A stretch of 64,000 nt of DNA from Amoebophrya sp. A120 (Eukaryota > Protista > Dinoflagellata): the NCBI GenBank assembly GCA_905178155.1, contig CAJINV010000009.1, positions 1,103,415 to 1,167,414 of the forward strand, in the 5' to 3' direction. A program made the translations under genes and the position numbers. Of this stretch, positions 1-64,000 are shown piece after piece; position 1 is the stretch's first letter; every line of letters begins with the position of its first letter. The notes under the pieces were generated by a model, which made no database searches, was not told the origin of the DNA, and worked only from the letters and a program-made list of their open reading frames with translations.

Positions 1-2038
1 TCTTTTCCGTCGCGACCGCGAAAACGGCTGCTCGGCAGCGAATCGCGCGTCCGACTCTCTATCGCTCGAGGGCCTGGTAAAACTTCGGCAGTTCTTTGTT
101 TCGCACGCAGCTCCTTCATAAAGTGTTCGTAGTCGACATCTTCATCATCAGATTTCGCCTCTAACGGAGTGAGCACATCAACTCGTGTGAAACCGGACGG
201 CCCAATGGTTCTGGTTGCTTTTTCGAGTACATAATCCGCTTCAGCGCGCCATTCGCATGAAAGTCTACCGGCTGATTCTACTGAATATTCCTTTTTCGGA
301 ATTCGATTGTCCGTCCAGTAGTGGTTTTTTCTCTGCATGCGCTCTGGATCTCGGTCGACTTCTTTTGGCGTGCATCCGGCATCCAGCCGAACGAACTCGA
401 ACTCAATATCAAAATCGAACCCGAGCTCGTGGCGTAACGTTTCCGCAATATCGCTTTTCTGTCGATCATTTAGAAACTCAACTAGCGGCACGTCACCAAC
501 AAAAACCTCGATTGCGGCTTTACTCAGCGATGTGCAGTAATCCGCATTCTCAAACGGCGCATACCCCCCATCGGCGCAGCAACTGTTGCGGTAGCCTCCC
601 GATGGCGGTGTTCGATATGTAGTCAGCCCGGGAGGCAGCACTGCACGTGCGCGGCGATTTCCGTGATTCATGTGACCGACTCGTTTCATCTGGGAAAAGA
701 GCGCTCCGTACCGCCGATGCTGATCAAGAACAATCATGTTCTGTAGAGTATCCTCAAAGTCTAGCGGCTTTTGTTTGATTTTCTGCGCTTCCGCAGGCTT
801 TTCTCTTTTAGGGCAAGATGAGGTCATTCCGGTATTATTCTCCGCGCCTTTTATTTGCTTTGGTGGTACTACGGCGGCGCCGGCTGGCGCCGGTTCGGCG
901 GGTGAATCCTTGCTCACACTGTTACCAGACGTATCCGGTGCAATATCTGCTGCAGAAGATGCAGAATCCTCTTTCGTGGCTGCTTCCTTGACAGAGCCGG
1001 GGTCGTCTTTCCCGACCCTGCTTCCTGGCTGGTTTTCTTTTCCCGCCCGCGCCTTTTCGTGGCTCGCAACAAACTGTGCCATCAGGCCCTCGTTTTCTGC
1101 ATCAGCATCCAGTAGCTCCTGGAAAGACCTACGCTGGAAGACAAATCCACGTTGCTCCTGTACCTGCGGGTCGTGGAGGTTCTCGGCAGTTTCAGAAGAT
1201 TCTTTCGTGCTGACCAAATCCTCGCTCTTTTTCAGCCGAACCGCTACAGGTTCGGCAGAGTCCAAGAAGACAGGAATAGCGAAGGTGTCTTTAGGGCCGC
1301 GCCCGTCTAAAACGTTCCGGAGTAAGTGTAAGCCAGCGTCCGTGTCTATCCCTTGAGCGTCCACTACAGGTGCCGGATTTGCCTGCTGCGCCCTCGCCAC
1401 CTCGTCCAGCAGCAGGTCAAATGTCTTCATATTCCTCTGACGCTCGAACGCCAACTGCATTTTGAAGCACAAATGCTGTTTCACTTAAACAAGGAATACC
1501 CACAGGCAAGCTTCCTATCTCTAAACGCAGATCAAGATCATTTCAGCGACTGTGGTAGAAGACCACTGGGAAAAAAACGAAACTGAACAAAATATCTTCT
1601 TCTACAGATCGAAGTGAGGATCTATGTGTCTCGGTGCGCTTCCATAATGAAAAAGCCAACATACTCACTGCGATCGCTTGTGATTCTGGCTGGATCGTTT
1701 ATCATGCTGTGGCTGTCCGCGTACATCTGCTTTGTCCTCATGTGCGAAACGAAGCTTTCGTGGCAGCACATGATAACTTTGTGGAACCACAATTCTTCCA
1801 GCAAAAAAGAGCAACGCGCGAAAATGTCAAGAACAGTGGTCGCGCTGATAGCTCCTGACACCAAAGTGAACCAACGCGTCATGGAAATGAGAGGAACACA
1901 AATGTTCACCCACGGAACATTTCGATCGAAATCGAAAGAGGATACCAGTTGTGATGAAAGTTCTGGAGATGCTGCCTGGGAAGGCTGCGAACTTTTTTCT
2001 AGTCGCGCTTGCTGTGCGACTCTGACAGGACTCTGCAT
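1..2038 (-). CDS. Hypothetical protein, 3' end truncated by the window edge; exons ~2038-1669 and 1483-<1
   Basis: A GTGAGT...TTTAAG intron at 1484-1668 joins ...RITSDR to MKQHLCFKMQLAFERQR in phase. The same frame is read at position 1 (...SDDEDVDYEHFMKELRAK...). Start codon is uncertain. Confidence 0.7.
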
Positions 2039-2433
2039 CGATGTCGTCTCGATCTCATTTGCATCAAGTTCACAGATTAAAAATTCCAAATGAAGCATCC
2101 GCTCAGCCCCAGAAAAGCTTTGTTTTTGGAGCACGAGCACCCAACTGGAAAAACACAAAGGCAAAGCCAGCCTCATTTCGTAAGTATACAAATTTCTCCG
2201 TCGATAAAAATCTTCAAAGGTAACGTATATTGATGTAAGGCGAATTGGATGGAGCCAATACTCCAAATCCAATTCTAAGTTCAGATTTAATTTCAGGAAG
2301 GGAAAATCCTGTCCAACAAAAAAGACAGCTTGGGAAATGATAGATGAGCTCCTGCAGCTCAACAGGCCAGCATGGATAGACGAGCGCGCAACGCTTTGTT
2401 CCTTGCCGCGAATCTAGCTGCAACACTTCTCGT

Positions 2434-5400
2434 CTATTTACTGCTCGCGCCGCCCTGCACGCTCGGAACCGCCGCTTGTGCAACTGGTGTTGGTCCGTTG
2501 CTGCCCGGTGCGAGCACCAAAGGTGCGGCAGTGGTCACAGTTCCAGCCGCGGTGTTCGTCCTGATGGACGGCGAACGACCGCGGAACAACAGGGGTCCTC
2601 GCAGGGGAGAGAGTCCTCGCGTAATCAAATTCTGGTTTATCAGCGGCCTGGTTGGCGTTGCGATACCCGGATGGGGAACGCCCGGGGTCACAAAGCCGCC
2701 ACCTGTGCCGCCCACCACCCGCGGCGCCGACGCAGCCCGGGCTGGCGGAATGTATTTTTTCGTCCCGTCGGCGTTGGTCACAATCACCGCAGCGGGTGGC
2801 GGTGTCTGCGGCCGCGCACTGCTCTGCGCCGATGAGGCGGTAGTGGAGGAACCTGATTTTTTGTGAGTTTCACTTTATCGGCTGCGTGAGCTGGTATGCG
2901 TATGGGTGTGCATGCGGTCTAAGAACAGCGTCCATCTGCATAAACCCAAGTCGGCCAAACTTCAAATGACAACTGAAATGATCAAAACACGCGCTTACCC
3001 ATCTGGCCAACATTGAAGGCCGCTAGCTTCGGAACGACATTCACTTGCATGCGGCTGGGGTTCCCAAGCTGCATACCAAGCCTCTGCGGCATTAAACCGA
3101 ACCGACCTGTCCGAGCGTTGGTTGATTTTGGTTCGATTTTGTTCTTGTAAAGAGTTGAACAACTAGTACATGTCTTGACATTTTCACTGATCGTCAACAT
3201 TGACAGGAAGGTAGATTGGGCCGCAGTGGAGTACAACTAGACGAATCGTACCTAAACTGCTGCTCCTCGGCTGTGCCGCATTAGTTTGCGGCGTGCTGGC
3301 TGCGGGTTGCGGTGTCGTGGCCGCTTGCGGTCCAGCGGCCCGGCTCGAGGAGGAAGCGCTGCTTGCCCCTGAACCTTCGTCCTTCCCGCCCGTCTTGGAG
3401 GCCGGATGCACGGCCACGACGGGACCAGTGGTCCGTGGATTCAACGTCGCGATGGCCCGCGACGGAATCACCGCCTGCGCTCGGCCCGGCCGGCCCAAGC
3501 TGAGATTCCGCGGTCGCCAGTCCTCGCGCGCGTTGTGGGGCCCGCGAATCCCGCTCGGGAGCTGCGAAGCGATCAGCAGCGGCACGTTCGTCGCCGCCAG
3601 TGACGGAGGTTGTTGAGTTGTTGTACTAATACTCGCACTGCTCGCGTTCACCTGCCGGGCGTCGAACTGGATTTCCGGGGTACTCGCTTGCCCGTAGGCC
3701 GCGGGCGCGCTCGTGTTGGAGTACTGCTTTTGTGGCTGGGTGTACTGCTTGGCGACCTGATCCTGGTATTTGTTATTTCCGGTGGTGGCGGTGAGGTGGT
3801 CGACCGAACCCGCAGACGGCCGGACATCCTTCACGAGTGGCGCGGTTCCGCTCAGGACCTGCTCTCCCGGGATGCTCATCTGCTGCCAGCTGTCCGAAGT
3901 TCCTGGGGCACCGGTTCCGGACCGGCTCAGGGAGGAAGAGGAGCTACTCGGGTGCTGCACATCGCCGCGGGGTTGCGCAGGCAACGTCGTGTGCTGCAGT
4001 GAAGAGTTCGTTTTGAGCTGCTCCTGCAGCGGCGACGCCTTGTACTTGCTCTCGGTAGCGGTTGCCAGAGCGAGCACTGCTGCGTCTTCTGCGTCTACCG
4101 GAGACGCAGTTCCCTTGCTGCCGTGTGCTGCCTGGTGTGCGATCACCTGCTCCTTACTCGAGCTCTTCGTCACGTAGGCTGTGGGAACGGCCGCGTTGGC
4201 GGCAACGGCGCTGGCTGCGACAGAAGCAGCTGCTGGCGGGTTGCTTTCCTTACTGGACGACGAGGAGGATGGGTGTACCGCTACCGGCTGCGCAGTTGCA
4301 ACTTGCTCGGCTTTTTTGACCACAGCGCGCTGCTGCACCGGATGAGCGCTAGCGGAGCGTGGGTTCGTCCCAAAGGGGTGCATACGAATCCGAGGTCGCG
4401 TTAGGAAGAAACCGGGCACGCCCGACTGCTGCGGCTGCGACCCGAGCACCTGCGTCTGGTGTGGCAGCTGCGATGTGGGATCTTGTGCACCACCTGTAGT
4501 TTCTTTCCAATTTAAGTACAACTCTTTCCATTTCCAGAGATAGCCTGCATGTGATCACTTCGTCGCCCTCTGACTGTTGCCGGCGGCAACAGGCTAAAAT
4601 AAGCGACACAATCACTATACCTGCCGCAGCTCCTGCAGCGTTCGCAGCGCCACCTGTTGGTCTCTTTTGCGCTGTGTTCATTGTTGCTGGCAAAGATTTT
4701 CGGAACATAAACGGCGTGCCAAGCTTGAAGCCGTTGGGCGCGAGTTTAAACATCGGGGGCCGCTGCGAGCCTGACCTCGAGCTCTCCGCTTTTGAAGGTC
4801 GCGTGGGGTCGGTGCTTTGGGCACGCCTGAGTTCATCCGGATGAGAGGGCATTGATAAATCAATTTCTGTTCATATTCTTCGCTTCTTATGTTGTATACG
4901 CGGAGACCTTCTGTCGTCATGATGTTGAAGAACGTTCTATCTTTGATCGGATAATAAATAGCATCACCACCATTCGGCTTACCTTGCTGGGTTCACGATT
5001 ATTTGCGGCTGTTGCTGCGGTACGACTGTACTTCCTTGCTCCTTGCTGGTTTGTGCCGCTTGTTCTTCCACTTCCTGTGTGGTCGACGTCGATGGTAGGG
5101 CGTGTATGCCGGGCGCGGCAACGGACACTGTTGATTGGTACTGCTTAATCACCAAGCTCGCGGAGTTGGCCAAGCCACCCGCCACGGTCCCCGCCGTACC
5201 GGCGCCGCCAGCGCCACCCGCCGCAGAAGTCTCCACTTGTAATACACCTGGCGCCGGGGACACCTCGACTGGCTTTGCCCGTTCGCTTTGCGTCACTGAC
5301 GTAGTCGTTCCCGCCAAAGCCACTCCTGCAGCGGTTGTGTTTGGCGAGCGCGTCGCTAGTGGCAACACCTCTCCGGTGGTCAGCGTCGGGCCGGCCGCAC

Positions 5401-6738
5401 GCTGACCCTTGGCGACCAGCATCTTCGTGTACAGTTCCTCGGGCAGGTGGTCGGCTTGCAGGCAGTTCTCCGTCGGGTAGCAACCGAAGATGTCGTCCTC
5501 AAGGTCGACATTGGTCATGGGCTGTTGCAACTCAGCGATGCCACGCACGCAGTACGGCTCCGCCATCAAACCCTGCCCAAAATCTGACTGGATCGCCTGC
5601 TCCACGATCTCGGGACTGACCTGTTTCGTTTTGAATGACGCACAATGCTCCCTCGAAGGCTTATTTTTGAATCTTAGTTTGAAATCCTTTATTTCCTTTT
5701 CTCATTTCCAATTCCAAACCCGAGGTTTGGACTTGTCATATCTAGAGAGCTGAACAAGAACATCAACTGTACAAATCCAAAGCAAAAATGGGAACATTAC
5801 CGCTTCCATGAGGAGTTTTTCGCAGAAGGAGCAGAACAGGTCCGGCTTGACCAAAACGTTGAAGCCCAGGGACTGCAGCATGCTGTTCTCGAGCAGGTTC
5901 AGTTCCTTATTGTTCAACACCGGGAAGAGTTTCGCCAGGGAGCTGTTCCGCACCGGTTTGTCCTCCCACATCTTGTCCGAGATCAACAAAGTGACCAGAA
6001 ACAGCGGACGCCACGTGGTTGCGTGCAGCGTGATGTGGCTGCACTCCTTGAAGCGGGACAGGTAAATGATGGAGATCACGAAGGCGGACACGCTGAAGAT
6101 ACCCTGGTGGAGGATGGACAGAATGAAAGACGAAACGTGCAACGCGGAGGTGTCGTGGACGGACGTCCGGAAGACCGACGGCAGCGTGTCCTGCTTATTG
6201 TAGTGGTACTGCTCCTCGTAGAACTTCGGAAACGCCTCGTTCTCGCGCATCCGCTGCTTCACGTCCTTGTCCGTGCGGATATGGCGGTGGAAGAAATTGA
6301 TGCCACCGCACAGCAATTTCAGCTGCAGCGTCGTGTACCGCTGCGTGCCGTCCGGCTTGCTCGCACCCTTGTAACAGGGGAAAGAAATAAACAGGAAAAA
6401 TAATGCGCGTGGTCTTCTTAATTTGTACTGTGTATGTTGATGCGAGTATACGTAAGATTGTAGAGAAGTACCAACTATATTGATCCACGAAGGTTCGATC
6501 AAAAGATTTTATTTCTGGTGCATGCAACAATGATGCAGTTGAGTCGTGGTGTGATGTAGAACCACCCGTAATTTTTCCGTGCGATAAGCTCAATCTGGAT
6601 TGCTAGAGGTTTTTGTGTCGCCATCAGTGTGTCGGTCACCGAAGGCGTGTGCTGTTTCTGTTCTTCCATTTCCTGGTCACCGTGGTCGTTGCTCGCTGAG
6701 GTAGTGGATGGACCACCTGTGATAAAATTTTCGCTCAT
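2434..6738 (-). CDS. Cyclin Y/PHO80 (P/U-type)-like cyclin with a long low-complexity C-terminal extension; 7 exons
   Basis: The cyclin box motif TWRPLFLVTLLISDKMWEDKPVRNSSLAKLFPVLNNKELNLLENSMLQSLGFNVLV is present. In-phase GT-AG introns lie at 5621-5800, 4827-4982, 4494-4620, 3107-3251 and 2853-2998. The first intron (~6368-6567) appears non-canonical. Confidence 0.85.
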
Positions 6739-7071
6739 GATTTCCGATTATAGAAATATCTATCATCCACGGACAGCACGAAGAGCTGTGCAAGCCGCAT
6801 GGCATCTTCCAAAAACTGAAAAAAATCACACGTGTACCTTTCTCCTCGGTATGGTGAGCAACCACAGCGGCGGCCATTCTTGCAAGGGCTCTTGCTACTG
6901 ATACTGCGCCCCTATTTCCCGCAGATGAGGAACCGAAAGGACGGCACTCAAGCCCGAAAGCGTGGAGGATCTCCCCTTTTCCTAGGGAGAGGCAGTGTTC
7001 AGCTGCGCCGCAGCCGTCATTTGCTTGCCCATCATTTGAATCAATAGCGTGTCCCTTTCTTTTCTCAACTC

Positions 7072-7597
7072 ATGCCACCGGTACAACCCAACAACATCTA
7101 CAAGAAGAAAAGGCTGCTCTAAATCCACAGTACTTAGCAAGAATCACGAAACTTTTTGTATATCGCTTTTCAGAGTCAACGGCGAAGGCAAGGGCCCCTA
7201 GTTCGTAGCATGGTGGTAGCTCTTGTTAATGTCCATCTGATTTGCATGTCTGCAAGTCCAAGAAGAGTTCAGACTAGGACACTTTGCTTCTGTTTCTCAT
7301 CTCGGAAAGTTTGAAGAAGAAAATACTTTAGTGAAGGCATGCAGATTCTGTACGCAGGAAGGCATTCAACGCTGAAGACCGCATCTGGTACTCCTTGAAA
7401 CGTCGCAAATTCGTTACTACTTTTAAACAAAACGCTCTCGCTGCGACGAAGCACGCTCAGGCACGGACCACTTTGCTAGTGACGACGAAGACGCAAATCG
7501 AATTCGGCTATTCGAGCGATGGAACAAAAGAGTCGAAAGTTGCGAGAGCGGGAAAGGCAGCGGCAATGGCAAAAAGCTGCCTCTGTCAGGATACTGA
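7072..7597 (+). CDS. Possible small spliced plus-strand gene (tentative)
   Basis: In-phase GT-AG junctions at 7129-7173, 7205-7357 and 7388-7460 give ...SQRRRQGPLVRRHSTLKTASGTDHFASDDEDANRIRLFERWNKR...GY*. No start codon was established. Confidence 0.3.
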
Positions 7598-8133
7598 GGA
7601 TTGCGTTCGTTGTACAGGAAACATCAAGTCGGATTTCTTTCTTCGAAACGTAACTCGTCAATACAGGCTGAAATACAAATGATGAAAGACTCGCCGTGCA
7701 CGTGGCGATACTCAAATACAATCAAGCAGAAAGAACAATTGATACACTGTAGTTGTCAACGAATTTAGTGGATACGAACATTTTTTATAGGTACATTGCG
7801 GGACGGAGTGAAGTTTAGGTCGACGTGGTACAAGAAGTTGCGTCTTCTAGTAAATCATACAAGAAATAAACCGTAGCTTACAATGTTAGGTGTTACAGTT
7901 GTACTATCCGAAGGAACCGACTAGTTGCGAGGATTCCAGTCATATTTATACGTTCGGAAATGTCAAGATAATTCCTTGTTTTTGTACAGGCGTTACGACT
8001 GAATAGGAATCGATACTGCAACGAGTATAGGTTTTTTACATCAACAAAAAAGTGCAAAAATACTCGTTTTCCGATGGTTTTAATTTGATTATTTTTCAAA
8101 AACCGTGCGTCACCGTTTTTCGCCACTCTCCTC

Positions 8134-9364
8134 TCAGGGCTCCGTCATTTTCAATTCCGTTCCAAATTCGTCGTCCAGGATCGACGACGTGGTCTGCTTG
8201 TGGTAGTACAGTCCCCCGCCCACGAGCAAAGCCATCACTCCCAGGGTGCACACACCGGCCCAAACCTGCGACATTCAGTTTTGATTCAATCGCGATCGTA
8301 CTGCTTCCGCATCCGCTGTACTATGTATGATTTCAAATTTTCTAAGCTAGCTGCGAAGCCATTGGCGGCCGTACGATTCATACAAACAAAAACAAAGAAA
8401 AAAAAATACCGATGTGTGACTGGTCCGCGCCTCCAGCATGGTAAGCTCTTCGATCCGCTTGGTTTCCTCCTCCAACTCCCGCTGATCCACCCATCGCATG
8501 CTCGCTGTGCCGAGCGAAAGGTATTGCTCACCTGGGAGGTGTGTTTGAAAGGTAGACGATTGCAGCTTTTTCCGGTTGAACAATTTGCCCGGCATGGGAA
8601 AGACCACGAACATTGCGGATCTACAACATGGCACGAAAATGAACGACCTAGAACGTGAAAAGAATTCATTATGTATCTATAGATACCATTCACTGCGTCT
8701 CCGAACCGATCCACCGTGTTTCCAGCCATGCGCATGGAGCTCGGTCGGCCATCCAAGACATCGTCCTCGGCCACGGAACCGTCGCCAAAGATCTCGATGC
8801 CATCCGAGTTTTCCGACGGTTCGGAATTGGCCTCGGAATCCGATGGCTCCTCCAATCCGGCAAGGTTAGCCGACTTCATCGTCAGAGCCTTGTTGCCTGT
8901 AGTTTTAGGTTTCTTGATTTTCATTTGTCATTCAAGTGTAAGCAGCTACAACCTACCGGGAATGCTAAAGAGACAACAAAGAACAAAGTCGCGCTCGCTT
9001 AAAATATCTATTGAGGACCGTCACACCACAGACCACCTATACCGACTCGCTTGGTCTTGGCCACTCCCGTTCGCGCGCCCCCGGCGTGCTTTGGGTGTTT
9101 GTCGGTCAGCAGAGCCCGGGGTCGCTGCAGAGCCTTTTCGTCGCCACTGGAGGTGTCCTCCTCGGGGGGCGTGTCCGTGGAGCCGTCGGAATTGTCCAGG
9201 TAAGTCTCTGCGCCCGAACCCTTGATGCCAAACCGACCCATCTGCGCTGCCGGAGCGTGGTGCTCCTTGGCGTCGTGCAGGTTCAAGTTTCCGTACACGA
9301 TGTACACCTGATTCAAGGAGGCAACGAAAAAAGTTGCAACGAGGTTCGACACAGAGGACGACAT
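8134..9364 (-). CDS. Hypothetical type I membrane protein (N-terminal hydrophobic segment, acidic linker, C-terminal TM); 4 exons
   Basis: Three in-phase GT-AG introns join ORF pieces 9364-9043, ~8896-8687, ~8531-8409 and ~8264-8134. The last exon, VWAGVCTLGVMALLVGGGLYYHKQ, is a TM helix. Confidence 0.65.
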
Positions 9365-10290
9365 GGTCGTGACAGTGCTTCTATTCTGAATATACGGTTG
9401 TACGTAATATTGTGTGCTTATTTTTCTTCGAATTTCTTTCTTCAGCCCGAGCTGTCACGTCCTCTTGACAATCGAAGCTGTCAGACCACTCAAAGGTATC
9501 TTGCGTGTCCTAGTTGTTGGTTTTTGATTGAATTTCAGTGATGTCTTTTCCATGTGCTTCCACGTCGTGCTGATATCGGTTTCTCGAGTTAGAATGCAAT
9601 ACCAAGATCCCCGCTAGACAAGACCACGAGAGACGCGAGTATTCGGACAAAAACCAAATTTTTCGTCTCATCATTTTCTTGTCGTGGCCTCTTCACGAAC
9701 GACAGCTGCACTCAGGCGATTTTATCTGTATCTCTACTCATCTCTATTCTCCTCGTTCTGCTCCACGTCGAAAAAGTATATCAAATACAAATCCAGTCCA
9801 TGTTGCTCGTCCGACACAATAAAGCTGCTCTCTTCCTTCTCATGTACGGACGAAGTTGAAGTTCTTGGTCGACGACTACTTACTCGGAGACGAAATTAAT
9901 ATAGCTACGTACAGAGAGCAGTAAGCGAAACTGCAGCCAGCTATCATCTCCTTTGTCATCAGGATAAGCTATCGTATCTGTCTGCTTCGCGTTTCGCGTG
10001 ACAGTGATACAGAAAGACATGAATGAGTCGCGTCGTGTCGTTTCAATGGAACATGCGTGGGGGGACCACGCCGCGGGAAAATATCTTACGTCTTGGCAGG
10101 GGAGCCATCTTGATTCAATAACATCGGTGCATTTCTGTCGTCATCAAAGGACAATTTCATGCGCAAAAAACATGCAAGACGCATGGCACACGCGTTCGTG
10201 AAGATTCCGGAGTCCTTCCAATTGCGCATGCGCGCGGCGATGGTGCAGAGGCCAGTCGAGCAGTCGCACTGCTCGCGCCGGCGCAGGCGC

Positions 10291-12243
10291 TCACCAAGAC
10301 TTCCACCATGGTCTGTCGCCGTCCTCGTCGTCGTCTTCTGCCATGTTCGCCTCGACATGGTTCCCCCCGTCCACGAATTTCCGCACCTTCAGCTCCGAGT
10401 CGTTATTTCGGACCTATGGAAACACTTCACATTAAAAAATGACACGCTTTTATTTTCAGTGCTGGCTGCACATCGAGATCGACTTCGTCAGTAGCACGAG
10501 AATCAAAGAAAATGCGACACCACAAAAAACCAAAGAATCAAAAGCAGTCGAATACGTTTGTTATGTGCTTTCTTCCATCCTGCGACGTGAGAAAAGCGCG
10601 CAGCTTCTCTAGTTCTTTCTGCGTGTTTGCCTTTGCCTGTTTGGAATATTCTTTCGGCGAGAGATAGCTGGTATGTATCTCCGCTTGTGACGCCACCTGT
10701 TATTTTCGTGCGAAGTTCATACACGATGTCGAAACTTCTCCACCTTGTTCGAAGGCCTAATTTATTATATGCAAATGCAGTTGCAATGCTGAAACAAGCC
10801 ATAGCGTATGTAAGTATGAAAGGAAGTACGACCACGTTCTTTACCTCTCTTCGCATTCTGCAGGACTCGATACTGTGCCAAATGCTGTTCCAGGCGAGGA
10901 GTATAAAGAGGATAAAGATGTTCATAGCTGGCACGGTTGTGGACTTCAGCACGGCTATGATGCCGTAGACGAAAATTCCGTACTGCAGGAACTTCCTCGC
11001 CCGGCTGGAGTCGTCTTCATCGGGAATGTGGTCTATCCTGGCGCCGTTGCTCGCGATTGTGAATGCGATGTCTTGACCCATCGGGATGTCTGTTTCTTTC
11101 ACGCCGAACACGTACTGCCCGAACATGATGCCGCTTAACAGGGCAAGGCCAACCACGACCGCACCTACTGGAAACTCGTAGTACCTGTGTTGTCGTGTCG
11201 TTTTAGGGCAAGTGCCTTCTTCTGGTGGTGTTCCAAATACTTTAGTTAAACAAAGAAAGACCAAAAAAAAGATGAAACCCCATTAAAATTAATGTGGCGC
11301 CGCTATAAATATGACAAATTCGTCAATACGGGTCCTGCAAACTGGCCACTGTGACGACGAGCTGCTGCACCATTTGGAAGGACGGGAGCATTGTCTGCCA
11401 TGCGTACAACCCCATTGTTGGCGCAAGAATGACCATCATGTTCATGATGGCGAAGGTTTTCTGCCCAAACGGCAGCGCGTTCTTGGTCGACCGGAACGCG
11501 TAGTACATCACCACGCTCGCGAACAGCAGCAACCCCAACACTCCGCCCAGCGCCCAGTGCACCACTTGCGACCGCCCAAGGGTTTTGTAGAAAAGGACGG
11601 AGAAAATGCCGCTGAAGAGGAGGAAGACCCGCAGGTGATCAATCTGGATGACCCAATCTGCTTTCAAATTTCTCGGCAGATTCGCTTTCGTGGATTCCAG
11701 AAACAAGCACTGTGCGGGACTGTTCACCTCGCAAGCCTGCTTTATGGGCTCCGCATGCGGCTCGGGTCTTGCTTCGTCTTCCGCATAGTAGGCCGTGCCT
11801 GGTGCGGTCGTCCTACTCCGCTGCTGCTGCGCACTACTGCTGTCCTCCTTGTACACTGGGTACGCCACGCAACTCGGTGCGCAGCCGTCGTGGCAGTCTT
11901 CGCACAGAAAGGGCGCGAAAACCTTCGTGACGTAGTAGTGGGCGTGCTTGAAGAGCAGCCTACACAATAACCCACGGGGAACGGGGTTTGCGGACAGGGT
12001 GAAGGGGACAGATCTGGAGCTAGTAGCGCCGGCGAAGAGGGCGAGCTGGTCCTGGAATTTTTGCATGCCGCTCTGCGGCTCCGTGCTTGGCCAGGAGAGT
12101 TGCAGTTCCAGCTTCTGCAGAGGCGTGCGAATGGCGGCGGGAGCGCACACCGTCCGGCTATCGACGGAGCCCAGCACCGGGTCTGCATGGACCACGGTTG
12201 TCAGCAGAAAAACATGCAGAAGCAAGTTCATGTCGCTGCGCAT
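10291..12243 (-). CDS. Nuclear envelope integral membrane protein NEMP/TMEM194-like; 4 exons
   Basis: Signal peptide and multi-TM block (RVFLLFSGIF...LGRSQVVHWALG). The C-terminal YLSPKEYSKQAKANTQKELEKLRAFL and RKFVDGGNH resemble the NEMP motifs LLTEEEY..QG...T..ALEELR and FADFVEG..H. GT-AG introns at 11185-11329, 10697-10844 and 10414-10555. Confidence 0.8.
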
Positions 12244-13329
12244 AGGAACGTCGTGAAATAGCTACTGATTGCGCACAGTAGTTTTTACTTTGTCCAAGGT
12301 GGGCAGTCCGAGTTTCTCATGGTGGGCAACGGTATGGAGAAGAGAAGATCTATTTGTTGCAAACACGACCCAAACATAAAACCAGCCGAATCGCGTTACG
12401 ACCAGCAGAGAGCATGCATTGATTTCTATATTGCTGAAACAGCACAGAGCAACAAAGTACAAGCAAATTTTACCTTGCTAAAAAGTTTATTTGGTGGAAA
12501 CCAAAAAGAAAGAGTAGGGTCCTGAGAGAAGCAAGTGTTGTCGATGTATTCATTTACAGTTGGGACTTATTTGCCGATGATCATCAGCTTCCGTGTCATC
12601 TTTATAACAACGTCGGAGAGTCCTTGCTGCATGCAGCCACCTAGGTATGCGCTATCACTCAAACATCTTGCAGTGACAGTGTTTCAATCCCATATGAATA
12701 TGAACAGCAACCCTGGAACTCACAGAGAACTCAGTGCGTTTCAAATAGCACCTTAAGCAAAGGCGTATCTAGTCAAGCCTGTGACTTTTCAATACTGTTG
12801 GGATCCGCTGGAAGAGCCCATTATTTCATTTTCTAAAACTATTCAGAAGCTGTACAAGTGCAGGCTGCACTAATCCGTTGCAATCAACATTATCCGCATT
12901 TCCTAATCTGCCAAAGCATATAAACTTCGAATCGCATTCCGTCACACACACGCTCTAAATTTTAGTACAATGAATAATTTAGTGTAAGAATCGGCGCGAA
13001 ATGCAGGATTAATTTTCGACTATTCACGTCGCGGCTCTCATTTGTGCTATTGATTCACTGTTCTCGGCTCTTTCAGAATCGGCTCTGAAGTTCCTTTGCT
13101 GCTGCTATTCTCGATAAAATCTGTTCTCGGTTCCAATATTCCTTTGTCTGGTGACGTTCTGCTAAGTCTAATCAAGCTGGCCATGGTCCTGAGGTTTATC
13201 TGTTCTCTTGGCTACTAGCATTTCTTTGGTGACTCTTTTTGTTGCGCATGCGTATCTTGCTTCTTCTTACTTTTTCATCGCGAATCATCGCTTCGTGTTT
13301 CTTTCGCGACCTGCTATTACTCTCGCTAC

Positions 13330-14861
13330 TTAGAGCAGGAAGGGCAAGTCAGAGTTCTGCAGACCATGACCGATGTAGACAGAGCCGAAGTACCTCTTTT
13401 CTGCCACAGCGTAGAACACGTAGCCCGGCCACATCAGGGATCGCAGTTGTACCTGTTAACATCATGTTTTTTTTGTGACAAAAATCAGTATCAGAACAAA
13501 TACGCAATGAAGAAAAGCCGGCAACAGATCTGTGAAGAAAAACATCTGTACTCGACACAAGTACTCTACTGTTCTTGATTGTGCGCTTATTCTTCATTTA
13601 CCGAGCTGACGGTAGCGTCGGATCGCATTGCCCAGCACCCCGTTGGCAGGCTCGTGGTCAGGCGGTCCAGAAAGTTCGAGTTCTTCCATTCCACGTCGTC
13701 CTTTGCCATTGCGCGCTGCTTGCCGATCTGTGGAGTTTCAATCAGCAAGGAAAATTGATCATGATCATGCCACCTGCCGCCGATGAGAGCATCTAGTCAT
13801 TGTCATGCGGTAGGGGTGCAACAAGGAACCTAGTACTTACTAAGCACTTCTTCATATGCAAGAAACTCACACAATAGCAATACAAATAAAAAAGAACTCG
13901 ACATCTATACGTCGCTTGCCGGCCTGAAATGCGCAAAGCTGCCGAGATCGGTGAGTTCGGACCAGCTCAGGCCTGCGTACTCCGCACTTGGGACGACCTG
14001 GTGTGCGTCGTTGAGGACAAAGGCGGTTGCTGGTACTACCGAGGTCTCGGCGTCGATGGCGCCGATGGTGTACGAGAGCCTGTGCAGCTCGGTGATCGGG
14101 CTCTCCTCCATCTCCTCTGGGTCATCTGCGAAATATTGCGAAATTTGGATTTCAAATTGCAACTAGATCCAGCAGCAAATGCAAAAAAATCATTGTGCAT
14201 GAAAGAAAAACTAAATATCCAGTACTTATACCCTCTTTTTTTGGGAAGAGCAAGCAGTCTGGTTCACCGCTGAAGGGAGTCTCCGCTGGAAAAGTTTCGA
14301 TCATAGCCTTCTCGTCGTCCGTTAGCAAAGCCAAATCGCCGAACGTAAAGGTCTCGCCCGTCCTGTTGATATGAGGAATGAACAAAGAGGTCGACAAAAT
14401 TCACAGACGAATGGTGGCACCGTGTCTCTTCATTCCTTTGCTTATGTTCAGGCTTGATGAGAAAATTCAAATTGGAAAAAACATCCAGTACGCGCAGTAG
14501 AACTGTTTTGAGGGGAACTCGATATCGTTGTCCCGGATTCCGTAAGCGATGTAGTAGTCCTGAGTCTTTCCGAAGATTTTACCCCAGAAGAAAATCCGAC
14601 CGTATTTCTCGTCTGCTTGAAGCTTCGAGAGACCTGTTGAATGAGAAGGAGAAAAGTACTGTAGTTGCAATGAATCGCTTGGGTCATGCCTCGCCGCAGA
14701 GCAGAAACCAGAAAGAGAACAAACAGCACCCACAAGACAGTATCCGATATATTTGAAACAGAAACAGTACTGGCAGTAAGCATGGCAATCTCCGCGACGT
14801 TGAGGGTGTAACCCTGACTGCTGAGGAACCGAAGTCCCATTTCGATGTCGACCACCTCCAT
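13330..14861 (-). CDS. RSPH9: Radial spoke head protein 9; 6 exons
   Basis: Motifs IFFWGKIFGKTQDYYIAYG, ELHRLSYTIGAID..TSVVP and LRSLMWPGY...FGSVYIGHGLQNSDLPFLL*. GT-AG introns at 14634-14770, 14363-14491, 14126-14231, 13728-13910 and 13453-13601. Confidence 0.93.
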
Positions 14862-17008
14862 CTTTCCGTTGATACGGGAGCTTAACTAAAAACTACACCA
14901 CGATACGTACGCAGAACCCTCTTGTACTGAGAACCTATTTCGAGATTTATTTTCACAATTGTTTAAAGAAACAGGCAAAACCCTTTTTCCCGTAGAAGTC
15001 TACTCTCCTCGAACATTTACATAATGGCACTTTCGTCGTCCTTATTCAAAACTACAAGCTCTTCTTCTCTCCTCAGATTTCGTAGCAGATTTCGTACTTG
15101 CAGAAAGAAAAACAGAAGTAGGCTCTTAGATAATAAGTTCCGTGCGGATGTTGACAAGAATCCAACGTACTAAATCGACACGAATCAACGCCAACCCGTA
15201 ACTACTTGGTCGCTAGTAGAAATGTTGCACACGGAGCTGCACCCCAACGATTCCAACTGATAAATTTCAACACTGTCTGTGGTCCGTCAGATTCTAGGTC
15301 TCCTCTCGATCTCGTGCTCTCTCTGAGCTTTCGCGAAAGTTTTTTCACTCACATTGTCTCTCCTGTAGCAAATACGCAATTATAGAACAACATGCATTCA
15401 TTCAGCGCGACTTCACCTCGCCCGCACAACGGAGCAAGTGCCCAGCTGTCATTCTCAAATTGATTGAGCAGTGATCGAAGAGCTAGAGCATCCCAAAAAA
15501 AGCATTTCGGCAATCAACAAAGAAATGGCTGATCAAGCTACGTCGACGAAAGTAGCATTTTTTCTTTAAACCCAAGGGGTTGGTCTCGGTGTTAATAGCA
15601 ATAAAAACCGAACAACATCGGTGTCGGTTTAGAAGATACAGAGAGAGTGAGAGGCTTTCAGTTAGTTTTGAAGAGACAAAAAATTCATTATGTGGAAAAA
15701 AGTCTTTCCGGTCGTCTATTTTTATGGTAGAAGTCCTGAAATAATCCAACTATTCTCTGGAAAAGTGAAGATATGTCATCGGAAATAAAAAGCGACTGTA
15801 GGACCAGCGAGTCTCTGCTGCAGCTTCGGCTGCGTGCTCATAGAACATAATTTTCCACTGATACGGGTTGGGATGTTACATACGTTCTAGAACAATGCCA
15901 TAAATTATAGCCTGTTCGTGATGGTGTGCGACACGAAACAGCGTCTTGCACCCACGCAAAAGAACAATCAAACATCAAAAGCTGCCCCCTCAGTACTAAC
16001 TTAATCTCTCCCCGGCTATGTCCTAGCAAGCAGAGCCACTCCGGTGCTAATACGGAAACCGCCAGAGGACGATGAATACTAAAATAAAATGTAGGAGAGG
16101 CCGCAGAGGAATGACATGCCGACCAACTACGTGCTGGACTGCAATATCTACCGATAGCCCTAGTCGTTGTGGTGGAAGAAAATATCGATCGCGACTGTAT
16201 TCTCGTAAACGTCATAATTATCATGGTAGTGCGGCTAGTGTGACTTCATTTTTTGCTGAATTCTCGAGATAAGAAAGAGTTGAAATAAGAACTGTCGAAT
16301 AAAAATATACAAGAAGATGATGAAAAGGAGAAAATAAATGAACTGATAAAAACAAGTGAATCAATTTCTTGAAGAACAAGAAGGAAAAGGTGTGTATAAG
16401 AACTGTAGTCAAATCATGGCGGTGAAGAAAAGCAACTTGCTGCCGTACCATTTCCTAGTCTATTGCGTTCTGTCTCTGTCGCATTTATGCTTCCTCGTAT
16501 CTCGTGTCGTGTTTATACTGTGTGCCGAAAGCTTGTCGTAAAATGTCGCTGCAGGTAATATCAAGTAAAAGCCTTCACATTCTTTGTTTTTCCTCTAGGT
16601 AAGTACTTAGCTACCAACAATCAACGAGCTCCCCCGGTCCAAATTAGGTAAATTTTCCAAACATTGATCGCTATGCAGCTTTTTTTCTCTGCTTTCTCGT
16701 GCAAAAAAAGTTTCATTGTCGCATTAATGTTTGCGCCAGGTCGTTCTTGCGCTGCTCTTCTCTCCATCAGCTGTGTCGGTCTCTTGCCGCCTCCCAAGCC
16801 TCATCAGAAACGGTGTGCTTCTGATTCGATACCCGCAAAGACACCATAAGTCGCACCTGCGATGATGGTGAAAAGGTTTAATTTCAATCTTGACTGTGGC
16901 CACTAACACTATCATGTTTGTACTTCTACAATTCTTCCCGAGGTTTCGACCCTCCTGGCCAGCACAGGCTTAATCTCGTCCTAGTAGCACATAGCTTAAC
17001 ACAAAAGT

Positions 17009-17996
17009 TTACCTCTACTGCAGTCTTCAGCCATGCGGGCCCGACAGAACTACCCACCGGAGACCCCGAGACCTGCATGTATGTAATATGTAGATGGTCT
17101 TCTGTTTTTGATTCTGTTCTGTGAGCAGTTTGTACATGAAACACGTCGATGAGAAGCTGTTTTATTCTCGAAGAGCTCAAGAATGGCCGTGGTAGCACAA
17201 TCAAAAAGAAGGTAACTTCAAGCATGCACATTTACCGTCGTCGCCGCGTGATGGTCCCGTAACCCTGCGGCACAGTGCTTCTTGGTCGCTGACTCATCGT
17301 AATCCATGTCGGTGTCCGATTCCGCTTGTAAATCCCCCGCTCCGCTCGGGTTTATTCCTGGTGCGATATCGGCCGCCAGGCCGGGAACAAGGCTGGCAAA
17401 GGGGGGTGGTTTGAACGGAACGGGCGCGGTCGCTGCGCCGGAAAGATGCCGGGTCGGCGGTCCCGCCTCTTCCTGCGCGACAGTGCCAGTCGCAGCTGCA
17501 CGGTGGGGCCGGAACGGGACGAAGGGAAACAGCGAACTCGCCCCTAAAAAGCCGCCGGAATTTCGGCTCAGGTGATCGAGGACCATCTGCTCCTGCTCCT
17601 GCTCGGCGATTGTAGCGGGACCAGACGAAGACGTCGTCCCGAGGCAGAAGCTCTGGGACTGCCGCAGGGGCCCACCGTTCGGCGCTCGCGCCGAAACGTC
17701 CGGTTCGCGTGCCCGCTTCGACAGCACAAATGGTCCGAAGGTCTGCGCCTTCGGCTGATTGCTCGGGAAAGCGGAGCTCACCACGCGCCCGCGGGCCTGC
17801 GAGATGCCGAGCTGCGCGGAACCGGTGTGCTATGCGAGGAAAAAAGATCTTCTTATCGTATCCGTAGCCTCGACTGTGTTCTTAGTAGACAGCGTTTCTA
17901 TCTCTTTCGATGTGCAAAGAAATCATGATAGCCGCATGAATCTCTACCGCGACTTACGACCACCCTGCTTAGTGGCATGTGTTTTCGTTTCAACAT
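17009..17996 (-). CDS. Hypothetical low-complexity protein; 3' end unresolved
   Basis: Exon 17996-17958 (MLKRKHMPLSRVV), a GTAAGT...CATAG intron at 17830-17957, then the ORF 17218-17784 frame. A further exon VSGSPVGSSVGPAWLKTA lies near 17020-17073. Confidence 0.5.
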
Positions 17997-18087
17997 GATA
18001 GTCGTGACACGTAGCAAAAGTTGACTTTCCACAACCTCGCACTCTACTGTTGAAAAATCATGATACAACAAAGCTTCGTGTAGTGAT

Positions 18088-21000
18088 TCAGAGCCTTTTT
18101 CCCTTGCCTATTGGACGGCTGCGGCGGCTGCGCTGGCGGTCCATTTGCACCACGTCTTCGTCCTCGAAGATGGGGGACGGTCCAGGCATCCCCGCGGGTC
18201 CCCACTGCGGCTGTTGGCCGGAGAAGCAGGCGGGCGTAGTGCTGTCCCACTGCGGCTCGGCGACCGAGGCTGCGCCACTGTGGGAGTACCCGGTCGACAC
18301 CGTTGACTCGAAAGACGGCGGTCCCGTGGTGGTGGCCCCCTCCCAGCCCGAGAACGGACTCGGTCCGCGCGCCAGGCTATTCCACTTACTGAAGTGGTTC
18401 GCCTGCTCCGAAAAGACGGCACTGCCCGGCGAGGCGGCGGCCAGCGAAGATTGCGGGGTGTTCATCTGTGCTGATGGTGGCCCGAACTCAACAGCGGGCC
18501 CGGCTGCCGCAGTGCTAGGCTGCTGCTGCTGCTGCTGCTGTGCCAGTGTAGTAGATGCGGCGGCCGGTGTCGACGCGGCGGTTGTGCTGCGCACCGGGTT
18601 GCTTACTGTGCCAGTTGATGGTGTTCCGCTTCCGCAACCCGCCAGGGAGGCAGCGGACATCGCGGCTCCGGCCGCAGGCGACAGCTGCGTCAAGAACGGA
18701 CTACTTCCGGCTGCTCCGGCGGCGCTCAACTGCGGCTGCGGGTACGCCAAACCAGCCAGAGACCCGGTGGAGGACGATGCGCCGATGCTCGACTCGGCGT
18801 AACCGACGGCGCCCGCGGCGCCCCGGCCGCAAAACGTACTTTCGTCCTGGTCGTCCTGGAACGCGGGAGCTCCGGGGGGGAGTTGCGCTTTCTGAAGGAG
18901 GTAGCTCGCGTAATACTCGAATTCGTACTCCTTCTGCAGCTCGTCCTCGCGGTCGCGCTTGTTCCGTTCCCACGCAAACTCGACCTTCTCGGCCTCCCGC
19001 GCGCGCTGCAGGTCCGCCAGCTTCTTCGCCTGGCCCTGGCGGACCGACTTCCGGGTGGACTTGCGGAACCAGTAGCTGGCGAGGCCATACGTCTTCTGGT
19101 TCACTTCGTCGAAGTACACAAACACGCCGGGAAAAGCGCCCTTCTGGTCCAGCTCGTCCGGGTAGTCCTCGGGCGTCTTGCTCAGCCAGCCGTGGAGACT
19201 TTGCGCCGCTGCGGCGATGCCGTGCATCTCCTCGGCCTCGCGGCCAACGTGACCCCGCCCCTCCTTGCTGCGGATGGTCAGCGAAGCTTGGTTCAGTTTC
19301 TGGAACAAATCCTGCGTCCGGTCGAGTGCCTGCTTCGCGGGTGCGGCCTCGTCTTCTGGCTGCGTGGCGTCGATGGTTCGCTTGTTGCGAACCGCGTCCG
19401 TGTGGGCCCAGATAATCAGCTCCTGCCCATGGCTCACCTCGCGGATGCCGGCGGCGGACCGCAGCTCCTCCTCGGAAGGCAGAACTGCCTGCTCCTGACT
19501 GCTTCTGCTCGCCACACTGCCCTCCTTCAACATCCATTCCGTTTCCTGCGCGACTTCGGACGGAGCCAGCTTGTACCTGACGGTGATGTTTACTATCTGA
19601 CAATGTACGATACTTCACCCGCAAGCGCCGGAGCGAGGTGGGCCAGATTCTTGACCACCAAAACAATTACGAATACGTACTCTTATTGCTCAACCTAACC
19701 TCTATTTGTACGTACATCCAAACCTAAGTTAAGTAGAGTGAAACTGGTCTCATTGGCAACGGATTTGTTCACTTTCGCACTTAAAATTGAAGGGAAACCG
19801 AATGGAAAATAAATCGACAAATAAGACGAAGTACTGCAATCTGGACTTCCGCGTGTGCTGCGCTCCTTTTGGCAGGCGATGATGCCAGAGCGCGTTTGGA
19901 TGGTGACCATCCTTTATCACCTCGGTCCACTTCTCGCGGATTTGCCCCACGATATCCGTCCACTGCACCCCGGGCGCCAGCTGAAAGAAGCCTTCGATCG
20001 GGATGAAGGCGGACTGCGACGTCTGTACGCCGTTGCGGTACTGGTGCGAAAAGAACCCACTGTCCGCAAATTGAAACAAATCGTCCGCCTTTTCCACCAC
20101 CCGCACCTGCTCGCTTTGGAACAGTTGCCGGGAGCCGAACACTTTGTCGGCGAACACGTGCACCTGCACGATCATCTCCTTGGTCTCGAGCGGACGACAC
20201 CCCTGCTTGCTCTGCAGCGGCGGGGTCTGAAACATGGGCAGGCGAAAATTCATGTGCATAAATGGGTTGAAGCTAAAATTGGACGAAGAGGTCGGTTGCT
20301 CGGACGCGGAGCCGGAACCGGCTGCCCCGATGTGGGAAGTGCCACCATTTGTCCCATGTTGCCCAGTGGCGCTGGGTCCACCTCCGTGTTCGGGGCAACC
20401 CAGGTCGGCGTGGTTCCCCGCGCACGCACAGAAATTTTTGTCGACCTCGATCTGCTCTTCCGTGAGTTCCTCTGACGCACACAGGTTCACGGTCTCGCTC
20501 TTCTGCGGGTCCACCTTGGAGGAAGCTGCTGCTGCACTCCCAGGGGTGCAGGACATCTGGTGCGTGATCTTGGGGAGAAAAATCGCGATCACCGACTTGG
20601 GCACGCCCAACTGGGCAGCGAACAGCTCCTTGATCTCGGTCAGCGACACATGAATTGCCTCCTGCTGGATGGGTCCGGACTTGTTCTTGCGCTGCTGGTC
20701 TTGGTGGTTGCCCGAGGCGGGCGACGCGGTCGATCCGGGCGTCGAGTGCTGGTGGGACGGTCCGTGGAAAACGGTGTAGTGCACCGCGCCGGCGAACACC
20801 GTCCGCGGGCGATTGTGCCGTCCGCCAATCAGCGTCCGCTCGGACTTTTGGTCCACGTGCACCGTCAGCCGCGCCGCCCGACTGGCGTGTCGCTTGGCTT
20901 TCCGTTTGGAGTGCGTCTCCAGTTCCGCGTCGGTCGCTGGTCGCTTTTTCCCGAAGCTCGGAGTGTTTGAGGAGCAGCCGGAGACCGTTTCTGCGGAAGT

Positions 21001-24000
21001 CGTTTGCTGCACCGAAGGACTGGATCCCGCATCCAACGGTATTGGTAACATGCGACCGCCGGCTCCCCGTGCACGGCCGCGCTGGATTGTTTGAGAGTAC
21101 AACAAATGATCGTTTTTAGTCAACAAGAAAAAGCACTTGCATACAAAAATACAGTTCGTTTCACGCGATTTTTGTGGGTGAGAAAGCAGTAGTACCCTGC
21201 CCTGCGTTGGCAGTGTTCCGAACAACTTGGAGGTCCGTCGCGCGGTAGGCAGTTCCTTGACCGGAGAAGTACTAGCTCGTCCGCCAGCGTTAGTAGAACT
21301 TCTACCTCGGTTATATACAACCGAAGCTTCCGGGTCGTCCGTTCGCTCGCTGGCGTCGTCCCTGAAATCTGGCGACTGCATGGTCGGCTCCTCAAAATGA
21401 TCTCCCCCCGGGATATCCTTCAAGGATTCCGCGAGCCGCTGGTAGTCCATCTCATCATCCGACCGAAAATGCTCCTCTGCCAGGTCGTCGCCGACTGTGC
21501 GCGCCGAAGGGGAGCAGCCAGGCACGGCGCGACCGGACGAAGACGAATGGTGCTGCAATTTGTCCTTCAGGTTCAACACAAATTTCCCCTGCACCATGCA
21601 GTCCTCATCCCCGTCTGACATCCGGTCTGGATCGCATGCGCCTTCCGAAGACTCCTTGTTTTCACGCGTTACCTGACGCGGCGGTCGCACCATGCCGTCG
21701 CCTCCGTTTTCAGAAGGACTGCAGGGTCTGAGACCACACTGTTGGAAGGCGCACCTGAATATTGCGTATTGGTCATCGCTACGTCGAAGCATTCGAGTTG
21801 CAGCTGCAGGTGATGAATGGTCACTCTCACTTCAATTTTGCATTATGAAAATTTTCCAAAATCATACATAGATGGACAAGCACATATTTACATTTGGTAC
21901 GAAGCGGTCCAGCAGCGCGCATCCCCTTCTTGGGCCAGTGCCTCACCGAATCTGAAAAATTGCGGCGATAAGTAATCAACTTGCCTGTCCTCCTGACGGT
22001 CGTGTGGGCTGCTACTCTGCTCTGGTGCTCCCTCTCCTCGTCCGCGCGAGCCTTCGTCAAGGCAGTCTGGTTGCGCATCCGGTCTCGCGACGAAACTACC
22101 CTCGTGTGCTGTCAATCCTGGCAACAACAGTGGCTGTTTTTTAGCTTGTCTCTCCGCTCCTGCGCTGTCCTCGCCCTTCCGCTCGCGGACGTTTTCCCTT
22201 TCGGATTCCGGACTAGCGTGCCGCCTACGTTGGACCTCGCCCGCGACCGCATCGCGCGGTGATCCGTTTCCGAAAAGCAGTCCGCGCGCTTGGATGAGAC
22301 TCCCCGGCACCGCCGCTTCGGGGAGTTCCAGTGGTGGCAGATGCGGGACTTGTGGCTCTCTTCCGTCAGCGTCTTCGTCCTCGTCCATTGTGCTCGTAGC
22401 GAGCAAGGGCGAAGATCGCGCGCGGCTAAATACTTCGGGCGATGGGCCGGCCAGAGGAGCACCGCCATTTCGGTCAGCCGCTCCAGGACCGCTGGCTCCA
22501 AGTCCCGCACCCTGCAGAAAGGTTGTGGCCAGTTGGCTCATCGCACTGCACGAGAACGCGTTCCGCGCAAGTTTCCCGCCCCCTCCGCTGCCGGACGACA
22601 TTGCGCTGCACTGTCGCCCCCAGAAACTTCCCGTGGCCCCTGGATCTTCTCGAGGGGAAGACAATTGTTCCGGCGAACGCTCGCGCGACACAGCACACTT
22701 CTCAAACATCAGGTCGGCTAGTGCGCTTTCGTTTAGCGTGTTATTGCCTCCTGCCGCATCCACCCGTTGTTGTTCCTCTGCCACAGCTTTGGAGTACGAC
22801 CCACGAGGGTCTTCTTGTCCTGCGGTTTTGTTCCCACTGGTGTATTGTTGTTCACCTGTTCTGCTGCTCGCGTCGAAATCTACAACGTCCGAGGACCCAG
22901 CGGGGCTTCTGGAGTTTTGTTGCTGTCCGCTAACTCGGGCGAGCTTGCCCTGCACAGCCATCATCGCCGCCATAACACAGCCTCGCTGCGCAGGGGGTAT
23001 AGGGTCCGGAGCTGGACCTACCAGTGGCGAAATCAGATCGTGGTCTGGCGTGGTAGGAACTCTTACCCGTGCAGCCTGGTCACTGTGGTCGAAATAGCGC
23101 ATGTCACTGCGGTTCGGACCTGGTCCTCGGGGCGGAGACCCGGGCGGAGGTCTGATTTTGAAACATCGCTTCGCCTGAAGTACCTCGTCTACGGCTTCCG
23201 GCACTGGAGAGCAGGCCGTCCGCGAGTCTGCCTCATGTTGATCCTCCGGCTGGCCAGCACGCTCATCACGTCGACCAGAACTAGAAGCGGACGAGTCGGA
23301 TGCCAGTTGCGGCGGTGATAGGGATGGCGCTTCCACCGGAGAAGCCGACATTGGAATGCCTGATACATGCAGTTGCCCTGCTTGCGCTATCGAACCTACA
23401 GGAGCAGTCGCGTATCCAAGTGGAACTCGAGACGGCACTGGCACCGAAACAGCTCCTCTTTGCCGCGCGGCCGCGTGGCTGTGCTGCTCCCAGTCGGCGG
23501 ACATAGGAAACACGCCCGTCGACGTCCTCGAGTGCACCAACCTCCCGGGCGGCGGCGGTGCTCGGACTGTCAAGGAGCCGCTAGTCGTGCCCACACCCAC
23601 GCTCGCTCGTGCGGACAAGGGCTGCTGCAGTTGAGGCGCGCCGGCGTGTGCACCTGCTAGAAAAGTTCCGCCAGATGGCTGCGACGCAGAAGCATAGAGC
23701 ACGCGATTCGGGGGTGAGATGCTGTCAGTGACGATCCGCCTGCCCTGTTGCTGCTGTTGCGCGCCGCTCGAAGTGAAACTTAAATTCATCAAAAAAGCAC
23801 CATCAGAACTGCCTGTAGCGGCAGCTGGAGCTCCAGTTGCGGGATTCGTAGCAAAGCCTCCCGTCGTGGTTGCAACCACCGCGAACTGCGGATGCGGCGC
23901 ACCTACCAATGGTGGTGGTGGCGTAATGGACCGATTGCTCGCGATTCCCGACCCTGCGGGCGTGACCGACGCCGGCGCGCCAAGAGAGAATGGCGGTGGC

Positions 24001-24860
24001 TGCAACCGCGGTGGCCCTTGGTGCTCGACTTGGACAAAACCACGGCCGTGAGTCTTTGGCACTCCGGACCCATCCAAAACCGGCACCGAGACCATCCGTT
24101 GCAGCACAGCACCCGTGTGAGGCAGCTGCGCGCTCGGTCCTAGCACCGGCGTCGTCGCCACCGTCCCCGGGTTGCTGTGAATTTGCTGTTGACTCAGGCT
24201 CGCGGCCAAAGCCGCAGCTGCGTGCGGGTGCTGCTGGCCGTGCTGGTGCGCAAGCCCGCCTGCCGTTGTATGCAGCGGCTGGCTGCCGATGCTGCCTGAG
24301 GAGGCAGGACTGGTCGGTTGCTGGCTGGGAGAGAGACTTGCGCCCAGAACCGGAGTTCCGTTCTCCGATACCGGTACTGGTGTGTGTTGGGCCGACAGGA
24401 CGTGTTGCTGTAACATTGCGCGCATCTGGGGCGAAAGCGTTGCGGGCCAGGTGGAAGCTACCGAGATCGATCCAGCGCTCGGGGCAGTGGCAGCAGCGAC
24501 CGCAGTAAGGGGCTGCGTGTGCCCGCTCGACCTGGCTGACAGCGGTGCTCCTCCTGATTGCGCCGCGGCTAGTCCTCCTACACTTGTTGCGGTGCTGCTC
24601 GGCGTGATGGAAAGATGCAGCGAGCTTGTCGCCGCGGACCTACTCATCACCTGCTGCCCCGACGTGGTTGCCATCTGGGTCGTCCCATGGTGCTGCTGGT
24701 GTGCCGTCGCTTGCTGCTGCAGTGGCCGCAACGTCGTGCTCGATTTCTGCAGCTGCAGGCCGGGGACGACTTGCACCAAACCCTCCTGCAGCAAGGTCGC
24801 TGCCACGATCTGGAGTACCAACACCATGTTCGGTCTACCGAAGGTGATGATACTCACCAT
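18088..24860 (-). CDS. Very large (~2000 aa) hypothetical low-complexity S/A/G/Q-rich protein spanning three long ORFs
   Basis: ORFs 21888-24860, 19750-21792 and 18088-19533 can be joined in phase by GT-AG introns at 21755-21900 and ~19577-19834, plus an in-frame AT-rich intron at 21082-21195. No domain was recognised. Confidence 0.65.
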
Positions 24861-27800
24861 CGTAGTTCTTCTTTCTCATCAAAAAGCAACGACCGGCGCC
24901 AGCCCCCTGGCATCCAAATCCTCGGTGCACGCGTGCGCCACTTTGGCCAAGCGCGCTGCGAAAATATATCTTCCTCAGTAGCCTGGTCTCGCGACCCGCA
25001 GATTATAAAATGAAGCTCCTGGTGTGTTAGGTGTCCTCGCACGTGCGTCTTCTACCGCAGCGCTGTAGGCCTTGTCACCTCCGCTTTTCCCTCGATGTCG
25101 TCTGCAATTTCGACACCCTCGCGAGAGAAGAAAGAGCATCGATTACGGTCGTGCCTTTATCCGTGTAGAATAACCACATTTGTGAAAAATAGGTGAATAT
25201 TTTTCAAAATCTGATGGTTAGGTAAGGTAAGTCGCAACACACGGGCGTACAACGAGATTATGTAGCTTTAACTCCCCAGCCCATTGGGCTACAAGTAAAA
25301 AACTATAGACTATTCTTGAATGTGCGTTACCTTTACTGGCAACAGAGGCAATCAAACCTTTCTCTCCCTGGAGACCAAGGAGGGCCGCTTCACTATTCCT
25401 TATCTTTTACCTCTTGTTGCCAAAACAAATTTCACACAGAAAGGCTATCTAATGTAAAAGTATTCTACGTAAAAGATTAAATATCCACAAACACAATCCT
25501 AAACTACAGCAACTCTTTTTACATTTCGTACAAACAAAAGTTTCATTTTCCAAAAAAGTAGTTTGCCAAACGGACTGCAGAAAAGCGTCCGGCAACAGGG
25601 ATAGACAAAAAGTAACGACGGACCAAAAACAAAAGTTGTACTATTAAAGAACTACTAGAACTGTATTACCTGCGCTCCAACTTTACCAAATACGGAATAC
25701 CTGAAAAACGTACTTATCTATACTACAGCCGGGGTGCCCACTGCGCACCACGCAAATTTGCTACCTTCCTCCTGGAACGCGGTCCTCTCACGGCGAGCTA
25801 CCATTGCTTGCTACATCTGCGAGCTAATTAATTTTGGTGGTGAGTGTATTCAAAACAAAAAAATCGAAGCAGATTGTTCCGCACTGGCGAAGTATCACCA
25901 GCCACAAAAAATTGTGATTGAAATAATCCGTCGTGGAAACAGTTTGCTTAGACGTTTGGAGTGCTGACAGGGAAACCGCGATCGCAATCGGAAAAGGTGT
26001 TCTGTCAAACCGAAGTTGGTACTACGAGTAACTTATGTTGTGTCTATTGGTATTTTTACGTAAATGTGACGTGGCACGAAGTCGAGAAAAGGGAGTGGCT
26101 CTTGAAGAATAGAATCTTCACCAATACTAGCTTTCCCACACGCAGACTCAGCGAAAAAGGGAAACTCGAGAAAGAAAACGAAGACATACGCACTAGGATA
26201 AATGTAACAATCGCGGTTGTACTTTTTCAATACGATAGTTCTTTCTAGTCACGGCGTTGCTGTAGCTTTCTACGAAATGTCTTTATTCTGATAGTGGCAC
26301 ACCAGCACCCTTCCTGCACTTCAGTATGTATGTATAGCCAAAGTACAGAACAGATGCGGAAGTCACTCACACTTGCCTTGCTTCCCGTTCATATCTCAAG
26401 GTAAGAGGTTGTTAGCATATGCTGGGCCGTGTCGAAACAAACTGAAACGCAGAAAAGACTTGCCTTTCCTATCCTGCAAGCAGTTCCGCTGTCGCAGTGC
26501 TCCACGTCACGCCGCCCCAGCAGGATACGATAAATCTATCTCCTACTGCATCAGTGGCAATAAAAGGATGTTCGTAATTGGCTACAACAATCAGCTGCGT
26601 CGACGTCAACCAAAGTTAACGACATAAATAGCTCAAAAGTTTGTTGAAAGGAGGGGGGAAGAGGGGGATAGTGAAGCTCAACTAGTGATGGGGTAGTCAT
26701 TAAACTTACTTTAACTAGGTGCTGTCAACAGACGAAACCCGAAATAAACGTGCGTCACAAGGTGGAATTCCGCTTCATTAAGGGTTCGCTTCCTTGTTCT
26801 TTCTTAACCCATAACTTTCTAGTGTGACCCTATTGAAAATCTGGACGTGGACCCCTAGAATTACTATGTCATCTACCACTACCTCTGTCTCTATTTACAA
26901 GAACAACTCTACTGGTATTAATTAAAAACTGTTTCAGTTTTTTCGGTCGCCTGTTCATTTAGGTTCGCTGCTGGGTTGTTCGTTGGTTCATTGTCATTCG
27001 TAATGTCGAATGGAGCGATAAAGTAGTGGCTTGTGGGAGTTTGGATTGCCTATCGAGCTTCGCGCTTGTCTTTATCCTTGTTCACGACTGTTGTTCGGGC
27101 TCGGACCGCAAGAGGAAAGATGACGTTCGACGATTGATGTAGGGACCGCTGCTTTTCGAAGATCGTCCTTTGTACTCTACTACAGAGCGTAGGACATTCA
27201 GTCTGCTATACCTAGTTCCAAGAAAGCTCTAGGCTGTCGTGATTCTGTTTCAGTCTGCGAGTTGTGCGAGGAAAGTTCATAAAGGTCTGACAATACATAA
27301 TGTAAGTTTCGTTACCTCTTTCTCCATCTAGTTTTTATTCGTTCCACAACACACCACCAGCACGCACTCAAGCATTTCCAAGTGCGTACTCTGTTGATGT
27401 TGACGAGCTCACACTTCCTATCGTTTCATTGTGAATGATGGTAGATTCCACAAGATCAGCCATGAACTGGCGCCGCTATCAACAAGAAGGCGCCTTAGTA
27501 ACCGTTGTACTAGTAGATCTCTTGTAGTAAAACTTACCAGCCGACTATAACGCTTAAGAATCGCAAGAACTTCACTGCAAAAAACTGCTTGTTAGTTCAG
27601 TTTTCTTCGCATTTTGGAATCATTGACTTTTACGTAAGTAAGTATTTCTTCGCCACACAAAAACAGATTGCTGCAGCTACATGGATTGACGAACATCGCA
27701 AAAATAACCAAACAGGATCTCAAACACAAGATCTGAGTTGATCTCCGTATCCCTGCTGCGTAGTCGTACGTGCTTGCTGTGCTGAAATTACCTGCATTAC

Positions 27801-28118
27801 TTGGCTAGACGCAGATCTCAAATCAATGACCTATTACGTACGTTCCAATCCTCTCGTGTATGTTGCGAAACCATGATCCGAGACAGAGCAACAAAAGGAA
27901 CGCCTCTGTCAAACTGAAAAATCGGAAAAGAAAGAACACGAATCTGAGTGTAGTTGCTTGACTGATCCTCCACACAAGAAGAACTCCATGACGCGTGTAT
28001 CTTTTTCCGGCTGCTACTTTAGGGAACACTTCCAGAAACTATGGACATGAAGGGCAGCGCCCAGGGACATGACAGCAAAGCTTGTACTTCCTCACGAGCG
28101 GTGGAATTGTTTCATTTT

Positions 28119-31100
28119 CTACTCCTGCGCAATAATCCACTTCATGTTCATGCTCAGATCGACGATGGATTCCCGGGCGCCCGTGCCTCTCCCAGTAGCG
28201 GAGGCGAAGTTGTGGTGCTGGGATCGCAGTAAATGATAGCGATCACCTATCACAGACCACACAGCAGGTGAAGACGGAAATTCAATTTATTGCATACTTC
28301 CATCTACCACAACGATTCCCTCCCTGCAAATATCAATCTTCAAACTCGCCCTCAGTTCCCGAACTTGCGGGGACTTCGATTTTCCAAAGCTTGTCACCTA
28401 GCAGAGACTCGTCCTCGTCGAAGAAGTTCCCAATATCCGAGTCATCGTCCGCATAGTTTTCAGTACTACTTCTTCTCCGCCGCCGTACTACATTCCCGTC
28501 GTCGTCCAGGATCTCCTCTTCTTCACTGCTGCCCTGAAGCAAGAACTCCGGGTCGCCAATCTCGGGCGCCAGGCGCGGAAGCCAGTCGCGTTCCTCGATC
28601 TTCTCTAGGACCTCGGACTGCTCTTCCCCGCAGAATAGCAAGTGCTCACACACCTGGTCGGGCCGGTTCAGATCCCCGGAGGCCTTGCGAATCTCGCCCA
28701 CGAAAATCGGCGTCTTAGGTTATCCATGGGAAAATACAGTGGGTCATCCCGAACACGAAAAACAAAAAACCGAAGATATGAAATATGTATTCATAACCAA
28801 CGGATGCAAAGACATGAAACAACATCTGCAACATCAGGACGTCTTTCTATCTTCTGCCTCCCGCGAGAGTAAGTTGCTGCAAGACTCTGATTTAGGTTTG
28901 TCGTGCCGGACTACAACCTTTTGCTTTCGAGGATACATCTAGAAATATCTCCATGATGCGACATCCGCGGTTGGCGTGTAGTCGCGACCTGCGTGTTGCG
29001 GTGGAGGTGGCATCATCTTCAAACGAAAACTCTAAAATCAAATCTCCGGCAACAGTTGAAGGCATACTTGAAATCAGATCACTCACTTCAATCAAAACAC
29101 CAGAGGTCATGCCAAAAAACATCACGAAGAGATGAAGGAGAAGCAGTTTTGTATGTACTTGTTGTAATTCCAGATGCGGATCATGCTGACGCATTTCTCC
29201 TCCAGAAGGTCCACCATCACGGTGTGGGGCTTGCCGCAGCGAAAGGGCGCCAGCCAGACGTGAAAGTCGTCCCGCGTCAAATTCACCTGGTCGAAGAGTT
29301 TGTCGGGCGTCCGGGGGTCCAGCACTTGTCCACTGTTCGGCCCGTGCAACACGTTCACACTGTCGGGCTCCGCACTTACCTGATTTTCCACGTCCGGGAG
29401 GACCACGAGCTCGCCCTTATCATCAAAGATCTCGATTCCAGCCAGCCCCACAAAGTCCGGATCGCCCCAGGTGGATGCGCAGTTGAAGACCAAGAGTTTT
29501 CCCCGAGGCAACGTCGGCATCACAAGGGGGATCGCGGGTCGAGGATTCATAGCCGTTGTTGTATTTTGCGCAGTACTAGTGACCCCCGGGCTGCTTTCTA
29601 CTACTTCTGCCTCCGAGTTCGGCGCGGTATCTGTGTAGTACTCCGGCGGCAGCAGGGAAGCACCGACACAGTTGTGGTCGATGGCCGAACCGTCGTAGTA
29701 GCTCCCTGCCACAGCGGAGTCATTGGCCAAGTAGTAGTCCGCCATGGCGTTCGGCGGGGAGGGGAGAATGCCCGGCTCTCCGCACTTCTCGGCCTCAACA
29801 CGCAAATGCTTGAAGTCCTCGTCCTCGCTGCTGCTAGACGCGCTGCTCTTCGGTACGCCTGCCCGCTGCAGCGCAGCAGCTGGCAATGCGCCACCTGCTC
29901 CTTGCTGGAGCTGCTCGCGTCGAGAGGGCCGAGCGTCGGGTACGACAAGCGGGGGGTTGCCTTCGCTGAAATTAGTGCCTGTGTTTGAGGCGTTTGCGGC
30001 AAACGAGGGATCGTAGAGCAAAGCTTCGTGATCGTCCACCGTGGGCATGGAATTACCAGTTCCTTCTTCATTCTCCGCTTCGTTCTCAATTTCGTCGAAC
30101 CCAAAGTCGTATGCTGCTCTTTTGTTTCCGTCCCCACCACCCGCTCCCCGCAACGGCTCGAAAAACTTCCGACTTGCGGACTTCTCCAAAGCGTCAAAGC
30201 TCGCAAGCATGGACTGCTGGTGGCGATTTTGGGTCTTCTTATTCGAAGCTACCGGCGAGGAAGTTGTGCTGCGAGAAGGGGCAGCCGCAGAGATGGAGAG
30301 GGTGTTGGCATTCGATCGATGCTTCTTCTGCTGTTCCTTGTCAAGAAGTTTGTCTTCCTGTTGCCGTGCGGAGGTTGCGGGAGTGGCCCGTGATACGCCC
30401 TCGATCAGCATCGGCACGGGCTGCTCGGTCTCGTAGACAGTCGCGTCACTCGAATTCGGGTCACTAGAGACGAGGTGGTCGCTTTTTTTATTAACTTCAG
30501 GTTGAATGTGCTGGTGCACTGCCAGACTGTACACCTGCTCTCCACTCGCAGCGGGTATGCCGCGGACGCGCGCGTGCAAGACATCACCCTCGGCAGTGAG
30601 CAGATTCCCGCCGGTTGCCCCGCTGAATTGCTCAGTGACGATCGTGGCAGAGACGTCCGCGTCGCACAGCGCTAGAATCGCAGAACTGCTATTTTCCAGC
30701 GCGATGCAATACGAGTCGTCGGAAGTAGAAGTGTGGCCATTTGATGTCGTGGCTTCAGGAAGGTCTGCTTCGAATCGGAGAACGAAGCTCCCAGTTGCTG
30801 CAGCGGTCTTTCCACTCCAAGATGACAGTAGCGTTGTGCTAGCCGTCTTCGAAGTTGTTCTCCTCCTGAACAGCCTATGCAGTGTCTTTCCACCTTCCGT
30901 CAATCCGGTCGCCTGGATGGTTTGCGGCCGGACACGACACACCTTCCTCTTCTCGTCGCTGCTAGTACAACGACCCCCACTGCTGGTGCGATAAACTTTC
31001 ACCCCTTTCAGCTCGCATGCGTAGCCGGATTGGCTGTGGTTGCACAAGACTGCAAGTTTGACCTGCAGTCTTCGCTTCGAACCCACACTGTCGGGCTCGT

Positions 31101-33444
31101 CCTCTTCATCGTCAGAATTTTTCGTTTTCAGCTTCTCGCCCTCCTCCGCCATGTCGTTTTTCTCCTCGTCATTCGCCCCGACCCCGCCACCGTGCGTCCG
31201 GCCTCCGGGATTCGCACCGTCCTCCGGGCCAATCGTGCCCGATCCGGAACTTCCGTTCTGCTCCCTTCCGTAGCTCCCGTCATCCGCTGCTATCGGCACT
31301 ACGGCATCCGGCTCCGCGTTCTTGCTACCCCCAACACGGCTCAGACACGATCCGTACTCGGTCGATCCCGGAGGTTCTGCACTGTTTTCGTCGTCCCCGT
31401 TTTGTTCATGCGGAACAACTTGGTCGTCTTTCGGCTTCATCTCATCATCTCCAGCACGATTCCAAGTCCACTTCTGCTCGACGACTTCTTGATTGTTTTC
31501 CTGCATAATCCGCGGCAGGTCCCACCAGTGGTCGAGAAGCTGCTCCAGCGCACGTTGCTTTTCCTCATCCAATTCTTGAATGCGCTGAATCAGACTGTCC
31601 GTCTGTTGACTGCTGGTCGACCAAGTGCGCATCCGCGGGGTTTCCTGACAGTCGTGTTCTCCCGCGGAGAGTCCTGGAGCATGTTGTTTCTCGTCGTTTA
31701 CGTCGTTGGGATGACCTCCTGTGAGTTGACAATCACCACTGGGAACCGGGACGACGGGAACCGGGAAATAATGATCTCCTGCATTTGTACGAACTGCGAC
31801 AGTCGATCCGGAACTTGTGTTCGCGTCGCAGCTCGTCGAGACGATCTCCGTGTACTCCACGTGCACTTGGCTCATTCGGCTCCGTGGGCGCGAGCTCACT
31901 GCGGAAGGTGGCCGGAACCTCTCGGCCGTCCGGTCGTCGATCGGTAAGCGCGGTTCGGTCGTTTGCAGACACTTCTGGCCTGCACGACTCGTAGATGACA
32001 CGACCGGCACAGCAACCTTGTTCATCTCTGGGGGCTCAACTTGCACATCCACACTTGTTCTCCTACTGGCGACCGCGGACGGGGGCCGCAGGGCTTCTGC
32101 AGCTGAGGCACTGACGGGCAGTCGCGATTGCGTCACTTCGCCGTGGACCGAGCGCTTGCGCTCTTGCGCCATGGCAGCCTGGTTTTCCGCGGCCATGGCC
32201 GCAGCAATCGCAGAGAAATTTGTGTCTTTTGGTTCTACGTCCTTGGTTTGTTCCGCTTGGTCGTTTGCGTGCTGTCCAGCACCAACGGCGCTAGATTCTT
32301 GAATGATGCCTCCCTTTCGCGCACTGCATCCAGCTCCCGTGGAAGGAAGGAACTCAAAGGAGTTCCCCATCAGCACCTGTTCGTCGTCCGTCTCGTCCGC
32401 ACCGGCCCGGCCGCCGTAATACGGCTTCCGCGTGCTGTCTCTTCTCAAGTCGTCCAGGCCGAAGTCCTCCTCTTCTCGAGCGATGGCTCTCTTGTCCACG
32501 GTCGTCGGAGAGGGTACGGATCCGGCTGCCCCCTGGGGCTGGTGTCCCCCAATAGTCGGTAAGTTCGACCTCGACAAGCGCAGACTGGCACGCACCTTTT
32601 CCAGCGCTTCCGTCGGTGCGGTTTCCAGCATTGTTAACACGTTGACGACGTCATCCGATACCGCTTTTTCGTGCTGTGTTCGTCCCCCGGACGTTGGGGA
32701 CATTGACATCTTTGCTTCGTTTGGGGACGATTCTTGCCCAAGTTCTTCGTCGTAGTCCTCTTCGTCCGGCACAATAGGAAGGTGAAGAACGTGGTGAGCG
32801 CTATTGCTAGTACTTCTGTAGTGCCCGTCTTGTGTAGTTTCCGGATCAACCGAAACTTGTTCTCCAAACGGCGATAACTTGATCAGCCTGCCGTCCTCCG
32901 CGCGCAGCTCGACTGTTTCCTTTTTCCAGGACTTCGGCGCCGTAGCCGTTTTTGCTTGCTGCTGTGGGATTATACTATTTGCGTTCATCTGTGGTGTCGT
33001 TGACGCGACAAAATTTGGGACAAAGTGCCTGGCGGTGCTGGAGCTACTGGCTGCGGCACTCGCGCCGGTAATCACGGATTGCGGATGGTGCGGTGCTACG
33101 GATTGACTTGCGGGACCGAGAAGCGCACTCTGCCCCACAACGCCAAAGGCACGATTGGGCCTCGTGCGGTTATGCTGCATCTGGATTTGCTTGTTGCGAT
33201 GCAGCAACCTCTCCTCGTTGGCCCCGTTGATGTGCGTCTGGAATCCCTGTTCGCGCTTTCGCACGAGCTCTTCCTTCCGCTTCCGGCGCTCAAGGGAGAG
33301 CTGGATTTTCTGGCGCTCCGCGACGAGTTTCCCAAAGAGAAAGTCGTCGCCCGGTGAGACGGGTGGGCCATCGTGGCCTGTGCCCAACTCCGGGTGCATC
33401 GGAAGATGTACTGCGGCGGTGGAGTTACACGCGTCCGTTGTCAT
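28119..33444 (-). CDS. KATNIP/KIAA0556-like protein with a C-terminal DUF4457 domain
   Basis: Motif LPRGKLLVFNCASTWGDPDFVGLAGIEIFD...TRDDFHVWLAPF...SMIRIWNYNKSRLHANRGCRIMEIFLD...IFVGEIRKASG. Introns at 28989-29158 and 28714-28936 (GT-AG) and 28247-28349 (GC-AG). Confidence 0.85.
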
Positions 33445-33983
33445 CGCAACGTCGCACAAATGACAAAAATCAAATTAACGCAAGTAGCAGCTGCGGACTC
33501 ACTTGTCAACTGTTCAAAGCTTTCTTATTCTTTCGCGTGTCGTCGCTGGCATTCGTCTCTCGAGATTTTTTTCATACGCATTGACTTTCTTCTAACAAGC
33601 CCGTCCCCCCACCCCAAAAATATCCATCGTACCAGCGAAAAGCAAAAACAATTTAGCCTTTTTTCTCCCTCTTTAGTCAGAAGTTGGGCAACAATTAAGC
33701 TAGAAGGAAATCAAATCATAATCACTCGTGTTTTCACACTGAACACGACGAACACACAGCGCCAACTAAAGGACCAGAGGACCGGTCAGACCAGTAGCGC
33801 CTTCTGAAAATTTTCCTCCTCCCCACACGAGCACAGCCTGTCGGCGATGTCTACAGCCATCGATTCTTTCTTTCCTCCGTAGATTTCCCCTAGGAATACC
33901 ACTTTGCCCACTCAGTCATTCCCGTCGCGTTGCGTAAAGAAGACTTGACAGTAGAGCACAGTTGCCAGCAAAGATCTACTTTG

Positions 33984-36900
33984 TCAACTTGCTTCCTCGG
34001 AAATGGTTGACATGGACCGCTTTTTGAACGGAGAGCGACGGATCTTTTCGAGTTCTTCTGCCAGGGAAGGCTCCAACAAGTCTCCGTGCAGGTTCAGATT
34101 CAGTGCGAGCCTCTCCGGTCGGCGCAGCACAGCCTGTTGAAAGACGTGTTTGAAGAAGTCTGTAGGCAGCAAAATTCTGACCTATGGTCGTGCACTGATT
34201 TGTTCAAACGGACCTGCCAACACTTTTCCTTTGAACGTGGTTCAAATTTGTTCAAGCAAAATGCTCAAGCGTACCTCTTCCTCCCCGCCACGCAAAACTC
34301 CGCCCAGCTCCGTCTGCCACTTCTTGAATTATCAACTGTAAAAGTGTCTGGGTCTGGAAGAATGCAAGTTTGTCATGCTTGCCTGGCATGACTCGAGAAT
34401 CTGTGTTGCATAGGCACGAAAAAGCCCTCTTACCTGTCATGCAAAAAAGCAGTTTGCCATGCGAAATGCGTAAGACATGGCAGTCAAAAAATTTGTCATG
34501 CATAGCTGCGTATTGCAGTGCGTCTATCATTCATTTTTAGCATTACAAGTTTCCAGACCCAGACATTTTTGCATTTGATATGAATTCTTCGTCGGCAAGC
34601 TTGTCCATTTCGGATTCTTCCTGTTCCAAAATGGTGTCCAGAGTCAAAAACTCCTCCCTTTTTTGCGCTATCATGTGGAAAAGTTTCCTTGGGCATGGTC
34701 CGCATCAGAACAGCTCGCTCCGAAGTTATTCATCATCATCATCATGAGTTGCAGATAATTAAGTATGTACAGCAGATTTTGCCAACAAATTGGCTCTGTC
34801 TTCATTATCTGCAACGAGAAAGCGAAAAACAGCACGCTGCGTCACTTCACGACGATTCTAGTTTATGCAAGTATACGCCCCTTTGCAGATGGCCTCAAGC
34901 ACCGACCTCCGCTGAAGATGAAGAAACCTTTCCGTGTGATAAGCGCTTCTATTTCTTCCTGAACCTTTTCGCCGTGCAGCATCTCCTCCCGCTTTATGCA
35001 GTCTTCGTGCTTTTGAATGGCTCGGGTGAACTTTTCCAGCTGCGCTTTGCTCTCGTCCAGTAGCTTACTGGCGCCCTGCTGAAACTGCTCGACCAGCTGT
35101 AACTGCTCCTGCTCCCAGTTCAGCAGCTCAGGCTCCTTGAAGAACCGGCGCTTGTTCGTGCCCGTGTGGTGAGAAAGCTTCTCGACCGCAGTGGACTTGT
35201 CGTGCGCTTCGAGCAACTGCAGCTGCTTGTTGTTGGTTTGCAGGATCAAACTCTTCTTTTTCAGGGTATTCTCGAGATCATCCGCTGTTTTGATGTTCAC
35301 ATGTTGTCGTGTATTCACTGTCGTGGCAGCATTTTGATCCTCGGCGTTTGCCGTTCCCTCAGTATCCGCGTCAGGCTGGTTGTCCCAATCTGCTTGATCG
35401 GCCGCGGCGCCGTCAACCAAAACATCTTCCAGCTTCAGCAGAAATTCCGCGTCCAGCTCGTGGCTCATGCCTTGCCGTGCTTTGCTCGGACTCTTGTTCG
35501 CACCATTTCCAGTTGTTGCGTTCTTCCACGCGATCGGCACCGGCTCGTCGTTCAGAAACGCCAGACACTTAAATTTGCTGCCTTGCTTTATCACCTCGAG
35601 GAATTCAGGCTCCTCGGCGTCTTTCTCCTGTTCTTTTCTGATTTCCCCTGTCTCCTGTAGCTGCTCAGATGGATGATCATCTCCATCGACTGGTTCTGCT
35701 GGATCACTGGTTGCTGCGTTCTTCAACTCAGGCTCCGTGCCCGTGGTCTTCTGATCTGCATTTCTTGGGTCATCTTCGCCTTCCCGCTGCTGTTCTGCTC
35801 TTTCAGCTTCATCTTTCACCACATTCATATGCAATTCCGCCAGGGTTTCCCCGAAGTTCTCCGCGATCTGCGACACGACCTTCGCTGTCGGCCCGACCAG
35901 CGGGTTTCCCGCCAAGTCCAGCGCCTCTAGACCCGTGAACACTTGAGTATTACAGGTGCCAGAAAGCTCGTTCGCGGAAGATCTTGCAGTGTCAGCAAAA
36001 CGACCGTCGTCACTTTGTTCGGGAAAAAGCGCACGAATCCCGTTGTTGTTCAGAAACAGTTCGCGCAGCTCTGGCAACGTCGCCTGGTTGTGCGTCGCTC
36101 CTGCTTGTTCCGATGGCGGCGGCGGTTTCTTGGACGATTGAGGATCTGCTGACGAGGACGAGGACGTCGCACTCCCAGACGAGGGACTTGTGGAAAGCGA
36201 AGTGATTCTGTTCTGCACCAGACTCAACGTCATCAGGCGTGGCATGGTCGGGACCCGGACTGGCTCGTTGCTCAGGCTATTTGTGTTGACAGAACTTGTT
36301 TTATTCGCCCCTTTGCTGAAACTCTGCGCACCCAGCGATCCTTGGGTCAAGTCGACGGGTCTCCCGGTTCCACTTGTTCTGTTCATGATCTCCGCAGAAT
36401 TTGTACCAGTACTATTTCCTGTGAGTACCACTCCTAGCTCCCCCGGGGTTTTCTTGGTGAACAAGAAGCTCAGGTTGTCGATCTGGTTGAAGTCCAACTC
36501 CAGTTCCTTCAGCGCCGACAAGTTCCCTAGTGCCTTGTGCAGCGGCACAAAGGTCTTACTCAAGGCCAGTTCGCTGATGGAGGGCCGCTGCAGTGTAGTG
36601 GATTCTGATGCGCGCGACGAGAAGGACACCGCAGCGCTGGAACTGTGTGACGAAGACCGCCCACTGCGTGCGGTCGACAGCGGCGTAGGACACACTGACG
36701 AAGCTACGGACTCGCCCTGATCCTCTCCTCGAGATCCAGCACTCGAGAGCAGAATTGAGCCGATTCTGTTGTGGTTCAGACACAGCACTTCCAACTTCGG
36801 GAGCCACTGCAGACTGGTTGACAAGTTCGCGATACGATTGTGCGACAGGTGCAACTCTTTCAGGCTGGGCGGAAAGACGGACCTGGCTCTGTTCCCTCCC

Positions 36901-38129
36901 TGTCGGCCCGTAGCCGCGTTGTAGCCTGCTCTTGATGTTCTGCTGGATTTGCCAAAACTGCTCCCTGTGCTCTCCTGCTGCGCTAGCAGCTGCTCTCCTG
37001 CTTCGCTGACCGTATCTAGTTGTGAGAGCTGCAGTTTCTGGCCCTTTCGCGTGAAAGAAGAAAGCAAGTTGACGCTACCAGCAGCGGACGAGAAAACTGA
37101 TGAAACACCGGAACCGGGTCGACTGCCTACAAGTCGGCTAGACGAGGCAGACACCGGGGTTTGCGCCGCGCTGCTCGCATTGCTCGGCGGTAGGGAGCTT
37201 TGCGCAGCCCCGTTGAATGCAGTTGCGCCAGAAGCAGCTCCGATATTCGCAGTCGCTGGTGTCGCGAGCAACCCCTTGGTGTCGATTTTGTTTTTGTCCA
37301 GGTTTAAAAATGTGAGCGACTTCAGGTTTTCGAGGTTTTGAACTTTCGCAATTTTGTTGTACTGCAGTTCCAGTCGCTCGAGAAACTGAAAGTGTTCCAG
37401 GTTTTCCATTTTCTCGATCTCGCAGGAATGCAGGGAGAGTTCCCGCAGTTGCACCAGTGGCTCCAGGTTCTCGATTTTACGCAGGTTGTTGCCGGACAAA
37501 TCCAATTTCCGCAAATTTTTCACGACGAGCTGATACTCGCGAATCTGCTCCACAGGGACCACGGGTACGATCGCTTGCTCCGTCGTTGCTTCCTCCTCTT
37601 TGTAGAAAAGCGGATCGACACTGTCGAGAAAGCTGAACGTTAATTCACACGCCGACTTGTCTTGCGAAAGGTTCGATTGCAAAAGCTTCGAGGTGAGCGC
37701 TATTTTTATCGCCTCCGGCTTTTCTTGGTTTTTCCTTCCGTTGCCAACCTCGGTAATTTCCTTTTCTTCCTCGGTGGAAAAGGTGCCGTCCTCCTTTTTC
37801 GCATCTTCGATGGCAATCCGAAACTCATCGCGAATCTGCTTCAGAGGCGACAACGCACCAGAGGTGTCGTCTAGGTCGGTCACTCTCGAAGTTGTGGTCG
37901 CGGTTCCCAATTGGCGTTGCGGAGATTTCGACCGGTTGGCTGGGCGCGTTCCTTGTCGCGCCGGTGATGCCGATCGGAGATGCTCTGCTGCATGGCTCGC
38001 AACACCGGGAGCCGTCTCTGCCACACCGGAAGTTTTTATATGCAGTGCGCTGGCTCCCGACGCGGACTTCTTCGGTGAAAAAGCAGACGCGCGTGGCACG
38101 TAGGCCCATTTCCGTGGCTGTTGCAACAT
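33984..38129 (-). CDS. Leucine-rich-repeat (SDS22-like repeats) protein with a C-terminal coiled coil; exons 38129-34928, 34667-34581, 34324-34275, 34181-33984
   Basis: Repeated LxxLxLxxNxI motifs (LRKLDLSGNNLRKIENLEPLVQLRELSLHSCEIEKMENL...). Two GT-AG introns plus one TIR-bounded non-canonical intron whose precise removal restores the frame. Confidence 0.85.
34330..34580. mobile_element. MITE-like introner acting as a non-canonical intron in the LRR gene; 30-bp TIR, 5-bp TSD TGAAT
   Basis: The left end TATCAACTGTAAAAGTGTCTGGGTCTGGAA (34330-34359) matches the reverse complement of 34551-34580, TATCAAATGCAAAAATGTCTGGGTCTGGAA, at 27/30 positions. TGAAT occurs at 34325-34329 and 34581-34585. 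Confidence 0.92.
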
Positions 38130-38926
38130 TTTTTCTCGGGTTCGCGTAGGAGGTACAATCGGAACGCTGAATAAATATCTCCCTTTGCGTGAGTACACAA
38201 TCACAAAAAAAAAGGCCAACCTTCCGTAATACGCAAGAAACCAAAACCAAAATATTCTTTTCTTTTATCGGTCGCGCCAAACCGGAGCGGCCGATTTCTT
38301 GTTTCCTCACGCACCAATCTCATCCGGAAAAAAAGCACAAATTTGACGAACTTCTCTCTGTAAAATTGCGCAGTTCGCTCACGTTGACAAGATCTCTCCA
38401 AAACGCACAAATACGAAATGGAAACACGAAGACACTAGTGATTTCTTTGATAAAAAGATGCGAAATTTACTATTTTGCGTGAAGGCTACAAAAGGTAGAC
38501 CCTTCGCCGTCTTTTTTTTTTTTGTGTATCATACGTTTCAATTCATTCCAATATTTCACCCGATGTTATCAGTGTCCAACAAAAAGTCCACATGTTCACC
38601 TGGTTACCAAATTGCTTTCACCGTCACAACAACGAGAAGATGGTCAATCTAATTAATGAAACCGCAGTAAAATATTCAACCATGAAAAATTAAATCGTAA
38701 AAATGCCCGGTTCCGTGTGTTTCTGAGCTTTTGCTTTTTGAAAAATATGGTGCCGAAGCACTATGACATGTGGGTGTGCTACTACTTATGTGAAAAATTC
38801 ACCGGATTTCAAAATCTGTCTGTGCGTCGTGTAAAGTTTTTAACAGTGTAATTCTATGCGCAAGCGCAGCTCACTTCCCACCCGAATCAACTCTTCCGTG
38901 CGACATCGTTACCATTGTGCACAATT

Positions 38927-40090
38927 TCACATCTTCTTCGTTGGCGATTGCACGTCTTTCCACTGGAATTTTGCCATGGTCTTGTCACCGACGTCAGCAC
39001 CAGCTGGGCTCGGTGGAATACTCCGCAGCTCTTTCTCCATGCCCTTCAGCCATGTATCTGTTACAATCATTTCACTTTTATTTTGCCATCCGACATTTTC
39101 TAATTCGAATTCCACGTGCGGGTGCGAGGTCACAAAATAAATGCCTGGTTTGACTGCGAGGTGCATTTGTTATTGCAGAGTAAGTCGTATACTCTTAGAT
39201 AGAATCAACATACCTCATTCCTGTTCCAAGTGAAACAAATTGAAACAATCCTTCTATACTTCGAAACATGTGACCCGGGTCTGAGCCCATGCTCATTTTC
39301 CCGCTTGACGCAGAAGTGCTGGCAGACCCACTGGTGCTGGCGGTCATTTTCAGCAGCGACTCGACCTTGTTGTCCGGAATCGGTACCAGGGAGCCCTTCC
39401 ACGTCAGCGGTTTGTTGTCCTGCTTCAAGACGTTCGGTCTCGCCGCGGGGTGAGCGAACGTTTCGACGTTGGCTCGGATGTAGGGCCGGGTGTCACGACG
39501 CTCGTGGTCGTGGAACACATACGCTTGCATGCACAACATGGTGGTCGACGCCGTTTATATGTGCGATGATGATGTACCCAGTGGTCGTGGGAGTGAAGCG
39601 AGACGTCAAAAAATTAGTAACGTTCGAGAAGGGATACTCTCGAATCCTACAAAGATGATGCGTGCTGTGGGTATCACTTGTTGTACTGCTTTCACAATCA
39701 CGTGAACTGTAGATAGGGATTCATCTTTTCTTCAGTTACTTCAGATGCAGCTGCAAAAAAAATAATGAGGGACAGTAAAGGCAACACCTGCGTTCATGCG
39801 AAAGAAAAACAACCGACTCCGTTAGGCACCGAAAAAGAAAATCTAAAAACACAGCTGCAGCAAAAAAATCCATTACCGATTGATTCTCTTGCCTGTCTTA
39901 CGCCAGACAGAAAAGTACCTTCGTCAAAAAATGCGACTCTGTCTACCGAGAAAATTATCTGAATTGATTCTTATTTCATGGTGGAAAGACACAAAAAAAA
40001 TGCGGGTACAACGATTCTATGGATTGCAATTTTTGGATTTGTAGAAACTCATCGCATGAAGATACCGATTAGCTCGAGTTTGTTGCGCAT
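38927..40090 (-). CDS. Hypothetical multi-exon protein (weak C2-like NPYLQFT segment)
   Basis: Short exons MRNKLELI / ESIQIIFSVDRVAFFDE / AASEVTEEKMNPYLQFT / IREYPFSN / RRDTRPYIR...MGSDP / GIYFVTSHPHVEFELENVGW... join through GT-AG introns. Confidence 0.5.
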
Positions 40091-40552
40091 CAACTCAAAA
40101 AAAGGCAACTTAGAAAATTGTACCGACAGGCCGTTCACCACCAAAAAGAACAGGTATTCTACATCGCGTACACACTGCGACAAAAAGGCTCGACTTTCTC
40201 GAGGGCAAACCTGCATTTTTTACTACTCGAACTGGGGAAGATAAAGAGTGCCAAATCTGTCGTGACGCTTCTTCGAAGAAAGTCGATGGGGATTTAAAAA
40301 TTCTTCAAGGGGAAAAAAATGTACAAAATGTTTGGGGAAACTTCTAATTCGTCACTTCTGGCCGGGCTTTTTGCAAAAGAATCTGTTTCGCGTCAAGGAT
40401 ATCGACATCTGCCTAATAACCGGGGATGAATTCTGGTGCAATGCCTTTTAAAAGTGAAAAATGACTGTGAACCTCGTACTTGATTTTTCATACTGATACT
40501 GAATAATGTAGCGAGAGAGTAATGCGTTTTCATAAAAAAACAAGTACTTTAC

Positions 40553-40677
40553 TGTTTGAATAAGTTGAAACCTGAAAAGAAAAAGTTGAACCTTGGTTCT
40601 GCCTGTTTGAATAAGTTGAAACCTATAAAAAAAAAGCTAGCGAGCCTGATACTTCTTGTTTGAATAAGTTAAAACCT
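40553..40677. repeat. Degenerate tandem repeat, three units of ~51-53 bp
   Basis: The core TGTTTGAATAAGTT(G/A)AAACCT occurs at 40553, 40604 and 40657. Confidence 0.85.
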
Positions 40678-40997
40678 GAGGAAGAGATTAGTCGTGGTAA
40701 AGAATTTGTGTGAACGGGATTCAAATTCGATACGGAGGACACGACTGCTTCTGCTGCAATGGGAACACGGCTTACACATCACTTTCTTACAAGGGGGACG
40801 AATTATTGCCTAGAAAACAAACTGGAACCTCTTCGATTTTCTAGGTGGTGGATGTGGGAAACATCGAAATACAATTAGTAACAACGGGGTTGTGGGGATC
40901 GCAAGAATAACGTGGTTGCAAGAGGAGGGCAAAAATTTCAAAAAGTCGCACCGCAGATATTATCAGCAAGACACTTACTCTCGTTTCCAAAACCTGC

Positions 40998-43900
40998 TCA
41001 GATATCGTCTATGCCGCAAAATCATCTGCACCAGTCACGACAAAACACACGCGATCGCATTCTACTGCTTGCCCTTTATGTTTGCGAGATCGGCCTTGTC
41101 AAATTTCGTTGCCAAGGCCACCGCGATGTTGATTTCCTCGTCGTCGATGGCCCGACGGCTCGCGCTGGAACTGGACCCGCAGAAAATCATGTCGCTGCAC
41201 CGTCCCGCGCCGGAGGGGCGCACTTGCACCCCCCGCCCGTTGCCACCCGATCGCGAGTTCTCGATCACGGCCGGTCGGATCACGTGGTGCACCAACAACT
41301 CCGTCAGCTCCGTGATTTGTGCGGACTGCCTCTCCAGCAGTTCCTGCTGTTGATTTACCTTCTCGCTGAGCAGCTGCATCTCTTGCCTCTGGTTCATCAT
41401 CCGTGGCTGCTGGCCCTGTTGCACTATGCTCGTTGACTGTCTCTGTGGTGAGAAGGGCGTGGCTTCCCCCTCCGCAACCGGTATTCTCTTGTTCCCGCCC
41501 TGCATCGGTGGGGGCAGGGGCGGCGCGCCAGAATTCGAGCCCGTCTCGTCCCCATTTACCAAGGTGTGGATCTGTTTTTTTTTTCACGATAAAATGAGGA
41601 TTTTTCATGAGAACGCGTCAGCTCCTTTCCCTGCTAGTTCTACATCTACTGCGCTATTAAAGTCATCGAATCACAAAAGTTTTCGGAGGGAAAGGAAATT
41701 CATTGAAGTGCTTACGACATCAATTTGTTCGGATAACATGATGAAGATAAAGCAAGTGTCAAATAAAAGGAGCAACAGTAAGCACCTTGGTTTCCAAGTT
41801 CGCGATCTTATCGACCATCTCGGCGTGGTCGTCGCTGAGCATGGTGTAAAGGGCCTCCGTAGCGATCTCGTTGGGGATGACGATGTCGGTGGCGTTGTCT
41901 GTGTCTAGGATTGCGCTGCGGATGACACGCTCGCTCTGCCCCTGGGGGATGTCGGGGATCATCTGTTTCAGTTTCTTCGGCGTTATCATGCGCCCCTCGG
42001 TGCGGATGAAGGCTAGGGTTTTGTGGCCCGGCACGAAAAAGTCCGGGTCCTCCAGCGAGCAATCGTTGCCGGAATTTATGTAGCACTCGCACGGCCCGCG
42101 CACCACCATCCGCCACATGAAGGTGTAGGGAAAGACCTCATTCGTGCTGTCCACGGCCGCTTTGGTGCTGTTGCCCTTGCTCTTATGTGCGTCCTTGAGC
42201 GTCTCTTGGTGGGCCGCGAAGGCGAGCGCGTGCCGCTGTTCCAGCTCCCGGCGGACCAGGATCCGGCGGTTGGCCGACCCCACCATGCGGTCCAGGATCT
42301 CGTCCAATCGCAGCCGCTCGCGGCGCTTGGACCGCACGTACCGCCCGAAGCTCTCCATCGCTTGCGAAAACAGCGTCTCCGCCTTCGCCGTCTCGTCGCG
42401 CTTCACCTCCAGGTAGGTCTCGAGGATGATGGCCAGCAGCATGTTGAGCATGATCAAGACGATCAAGAGGTGGAAGAAGGTGAAGTAAACCGCCGTGCCG
42501 CTCCACGATACCTCCTTTAGCTGCCCGTAGTCAAAGTCCCCGGCCACCATGCGCCAACACGAAATGATGGCGCGCTGGACGGAACTGTACTCGTGCACGT
42601 AATTCCCGAACAGAAGGGTGCCGATGACCGCGAAGGACGCGAACACCGAGCCGAAGACGATCATGAAGTGCAGAATGTCGCTGGCCGCCTTCCAGATCGT
42701 GTTGGTGACCAGGCCCAGGCGCGGCTGCGCGGAAAAGCCCTTGAACATGCGGCACATGCTGATCACAATGTACAGGATCGACTGCAGCTGCGCGTCCGCC
42801 ACCAGCGCCATGTTGGTTTCCACGCGGTCGTACAGCTGCTCGCGCCGCGCGGATTCCACGAACCCGCCGTTCTTCACCAACTTGCCCAGGTCGTCCGCCG
42901 CTTCGTTCAACAACACAAACCGCGCGATCACGAACCCGGAACTGATCATGATGGACCAGTCGACCAGGTTCCAGATCCCCAGGTAGTTCGACAGGAATTT
43001 GTGCGTGTTGCCCCAGTAGATCAGCTGCCGGCGGATGTCCATCATTTCGGAAAACAGAATGTACAGGTTCATCAGCACCCAGAAAATGTCCACGAACAGC
43101 ACGAACTGCATGTCGTCGAAGTTGAACATGCGGCCAAAGTCCGTCAGCCACTGGCTGGTAACCGTCATCTGCTTCCGGATCTGGCCGCCGCGGTAGAAAA
43201 TGAAGTGCATGGTCACCATCGAGATCGCGCCGTACGCGCGGTTCACGTTCACAAAGTCGACCTCTATCTTGTACGTGTCCTCTTTGATGACGAAGTCCTC
43301 CTCCATCTTCTTCAGCTGCCGCTCCAGCTGCGCGGCCGTCTGGTCCAGCTGCAGGTAGATGGTCTCCTTGCTGCCGTCGAGGTCGAAGGACCCCACGGGC
43401 GCGAGCTCCGACACGTCCTTCATCGGGAACTGCGCGTGCACGCCATACGCGTCCGGGCTGCTGTAGCAGCCGATGCTGGTGTCCACGTTACCGGTGGTGG
43501 AAAACCCGGAAATAATGTCGGCGGGGAGGTACTCGGTGCAGTCGCTGCCCGGCCACACCGGGCTGGACCGGTGGATGTTGATGCGCACGTCCGTGGCAAT
43601 GTGGTTGAACCGCATCAGGTCCGACGACTTGATCACCGGGGGGGCCGGGGTCGTGCCAAGGGTCGAGTTGTAATAGTTGGCCATGCCGCCCAGCTTAAGC
43701 GCGCCCTGCTCGGAAGAAACGTAGCCGGAGGTCAGCATCAGGGGCACGAAACCCAACCGCATAAATGAGTACCAGTCGCCGAGGTTGTGCACATCGACGA
43801 ATCCCTTGATGCCCCAGGTATCTGTTGAGAAAGAATTTTGTTGAATATCTTCAGTAACCACTTGCTACATTTCATTCATCGGCGCACAAAAATCGTGTAG

Positions 43901-44814
43901 GTTCTTTGTCTACATACAATTTAAATTTTGGGTACATCAGGTACAGCCTACTACATTAATACCGTACCGGTTCACTTACTCGTGCTTTATTATCGTTCTT
44001 TGACGCAACCAAACAAAAAGCAAAATAGAAGCTATACTCGTCGCATCGATGGCGAAGTTCGCGTTTTCCTGGACCCAGTTGGTCATGGACTCGGAGATGT
44101 CCATCTGGTGCGGCACCGAGAAGTGCCAGAGCACGAGAAACGAGAAGATGACCACCAGGCCGATCGAGCAGGGCAGGGTGAGACAGGCCTGCTCGTCGTC
44201 CAGCTCCTTTTGCAGCCACTCAATGAGCTCGATCTCCTTGATCCCCTCGGTCCGGGAGACGTAGTCCGCCTGGCCCCGCTTCTGCTTGCTGGTGGCGAGC
44301 TCTTTCATCTTCCGCTGCAGCAGGGACTCCTTCTGCATGTCCCGCATGTAGCCGTCCGCCTGGTACCCCGTCAGCAAGTCGTTCGCCATCTGCTTCACCT
44401 GGGTCAAGCTCGCTGTGTAGTCCGCGGCTTCCGTGGGAACCAACTCCGCCGTGTATCACAGTGAAAAATGCCCCCACCCCCAAAGTTGCAAGAATTTGTG
44501 CTGCGAAGTTTCCAAATGAAAACTTTCTGTCATGCATGAAAGGAGTATGAATCTTTCCGATGCAGAGTCTTGGCGTATATCGCATCGCTTGCATGACGAG
44601 CGCCGCTCTTGCTGGGATCTTTTGCAATACAAATTTTTGCTCTTCACGATTGGAAATCTGTGATGCTGGTACATGGAAGAGGGCGAGTGTTTCATTTGCA
44701 AAGGTTTGCAATACAAATGCTCCCAAGTTTGGGAGTGGGGGGCATTTTTCATTGTAATACCGTGTCCCCGCGGTTGCCGCTGTTGTTCAGCACGGACTGC
44801 ACTAAGGCCGCCAT
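40998..44814 (-). CDS. Polycystin-2 (PKD2/TRPP)-like cation channel; exons 44814-44761, 44449-44038, 43821-41786, 41571-41073 (+41008-40998)
   Basis: TM1, a large extracellular loop, YLGIWNLVDWSIM, RMFKGFSAQPRLGLVTNTIWKAASDILHFMIVF, pore CWRMVAGDFDY, and S6 LIVLIMLNMLLAIILETY. Introns at 43822-44037 and 41572-41785 are GT-AG; the last intron is a possible GC-AG at 41009-41072. Confidence 0.9.
44454..44759. mobile_element. MITE-like introner acting as non-canonical intron 1 of the PKD2-like gene; ~70-bp imperfect TIR, 5-bp TSD CCGTG
   Basis: The left end TATCACAGTGAAAAATGCCCCCACCCCCAAAGTTG... matches the reverse complement of the right end, TATTACAATGAAAAATGCCCCCCACTCCCAAACTTG... CCGTG occurs at 44449-44453 and 44760-44764. 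Confidence 0.93.
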
Positions 44815-46533
44815 TTTTCCGACCGGTTCGCGACAAAAAAGGAAGTAGTACGGGTATAAAAAAAACTGCCGTGCAGCTTCGTTCTCTTCCGGTGTGTCTG
44901 TCTATTCGAGGATGGAGATGGACGCGATCAACTTACGACCAACTGAGAGGTCGGTGGCAGCACGCGCCACAGCGATTCTTCTCTTGCCCGTTGCCGTCTG
45001 TTGTCGTTCTTGCGCGGCAAAAAAAAACTTACAGCCCTGATGGAGGAAGATGGAAACTCCAGTCCTGATTAATCAGTGCGCCGGACGCACCAATCTGGAG
45101 AGGACATGCCATGTTGATTGTCATATTTTTGGAAGAGGTAGATGTAGTGGTAAAAAAATTGCTATGTATCAATCCTCGCCGTACTACTTCCGCCTGAAGC
45201 TATAGAAGGAGTAGAGTAGAATCTATCGTGTCTACACGCAACGAGGCACGGGGAGAGACGTACTAAAAAATGGGGGTCGTCAAAGCGAACCTGGATTTTC
45301 AATATGCAGCAAAGAAATGCGCAAACTAAAAGTATTAACTATGACCAGAAATTCAACGTAGTTCTTGACGAAAACTGCATTCTTGAAGCCGGACGATTTT
45401 GACGAACGCATAATTTGGAAATCACAAGATGAACTCGAAATACTCACTTTGGGCGTTTTTCGTTTTTGATTGCACGGTCACGTCAGACAGGACGAATACG
45501 AGATGACACCGATCTTGCGGCAAAAGGAAAACCGACCATTTGCTTGGAATGGACGTTAGAGCAGCCAGACGAACAACATTGAAGATTTGTGTCAACGAAA
45601 TATACATCGAAACCACCGAGTCGGCCCTATACGAGGAAAAGAAAAAGAGACGATGAAAGATGCTATTCTGCGCACGCCAGAAAATACGACTTCATGAAAT
45701 GACACCATCAACGAACAGAGGCGGAGATGAATCAGGTCCATGAAGGCTCGAGAATGATTACGCACTCCAACTGCCCGCGCAAGACACTGCAAAAAAGATC
45801 TTTAGCGGAGTGCTATCACAATGTCGGCTGTTTGTACGCTTTGTTGTCTATTGTCATTATCGTACCATTGAATCAGAGGAAGAAGAAAGACAATCACAAT
45901 TCCGCGAACAGAATCGCGGCCTGCTGATTGCTTTTGAAATGTTTTTCTCTTCTCTCCCGAAAAGCAAAGGAGAGAACCTCCGCTAAAATGAATTTCAAGA
46001 ACTTAGGTTTTGCGTTTATTTCAAAAGATGTTGTAGAAGGTATGACCAAGTTCTCCATTCATATTTCGCATCGCAGCATCCGAAGTACCACAGTACTTTC
46101 AGAAGGACGACGCTAGCTGCACTACTAGCCAGAAGACATTGCTTCTCACATGTAGTAGTCCTATTCCGATTGCGACAATCAGCAACATACAAGCACATCA
46201 AGAATGCGAGCGCCCCACACGATTGCCCCTAGAGTCTGAATACAGATACATTTTACTTAGTACTGGAAAATCACGTCTACCTCGCGCAATTGAAAATGCA
46301 TAGTCGCAATCGCGACATGCTCTCAAACTACCACTACCTGATTGGTAAGCTAGCCGGCGGCAAAGACTATTTGAGAGGAAAGCCTATGGGCTTTCATCGA
46401 AAAACCGCTTCGGCCGGCGTTCTCGAGAATCGTGATTCGGAAGGTATATTTCGTGAGCCATACGACGTAGGAGGTAAGCCGCGATGCGCAGGACATGGGC
46501 CCAGCTGCGTCTTTCTCCAATAATGATGCAACC

Positions 46534-46891
46534 TCATTCCGTCGCCTGCTCCTTGTACAGACTCACATCGACCTTCTGTGCCTCCCGAAACTCAGCGAAC
46601 TTTTCCTTCGCCAAGGCGAAGTACTCCTGTGAGAATACATGTTGCAGCTTTCACTCTGTATTCGTTTTGCTTGCACAAATGACTCATTCATGCACACGAA
46701 GTTGTACACTTTCACAGACAGGTGCTAAACAGAAAGCGCAAATGAAGATTCCTACATATTCATCAGTGTCTTACCTTGGCCTTCTCGTAGGCCTGGTCGT
46801 ACACCGGCTTCAGCTGCTCCGACTTGTAGACTCCAATACTAGTGCCCACACCAGCGCCGACAAGAAACTCGAAGCAGCCCAGGGTGCTCAT
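46534..46891 (-). CDS. Small single-TM protein (~69 aa) with a glycine-rich N-terminal helix, loosely STMP1/YtxH-like; 2 exons
   Basis: MSTLGCFEFLVGAGVGTSIGVYKSEQLKPVYDQAYEKAK, then a GTAAGA...CACAG intron, then EYFALAKEKFAEFREAQKVDVSLYKEQATE*. Confidence 0.65.
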
Positions 46892-47558
46892 CTTCTTGTG
46901 ATCTTTTGGTTCTGGTTGCAAGCAAGTACTTAGTTCGAAGCGTAATCGGTCACTTCTCGTGCTTAGTGAAATTGAGGAGAAATTTGAGAAAAGAGTGACT
47001 TTAGGTCGCGACTCACAGTCGAAGAGGATACTGCAGCAAAGCCTTGATACCCAATTTATATTTTTTTTCTCATCATGTAAATATAACTGCGCTCTTGCAC
47101 AGCAGCACCGACAGTGTCGCAGCGGCTGAAAAAAGGATTGCAGCTTAAAAAAGAAACAAATTCCTCGCAGCTTCTGATTTGAAAGTGAGCGCAAGTGCAT
47201 CTTCCAAAAAAAACACAAGCAGAAAAAACAACGACAGTGAGCAAACGCAGCCCTGAAAGAGAGCGCACCAAGAAAAAACTTTTTTCGATGAACATGAAGA
47301 CGCCCTCGGTTGTCTTTGACCATGATTTTTTTAATCTTTCAACTGACCTTCCAGAACACCAGGCTCATGAGCAAGACTCGGCGAGTTGCAGTGCGCTTTC
47401 TTTTATTTGTGTCCTTCTTGCTTAGGAATAACACGCGTCGTGTAAGTACTCGACTACCACATTCTTGTCTGCGATGTTCCCTAATTATGCTTTGCGTTTT
47501 CGTTCAAGAACTTTGCTGCTGCGCATCGAAAGTGAAAGTCCGCCATGCTTCGAATATA

Positions 47559-48252
47559 TTAGATTTGACCACAGTCGGCGACCACGACAGGCTGTGATGT
47601 TTGTCCGGATTCCGAGCCAACCAGCTCGATTTTTTTGACGACGTCCATCCCTTCGATTACTGAGCCAAACACGGTGTGTTTCCCATCCAGCCACGAGGTC
47701 TGGACTGTACAGAGGAAAAACTGGCTCCCATTCGTGTTCGGGCCCGCATTTGCCATCGACAGAATACCTGAGACAAAAATTCGTTTACATCCCCCCAATT
47801 CACACCAATTTTGAACTTTGTTACATAGATTCTATCAAGTCCAAGTGAAGTCGGCTTCTTGTAAGGCCATGTTGCTCCTCGCGAGGACTCGTTCGGTTAT
47901 TCAAAAGTACAAAAAAAAGAACAACAAGCAGGTTTATTTTGGTACCAGGCCCTGTGTGTGTGAGTGTGAAGTTCTCGTCTGCGAATTTGGCACCGTATAT
48001 GGATTCGCCCCCGGTGCCGTTGCCGACCGTAAAATCGCCACCCTGGCACATAAAATTTGGAATCACCCGGTGGAACTTGCTTCCTCGAAAGTGGAGGGCC
48101 TTGCCGCTTTTACCCATTCCCTTTTCGCCCGTGCACAGGGCGCGAAAGTTCTCCGCGGTCTTCGGACACACATCGGCGCGAAGCTCCATTACTATCCTTC
48201 CGCACGAATTCCCACCTATCGCCATGTCGAAATACACCTTTGGGTTGGCCAT
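47559..48252 (-). CDS. Cyclophilin (peptidyl-prolyl cis-trans isomerase, CyPA type); 2 exons
   Basis: Motifs [32 protein letters not shown] and [15 protein letters not shown]...WLDGKH. GT-AG intron at 47768-47945. Confidence 0.98.
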
Positions 48253-48998
48253 TTTTTCACTTGTCCTGACCTAGTCAGCAGAGCAGAATTCCAAGTAACT
48301 GAATCAAGGTGCCAGCACAGAGACAGACCGACGCGACTGTCGTAGTGGCGTCGAAAAATGAATCCTGAAATGACTACGACCACTTCCTGCTACACGTATA
48401 CACCAAGAAAAAGTAGAATAGGCAGCTTTGGAGATACATTAATGAAAGTGAACCATCAAGACCGAGAAGACCGTGATCAAATCGCTATTTTAGAAAAAAT
48501 GATTTTTCTGCTGGGTCACAGTGCTGGCGATTTGCGTTATTTGAACCGGGAACGTGAGATCGTGCCTCTTCACTGCAGCGGGATCTCAGGCTGACTTTAA
48601 TACTTATTTTCCTGCCGAACAACTTGCTGCGGATCGTGGCTCCGCTTCAAACAAAACGTGAATGCCGCATCGTATCCTGTGGACATTGTTGTTTTCCTGA
48701 CCAGATCGGAAGAAAGAAAAGCAAACAAGCTAAGAAGCCATACACAAACGAGGCAGAAGTTAGGACGGGTTCATCTTGGCGAATGCGGCAAATGCACGTT
48801 TTCCGTGGCTGCTGATCCTGCTCCCGATGAACAGCCCTTTGATATAATCTTCGAACGGTGCTTCCGACGTAGTTGCTACCCACAGCAAGTTGATTTTGAA
48901 AATTTCAAAGAATCTCAGAAGCACAACTTCTGTTTCGCGCCACATTTCGTCCGCATTGTGATTTTCCGTCGGGAAAATATGAAGTTTCGATTTTTGCA

Positions 48999-50649
48999 TC
49001 AGTAGTAGCTGAAACTTCTCCACTCTAAATCTGCGACTTCGTCCTCGAAATCGACAGCCGGAGAAAACGACGGATAGCACCTGGTACGCCTTTCCAGAAG
49101 GGTCTGGCTCTTGCGTGCGATCTCTCCTAGTGTGCTCCGAAGTTCACTCAGGTTCTCTTCCGCAGAGTGAAGAAGACACCCATCCGCTTTTATTTCTCTA
49201 CCACCTCCTGTATCGTCTTTTATGTTGTTGCCCGGCTTCTTGGTTCCGCGCACTAGAAGCCTGCTCAGGTCGCGGACCGCCTGGCAGACCAGCTTGTCCT
49301 CGTCAGATCGAGTATCTATTTTCGGAAAATGATCCAGTTGCGCAAGGGAACTTCGCTCTTCCGGAAAAGATGATAAGGCTTCCTCATCGCTCGTCTCGTC
49401 CGCTCGCTGACGATTTTCGGGAAGACCATCATCTATCCCACCACACGTTCCGACGTCCGTCTGGCTCACCTCTTGCAAAGCCACTTTCATTTTGCTCGGA
49501 GCCAAAATTCTATTCCGAATGAGACGCGGCTCATCACATCTGTTCTTCACACCTCTTCTAGACGCCTCTTGCATGTGTGCGTGGAAGTGCGGGGCGTCGC
49601 TATCTCGTGCGAAGGCTGAAAGCAACTCTCTCGAGATTCTGCCGTAAACAAGCCGAAGGACCCGATGATATCGGCTGCCGTCGCCGCTCGCATCTTGACC
49701 AAGCGCTGTATGTAGCTTTGCTTCAGCTTCTGCTTCGGGAAGGATTCGCATGATGCCAGTCACTGTCGCATGCAGATCCACCAGGTCCAGCCTGCGTGCC
49801 CCGAGTGCCGGTGCGCAGAACTGCGATGGACGCACAATCGGATGCATGTTTGCGACGTGGGGGAGGAAATAACTTGATCGTATTTATAGCAAGAGGGATA
49901 CTAGGGAATCGATCTGTTACGGGTGAACATGAACGTGAAGTATTGAAGGCACCACCGAGGGAGTGGTAGTAGCGTTGGAGGAAAAATGCACTGTATTTAT
50001 AGGCCAAAAAGCGCCTGTGGGAAGCATTGCTTAACGCAACGACAACATTGCTCAGCCGTGGGACAATAAAAATAATGCCTGCTCGGACTGGTGGAAACAC
50101 AATGGATCAGATCACATATACATGACACAACCGACAAAATGGAGATGCACAGCAATGTCCGAGTCCCACAGAATACCTGTGTAACTTCCGCGGAATCAGA
50201 AACAGAATCAGGTAATCACGATCTCATCAACCGAACATTTTGATTTTAGCCGAGGGAGCCTCGTGCATGTTTAGATTGATGACAGAGGCGAGTGAAACCG
50301 ATTCCGAAGAACCAGGAGATGACCGAATGAGATGAAGATCCATCAAGACGCGCATTGCATCAAAGTGTGTGCTCAACGCTCTGCGCTTCAAAGAGAGCGG
50401 ATACGCAGCCGGAGTCGCCGACCGCGATAAGAAGGAACACGCATCCAACCAACATGCTGCAGGAGAATGGCTCAGCAGGTGCCACCGCCTTCTTGTGGAG
50501 CTCTTTCTTTGTGTTTCCTGTGGCTCAAACAATCCGTGTGCGCATGCGTACCGCGTCCATTGATCACATCGCTCAATGTAAAAGACTCGTTTGCCAATAG
50601 CACTGGGCCAAGCGTAGACACTTTCCCTCTCAGGGCGTGAGTAGGCCAC
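48999..50649 (-). CDS. Hypothetical protein; exon structure unresolved
   Basis: Protein-like ORFs at 48999-49847 (282 aa) and 50227-50649 with intervening splice-like sites. The full phase chain was not established. Confidence 0.45.
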
Positions 50650-50879
50650 ACGTTCTCATTAACGCAAACGTCTCTCACACAAACAGGGATGTATTTATTT
50701 CTCTTATGTTCGACACAACAGATTGCTGATTCTAAACTCGTACGTGCCGTCATGTTCATTCTTCACGGACTCTTCCAACTGACCAGACACAACGTCTGGC
50801 TGTCTCCAGTCAGGAGTCCAAGCCCGTATGTGGATTCATCACCTTCCGTCGAAAAAGAAGTGTTGGAAGCAAGCCCGAT

Positions 50880-51365
50880 TTAGTCGAACAGATCGAACTC
50901 CATCTCCTCCTCCTCTTCTTCCACAACTTCTTCCTTCTTAGCCTCCGCAGCCGGAGCGTCGCCGCCCGCGGCAGCGCCGCCAGCTGCAGCACCACCGCCG
51001 CCGCCACCGAAGCCCTGGAGCTGCTCACGGCCCTTCGCGATCACTTCGTGAACGACCTTACCTGTTGTGCAGTGATTTTGAAAATTTTCAATTCAGCTGT
51101 GTCTTTAAATTTTCGTCGCCGACGAAGATGATGCTTCTCTTTTTATGTCCAATTGTGTGGGAATGAAACTGATACTTACATGCGATTACTTCCAAGACTC
51201 TTCACTAAAAAAAGTACCCTTCATCTCGGAGATGAGCTTGTCAGCCAAAGCCGAATCAAATTCGCCGCCGGCGGCTTCGATGATCTTCTTTAAATCAGCG
51301 GAGGTCGGCTCGTCCTTGCCGGACAGCACGGTGAGGAGGTAAGCGGAAACGTACTTGAGTCCCAT
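50880..51365 (-). CDS. RPLP2: 60S acidic ribosomal protein P2; 2 exons
   Basis: MGLKYVSAYLLTVLSGKDEPTSADLKKII...GKVVHEVIAKG...EEEEEEMEFDLFD*. GT-AG intron at 51062-51217. Confidence 0.97.
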
Positions 51366-52186
51366 TTTGAAGATGATGTGTCTATGACAACGACGTAGTT
51401 TAAACCACCAGGGGTCCAAAGTTGGCACTGTTATTCACATAGATTGAAAGTGATGAAGATATCAGTAGCAAGAACTCGTGTGTAGCATTGGGGAACTTCA
51501 ACGGCCATGGCAGATGGGCGCGCGGCATTCAGTGGATCGCGATTGGGAAGGGGAACATTTTTGATTTAGACTTGGGCTTTAAATTGATCAAGCTCATGCG
51601 CATGTTGATCTTCTCATTCTGTTGTTTTGGGAACTCTCTAGAATTGGATCTTTTCTTCAATAATCGAAGCTGAACATGAACCGACTCGCCTACATAGTCT
51701 TGAAGTGTAGAAGGGTTCTGAAGCAAATTTTTGGATCTTTAAGTTTCCTGTTGAGTTCTTCCTTGAGTCCATGGGCAACTAATTAAATACAAATACATTG
51801 ACAATGCCTTCACCATACCCTCCTTGAGGAACAACGCACAAAAAAATTTGATCGATCTGAGGGCAGCACCTTTTTATGCTCGAGCTTGGCGGGAATGAGC
51901 CATGCATGAGTTTTGCCTTTGATTTCTCACATGCTGCTAGCGTTCTTGCAGTGTAGTTTATGATGCAGGATTCGGATTTCCAAAATTTTCTAGCTTTAGA
52001 TTATTAAATTGGGACTTTAGCGTGTTTTGCCACGAGGAAAAAAAATGAATCATGTTGTGAGGGGTTTGTCTAAAAAAATTTTCGTGCAGAAGCAGTGTCG
52101 GGGAATTTCTTCTATAGTGATCGAGAATCTAGCGGCAGAACGATAACGTGTTACGAAACGCAGCCCGCTCCAGGTGAAAAGACGCA

Positions 52187-54148
52187 CTACTGGATCGAGC
52201 ACCAGTCGTCCCCGTCGGAGTCGTCTTTCTTGTCCGCGGATCGCCGCCGGTCCCTTTCTTGCGAGCGGCGACTGCCCTTCTTCCCGTCGCCCTTCTTCCA
52301 GCCCTTCTCGTCGTACCCACCGTTGTCCCAGTCGCTCCGGTAGCTGTTCTCCCAGTCCTTTCCTTTCCCCTTCTTTTTGCCCTTCCAGCTCTCCTTGCCA
52401 CCCATCCAGCTGCCCTTTTTCCCACCGAAATCGTCAAACCCAGGATATCACTTTGAAAACAAACTAACAACCCCGCCCCGGCGAGAAGACTGACTGCACT
52501 CAGCGAGTATTATCCGCAGTGCCAAAGCCAAAGAAAACGGAAATGTTTTAGTGTTTTGCATGAAAACCAAGAAGAGCAACAGGTGCATGGCACTTTTTTA
52601 GTGCGAACAACACGAATGAATCTTTGTCTTGCCCGATGCGAGTCCCAGTTTCATTCAATGTGATAACCCCGGTGGTCCGAACTCGTCGAAACCGTTCCCG
52701 TACGCCGGCTCTTCCCAGTACTCTTCACCATCGTACCCCTCGTCCTCGTAGTACTCGTCGACGTAGGCCTCCTCCGCCTGACGTTTTTTCCTGAAGTACA
52801 CTACCAATGACACAATGATGATCACGCAAAGGACCCCAACTCCGCCAAGAATAATGTACATCGTGTAATCGTCTTGCACTCTTGTCCCCAGAAAAAGACC
52901 CATCCACACGAACGACACGACCCCGTGACGCGATCTCAGACAAATCGTTGCAATGCATATCGTCGTTCGTCAACAAAAAGAGAGGCGTGGTGATGGAACT
53001 ATGTGTATAAGCAGTGACTTCAACTACAGTACCAGTAGGGCCAATGCGAAAAGTATACGCAGAAGTACGCGCTCCTGTTAAGGCATGCTCCCTGTGCTTT
53101 TCGGTCATTCCAATGGCGAAACATCGCGAAGTACAACATGAATAGTCGGGTCATACCTATTAATATGCAGGGAAGATCGGGCAACGAACACGTCGCAAAG
53201 ATGAGCCCACGGGTCTGTGTCTCGTGCGATGAGGGCTGACATTCATTTCGATAGCTTGCGGGGGGGCGGTGGTCGTCGGTGTTTCTGGCGGTGACGGCGC
53301 AGGAGCCGGCGTGCTTGTTGGATCTGCGTCCATGTCTTCGTAGTGAGGCGCTAGTACGATTGCGCCACACTTGGCAACATCGTTCAAACATTCCCGTATA
53401 CTGCACACGCCAGAATCACAAGGGTTGGGACCAGTGGGCTTTGGGCGCGGAACGCATGTGTGTACAACTTCCCCCTGTTCAATGTTCCCGGTGCGCTCTG
53501 GTGCGCAAACCGTGCTTTCGTCTGCCGGCTTTACTATGGTGCAACTATTCACGAGCCAACTTTGGTACGATTTGAAGAAAACTTTACAGGATTCTAAAAC
53601 CATCCCCGTACCTTGTTGCCCACAACTCCATAAGCTAACAAAACCCTTTTTCAAATTCTTATTGATTAATTCGCCAGCTGGCCCTCCCGGGATTTCGCAC
53701 GTCGTTCTGTCTGTGTTGAGCTCATCGACGGTAACGTCGCTCGCAACCAAAACTCGTTCCGTGGGGTATCAAAACAAGAGGGGATCCCGTCGCGATTCTC
53801 ACTTTTACTTATGCCTCATATGATCAACCTATATTTCATCATTAACTTTAAGCTTTACCATCGACTCGGTTTGCAGATCACGATTCACAGCAGCTACAGC
53901 CGTGGTGGATGGTCTGAGACAGAACATGCAAACACTAACAGAAACAGGCCAGACTGAAAGGACGGAGCTGCACATTGAGATCTTCTCGACGACGGGATGC
54001 TTATGCACTACCATACGGCGTTTACCTTCCGAGCCGTCTGGTGGTTCTGCTTGATGAACGTGAAACCTTGCACCGTCTGCAAAGCAACAAAATGGACTAG
54101 TACAGTGTGCTTCATCAGGAACGCCATGCGCAAGGACTTCGGTCCCAT
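52187..54148 (-). CDS. Type I membrane protein: signal peptide, Cys-rich ectodomain, Pro/Thr stalk, TM, acidic Tyr-rich then Lys/Gly/Trp-rich tail
   Basis: Exons at ~54148-54069, ~53895-53858, ~53758-53260, 52880-52667 and ~52447-52187. TM is YIILGGVGVLCVIIIVSLVVYF followed by RKKR. A GC-AG intron lies at 52881-53259; the last intron is TIR-bounded. Confidence 0.75.
52446..52665. mobile_element. TIR-bounded introner (decayed) in the last intron of the type I membrane protein gene
   Basis: TATCACTTTGAA at 52446 matches the reverse complement of the right end, TATCACATTGAA, at 11/12 positions. The termini match the other two elements and fall at the exon boundaries. Confidence 0.75.
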
Positions 54149-55257
54149 CCCCTTCGCCCTTCGAGACAAAAATGTTCTTGTGGGAGCTGATTTACAACTG
54201 AACCCGCACCGGTAGATCCCTTTCCTCGTAGCCCCGTAAGTATTGCGGCAATCAGACAGTCAGATCCCGCAATCGGTTGAAATTTCTTTCCACTGATGGT
54301 TCCAGTCGAAACAAGAATAAATCTTGTATGCTGGGCCTGGGTCACAGGGATGTACAAAATTGAGAATGAAAATCTAAATCAGGCTGTTGTGGTCGCAGAG
54401 TGATTTTCCAAACCTAGTGGGGGGGTGCATCTCCATGATGACACAGAATACCAATGAGTCTTTTCTTGCTTTCAACAAAATATGCGTAAACTTCTCTGGG
54501 GTGGAGACGTGACGGGTCCTTGGAGCAAAAACAAACGAAAGTGAAAAAATTCATTGTGCGAAGATAAATTTCCAGTGAATGCGATCGAAATCAAGACCGG
54601 ACAAGACTGTGCGCCAGACGTTCGCAAGAATGATTGCCCGATGCAGTTGCATCGAAAAAACGCACGAGGGTCAAGCACAAACGAAACTGCAATAGCGAAC
54701 GAAATATGAAAGGGACGTGCAACGAGGAACCGATAATTTCGACGTCTCACAGCCAGAGCTCGCACTTCGGCTTACGAAAAAGGTGCAGTCGGACGCGCGA
54801 CGCAGACATGCCCGAGCCCGCGTATGCGAAAACCGCCTGACCGAGAGAACGACCGAGCATTGAGACTGGTAAGTGCTAGGGACCAACATTTGTTCGCTCA
54901 ACCAAAAGCGCTGCTTCTTGCCCGCGGCACTGCACTACAACCAAGAAAAGTTTCCGACCATGGTTGCAATGCTTTGTGTTCGATAGCCAGAGCGAGAGCC
55001 CAACCTGGACTTGCAATATCCCATATGTCGTCCGAAGTAGAGTTTACGCAGTTCTTCCGTCAACCGGAGAATGCTGTATCGAAGAAGTTGTAGATTGGCT
55101 TTGTTGTAGGAAGAAACGAACCATCCTTCGTTGCATAGATCATACAAAGACGTACTAGCATCAGGACTGCAATGCCAGTTTCAAAGATCCGGCGCTTCAT
55201 CATAAATATTTTTGGATTTGCATTTGGAATTGGATTTGCTTATCGCACGATATAATA

Positions 55258-56482
55258 TCACGAGAAGAAACGACGCAGCACATCAAAAGGCAAAAGAGGC
55301 AGCCCGGCTTGCGAGCGAAAGACAGCCAAGATAACCAGGCCGGGCACGGGGAGCACCACATGCCAAAGTGTATGCCAGAAAAGGTAATGTTGAAAATGCC
55401 GCTCGACCTTCTCCATCAACAGTCCCGCTTCGCCTGCGTCTGCCTTCCTCAGTGTGGCTGGTGGCGCCTCTCCCGATGAAACGCCGAGTCCTCTAGCACT
55501 GGACCTGCTGCCTGTAAGAACTTGACCCCGTTCCGAAAGGTCGGAGCCCCCTCCCCGCCTGACCGGTGTCCGATTCCGAGTCGCGGTTGTCCTTTTTGCC
55601 TTTGCATTTTGTCCTTGTCTTCTGCTGCTCCGACGCTGTCGGCGATCCGTCACGGAGCTCGCGCGATTCGACATCTTCGGGGAAACCGAGGTATTGCTGA
55701 CTTCCGGCAACCCGCCCAACCGACCACTAGCTGCGAGGCACTCGCCGAAGTGGGTTGCGGCTGTGAGGAAAACGAATCCCGCACCCCACAACATGGAAAA
55801 TAGCACCCAGTTCGTTGGGTACTCAATGGGCAGGAAAAGCCAGTGGCTGCACTGAACCATAAACATCGTCATGGCACTGGCACGGTCAACCTGGTGAATT
55901 TAGGGGCACATAATTGAGTTGATGCATGAAGTTGAAGCCAACTGCTGAAACTGCTGACTGGGGCTGTTTCACGAAAATGCTAACATTCAACTGGTGTGGA
56001 GGACAAGGAAGGAGAACAACACGAATGATCCAGACGTTTGGGGCACAAAACAACGCATACACATTCGCATAAATCAATTTCTCGCAAAAAAGAAGCAATA
56101 CAGTTGACGCGGTCCAGTCAAGGCCAAAGCTGTGGACATCGTTCCAATACGATATCGGTCCCTGCACCACCAAAAAGAAACCTTCCCACCACCAGAGTCC
56201 GGCGAAATCGGGAAACTTTTGGTCCATGGCTTCGGCGGACAGCATCAGGTAGGCCCCGAAAACGCTGTACAAGAAGGAGCTCGCAGCAAAGTGCCAGCAC
56301 TGCCGAGCCCGCTGCACGTATCCCTTCTGAATCAGGTATGTCGATGTGTCGGCGCAGGTGCTGTCCGTTCGGGCCAAACGTGCCCACTGCACTTTAACCC
56401 ACGAAGCGAATGCCTTGAACGTCGTTGCGGCATTTTTGCGCGGAATGCCGTGCGCCTCCTGTTTCTGGCGCCCCACGCCCAT
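55258..56482 (-). CDS. Multi-pass membrane protein of the CREST-like superfamily (putative lipid hydrolase); 2 exons
   Basis: Several TM helices with the motifs SYWNDVH, VDR and WHTLWH. A GTATTG...CACCAG intron at ~55891-56101 joins DWTAST to VDRASAM. Confidence 0.6.
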
Positions 56483-57565
56483 CCGAGTGCAGCTTTATTT
56501 CGCGGTGCGCACAAGGTCCAGATGATCCTTTAGAGCTTAATGTGACTGGCCCGCCTTGTTCGCAAATAGAGACAGAACCACACAAGAAGAAACTTCGCAA
56601 CTACAAGGGCTCGTATCGGGTGAGCGGCACGCTTTCTCGTCGCGATGGTACAGAGTTTATCTATCTTCTGCTAACGAGGAATCCAATTGCTCAGTACCTA
56701 CGTAAGTAATAGGGGATTGGGTAGGCGTCTTGGACCAGCGGGAATGCACAGCCTGCGAAGATTCGGGTGGTTTTGGCCCGCGATGACGATGAAGTTGCTA
56801 CTCTGAAATCCACCACGACGATGAAAGAAACCGACCAGGCAACGCACAGTGGGGGAAATTCCGACTTAAAGATCCGAGGACGAGGGGGCTTGCTGCTGCT
56901 CCTCTGCAGCATAAAAATAGATGAACGAATCTACACGTTTTTCGGGCTTGCTGCAATCAAACCTGCTTTTGGACGAAACCGATGGATTTCGCACGCACCT
57001 AATAGTAATTCAGTCCTCCCCGTAGCTGACAAATCAACGATGGGCTCACGCGGAGCCGAATAGACCCGATCGCACTGAGACTGGCTCGAGGTGTCAGTGC
57101 CACACAGTCTACTAGCTTCATCTAGCGCTATTTTGTGAATTCCGATTTCAAAAAAAAATTCCGTACGAATTATCGTGGAGGGGTAATTCCTGAGCATTAA
57201 AAGACGAGGGTGACATGCAAAAAGAAGAACGGAAAAAACGAAATGAAAAAACGAGCTGAAATGACTTCTAGGGGAAAAGGAAAGCGATAACGTTAACGAC
57301 GCACATGAGCAATGAAAATCACAAAAAAATGCAACTACTTCTACTGAACGAAGAAAAAATGAGAGTTGAGAATGCCGAGATACCGTGGTGGTGGCCTTCA
57401 TGCTGCCACCTCTTTGTGTGGGCTTCCTCGTAAGACGGAAAAAGTAGCTCAAAAGTAGGACGACGGCTAAAAGTATGGAAATATGCTGATACTTTTTTCA
57501 TGCTTGTACCTCCATGCATGTGGTGCGTACTGCATCGCTCAGCTTCTGCGAGTCAAATAGTGACG

Positions 57566-57597
57566 GAAACAGTTGCAGACAGAAACAGTTGCAGACA
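57566..57597. repeat. 16-bp tandem duplication
   Basis: GAAACAGTTGCAGACA repeated twice. Confidence 0.8.
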
Positions 57598-57815
57598 GAT
57601 GCAATCAAAAAATTCGAGGTACTCCAACTCGCTGCGATCTTCTAGCAATTGAAAAGAAGAGTGTATAGCAGTCTTTTCCTTGCTGCGTACACTTCGGACT
57701 CAAGCAAATCTTTTCGCATGAATATCGTACATCGACCACCAACTTCTCTTCATCTTGTCATTTGCTTGATTCATCTAATGAAGAGACGCAGTGAGTTAAC
57801 ACAACAGCCCCTGCA

Positions 57816-58565
57816 CTATTTCGCTGCTTCCGCTTGTAGGGTACAACACGTGTCGACGTCGGCATCGTTGCTCTCGTCGCACGCTGTGCTTTCACAAAAT
57901 TTGGTTTGCTCTTTGGCGCACTGGTCTTCCGGGAGATGACGACCACACAGAACCATGTCGAGTGCGCAAAGAGGCGGGATGACGGTAAAGTGGGTGCACG
58001 TCTCGTCCCCATTTCTAAGCGACGGCTTATCCACTTTTGTGACGTACGCTAGACAGTCTGCGGAAGCAGAGCACCTCGCTTCACAATCACTGTCTGTAAT
58101 GTTGGCCAGCTTCAAGAAGTTGGCGCAGGGTCCCCCGCCAGTGGTACCTTGCTTGCACACACAGTACCCAGTTCCGAGCGAGTCGTATGTCGGGGGATCC
58201 GTCCCAGCGTTTTTCCGCTCACACGACCCGTTTTCGTACTGCTTGTGGGTGTCAAAGCCCCTGCTCCAGGAGGTATACGGTGTCCAACATGTGTAGATCT
58301 CATCGAGTGTCACACGGAGTGTAGAGTTTACATTGCTGCAAATTGCTCCGCGCTTGAATCCGTCTGCACAGGGTGTCCAGCTGAAAATCGGTGCACGTGC
58401 GTTGCTCTGAAAAAAGCCTGATTGCGTCCACTTCATGTATCAATCTTAGCAGCTGTCGTTGGTGCTCGCGGCAACATCATTATCATTTAAATTTATGAAA
58501 AAGAAACACATACAAATAAAATTCCGAACAGTAACCAAGGCGATCGTAACGATGGTCATCATCAT
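57816..58565 (-). CDS. Secreted cysteine-rich protein with a PAN/Apple-like module; 2 exons
   Basis: Signal-like MMMTIVTIALVT is spliced (GTTCGG...TTTCAG) to SNARAP... The segment CEARCSASADCLAY...CTHF matches the PAN/Apple Cys spacing. Confidence 0.65.
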
Positions 58566-58901
58566 GCAGCAGTACTAGGGGAGATGACACGGTCTGTTCC
58601 TAAATTTGTAAATGCAGATATCACTATTCTGCATATCAGACGCGTAAAGTGATGCGCTTCATCCCGTAGGAAAAATTCCAGTTTCAACAATTTCAATGTG
58701 CGGCGGTACACGAAGTTTTAGCTTCACGATTCGCCGGCTTCGATTTGTTTTCCGCGCGCACGGAAAACAAATTCTTCAGAAGAACGCGTGCACGGTCTTC
58801 GCTCTGATACAGGACTCGTTCGCCGGAACAGCGGTCGTGGTGGTTGTGGTGGTAGCTATCAATGGGAAAATCAAAGACCATCACGATCACAAATTCGTTC
58901 T

Positions 58902-59585
58902 TCAAAATGCCGCTCTTTTCTCAGCCGGAAGTGGCAAAAGCATCGAAAGCTCTTGATGTGTGTGCAGCTGTACTTCCGCCCTCGGCCTCGGGCATCTCTC
59001 CTTATAATGCAGAACGACTGCGCCATGCAAAAATTGAAATTGCAAGATCATGAAAAGTATGTTTGCTTTTTCCATTCGCGTACTACTGGTGGTGGCATCG
59101 CCCTGGACCGCGTCAGTTTCCGTCTCGGAAGGGCAACATCCGCTGTCGCTTTCACCCTCTGAAGCTCCTTCGGCAGCTCCGCTCGCTCTCTTGTTGTGCT
59201 TCATCAGAACCGTGGTTTTCCTCGCCTGTTGCTTCTTCGTCTCACCAACTTGCATATGTAACTTGTACGCCCCAACAGCGATGGGAACAGGCCCGAGGCA
59301 GATCATGCACCATTTTCTTCCCAGAAAGCTCGTCCGCCCGGGAGACGCGCGCGCCGTTGCGGAGGCGGCGGCGGGCATGCCCTCACTGGTTTTGCAGCGA
59401 CTTGCGGTGCTCGCTGGCCTTGGTGACGAAGACGAAATGCCTACTCTTACAAGGTAGCGCCGTAGGTTCGAAGACTTCTTATCCAGGGCCGACGGTCGCA
59501 CTATCACTGGCAGTCGGCGCAAGAATCCGAGTGGTCTGCTTAGTAGTTGCACTGGTGGCCCGCTGGTCTCGCTCGACGATCCCAC
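58902..59585 (-). CDS. Hypothetical protein; ends unresolved
   Basis: A 227-codon open frame with a basic N-terminal part, a short hydrophobic segment and an acidic C-terminal part. Possible GT-AG intron at ~59002-59083. Confidence 0.4.
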   Translation of the reverse strand: MGSSSETSGPPVQLLSRPLGFLRRLPVIVRPSALDKKSSNLRRYLVRVGISSSSPRPASTASRCKTSEGMPAAASATARASPGRTSFLGRKWCMICLGPVPIAVGAYKLHMQVGETKKQQARKTTVLMKHNKRASGAAEGASEGESDSGCCPSETETDAVQGDATTSSTRMEKANILFMILQFQFLHGAVVLHYKERCPRPRAEVQLHTHQELSMLLPLPAEKRAAF

Positions 59586-60927
59586 GCAGAACGCGGCTTG
59601 GTCGTTTCGGTTCGCGGGAATCGCAATCGGAATGCGGCCGCAGTAAAAGTATGATGCGAGTAGATGGCTCTAGCTTGTAAAGAAAGCAGGCGAGTGCTGG
59701 CTCCGCTTGACCACCCAGGAAAACTGCAGATAATAATAGGTCAAAAGGAGCGAACGAACATTCGCTGGAATGTGGAAGCCAGACAGAACAGAAGGCTACT
59801 ATCAAACCGTGAAGCGCGAGCGACGAGAGCTAAGATTTACTTTTGAAACAATTTTTGCAGAAAAAAAAAGACGAGCACAGGTGGGGGAGGGGGCTTCGGG
59901 ATGAAGTAGTTCACTGTCACTGTTTGATCAAGAAGTGTCATAATATATAATTCCAAAGCAACGGTAAATCACACCATACAGCTAAGGAAGGGCTTTACAA
60001 TGAGTCTTTGTGTACAAGAGAGGAATCGCTTTCTCAGGTGTTGAAGGCACGCGTATGGAATTGAGCAACTGCAACGTCCACTACTCTTAGAACGATGACG
60101 AAAACGACTTGATGCAGTCAACTGCACGGTAAACCGACAGACAGGAATGGCCAAGATGCCTTCTCACGACCAATGCAGCCCTTCACCAACGAAAAAACGA
60201 AATATGCGCAGATATAGAGGGGCTCACGTAAGAGGCACCGAGCGATGACGAGATTCTTTCAGCATGTAACAGAGTGAAACGACGAAAACAGGGCGAGGAA
60301 GCCCATAAAGCCTTGCGAGGACTGAAAGCAGCCAACACCCACCGCCAAGTATAGCGATATGCAGATGTCGGGCGAATCAATGGGAATTATTATCATGCGC
60401 GCGATCGCTACTATTGCCCTTGCGCTGAAAGAGAAGCGTACTGTAGCAGGAAAGTATCCTGTTAAATTAATTGTAGCTATGCTAAGTTGTAATTAGATAG
60501 CACACACAAAAGCTGGAGGGTGCGATATTGAAGGAAGAATCATCGATGTTTGGCCGCCGAGTTTTCGCCGTAAAGATCAGCTGACCCGTCATACCGCGAC
60601 GCAGCGAGCGCACCTTTGTGAGGCAGCAGCGGTCCCAAGAACTACGAACCACGTCACGTAAATTCAAATACATGTGCGGTCCTGTGCTGGGACCAGCATG
60701 CAATACCTACCATCGACAGAAAATTGTTACATCTATTTGCCTCAATGCTGGACAGCCGGCGAGGCATGAGAATTGCTATACACAGGCGTGCTTCTTTTAT
60801 ATGCGTTCTGGTCTCGGGTCGTGCTGACATCGCGATCTGAATTATTATACCCATCCACTCTAAAAGTACCGAAAAAAAGAAACGATGGGCAAAGAAGTGA
60901 TTTCCTTTTCAAACCATAAATATTTCT

Positions 60928-62152
60928 CTATGTGCGAAACCTCCCCGACAATCGGCTCCTCGCTGCCCATTCCGTTGCTGCATCTTTCGGGGGTGGGCCT
61001 CTGATTGCTCGCCAAATCCATACAAACAGGTTGAAAAAATGCGCGAAGGACAGTGCCGCCGCAAGCGCGTAGTCATCGCTCGAAATTTTGTCCACCCAGA
61101 ACTCGTGCTGCTGATTCTTTCCTCCGACGATTCGCTGAAATCCGTACAAGATGTAGACCACAAAAGCGAAACTGGCCATCGAAAACACAAAAATCGTCAC
61201 CGTCCCGACGCTGGTTAATTATATGTTTACGAAAATATTAATACAGATTAGTTCGCTGCATCAATAAGCACTAGACTGTAATATAGTTTCTTTGACTTAC
61301 ACACTCCTTAGCACCGCCAAAGCTGCTGTCTGACCCGGGCCGAGATGAAAAGAAAATGAAACAGAACAAAAAAGTAGCTAGGTACTGTTTTCCCTCCTCG
61401 CCCCCGGCGTAACCGGAGCAGACGACGGCGACAGCAATAGCGGCCATGAGCAATGAGATAACTAGCCCAGAAATCCAGAGCGCCCCGCCGGTCAGGTCAA
61501 TCGCGACAGAAAAAACGAAGAGCAACAGCACCGTCACAGAGGCGATTACCACGGAGATCCAAACCGCCGAGGTCGCTTCAAAGAAGCAGGTGAAGGTGGT
61601 GAAACAGAAAAATACACGAGCGCCCCTGTATCTAAAAAAGTGCGGCTTGCAGTCTGCGAAGTCGCAACTTGAGGTCGATTCAAGATCGAGAGCATGCCTT
61701 CCGAATATATCGAGGTCCGTTTCGGAAGAACTGGTTGCAGAGTAGAATTACTAAGACACGAACAACATGGGTCCGTTGATAAAATCATGGACGATAGCTG
61801 GTGTGAAGTGCGAGCTTCTACATATCAAAAGTCCCTGCTGCACACACGGCGGTGGCGATGTGTATTTTCATCCGGTAAACTGCAGCTGCAAAGCAAAGCT
61901 TAGTGCAACAACGATGCAGAGAATGTAAGGCCAGGCCCCTTGCTTGGGTGCCTCGCCAGCAGAGCCGGAAACCACGGCGCAGTAGGTCGCAAGCCCAATG
62001 AGGAAGCCAGCACCAAACATGAGCCCGGAAATCAGCCGAAGATTGTACAGAGTCTCATAGACTTCGTCGACGAAGGCCTCGGAGGGAGCTTTTGCATACT
62101 CGCCCGCAAGGGTTGAGCTGCCGCTGGCAAGCATACCTTCAGGGATGATTCC
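60928..62152 (-). CDS. Divergent Bax inhibitor-1/Lifeguard (TMBIM) family protein; 5' exons unresolved
   Basis: YILYGFQRIVGGKNQ...ISSDDYALAAALSFAHFFNLFVWIW matches the family pattern YxxYDTQxIxGGK...SxDDYxxAAxxLYxDIINLF. WPYIL...AVW and IDLTG are also present. GT-AG intron at ~61211-61385. Confidence 0.75.
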
Positions 62153-64000
62153 TGTGGTGCAATCGACGTTTATTTGTATTTTCCTTTTCATACTAAGTTA
62201 AGTATTGCGCGGTGAAAATGAATAAGGTTCATTTATATCAGTAGGTTTAGACGTCGGCCTCGGCGTCGTCGCGCGTTCAGTACATAATCAACCTTATCCT
62301 GTTATTCTGGCTGAGACTATTGCTTCAAACAAGACGACTCTGGCCCCAATGCAACGAGCAAGGTCGCGCGCAAAGCTGTAAATATGGGTCGCGAGCTATC
62401 AGGATGGGTCGCGGCGTTGCATCGCAAAAAATTGGAGGCCACCAAGATTCTGCAACTGCGCCCAACTTGCTACTCCTTCAGCATCATCAACACATGATGT
62501 GTATGAATGTGTAAGGTGGAGGCTGCGGTAGCACCCACAAACACAAAATCCAAGTCCAACAATCGCATGATTCTCCATATTTGCTTTTGCATTTCTATCT
62601 TTATAGTATACCACTCGGATTGAGCTCCGTCATGAACATTCCACCAGCACTATCGCTTGGAAAGCCTTTCAATCCCTGTGCCCAAGCTTTGTATATCGTG
62701 CGGCACAAAAGAGCACGCGTACAAGTGATCTTGCGCCAAAAAGTACACAAAAGGACGAGGAGTTTTTCACGGCAGTTCCATTTTTCCGACGTATTACGGA
62801 GAGTACTGGCGTGAAAAACTGCTCACCGTGGCCGCAATTCCGATGCGGTTTCGGATTCGATTGGGTCCCGGGGCGGCGCTCCATCATGCATACATTTGCA
62901 GCGAGGAACAAAACTTCCTTGGGTTACAATACGCCGCGTACAGCGAAGATATAGCGCAGGACCCGAAAAAAGAATCAAGGGGATGTTCTTCCCGCGCAGT
63001 ACAAGATCAGCGCACATGGCTCACTTTTTTGCTGGCGAGCGCGACTATTTCTATGAACGGAAAAAGAAGTTTGCGGCAAGGGCAGAAATGCTTTCCATGC
63101 GATAGGTGGTATCGTGTGTAATTTTCGCTCAGACCTCTTGTCAACCTCTGATGGTCGAACAAATATGAAACAAATGTCATGCTTGTTCCAGGACAGGCTG
63201 CTCGCGGAACCGAAAAACAGGCCGCTAGACGGGACACATGCACAGCAACGCACGACAAGATGGTGAGTGCGAAATTACGTGTGATAAACCGCGTTCAATT
63301 TCTCCTGGCCATCTGAAAACTGATACCCCCGCCCAGCTACGGCTATCTGAAATTCTATCGCCTTGATCTTTGGGTACCCTACATGCCAAAATTATCGCCT
63401 TGAAAAATGTGCTACCCATACCAAGCCAGTGAGCCGATGAATATTCCTATAATTGACTTTGTGAGTCTTCATCGCGATGACTTGCGATCCGCATCGGATT
63501 TTCATTTTCCTTTTTCGCTTTCGTTACGATATAATTATAATACTCCGAATACAATTATCAGGGGGACACCAGTAAGTAAGACCGTCAGGCGGCCGTCCGC
63601 AGAGTGACAGGAAAGTGTCAGTCTACACCTACAGGCATAGATATTACAATGATGATGATGTTGGCAGTGTGCTCAAAGAAAATAGAATGAACTATTTTTA
63701 GCTATGATCGCTCCGTGATCATGCTCATGCATGTTCTCACTACCCCCCGGGGTATTTGTGCTTGCAGGGCGCTGCAATATGGGTAGCCTCAAGAAGAGCA
63801 GCCGTTTCCTTGCATGGCTTCATGATAAGCGGCAACGCGCTGCAAATTCCTAGCATCAAGGTCGTGATCCCCAGGACTTTTCTGCTCTATGCACAGAAAG
63901 TTTTGAGTTGCGTCCACGGGGACATTCCAGGGGCATCACACAGGGTGACCCTGCCACATACGAAGGCATGTGAAACTTACAGTGTGGAACAAGGCTCTAC

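Follow-up and report, generated by a model that had tools for sequence, protein, structure and literature searches.

How is an element that resembles a transposon, lies inside coding sequence and offers no GT-AG ends removed from a transcript? This question is raised by a gene of the marine parasite Amoebophrya sp. A120 in the 64,000-nt stretch of DNA analysed here, which we call the window. A sequence-only reading had described a 251-bp element with 27/30-bp TIRs and a perfect 5-bp TSD inside LRR coding sequence. Our data indicate that the focal intron is transposon-derived, is removed without GT-AG ends and belongs to the Amoebophrya introner kind. Cut registers are written as two numbers, 1+4 meaning 1 nt before the first TIR and 4 nt after the second. 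The features of the locus are:

33984–38129 (approximate; start codon to stop), minus strand: host gene, an LRR protein of 1156 aa with a C-terminal helical region (CAD7959621.1 / GSA120T00004109001.1)
34330–34580, no strand assigned: focal introner, a non-autonomous TIR element of 251 nt, known from its TIRs and TSD and from further copies that share its 30-nt terminus
34325–34329, no strand assigned: 5-bp TSD copy, downstream in the transcript
34581–34585, no strand assigned: 5-bp TSD copy, upstream in the transcript
34326–34581, minus strand: focal intron of 256 nt in the probable 1+4 register, AT...TC; the length is shown directly and the register comes from neighbouring introns

Measurement gave the element as it had been described: 30-nt TIRs matching at 27/30 positions, flanked by the perfect TSD TGAAT, in a minus-strand gene that does encode an LRR protein. 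This TIR pair ranks first in length among the inverted repeats of the window with spacing below 1.5 kb. The direct repeat is effectively 6 nt long, giving seven equivalent cut registers that yield the same mRNA (TA-CA, AT-TC, CA-TT, TC-AT, TT-AA, AT-TA and AA-AT). None of the seven is GT/GC-AG, in agreement with the earlier claim. Removal of 256 nt, the element plus one TSD, gives ...DKLADEEFKKWQTELGG..., and if the element is retained a stop codon is reached 13 codons inside it. Pairs of the form TAT-N7-AAA...TTT-N7-ATA, with a TSD match of at least 4 and a TIR match of at least 9, occur three times in the window, compared with 0/30 Markov shuffles. No second copy of the focal element was found within the 64-kb window.

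A run search returned 12 runs, and X1 and X2 (contigs) and X10 and X11 (raw RNA reads) were mapped to 28000–47999. X1 and X2 are assembled contigs from one study whose RNA nature was assigned by guess. Contigs of both, that is 2/2 informative RNA-like runs, skip from 34324 to 34581, exactly 256 nt, so that the RNA alignment across the junction proposed with the sequence-only reading showed the expected skip. Depths of 11 and 27.2 are common to the focal joint, the canonical 34134–34274 joint and a 278-nt upstream skip, and equal depth with a canonical joint indicates that the X1 and X2 contigs are spliced RNA. Word shares of X1–X4 were 0.71–0.72, against 0.719 expected for fully spliced RNA, and those of X6 (0.95) and X7 (0.94) exceed the 0.895 that an empty site would give, an indirect DNA control for the focal element. 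On 44001–64000 the DNA-like run X6 gave no joints, and a single contig spans 44677–64000. X11 had 0 reads on 28000–47999. The 76 raw RNA reads of X10 match only the TIR at 34551–34580, with a different flank and a related interior, and 0 reads fall on exons in 20 kb. They represent a family member unspliced in RNA, and the culture they come from is apparently either not A120 or poor in it.

When the RNA joints are followed, the translated protein equals CAD7959621.1 / GSA120T00004109001.1 (Amoebophrya sp. A120, P0001) at 1156/1156 aa. This bears out the proposal that removing 256 nt restores the reading frame, and it means that the deposited gene model already excludes the focal element. The AT5.2 orthologue P0002 and the homologue P0004 align without a gap over the focal junction, and P0004 is also gap-free across the upstream junction (34664 to 34943). 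Both flanking exons had been expected to join their neighbours through GT-AG introns. This was right for the downstream side only; upstream, a TIR element that has no GT/GC-AG register is skipped. A GT-AG reading of that upstream intron was rejected, since it would insert residues absent from the deposited protein and two homologues. The neighbouring exons and introns are:

34134–34274, minus strand: canonical GT-AG intron, 141 nt (RNA joints)
34275–34325, minus strand: 51-nt exon downstream of the focal element (RNA joints, side 51)
34582–34664, minus strand: exon between the two introner introns (RNA joints, side 84, and spliced translation)
34665–34942, minus strand: second non-canonical intron, 278 nt, with element 34669–34941 and a TSD matching at 4/5; TT...GC in 1+4, with 0+5 excluded (RNA skip from 34664 to 34943)

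The focal intron fits none of the other intron classes considered. GT/GC...AG ends, as in U2 introns, are absent from all seven registers. U12 (AT-AC) introns carry an ATATCC motif; of the focal registers, the two beginning with AT close with TC or TA. The Euglenid pattern, N3-CDG...CH'G-N5-6 followed by a purine, is likewise absent, with TAT/ATA at spacers 1 and 4 here. Every tested feature of the A120 introners, to which the element had been assigned from Farhat 2021, was found. Both TIRs contain TAT, 7 variable nt and at least AAA; the 5-bp TSD agrees with the direct repeat of 3-5 nt expected where exon and intron meet; and the 256-nt skip is RNA-supported in X1 and X2 with ends that are not GT-AG. 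The element is repeated in the genome, as contigs of X1 and X2 with other flanks terminate at both of its termini and as 16 metagenome loci carry its exact 30-nt TIR. A hairpin is predicted at -88.4 kcal/mol (z = -3.7), with 2/200 shuffles equally good. The intron is of a kind already known, at a locus already annotated without the element.

The 16 loci (L001–L016) were located by searching metagenome data for the left TIR and lie in one assembly. The 15 complete family copies are 252–269 nt long, with a perfect 5-bp TSD in 14/15 and a 4/5 match in the other; L015, truncated at a contig end, was left out of the TSD counts. The family has the constant TSD length, TIRs, short length and non-coding content of a MITE. 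Judged by reading frame, L008 regains an SPFH frame and L010 a trypsin-like one when the element and one TSD copy are taken out, and L009 accommodates both orientations of the focal family in one open frame. The region 1501–2441 of L009 holds three TIR elements in one gene, the two focal-family members being in opposite orientations, and removing all three opens one frame. Pfam matches fix the orientation firmly for four loci, L004, L007, L008 and L010, all minus strand (76/235 ORFs scanned). A codon model scored known exons negatively, and its orientations of family copies were unreliable. Across L001–L016 the two TIRs differ consistently at positions 7 and 15, and interiors are only about 71–92% alike over their aligned parts while termini are near-identical. 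The element at 44454–44759 has a summed contig depth in X6 of about 5,000–12,000 per bin versus 26, suggesting a large young family. A loose PWM scan for further elements returned 91 pairs versus 22–57 in shuffles, too noisy to count.

Because a perfect TSD masks the position of the cut, the register becomes visible in introns whose TSD has decayed. Joints were taken from 28000–47999 and 44001–64000, which is 36 of the 64 kb of the window in one genome. The count leaves out 4/15 rows from the former region (three skips and one back-step within the focal element, likely from other copies), 3/15 repeat rows from the latter, and a join of 31152 and 43299 through 28 foreign letters, probably a repeat-driven mis-mapping. 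There remain 23 distinct joints, 11 GT-AG and 12 non-canonical. Besides the focal intron and its upstream neighbour, the non-canonical introns are:

28717–28936, minus strand: aged, GT...CT; registers 1+4 or 2+3 only
44450–44760, minus strand: young introner intron of a PKD-channel gene, with element 44454–44759 and a perfect TSD; present in high copy in DNA-like X6
52442–52666, minus strand: TT...CT; sole possible register 1+4
52879–53254, minus strand: aged, CT...AG (1+4)
53763–54016, minus strand: aged, GT...CC (1+4)
58370–58810, minus strand: aged, GT...CT (1+4)
58853–59083, minus strand: aged, GT...TA (1+4)
61594–61878, minus strand: aged, TT...CT (1+4)
62647–63287, minus strand: 641-nt skip over two tandem TIR units, 63110–63286 and 62651–63104, separated by 5 nt; the only registers possible are 0+5 and 1+4
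63389–63817, minus strand: CC...TT; sole possible register 1+4

All 23 joints and all examined genes in 28000–64000 are on the minus strand, forming a unidirectional gene cluster. Pfam identified a DUF4457 protein (29122–33474), a polycystin-type cation channel (41759–43864) and a cyclin (5702–6508); 15 ORF pieces of the genes at 44–62 kb had no Pfam match, and Rfam gave 0 matches in the window. Strong single TIR-like ends at 6586, 14874, 15863, 18000, 25446 and 26237 suggest further aged introners in the window at 1–28000.

In 12/12 non-canonical joints the skip length equals the TIR-to-TIR distance plus 5. The 1+4 register fits all 12, compared with 9 for 2+3, 7 for 3+2, 5 for 0+5, 4 for 4+1 and 3 for 5+0, and the joints at 52441 and 63388 permit 1+4 alone. 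The fit of 12/12 is partly built in, since the Y-A-Y and A-Y-M motifs were derived from the same 12 introns; this does not apply to the misfit of the other registers. By comparison with these neighbours, the focal intron likely uses the 1+4 register and would then have the ends AT...TC. The two tandem units of the 641-nt skip are each predicted to pair with themselves, with the outer ends unpaired, and the skip is likely to represent two back-to-back excisions around a zero-length exon.

Aligned in the 1+4 register, the 12 introns share bases at fixed positions. At the 5' end +2 is T in 11/12, +3 is A in 12/12 and +4 is Y in 12/12, with +1 free; U+2 is not invariant because one intron starts CC. 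At the 3' end T is found at -17 and at -15 (12/12 each), followed by G at -8 (11/12), A at -7 (12/12), Y at -6 (12/12) and A at -5 (11/12), with -4 to -1 free. The focal TIRs are the likely sources of these bases:

34551–34580, minus strand: first-transcribed TIR, TAT-N7-AAA type; likely source of the 5' splice signal from +2 onward
34330–34359, minus strand: last-transcribed TIR; likely source of the T-tract (-18 to -15) and G-A-Y-A (-8 to -5)

The 5' consensus N-Y-A-Y also starts 9/11 local canonical introns, whose donors are GTAY in those 9/11 and whose acceptors are CAG in 11/11. The 3' signal is not common to local spliceosomal introns, as the -7 to -5 motif occurs in only 2/11 of them and a T-tract at -18 to -15 in 0/11. 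Hybrid ends exist among the 12 non-canonical introns, five of which begin GT and one of which ends AG. A at TIR position 7 (+8 A) is present in 12/13 5' ends versus 3/13 3' ends (Fisher p = 0.001), the strongest contrast among 16 positions. It was rejected as a requirement, C being found there in L010, where the trypsin-like frame is restored, and in the first L009 copy; it may be a preference at most.

It had been suggested that the hairpin, and not the dinucleotides, defines the junction. Paired TIRs are indeed present in the predicted fold of the focal element (z = -3.7) and in those of two other young elements, one of them 44454. Among the 9 older non-canonical introns, duplexes between own partners exceed those between cross partners over 30 nt (p = 0.002) and 45 nt (p <0.0001), whereas own pairing is no better than cross over 14 nt (p = 0.26) and 20 nt (p = 0.12). 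An ungapped comparison at +2 to +14 gave no own-partner excess (p = 0.47), and the 11 canonical control introns also gave none (p = 0.54–0.95; 0.63 and 0.95 over 30–45 nt). A terminal stem is predicted in only 5/12 non-canonical introns, with almost no end pairing in 3/12 (52878, the outer ends of 62645, and 63388), and for the 28717 intron the predicted fold is no more stable than those of shuffled sequences (z = -0.4). Terminal pairs are disrupted by transitions in several introns while the fixed-position bases persist. The suggestion is upheld as to paired TIRs and the 30–45-nt pairing of older introns, and it is too strong in setting hairpin against sequence, given the weak terminal pairing and the persistent fixed bases. 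Short signals inside the TIRs that fix the cuts, with pairing as a help, fit better than a hairpin alone. The deeper pairing of older introns may be selected or may be a relic of the parent element.

As the explanation of all these data we lean towards cuts 1 nt before and 4 nt after the TIRs, read from short TIR signals by a relaxed major spliceosome, with the hairpin holding the ends. N-U-A-Y at +1 to +4 would be recognised in the way of the local GUAY donor, with a relaxed demand for G+1, and the 3' cut would be measured from the U-tract...G-A-Y-A and not from AG. The predicted hairpin likely keeps the intron ends together. A symmetric TIR could supply the 5' and the 3' signal in either orientation, while 4 nt of one TSD copy and 1 nt of the other would rebuild the target; a TIR with both signals might thus rescue insertions at nearly any target. 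A broader and more tentative proposal is that one splicing code serves all transposon introns of A120, cutting 1 nt before Y-A-Y and 4 nt after U-tract...G-A-Y-A with no need for G+1 or AG. Under such a code the symmetric TIR and the 5-bp TSD would make insertion scarless at any target in either orientation, tandem elements would leave one directly after the other with a zero-length exon between them, the variety of splice sites would be the target showing through, and the major spliceosome would set the 3' site without AG.

The same 1+4 geometry could be produced by a separate, non-spliceosomal machine, an endonuclease with a ligase or a Euglena-like pathway, that reads paired ends plus a short motif and frees a circular or linear intron. 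We consider this rather unlikely. It is in keeping with the TIR stems predicted for the focal element and 44454, with the intron-specific 30–45-nt pairing that survives in 9 older introns and is absent from 11 canonical ones, and with a 3' motif that canonical introns do not commonly share. Farhat 2021 reports U1 as not detected in A120 (PMC7789003), splicing in Euglena is described as depending on a paired motif whose spacers are fixed at 3 and 5-6 nt (PMC12501133), and a review passage has Euglena introns of similar geometry released as circles, not lariats. However, the 5' ends equal the canonical donor at +2 to +4, almost no end pairing is predicted in 3/12 skips, the GT starts and AG end found here are of a hybrid type described as rare in Euglena (PMC12501133), and the same repeat layout is reported in 15% of canonical A120 introns (PMC7789003). 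The agreement of the 5' signal with the canonical donor and the existence of GT-nonAG and nonGT-AG hybrids lead us to favour the relaxed major spliceosome over the Euglena-like pathway. A hairpin that alone sets the junction regardless of sequence, in a register that may differ between introns, appears improbable: a stable stem is predicted in young elements, a hairpin-ruler model also predicts the 30–45-nt pairing of older introns, and the legend of Fig. 3 in Farhat 2021 describes sites as variable relative to the hairpin (PMC7789003), but a single register fits 12/12, terminal 14-nt pairing of the older introns does not exceed cross pairing, and bases are kept at fixed positions where pairs break.

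That there is no splicing at all, the RNA coming from empty-site cells or following DNA excision, is very hard to sustain. An empty allele and a spliced RNA share one sequence, and the DNA joint check spans 44001–64000, with the focal element outside it. Yet 12/12 elements are absent from the RNA with no letter differences in the flanking exons, including old elements with decayed TSDs, where one would not expect an empty allele; X6 lacks joints in 44001–64000 and the word shares agree. Least credible of all is canonical splicing after RNA editing of the intron ends, or through hidden GT-AG steps. Dinoflagellates edit RNA, and GT and AG are present inside the element, but the joined sequence requires no edited letter. 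Table S5 of Farhat 2021 gives editing as possible in the first or last 2 nt of only 3% of A120 introns (PMC7789003).

The preferred reading, TIR-borne signals used by a relaxed major spliceosome, can be set against what has been described. According to Farhat 2021 (PMC7789003), more than 60% of introns in A25 and A120 are non-canonical and A120 has 29,850 repeated introns; A120 introner IRs start TAT + 7 nt + AAA with 3-5 nt direct repeats, and a hairpin was proposed. The focal intron resembles these in organism, IR, repeat, length (about 240 nt), repetition and RNA support; its TIR of 30 nt compares with motifs of 8-20 nt there, the kind being identical. In Table S4, 9/9 predominant A120 site pairs start NT and 9/9 A25 pairs start TT, and A25 repeats start TTA (PMC7789003). 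The same source reports nearly all spliceosomal proteins in A120, with U1 not found, minor-spliceosome snRNAs absent and no transposase found (PMC7789003). Some A120 introners have been assigned to TIR transposons (Gozashti 2025). Farhat 2021 states that the border position "remains unknown" or is variable and leaves the mechanism open, whereas one register holds for all 12 introns here (PMC7789003). The Amoebophrya literature in open-licence papers, a scope with figures S19–S25 of Farhat 2021 outside it, yielded no fixed register and no mechanism test.

Similar introns are described elsewhere (Fritillaria, core dinoflagellate and Euglena-circle background: PMC11282704, PMC13326754, PMC9860276, PMC12130899, PMC11453091, PMC12787238). 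Euglenid introns, like these, have no GT-AG, paired ends, a probable MITE origin and fixed spacers (PMC12501133, PMC11282704), and circular products are reported (PMC11282704). As differences, their motif is CAG/CTG, the spacers measure 3 and 5-6 nt and a purine opens the next exon, compared with TAT/ATA, spacers of 1 and 4 and any base here (PMC12501133). Introns of Fritillaria borealis are also MITE-derived and non GT-AG with TIR and TSD, and their removal by the U2 spliceosome is reported; their ends are AG-AC/AG-AT with an exonic TAC target and U1 is conserved, whereas in A120 the ends follow the target and U1 is reported as not detected (PMC11282704, PMC13326754). Introners of Micromonas, Aureococcus, Symbiodinium and Polarella share the TIR/TSD of DNA transposons and splice sites at fixed places of element or TSD, but need GY/AG from target or element, unlike the A120 introns, which need neither G+1 nor AG (PMC9860276, PMC11282704).

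The focal element alone matters little, being one of about 30,000 described A120 introners and already annotated. What is added here is the 1+4 register rule, resting on 12 joints. With a fixed register, both the intron ends and the candidate signals are specified, which allows aimed mapping of lariats or circles and tests by point mutation. If true, it would explain how a transposon could invade exons throughout this genome without GT or AG in the target.

What the first reader, a model, noticed from the sequence alone, without database searches (positions are those of the whole stretch)
44449..44764. Introner with a ~70-bp TIR separates the first 18 codons of the PKD2-like channel (GT-CG type intron)
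Seen in sequence: a 306-bp element with a long imperfect TIR and a CCGTG TSD. Removing 311 nt (44450-44760) joins MAALVQSVLNNSGNRGDT to AELVPTEAADY in frame. On the coding strand the last G of the TSD plus the TIR start TAT form a normal-looking GTATTA donor, but the acceptor is ...ACACG (CG). A GT-AC register leaving one extra codon is also in frame. Inference: a half-canonical intron, possibly an intermediate between transposon and ordinary spliceosomal intron.
Basis: partly seen in the sequence, partly recalled or inferred. Interest (0 to 1): 0.8.

Follow-up and report, generated by a model that had tools for sequence, protein, structure and literature searches.

The report
Known Amoebophrya introner; GT is coincidental
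A 306-base hairpin-ended mobile element interrupts the start of an ion-channel gene of the marine parasite Amoebophrya A120 and is missing to the base from spliced transcript assemblies; it is one of this parasite's already published 'introner' introns, and its GT start is likely a chance by-product of a cut made at a fixed distance from the element's ends, not a sign of a half-way stage to a normal intron.

Summary
Observation confirmed. A 306-bp TAT...ATA element (44454-44759), with 70-bp arms at 80% identity and a 5-bp target duplication, splits a polycystin-like channel gene after codon 18. Spliced contigs from three RNA-like runs (2 samples, 1 study) skip exactly 311 nt. A DNA-like run shows no such joint. 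The joined model equals the annotated Amoebophrya sp. A120 protein. It fits the published A120 introner elements (Farhat 2021), whose Table S4 already lists GT-CG.

The junction alone allows seven registers. Four neighbouring spliced elements share only one with it: 1 nt before TAT, 4 nt after ATA. That gives GT-CG here but AT-TC, TT-GC, TT-CT and CT-AG there. Among 31 related copies, G at the donor position is at background (10 of 31, p=0.38) and AG is absent (0 of 31). An in-frame AG 6 nt away is not used in the contigs shown. So 'half-canonical intermediate' is not supported.

Likely mechanism: a relaxed spliceosome reading the TIR ends (inferred). This scan noted the same fixed register earlier on other A120 DNA.

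The parts
44815..45006 (-). 5' leader of the transcript (at least this long), no ATG
   Evidence: X6 contig covers 44760-45006 joined to exon 2; ATG count 0
44761..44814 (-). coding exon 1, 18 codons from the ATG at 44814
   Evidence: joined model equals P0001; N-terminus aligns loosely with P0002
44760..44764 (.). target-site duplication copy upstream in the transcript (CCGTG on +); its last base on the coding strand is the G of 'GT'
44454..44759 (.). introner element, 306 bp, TAT...ATA ends, 44% GC against 61-65% in the flanking exons
44690..44759 (.). TIR arm at the 5' end of the intron (TAT + 7 nt + A run)
   Evidence: (80% over 70 nt)
44454..44521 (.). TIR arm at the 3' end of the intron
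44449..44453 (.). target-site duplication copy downstream in the transcript
44450..44760 (-). 311-nt non-canonical intron at the inferred register (1 nt before TAT, 4 nt after ATA; ends GT-CG)
   Evidence: 311-nt skip in X3, X5, X6; register inferred from neighbouring elements
44444..44445 (-). in-frame AG 6 nt downstream (would give a 317-nt GT-AG intron); not used in the contigs shown
   Evidence: joints
44038..44449 (-). coding exon 2
43822..44037 (-). canonical GT-AG intron, 216 nt
41786..43821 (-). coding exon 3, holds the PKD_channel / Ion_trans domain
   Evidence: Pfam PF08016 E 1.6e-20; 100% to P0001
41572..41785 (-). canonical GT-AG intron, 214 nt
41062..41571 (-). coding exon 4 with stop codon

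Best explanation
This is a copy of a multi-copy TAT...ATA element family of Amoebophrya A120, flanked by a 5-bp duplication and missing with exactly one duplication copy from spliced contigs; it was likely inserted as a non-autonomous DNA transposon and is likely cut out of the pre-mRNA at a fixed offset, 1 nt before TAT and 4 nt after ATA, by the parasite's relaxed spliceosome reading the element ends rather than GT and AG. Shown: the anatomy, the 311-nt skip in three RNA-like runs, the intact 1003-aa protein, the dispersed family with 5-bp duplications. Inferred: the register (from four neighbours), and that the end-to-end stem brings the two ends together. At this register the TIR supplies U+2, A+3 and A-5, which most of the window's canonical introns also have, while +1, -2 and -1 come from the target site and vary freely. 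Least certain: that the cutter is the spliceosome. Odds by step: known A120 introner, spliced precisely 0.95; 1/4 register 0.8; spliceosome as cutter 0.6.
For: Skip of 311 nt in X3, X5 and X6, in contigs that also skip the gene's two GT-AG introns and show 0 other letters in the exon pieces listed. DNA-like run X1 enters the element from both flanks and shows no such joint. Joined model identical to P0001. 32 of 40 complete related elements have a perfect flush 5-bp duplication, and 29 of 40 are 84-91% identical to this one. Allowed registers of the 5 spliced TIR elements in 33500-53400 intersect only at 1/4: the one at 52446-52665 allows only 1/4, and two more exclude 0/5; gene strands checked by open frames across the joints. 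At 1/4: +2 T 5 of 5, +3 A 5 of 5, -5 A 5 of 5; in six canonical introns 6 of 6, 5 of 6, 5 of 6. All 9 predominant A120 motifs in Farhat Table S4 have T at +2. Farhat found most spliceosome proteins but no U1 or minor-spliceosome snRNAs in A120 (section 10). The element at 52446 keeps 11 of 13 TIR pairs with 0 of 5 duplication matches and is still spliced, which fits selection on the TIR ends.
Against: Only one element pins the register uniquely, and this element's own junction cannot. No lariat, intermediate or raw-read evidence: raw-read runs were no test, so all RNA evidence is contigs that are RNA by guess and drop rare forms, from 2 samples of 1 study, and 29 joints were not shown. G-U against A-C mismatches in the terminal stem show no bias toward the transcribed strand (31 against 28, p=0.79; a weak test, dominated by inherited differences). 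The match with canonical +2/+3/-5 rests on 6 canonical and 5 non-canonical introns. Farhat's Fig. 3 legend says splice sites are variable relative to the hairpin. The family copies were not shown to be spliced.
Confidence: 0.6

Rival explanations
1. Same element and same fixed register, but removal is by a separate structure-guided endonuclease and ligase that measures from the terminal stem, as suspected for euglenid nonconventional introns.
For: Strong terminal stem (z -7.9). Copies sit in both orientations, 9 against 12 of 21 confident family copies. No conserved +1, -2 or -1 base. The review PMC11282704 (section 6) describes euglenid TIR/TSD introns released as circles without lariats.
Against: The offset places the TIR's T-A on +2/+3 and an A on -5, as in the canonical introns here, which a stem-reading nuclease would not need. 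No G-U bias toward the transcribed strand (weak). The spliced element at 52883-53253 keeps only 6 of 13 terminal pairs.
Confidence: 0.25
2. One reading: the GT donor is recognised as a normal 5' splice site and the intron is an intermediate on the way to an ordinary GT-AG intron.
For: At the inferred register the ends read GTATTA and ACACG, close to the canonical GTATA and AACAG seen in this window. Three of the 9 predominant A120 motifs in Table S4 start GT.
Against: G at that position in 10 of 31 copies, equal to background (p=0.38); AG at the acceptor in 0 of 31, and 0 of 39 with weak strand calls included. Neighbours are spliced with AT, TT, TT, CT starts. The in-frame AG 6 nt away is not used in the joints shown.
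Confidence: 0.1
3. The element is not spliced; the RNA samples come from cells whose DNA lacks it (empty site or DNA excision).
For: RNA-like runs (samples S2, S3) and the DNA-like run (S1) are different samples. Precise loss with one duplication copy is what an empty site looks like.
Against: All five TIR elements in the stretch are skipped in the same contigs that skip GT-AG introns. X1 shows none of these joints. Two of the skipped elements have decayed duplications, and the joined form mixes the two copies. RNA-like runs also hold other copies of the family.
Confidence: 0.04

Closest known systems
Introner elements (IEs) / non-canonical introns of Amoebophrya sp. A120 (Farhat et al. 2021, PMC7789003; read: abstract, sections 10, 11, 12, 16, find passages, supplement passages and Table S4 rows; figures not visible)
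   Same: Same organism (exon 3 product 100% to an A120 protein). IR starting TAT, then 7 nt, then an A run; 3-5 nt direct repeat at the boundaries; hairpin; repeated family; GT-CG listed at about 2% of A120 introns.
   Different: The arms here run about 70 nt, longer than the 8-20 nt IR motifs the paper used. The paper calls splice positions variable or unknown relative to the hairpin; the five elements here fit one fixed offset.
Introners of other eukaryotes that take splice sites from the target duplication (Symbiodinium, Florenciella, Aureococcus; Gozashti et al. 2022, PMC9860276; read: find passages only)
   Same: MITE-like TIR/TSD elements whose splicing restores the mRNA, with boundary bases supplied by the TSD.
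   Different: The examples in those passages carry or co-opt splice sites from the TSD or insertion site; here the family shows no GT enrichment and no AG at the inferred ends, and sits in either orientation.
Euglenid nonconventional introns (review PMC11282704; read: section 6 and find passages)
   Same: Non-canonical ends, TIR stem set a few bases in from the intron ends, TSD-like repeats.
   Different: Different lineage and consensus (pairs at +4..6 with -8..-6, pyrimidine|purine junctions); released as circles, which was not testable here.
Polycystin-2-like (TRPP-like) cation channel, Pfam PF08016
   Same: Host gene carries PF08016 and PF00520; orthologues in two other Amoebophrya (69% and 50% identity over exon 3).
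   Different: Only distant matches outside Amoebophrya (24-35%); channel function not tested.

Membership tests
Amoebophrya A120 introner element (Farhat 2021) | lies in an Amoebophrya A120 gene | tested here: met
   exon 3 product 100% to P0001, named Amoebophrya sp. A120; whole joined model identical
Amoebophrya A120 introner element (Farhat 2021) | removed from transcripts with non-GT-AG ends | tested here: met
   311-nt skip in X3, X5, X6; none of the 7 equivalent registers is GT-AG. Runs are RNA by guess, but the same contigs skip GT-AG introns
Amoebophrya A120 introner element (Farhat 2021) | terminal inverted repeat starting TAT + 7 nt + at least 3 A | tested here: met
   both arms against section 11 of the paper
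Amoebophrya A120 introner element (Farhat 2021) | 3-5 nt direct repeat at the boundaries | tested here: met
   5-bp duplication; 32 of 40 related copies likewise
Amoebophrya A120 introner element (Farhat 2021) | repeated in the genome | tested here: met
   other copies in runs X1, X3, X5, X6; 29 copies at 84-91% in one other assembly whose strain identity was not established. No whole genome held, so no copy count for A120
Amoebophrya A120 introner element (Farhat 2021) | assignment to one of the 1,954 published families | not testable with these tools
   no family sequences seen in the supplement passages read
Canonical U2-type GT-AG intron | GT donor and AG acceptor at the spliced junction | tested here: not met
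   no register of the observed 311-nt skip ends in AG with GT; the 317-nt GT-AG option is not among the joints shown
Spliceosomal intron (any type) | excised as a lariat via a branch A, snRNP-dependent | not testable with these tools
   contigs only; raw-read runs laid 0 reads
Minor U12-type intron | AT-AC or GT-AG ends with U12 consensus | tested here: not met
   no AT-AC or GT-AG register on the coding strand; paper reports no U11/U12/U4atac/U6atac
MITE (non-autonomous TIR DNA transposon) | short, non-coding, TIRs, fixed-length TSD, dispersed copies | tested here: met
MITE (non-autonomous TIR DNA transposon) | cognate autonomous transposase / superfamily | not tested
   no genome held; Farhat found no transposase in A120, Gozashti 2025 attributes A120 introners to diverse TIR transposons

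The most novel reading that the evidence does not exclude
A120 splices tens of thousands of transposon introns with a U1-less spliceosome that has dropped the G+1 and AG rules and instead reads bases supplied by the transposon ends (U+2, A+3 at the donor; A-7 and A-5 at the acceptor) at a fixed 1/4 offset. This intron is a natural test case: given a perfect GT donor and an in-frame AG only 6 nt further on, the machinery still cuts at CG, so the TIR-defined acceptor outranks AG.
Probability: 0.5. Interest if true: 0.65.

Novelty: already known. Interest (0 to 1): 0.3.

Why it matters
The element itself is one of tens of thousands already described, and this intron is implicit in the public protein model. 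What could matter is the register. The published work leaves the cut position and the machinery open. If all cuts fall 1 nt before and 4 nt after the TIR, the long list of odd dinucleotide pairs collapses to one rule, intron ends can be annotated exactly, and lariat or circle sequencing has exact coordinates to test. This locus is a convenient one, because a canonical GT-AG alternative is available in frame and apparently ignored.

Tried and rejected
Whole-genome copy search: no genome held. Raw RNA reads X9-X11 (same species label): 0 reads laid, no test. No listed holder is on record as RNA; X3-X6 are RNA by guess. Rfam scan of 44000-45300: 0 matches at E<=0.1. No second copy of the element in the window. 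None of the 51 fetched loci carries this gene's flanks, so presence or absence at the orthologous site could not be scored. Orthologue alignment is gapped at the junction and cannot tell 311 from 317 nt. G-U against A-C test of RNA-level stem selection: no signal, weak test. GT or GC with AG in any equivalent register, on either strand: 3 of 32 perfect-duplication copies, so canonical rescue is not the family's rule. X1 depth over the element is several hundred times background but is not a copy number. Rows dropped: of 51 loci, 11 had no partner end in the held DNA (mostly cut short; includes L044, the only locus from another data set); L009 was dropped for 0 of 5 duplication match; 8 more were set aside for weak strand calls, leaving 31. 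Roy et al. 2023 (Curr Biol) is not held and was not seen.

Full report
Observation. The element is as described. It spans 44454-44759 (306 bp), begins TAT and ends ATA, and is flanked by CCGTG at 44449-44453 and 44760-44764. Its arms align at 80% over 70 nt. The arm score is far above 300 shuffles (94 against mean 22.8, maximum 38), and the coding strand folds into a long terminal stem, z -7.9, 0 of 100 shuffles as stable. Read through, the frame from the ATG at 44814 stops after 21 codons, so the element has to be removed for exon 1 to be used.

Host gene and organism. Exon 3 encodes a PF08016/PF00520 domain and is 100% identical to a 1003-aa protein named Amoebophrya sp. A120 (P0001). Joining the four exons at the joints seen in contigs gives P0001 letter for letter, so this intron is already implicit in the public annotation. 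Orthologues exist in two other Amoebophrya (P0002, P0003). Their N-termini align loosely with exon 1 but are gapped at the junction.

Transcript evidence. Eleven runs were listed. Three raw-read runs laid 0 reads and are no test. Contigs of X6 and of X3, X5, X6 skip 311 nt at 44448->44760, in the same records that skip the gene's two GT-AG introns, with 0 other letters in the exon pieces listed. These runs are RNA by guess and are 2 samples of 1 study. The DNA-like run X1 has long contigs that enter the element from both flanks and shows none of the listed splice joints. The second refutation is worth care: an in-frame AG lies at 44445-44444, which with the GT at 44760 would make a canonical 317-nt intron. 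One search listed all 3 joints of X6 in 41500-45500, and neither this form nor the +3-nt GT-AC form is there. Contigs drop rare variants and 29 joints were not shown, so minor isoforms are not excluded.

Which register? The junction has 6 ambiguous letters, so seven registers give the same mRNA, none GT-AG or AT-AC on the coding strand. Four other TIR elements in 33500-53400 are also skipped, all in minus-strand genes judged by open frames across the joints. Counted as bases before the TIR and after it, 34330-34580 allows all seven registers, 34669-34941 excludes 0/5, 52883-53253 allows 1/4, 2/3 and 3/2, and 52446-52665 allows only 1/4. The only register common to all five is 1/4. There the ends are GT-CG for this element, and AT-TC, TT-GC, TT-CT and CT-AG for the others. 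This rests on one uniquely informative element and two partly informative ones.

The family. A scan of metagenome contigs with a 22-letter TIR motif gave 51 loci, 50 from one assembly. Whether that assembly is the same strain was not established, and none of the loci carries this gene's flanks. Forty held both ends: 32 of 40 have a perfect flush 5-bp duplication, and 29 of 40 are 84-91% identical to the window element, 295-318 bp long. After dropping L009 and 8 weak strand calls, 31 copies remain in which removal of element plus 5 nt leaves an open frame on a called strand. At 1/4 the first base is G in 10, C in 10, T in 6 and A in 5. G makes up 28% of all duplication bases (p=0.38). AG at the acceptor: 0 of 31 (0 of 39 with weak calls). 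Family copies face both ways relative to the gene, 9 against 12 of 21. These copies were not shown to be spliced. A test for RNA-level stem selection found nothing (G-U 31, A-C 28), but inherited arm differences dominate it.

Mechanism. Shown: anatomy, precise loss of element plus one duplication copy, dispersed family with 5-bp duplications. Inferred: transposon-style insertion; a fixed 1/4 cut; recognition through the TIR ends. At 1/4 the TIR gives T+2 and A+3 in 5 of 5 and A-5 in 5 of 5. The window's six canonical introns have these in 6, 5 and 5 of 6. A-7 is present in 5 of 5 TIR introns but only 2 of 6 canonical ones. The element at 52446 has lost its duplication entirely (0 of 5) yet keeps 11 of 13 terminal pairs and is spliced, which suggests the ends are kept for splicing; 52883 is spliced with only 6 of 13. 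Farhat et al. found most spliceosomal proteins but no U1 snRNA in A120 (section 10). I therefore favour a relaxed spliceosome (0.6) over a separate stem-guided nuclease (0.25). Neither was tested.

Comparison with what is known. Farhat et al. 2021 (PMC7789003; abstract, sections 10-12 and 16, supplement passages; figures not visible, so Figs S19-S25 may bear on the register) define A120 introner elements by IRs starting TAT, seven variable bases and an A run, with 3-5 nt direct repeats, and list GT-CG at about 2% of A120 introns. All 9 predominant A120 motifs in that table have T at +2, as a 1/4 register predicts. Their Fig. 3 legend calls the splice position variable and unknown. Gozashti et al. 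2025 (PMC12130899, passages) attribute A120 introners to diverse transposons. The review PMC11282704 (section 6) treats the mechanism as open. Five searches of the held library turned up no paper on a fixed register in the listings and passages I read; Roy et al. 2023 was not available. Earlier notes of this scan on other A120 DNA report the same 1/4 offset. I had derived the offset before reading them (note). One of them prompted the +2/+3/-7 comparison. They are not independent support.

Verdict. A real, spliced, already known kind of element. The GT-CG label is probably the right register but does not mark a half-canonical stage. Interest 0.3, carried by the fixed-register lead and by the ignored in-frame AG.

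Noticed in passing
window 34330-34580 and 34669-34941: Two more TAT...ATA elements in the minus-strand LRR-protein gene, both skipped in X3, X5, X6 (256 and 278 nt). The first belongs to a family with many relatives in the fetched loci and very high depth in X1.
   Followed up: yes
window 52446-52665: Spliced TAT...ATA element with no trace of a target duplication (0 of 5) but 11 of 13 terminal pairs; pins the 1/4 register. Its flanks could extend the stem by a few pairs.
   Followed up: yes
window 52883-53253: Degenerate element (ends ACA instead of ATA, 6 of 13 terminal pairs), spliced in X3 and X5 as a 376-nt intron, CT-AG at the 1/4 register.
   Followed up: partly
window 62651-63104: 454-bp TAT...ATA element with 12 of 13 terminal pairs and a decayed duplication (1 of 5); removal of element plus 5 nt opens a minus-strand frame. 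No RNA laid.
   Followed up: partly
window 34381-34537: X3 holds a contig that skips 155 nt inside the 34330 element; probably an internally deleted family member from elsewhere in the genome.
   Followed up: no
six canonical introns in window 34134-51217: All six end in ACAG (five in AACAG) and five start GTA: a tight, short 3' consensus.
   Followed up: partly
window 1-48000: The long ORFs and spliced genes checked all lie on the minus strand, as expected from the unidirectional gene clusters reported for Amoebophrya.
   Followed up: no
L001, L010, L014, L017, L023, L027, L028, L045: A second group of elements shares the first 22 TIR bases but is only 57-60% identical overall (311-330 bp): same ends, different interior.
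   Followed up: no
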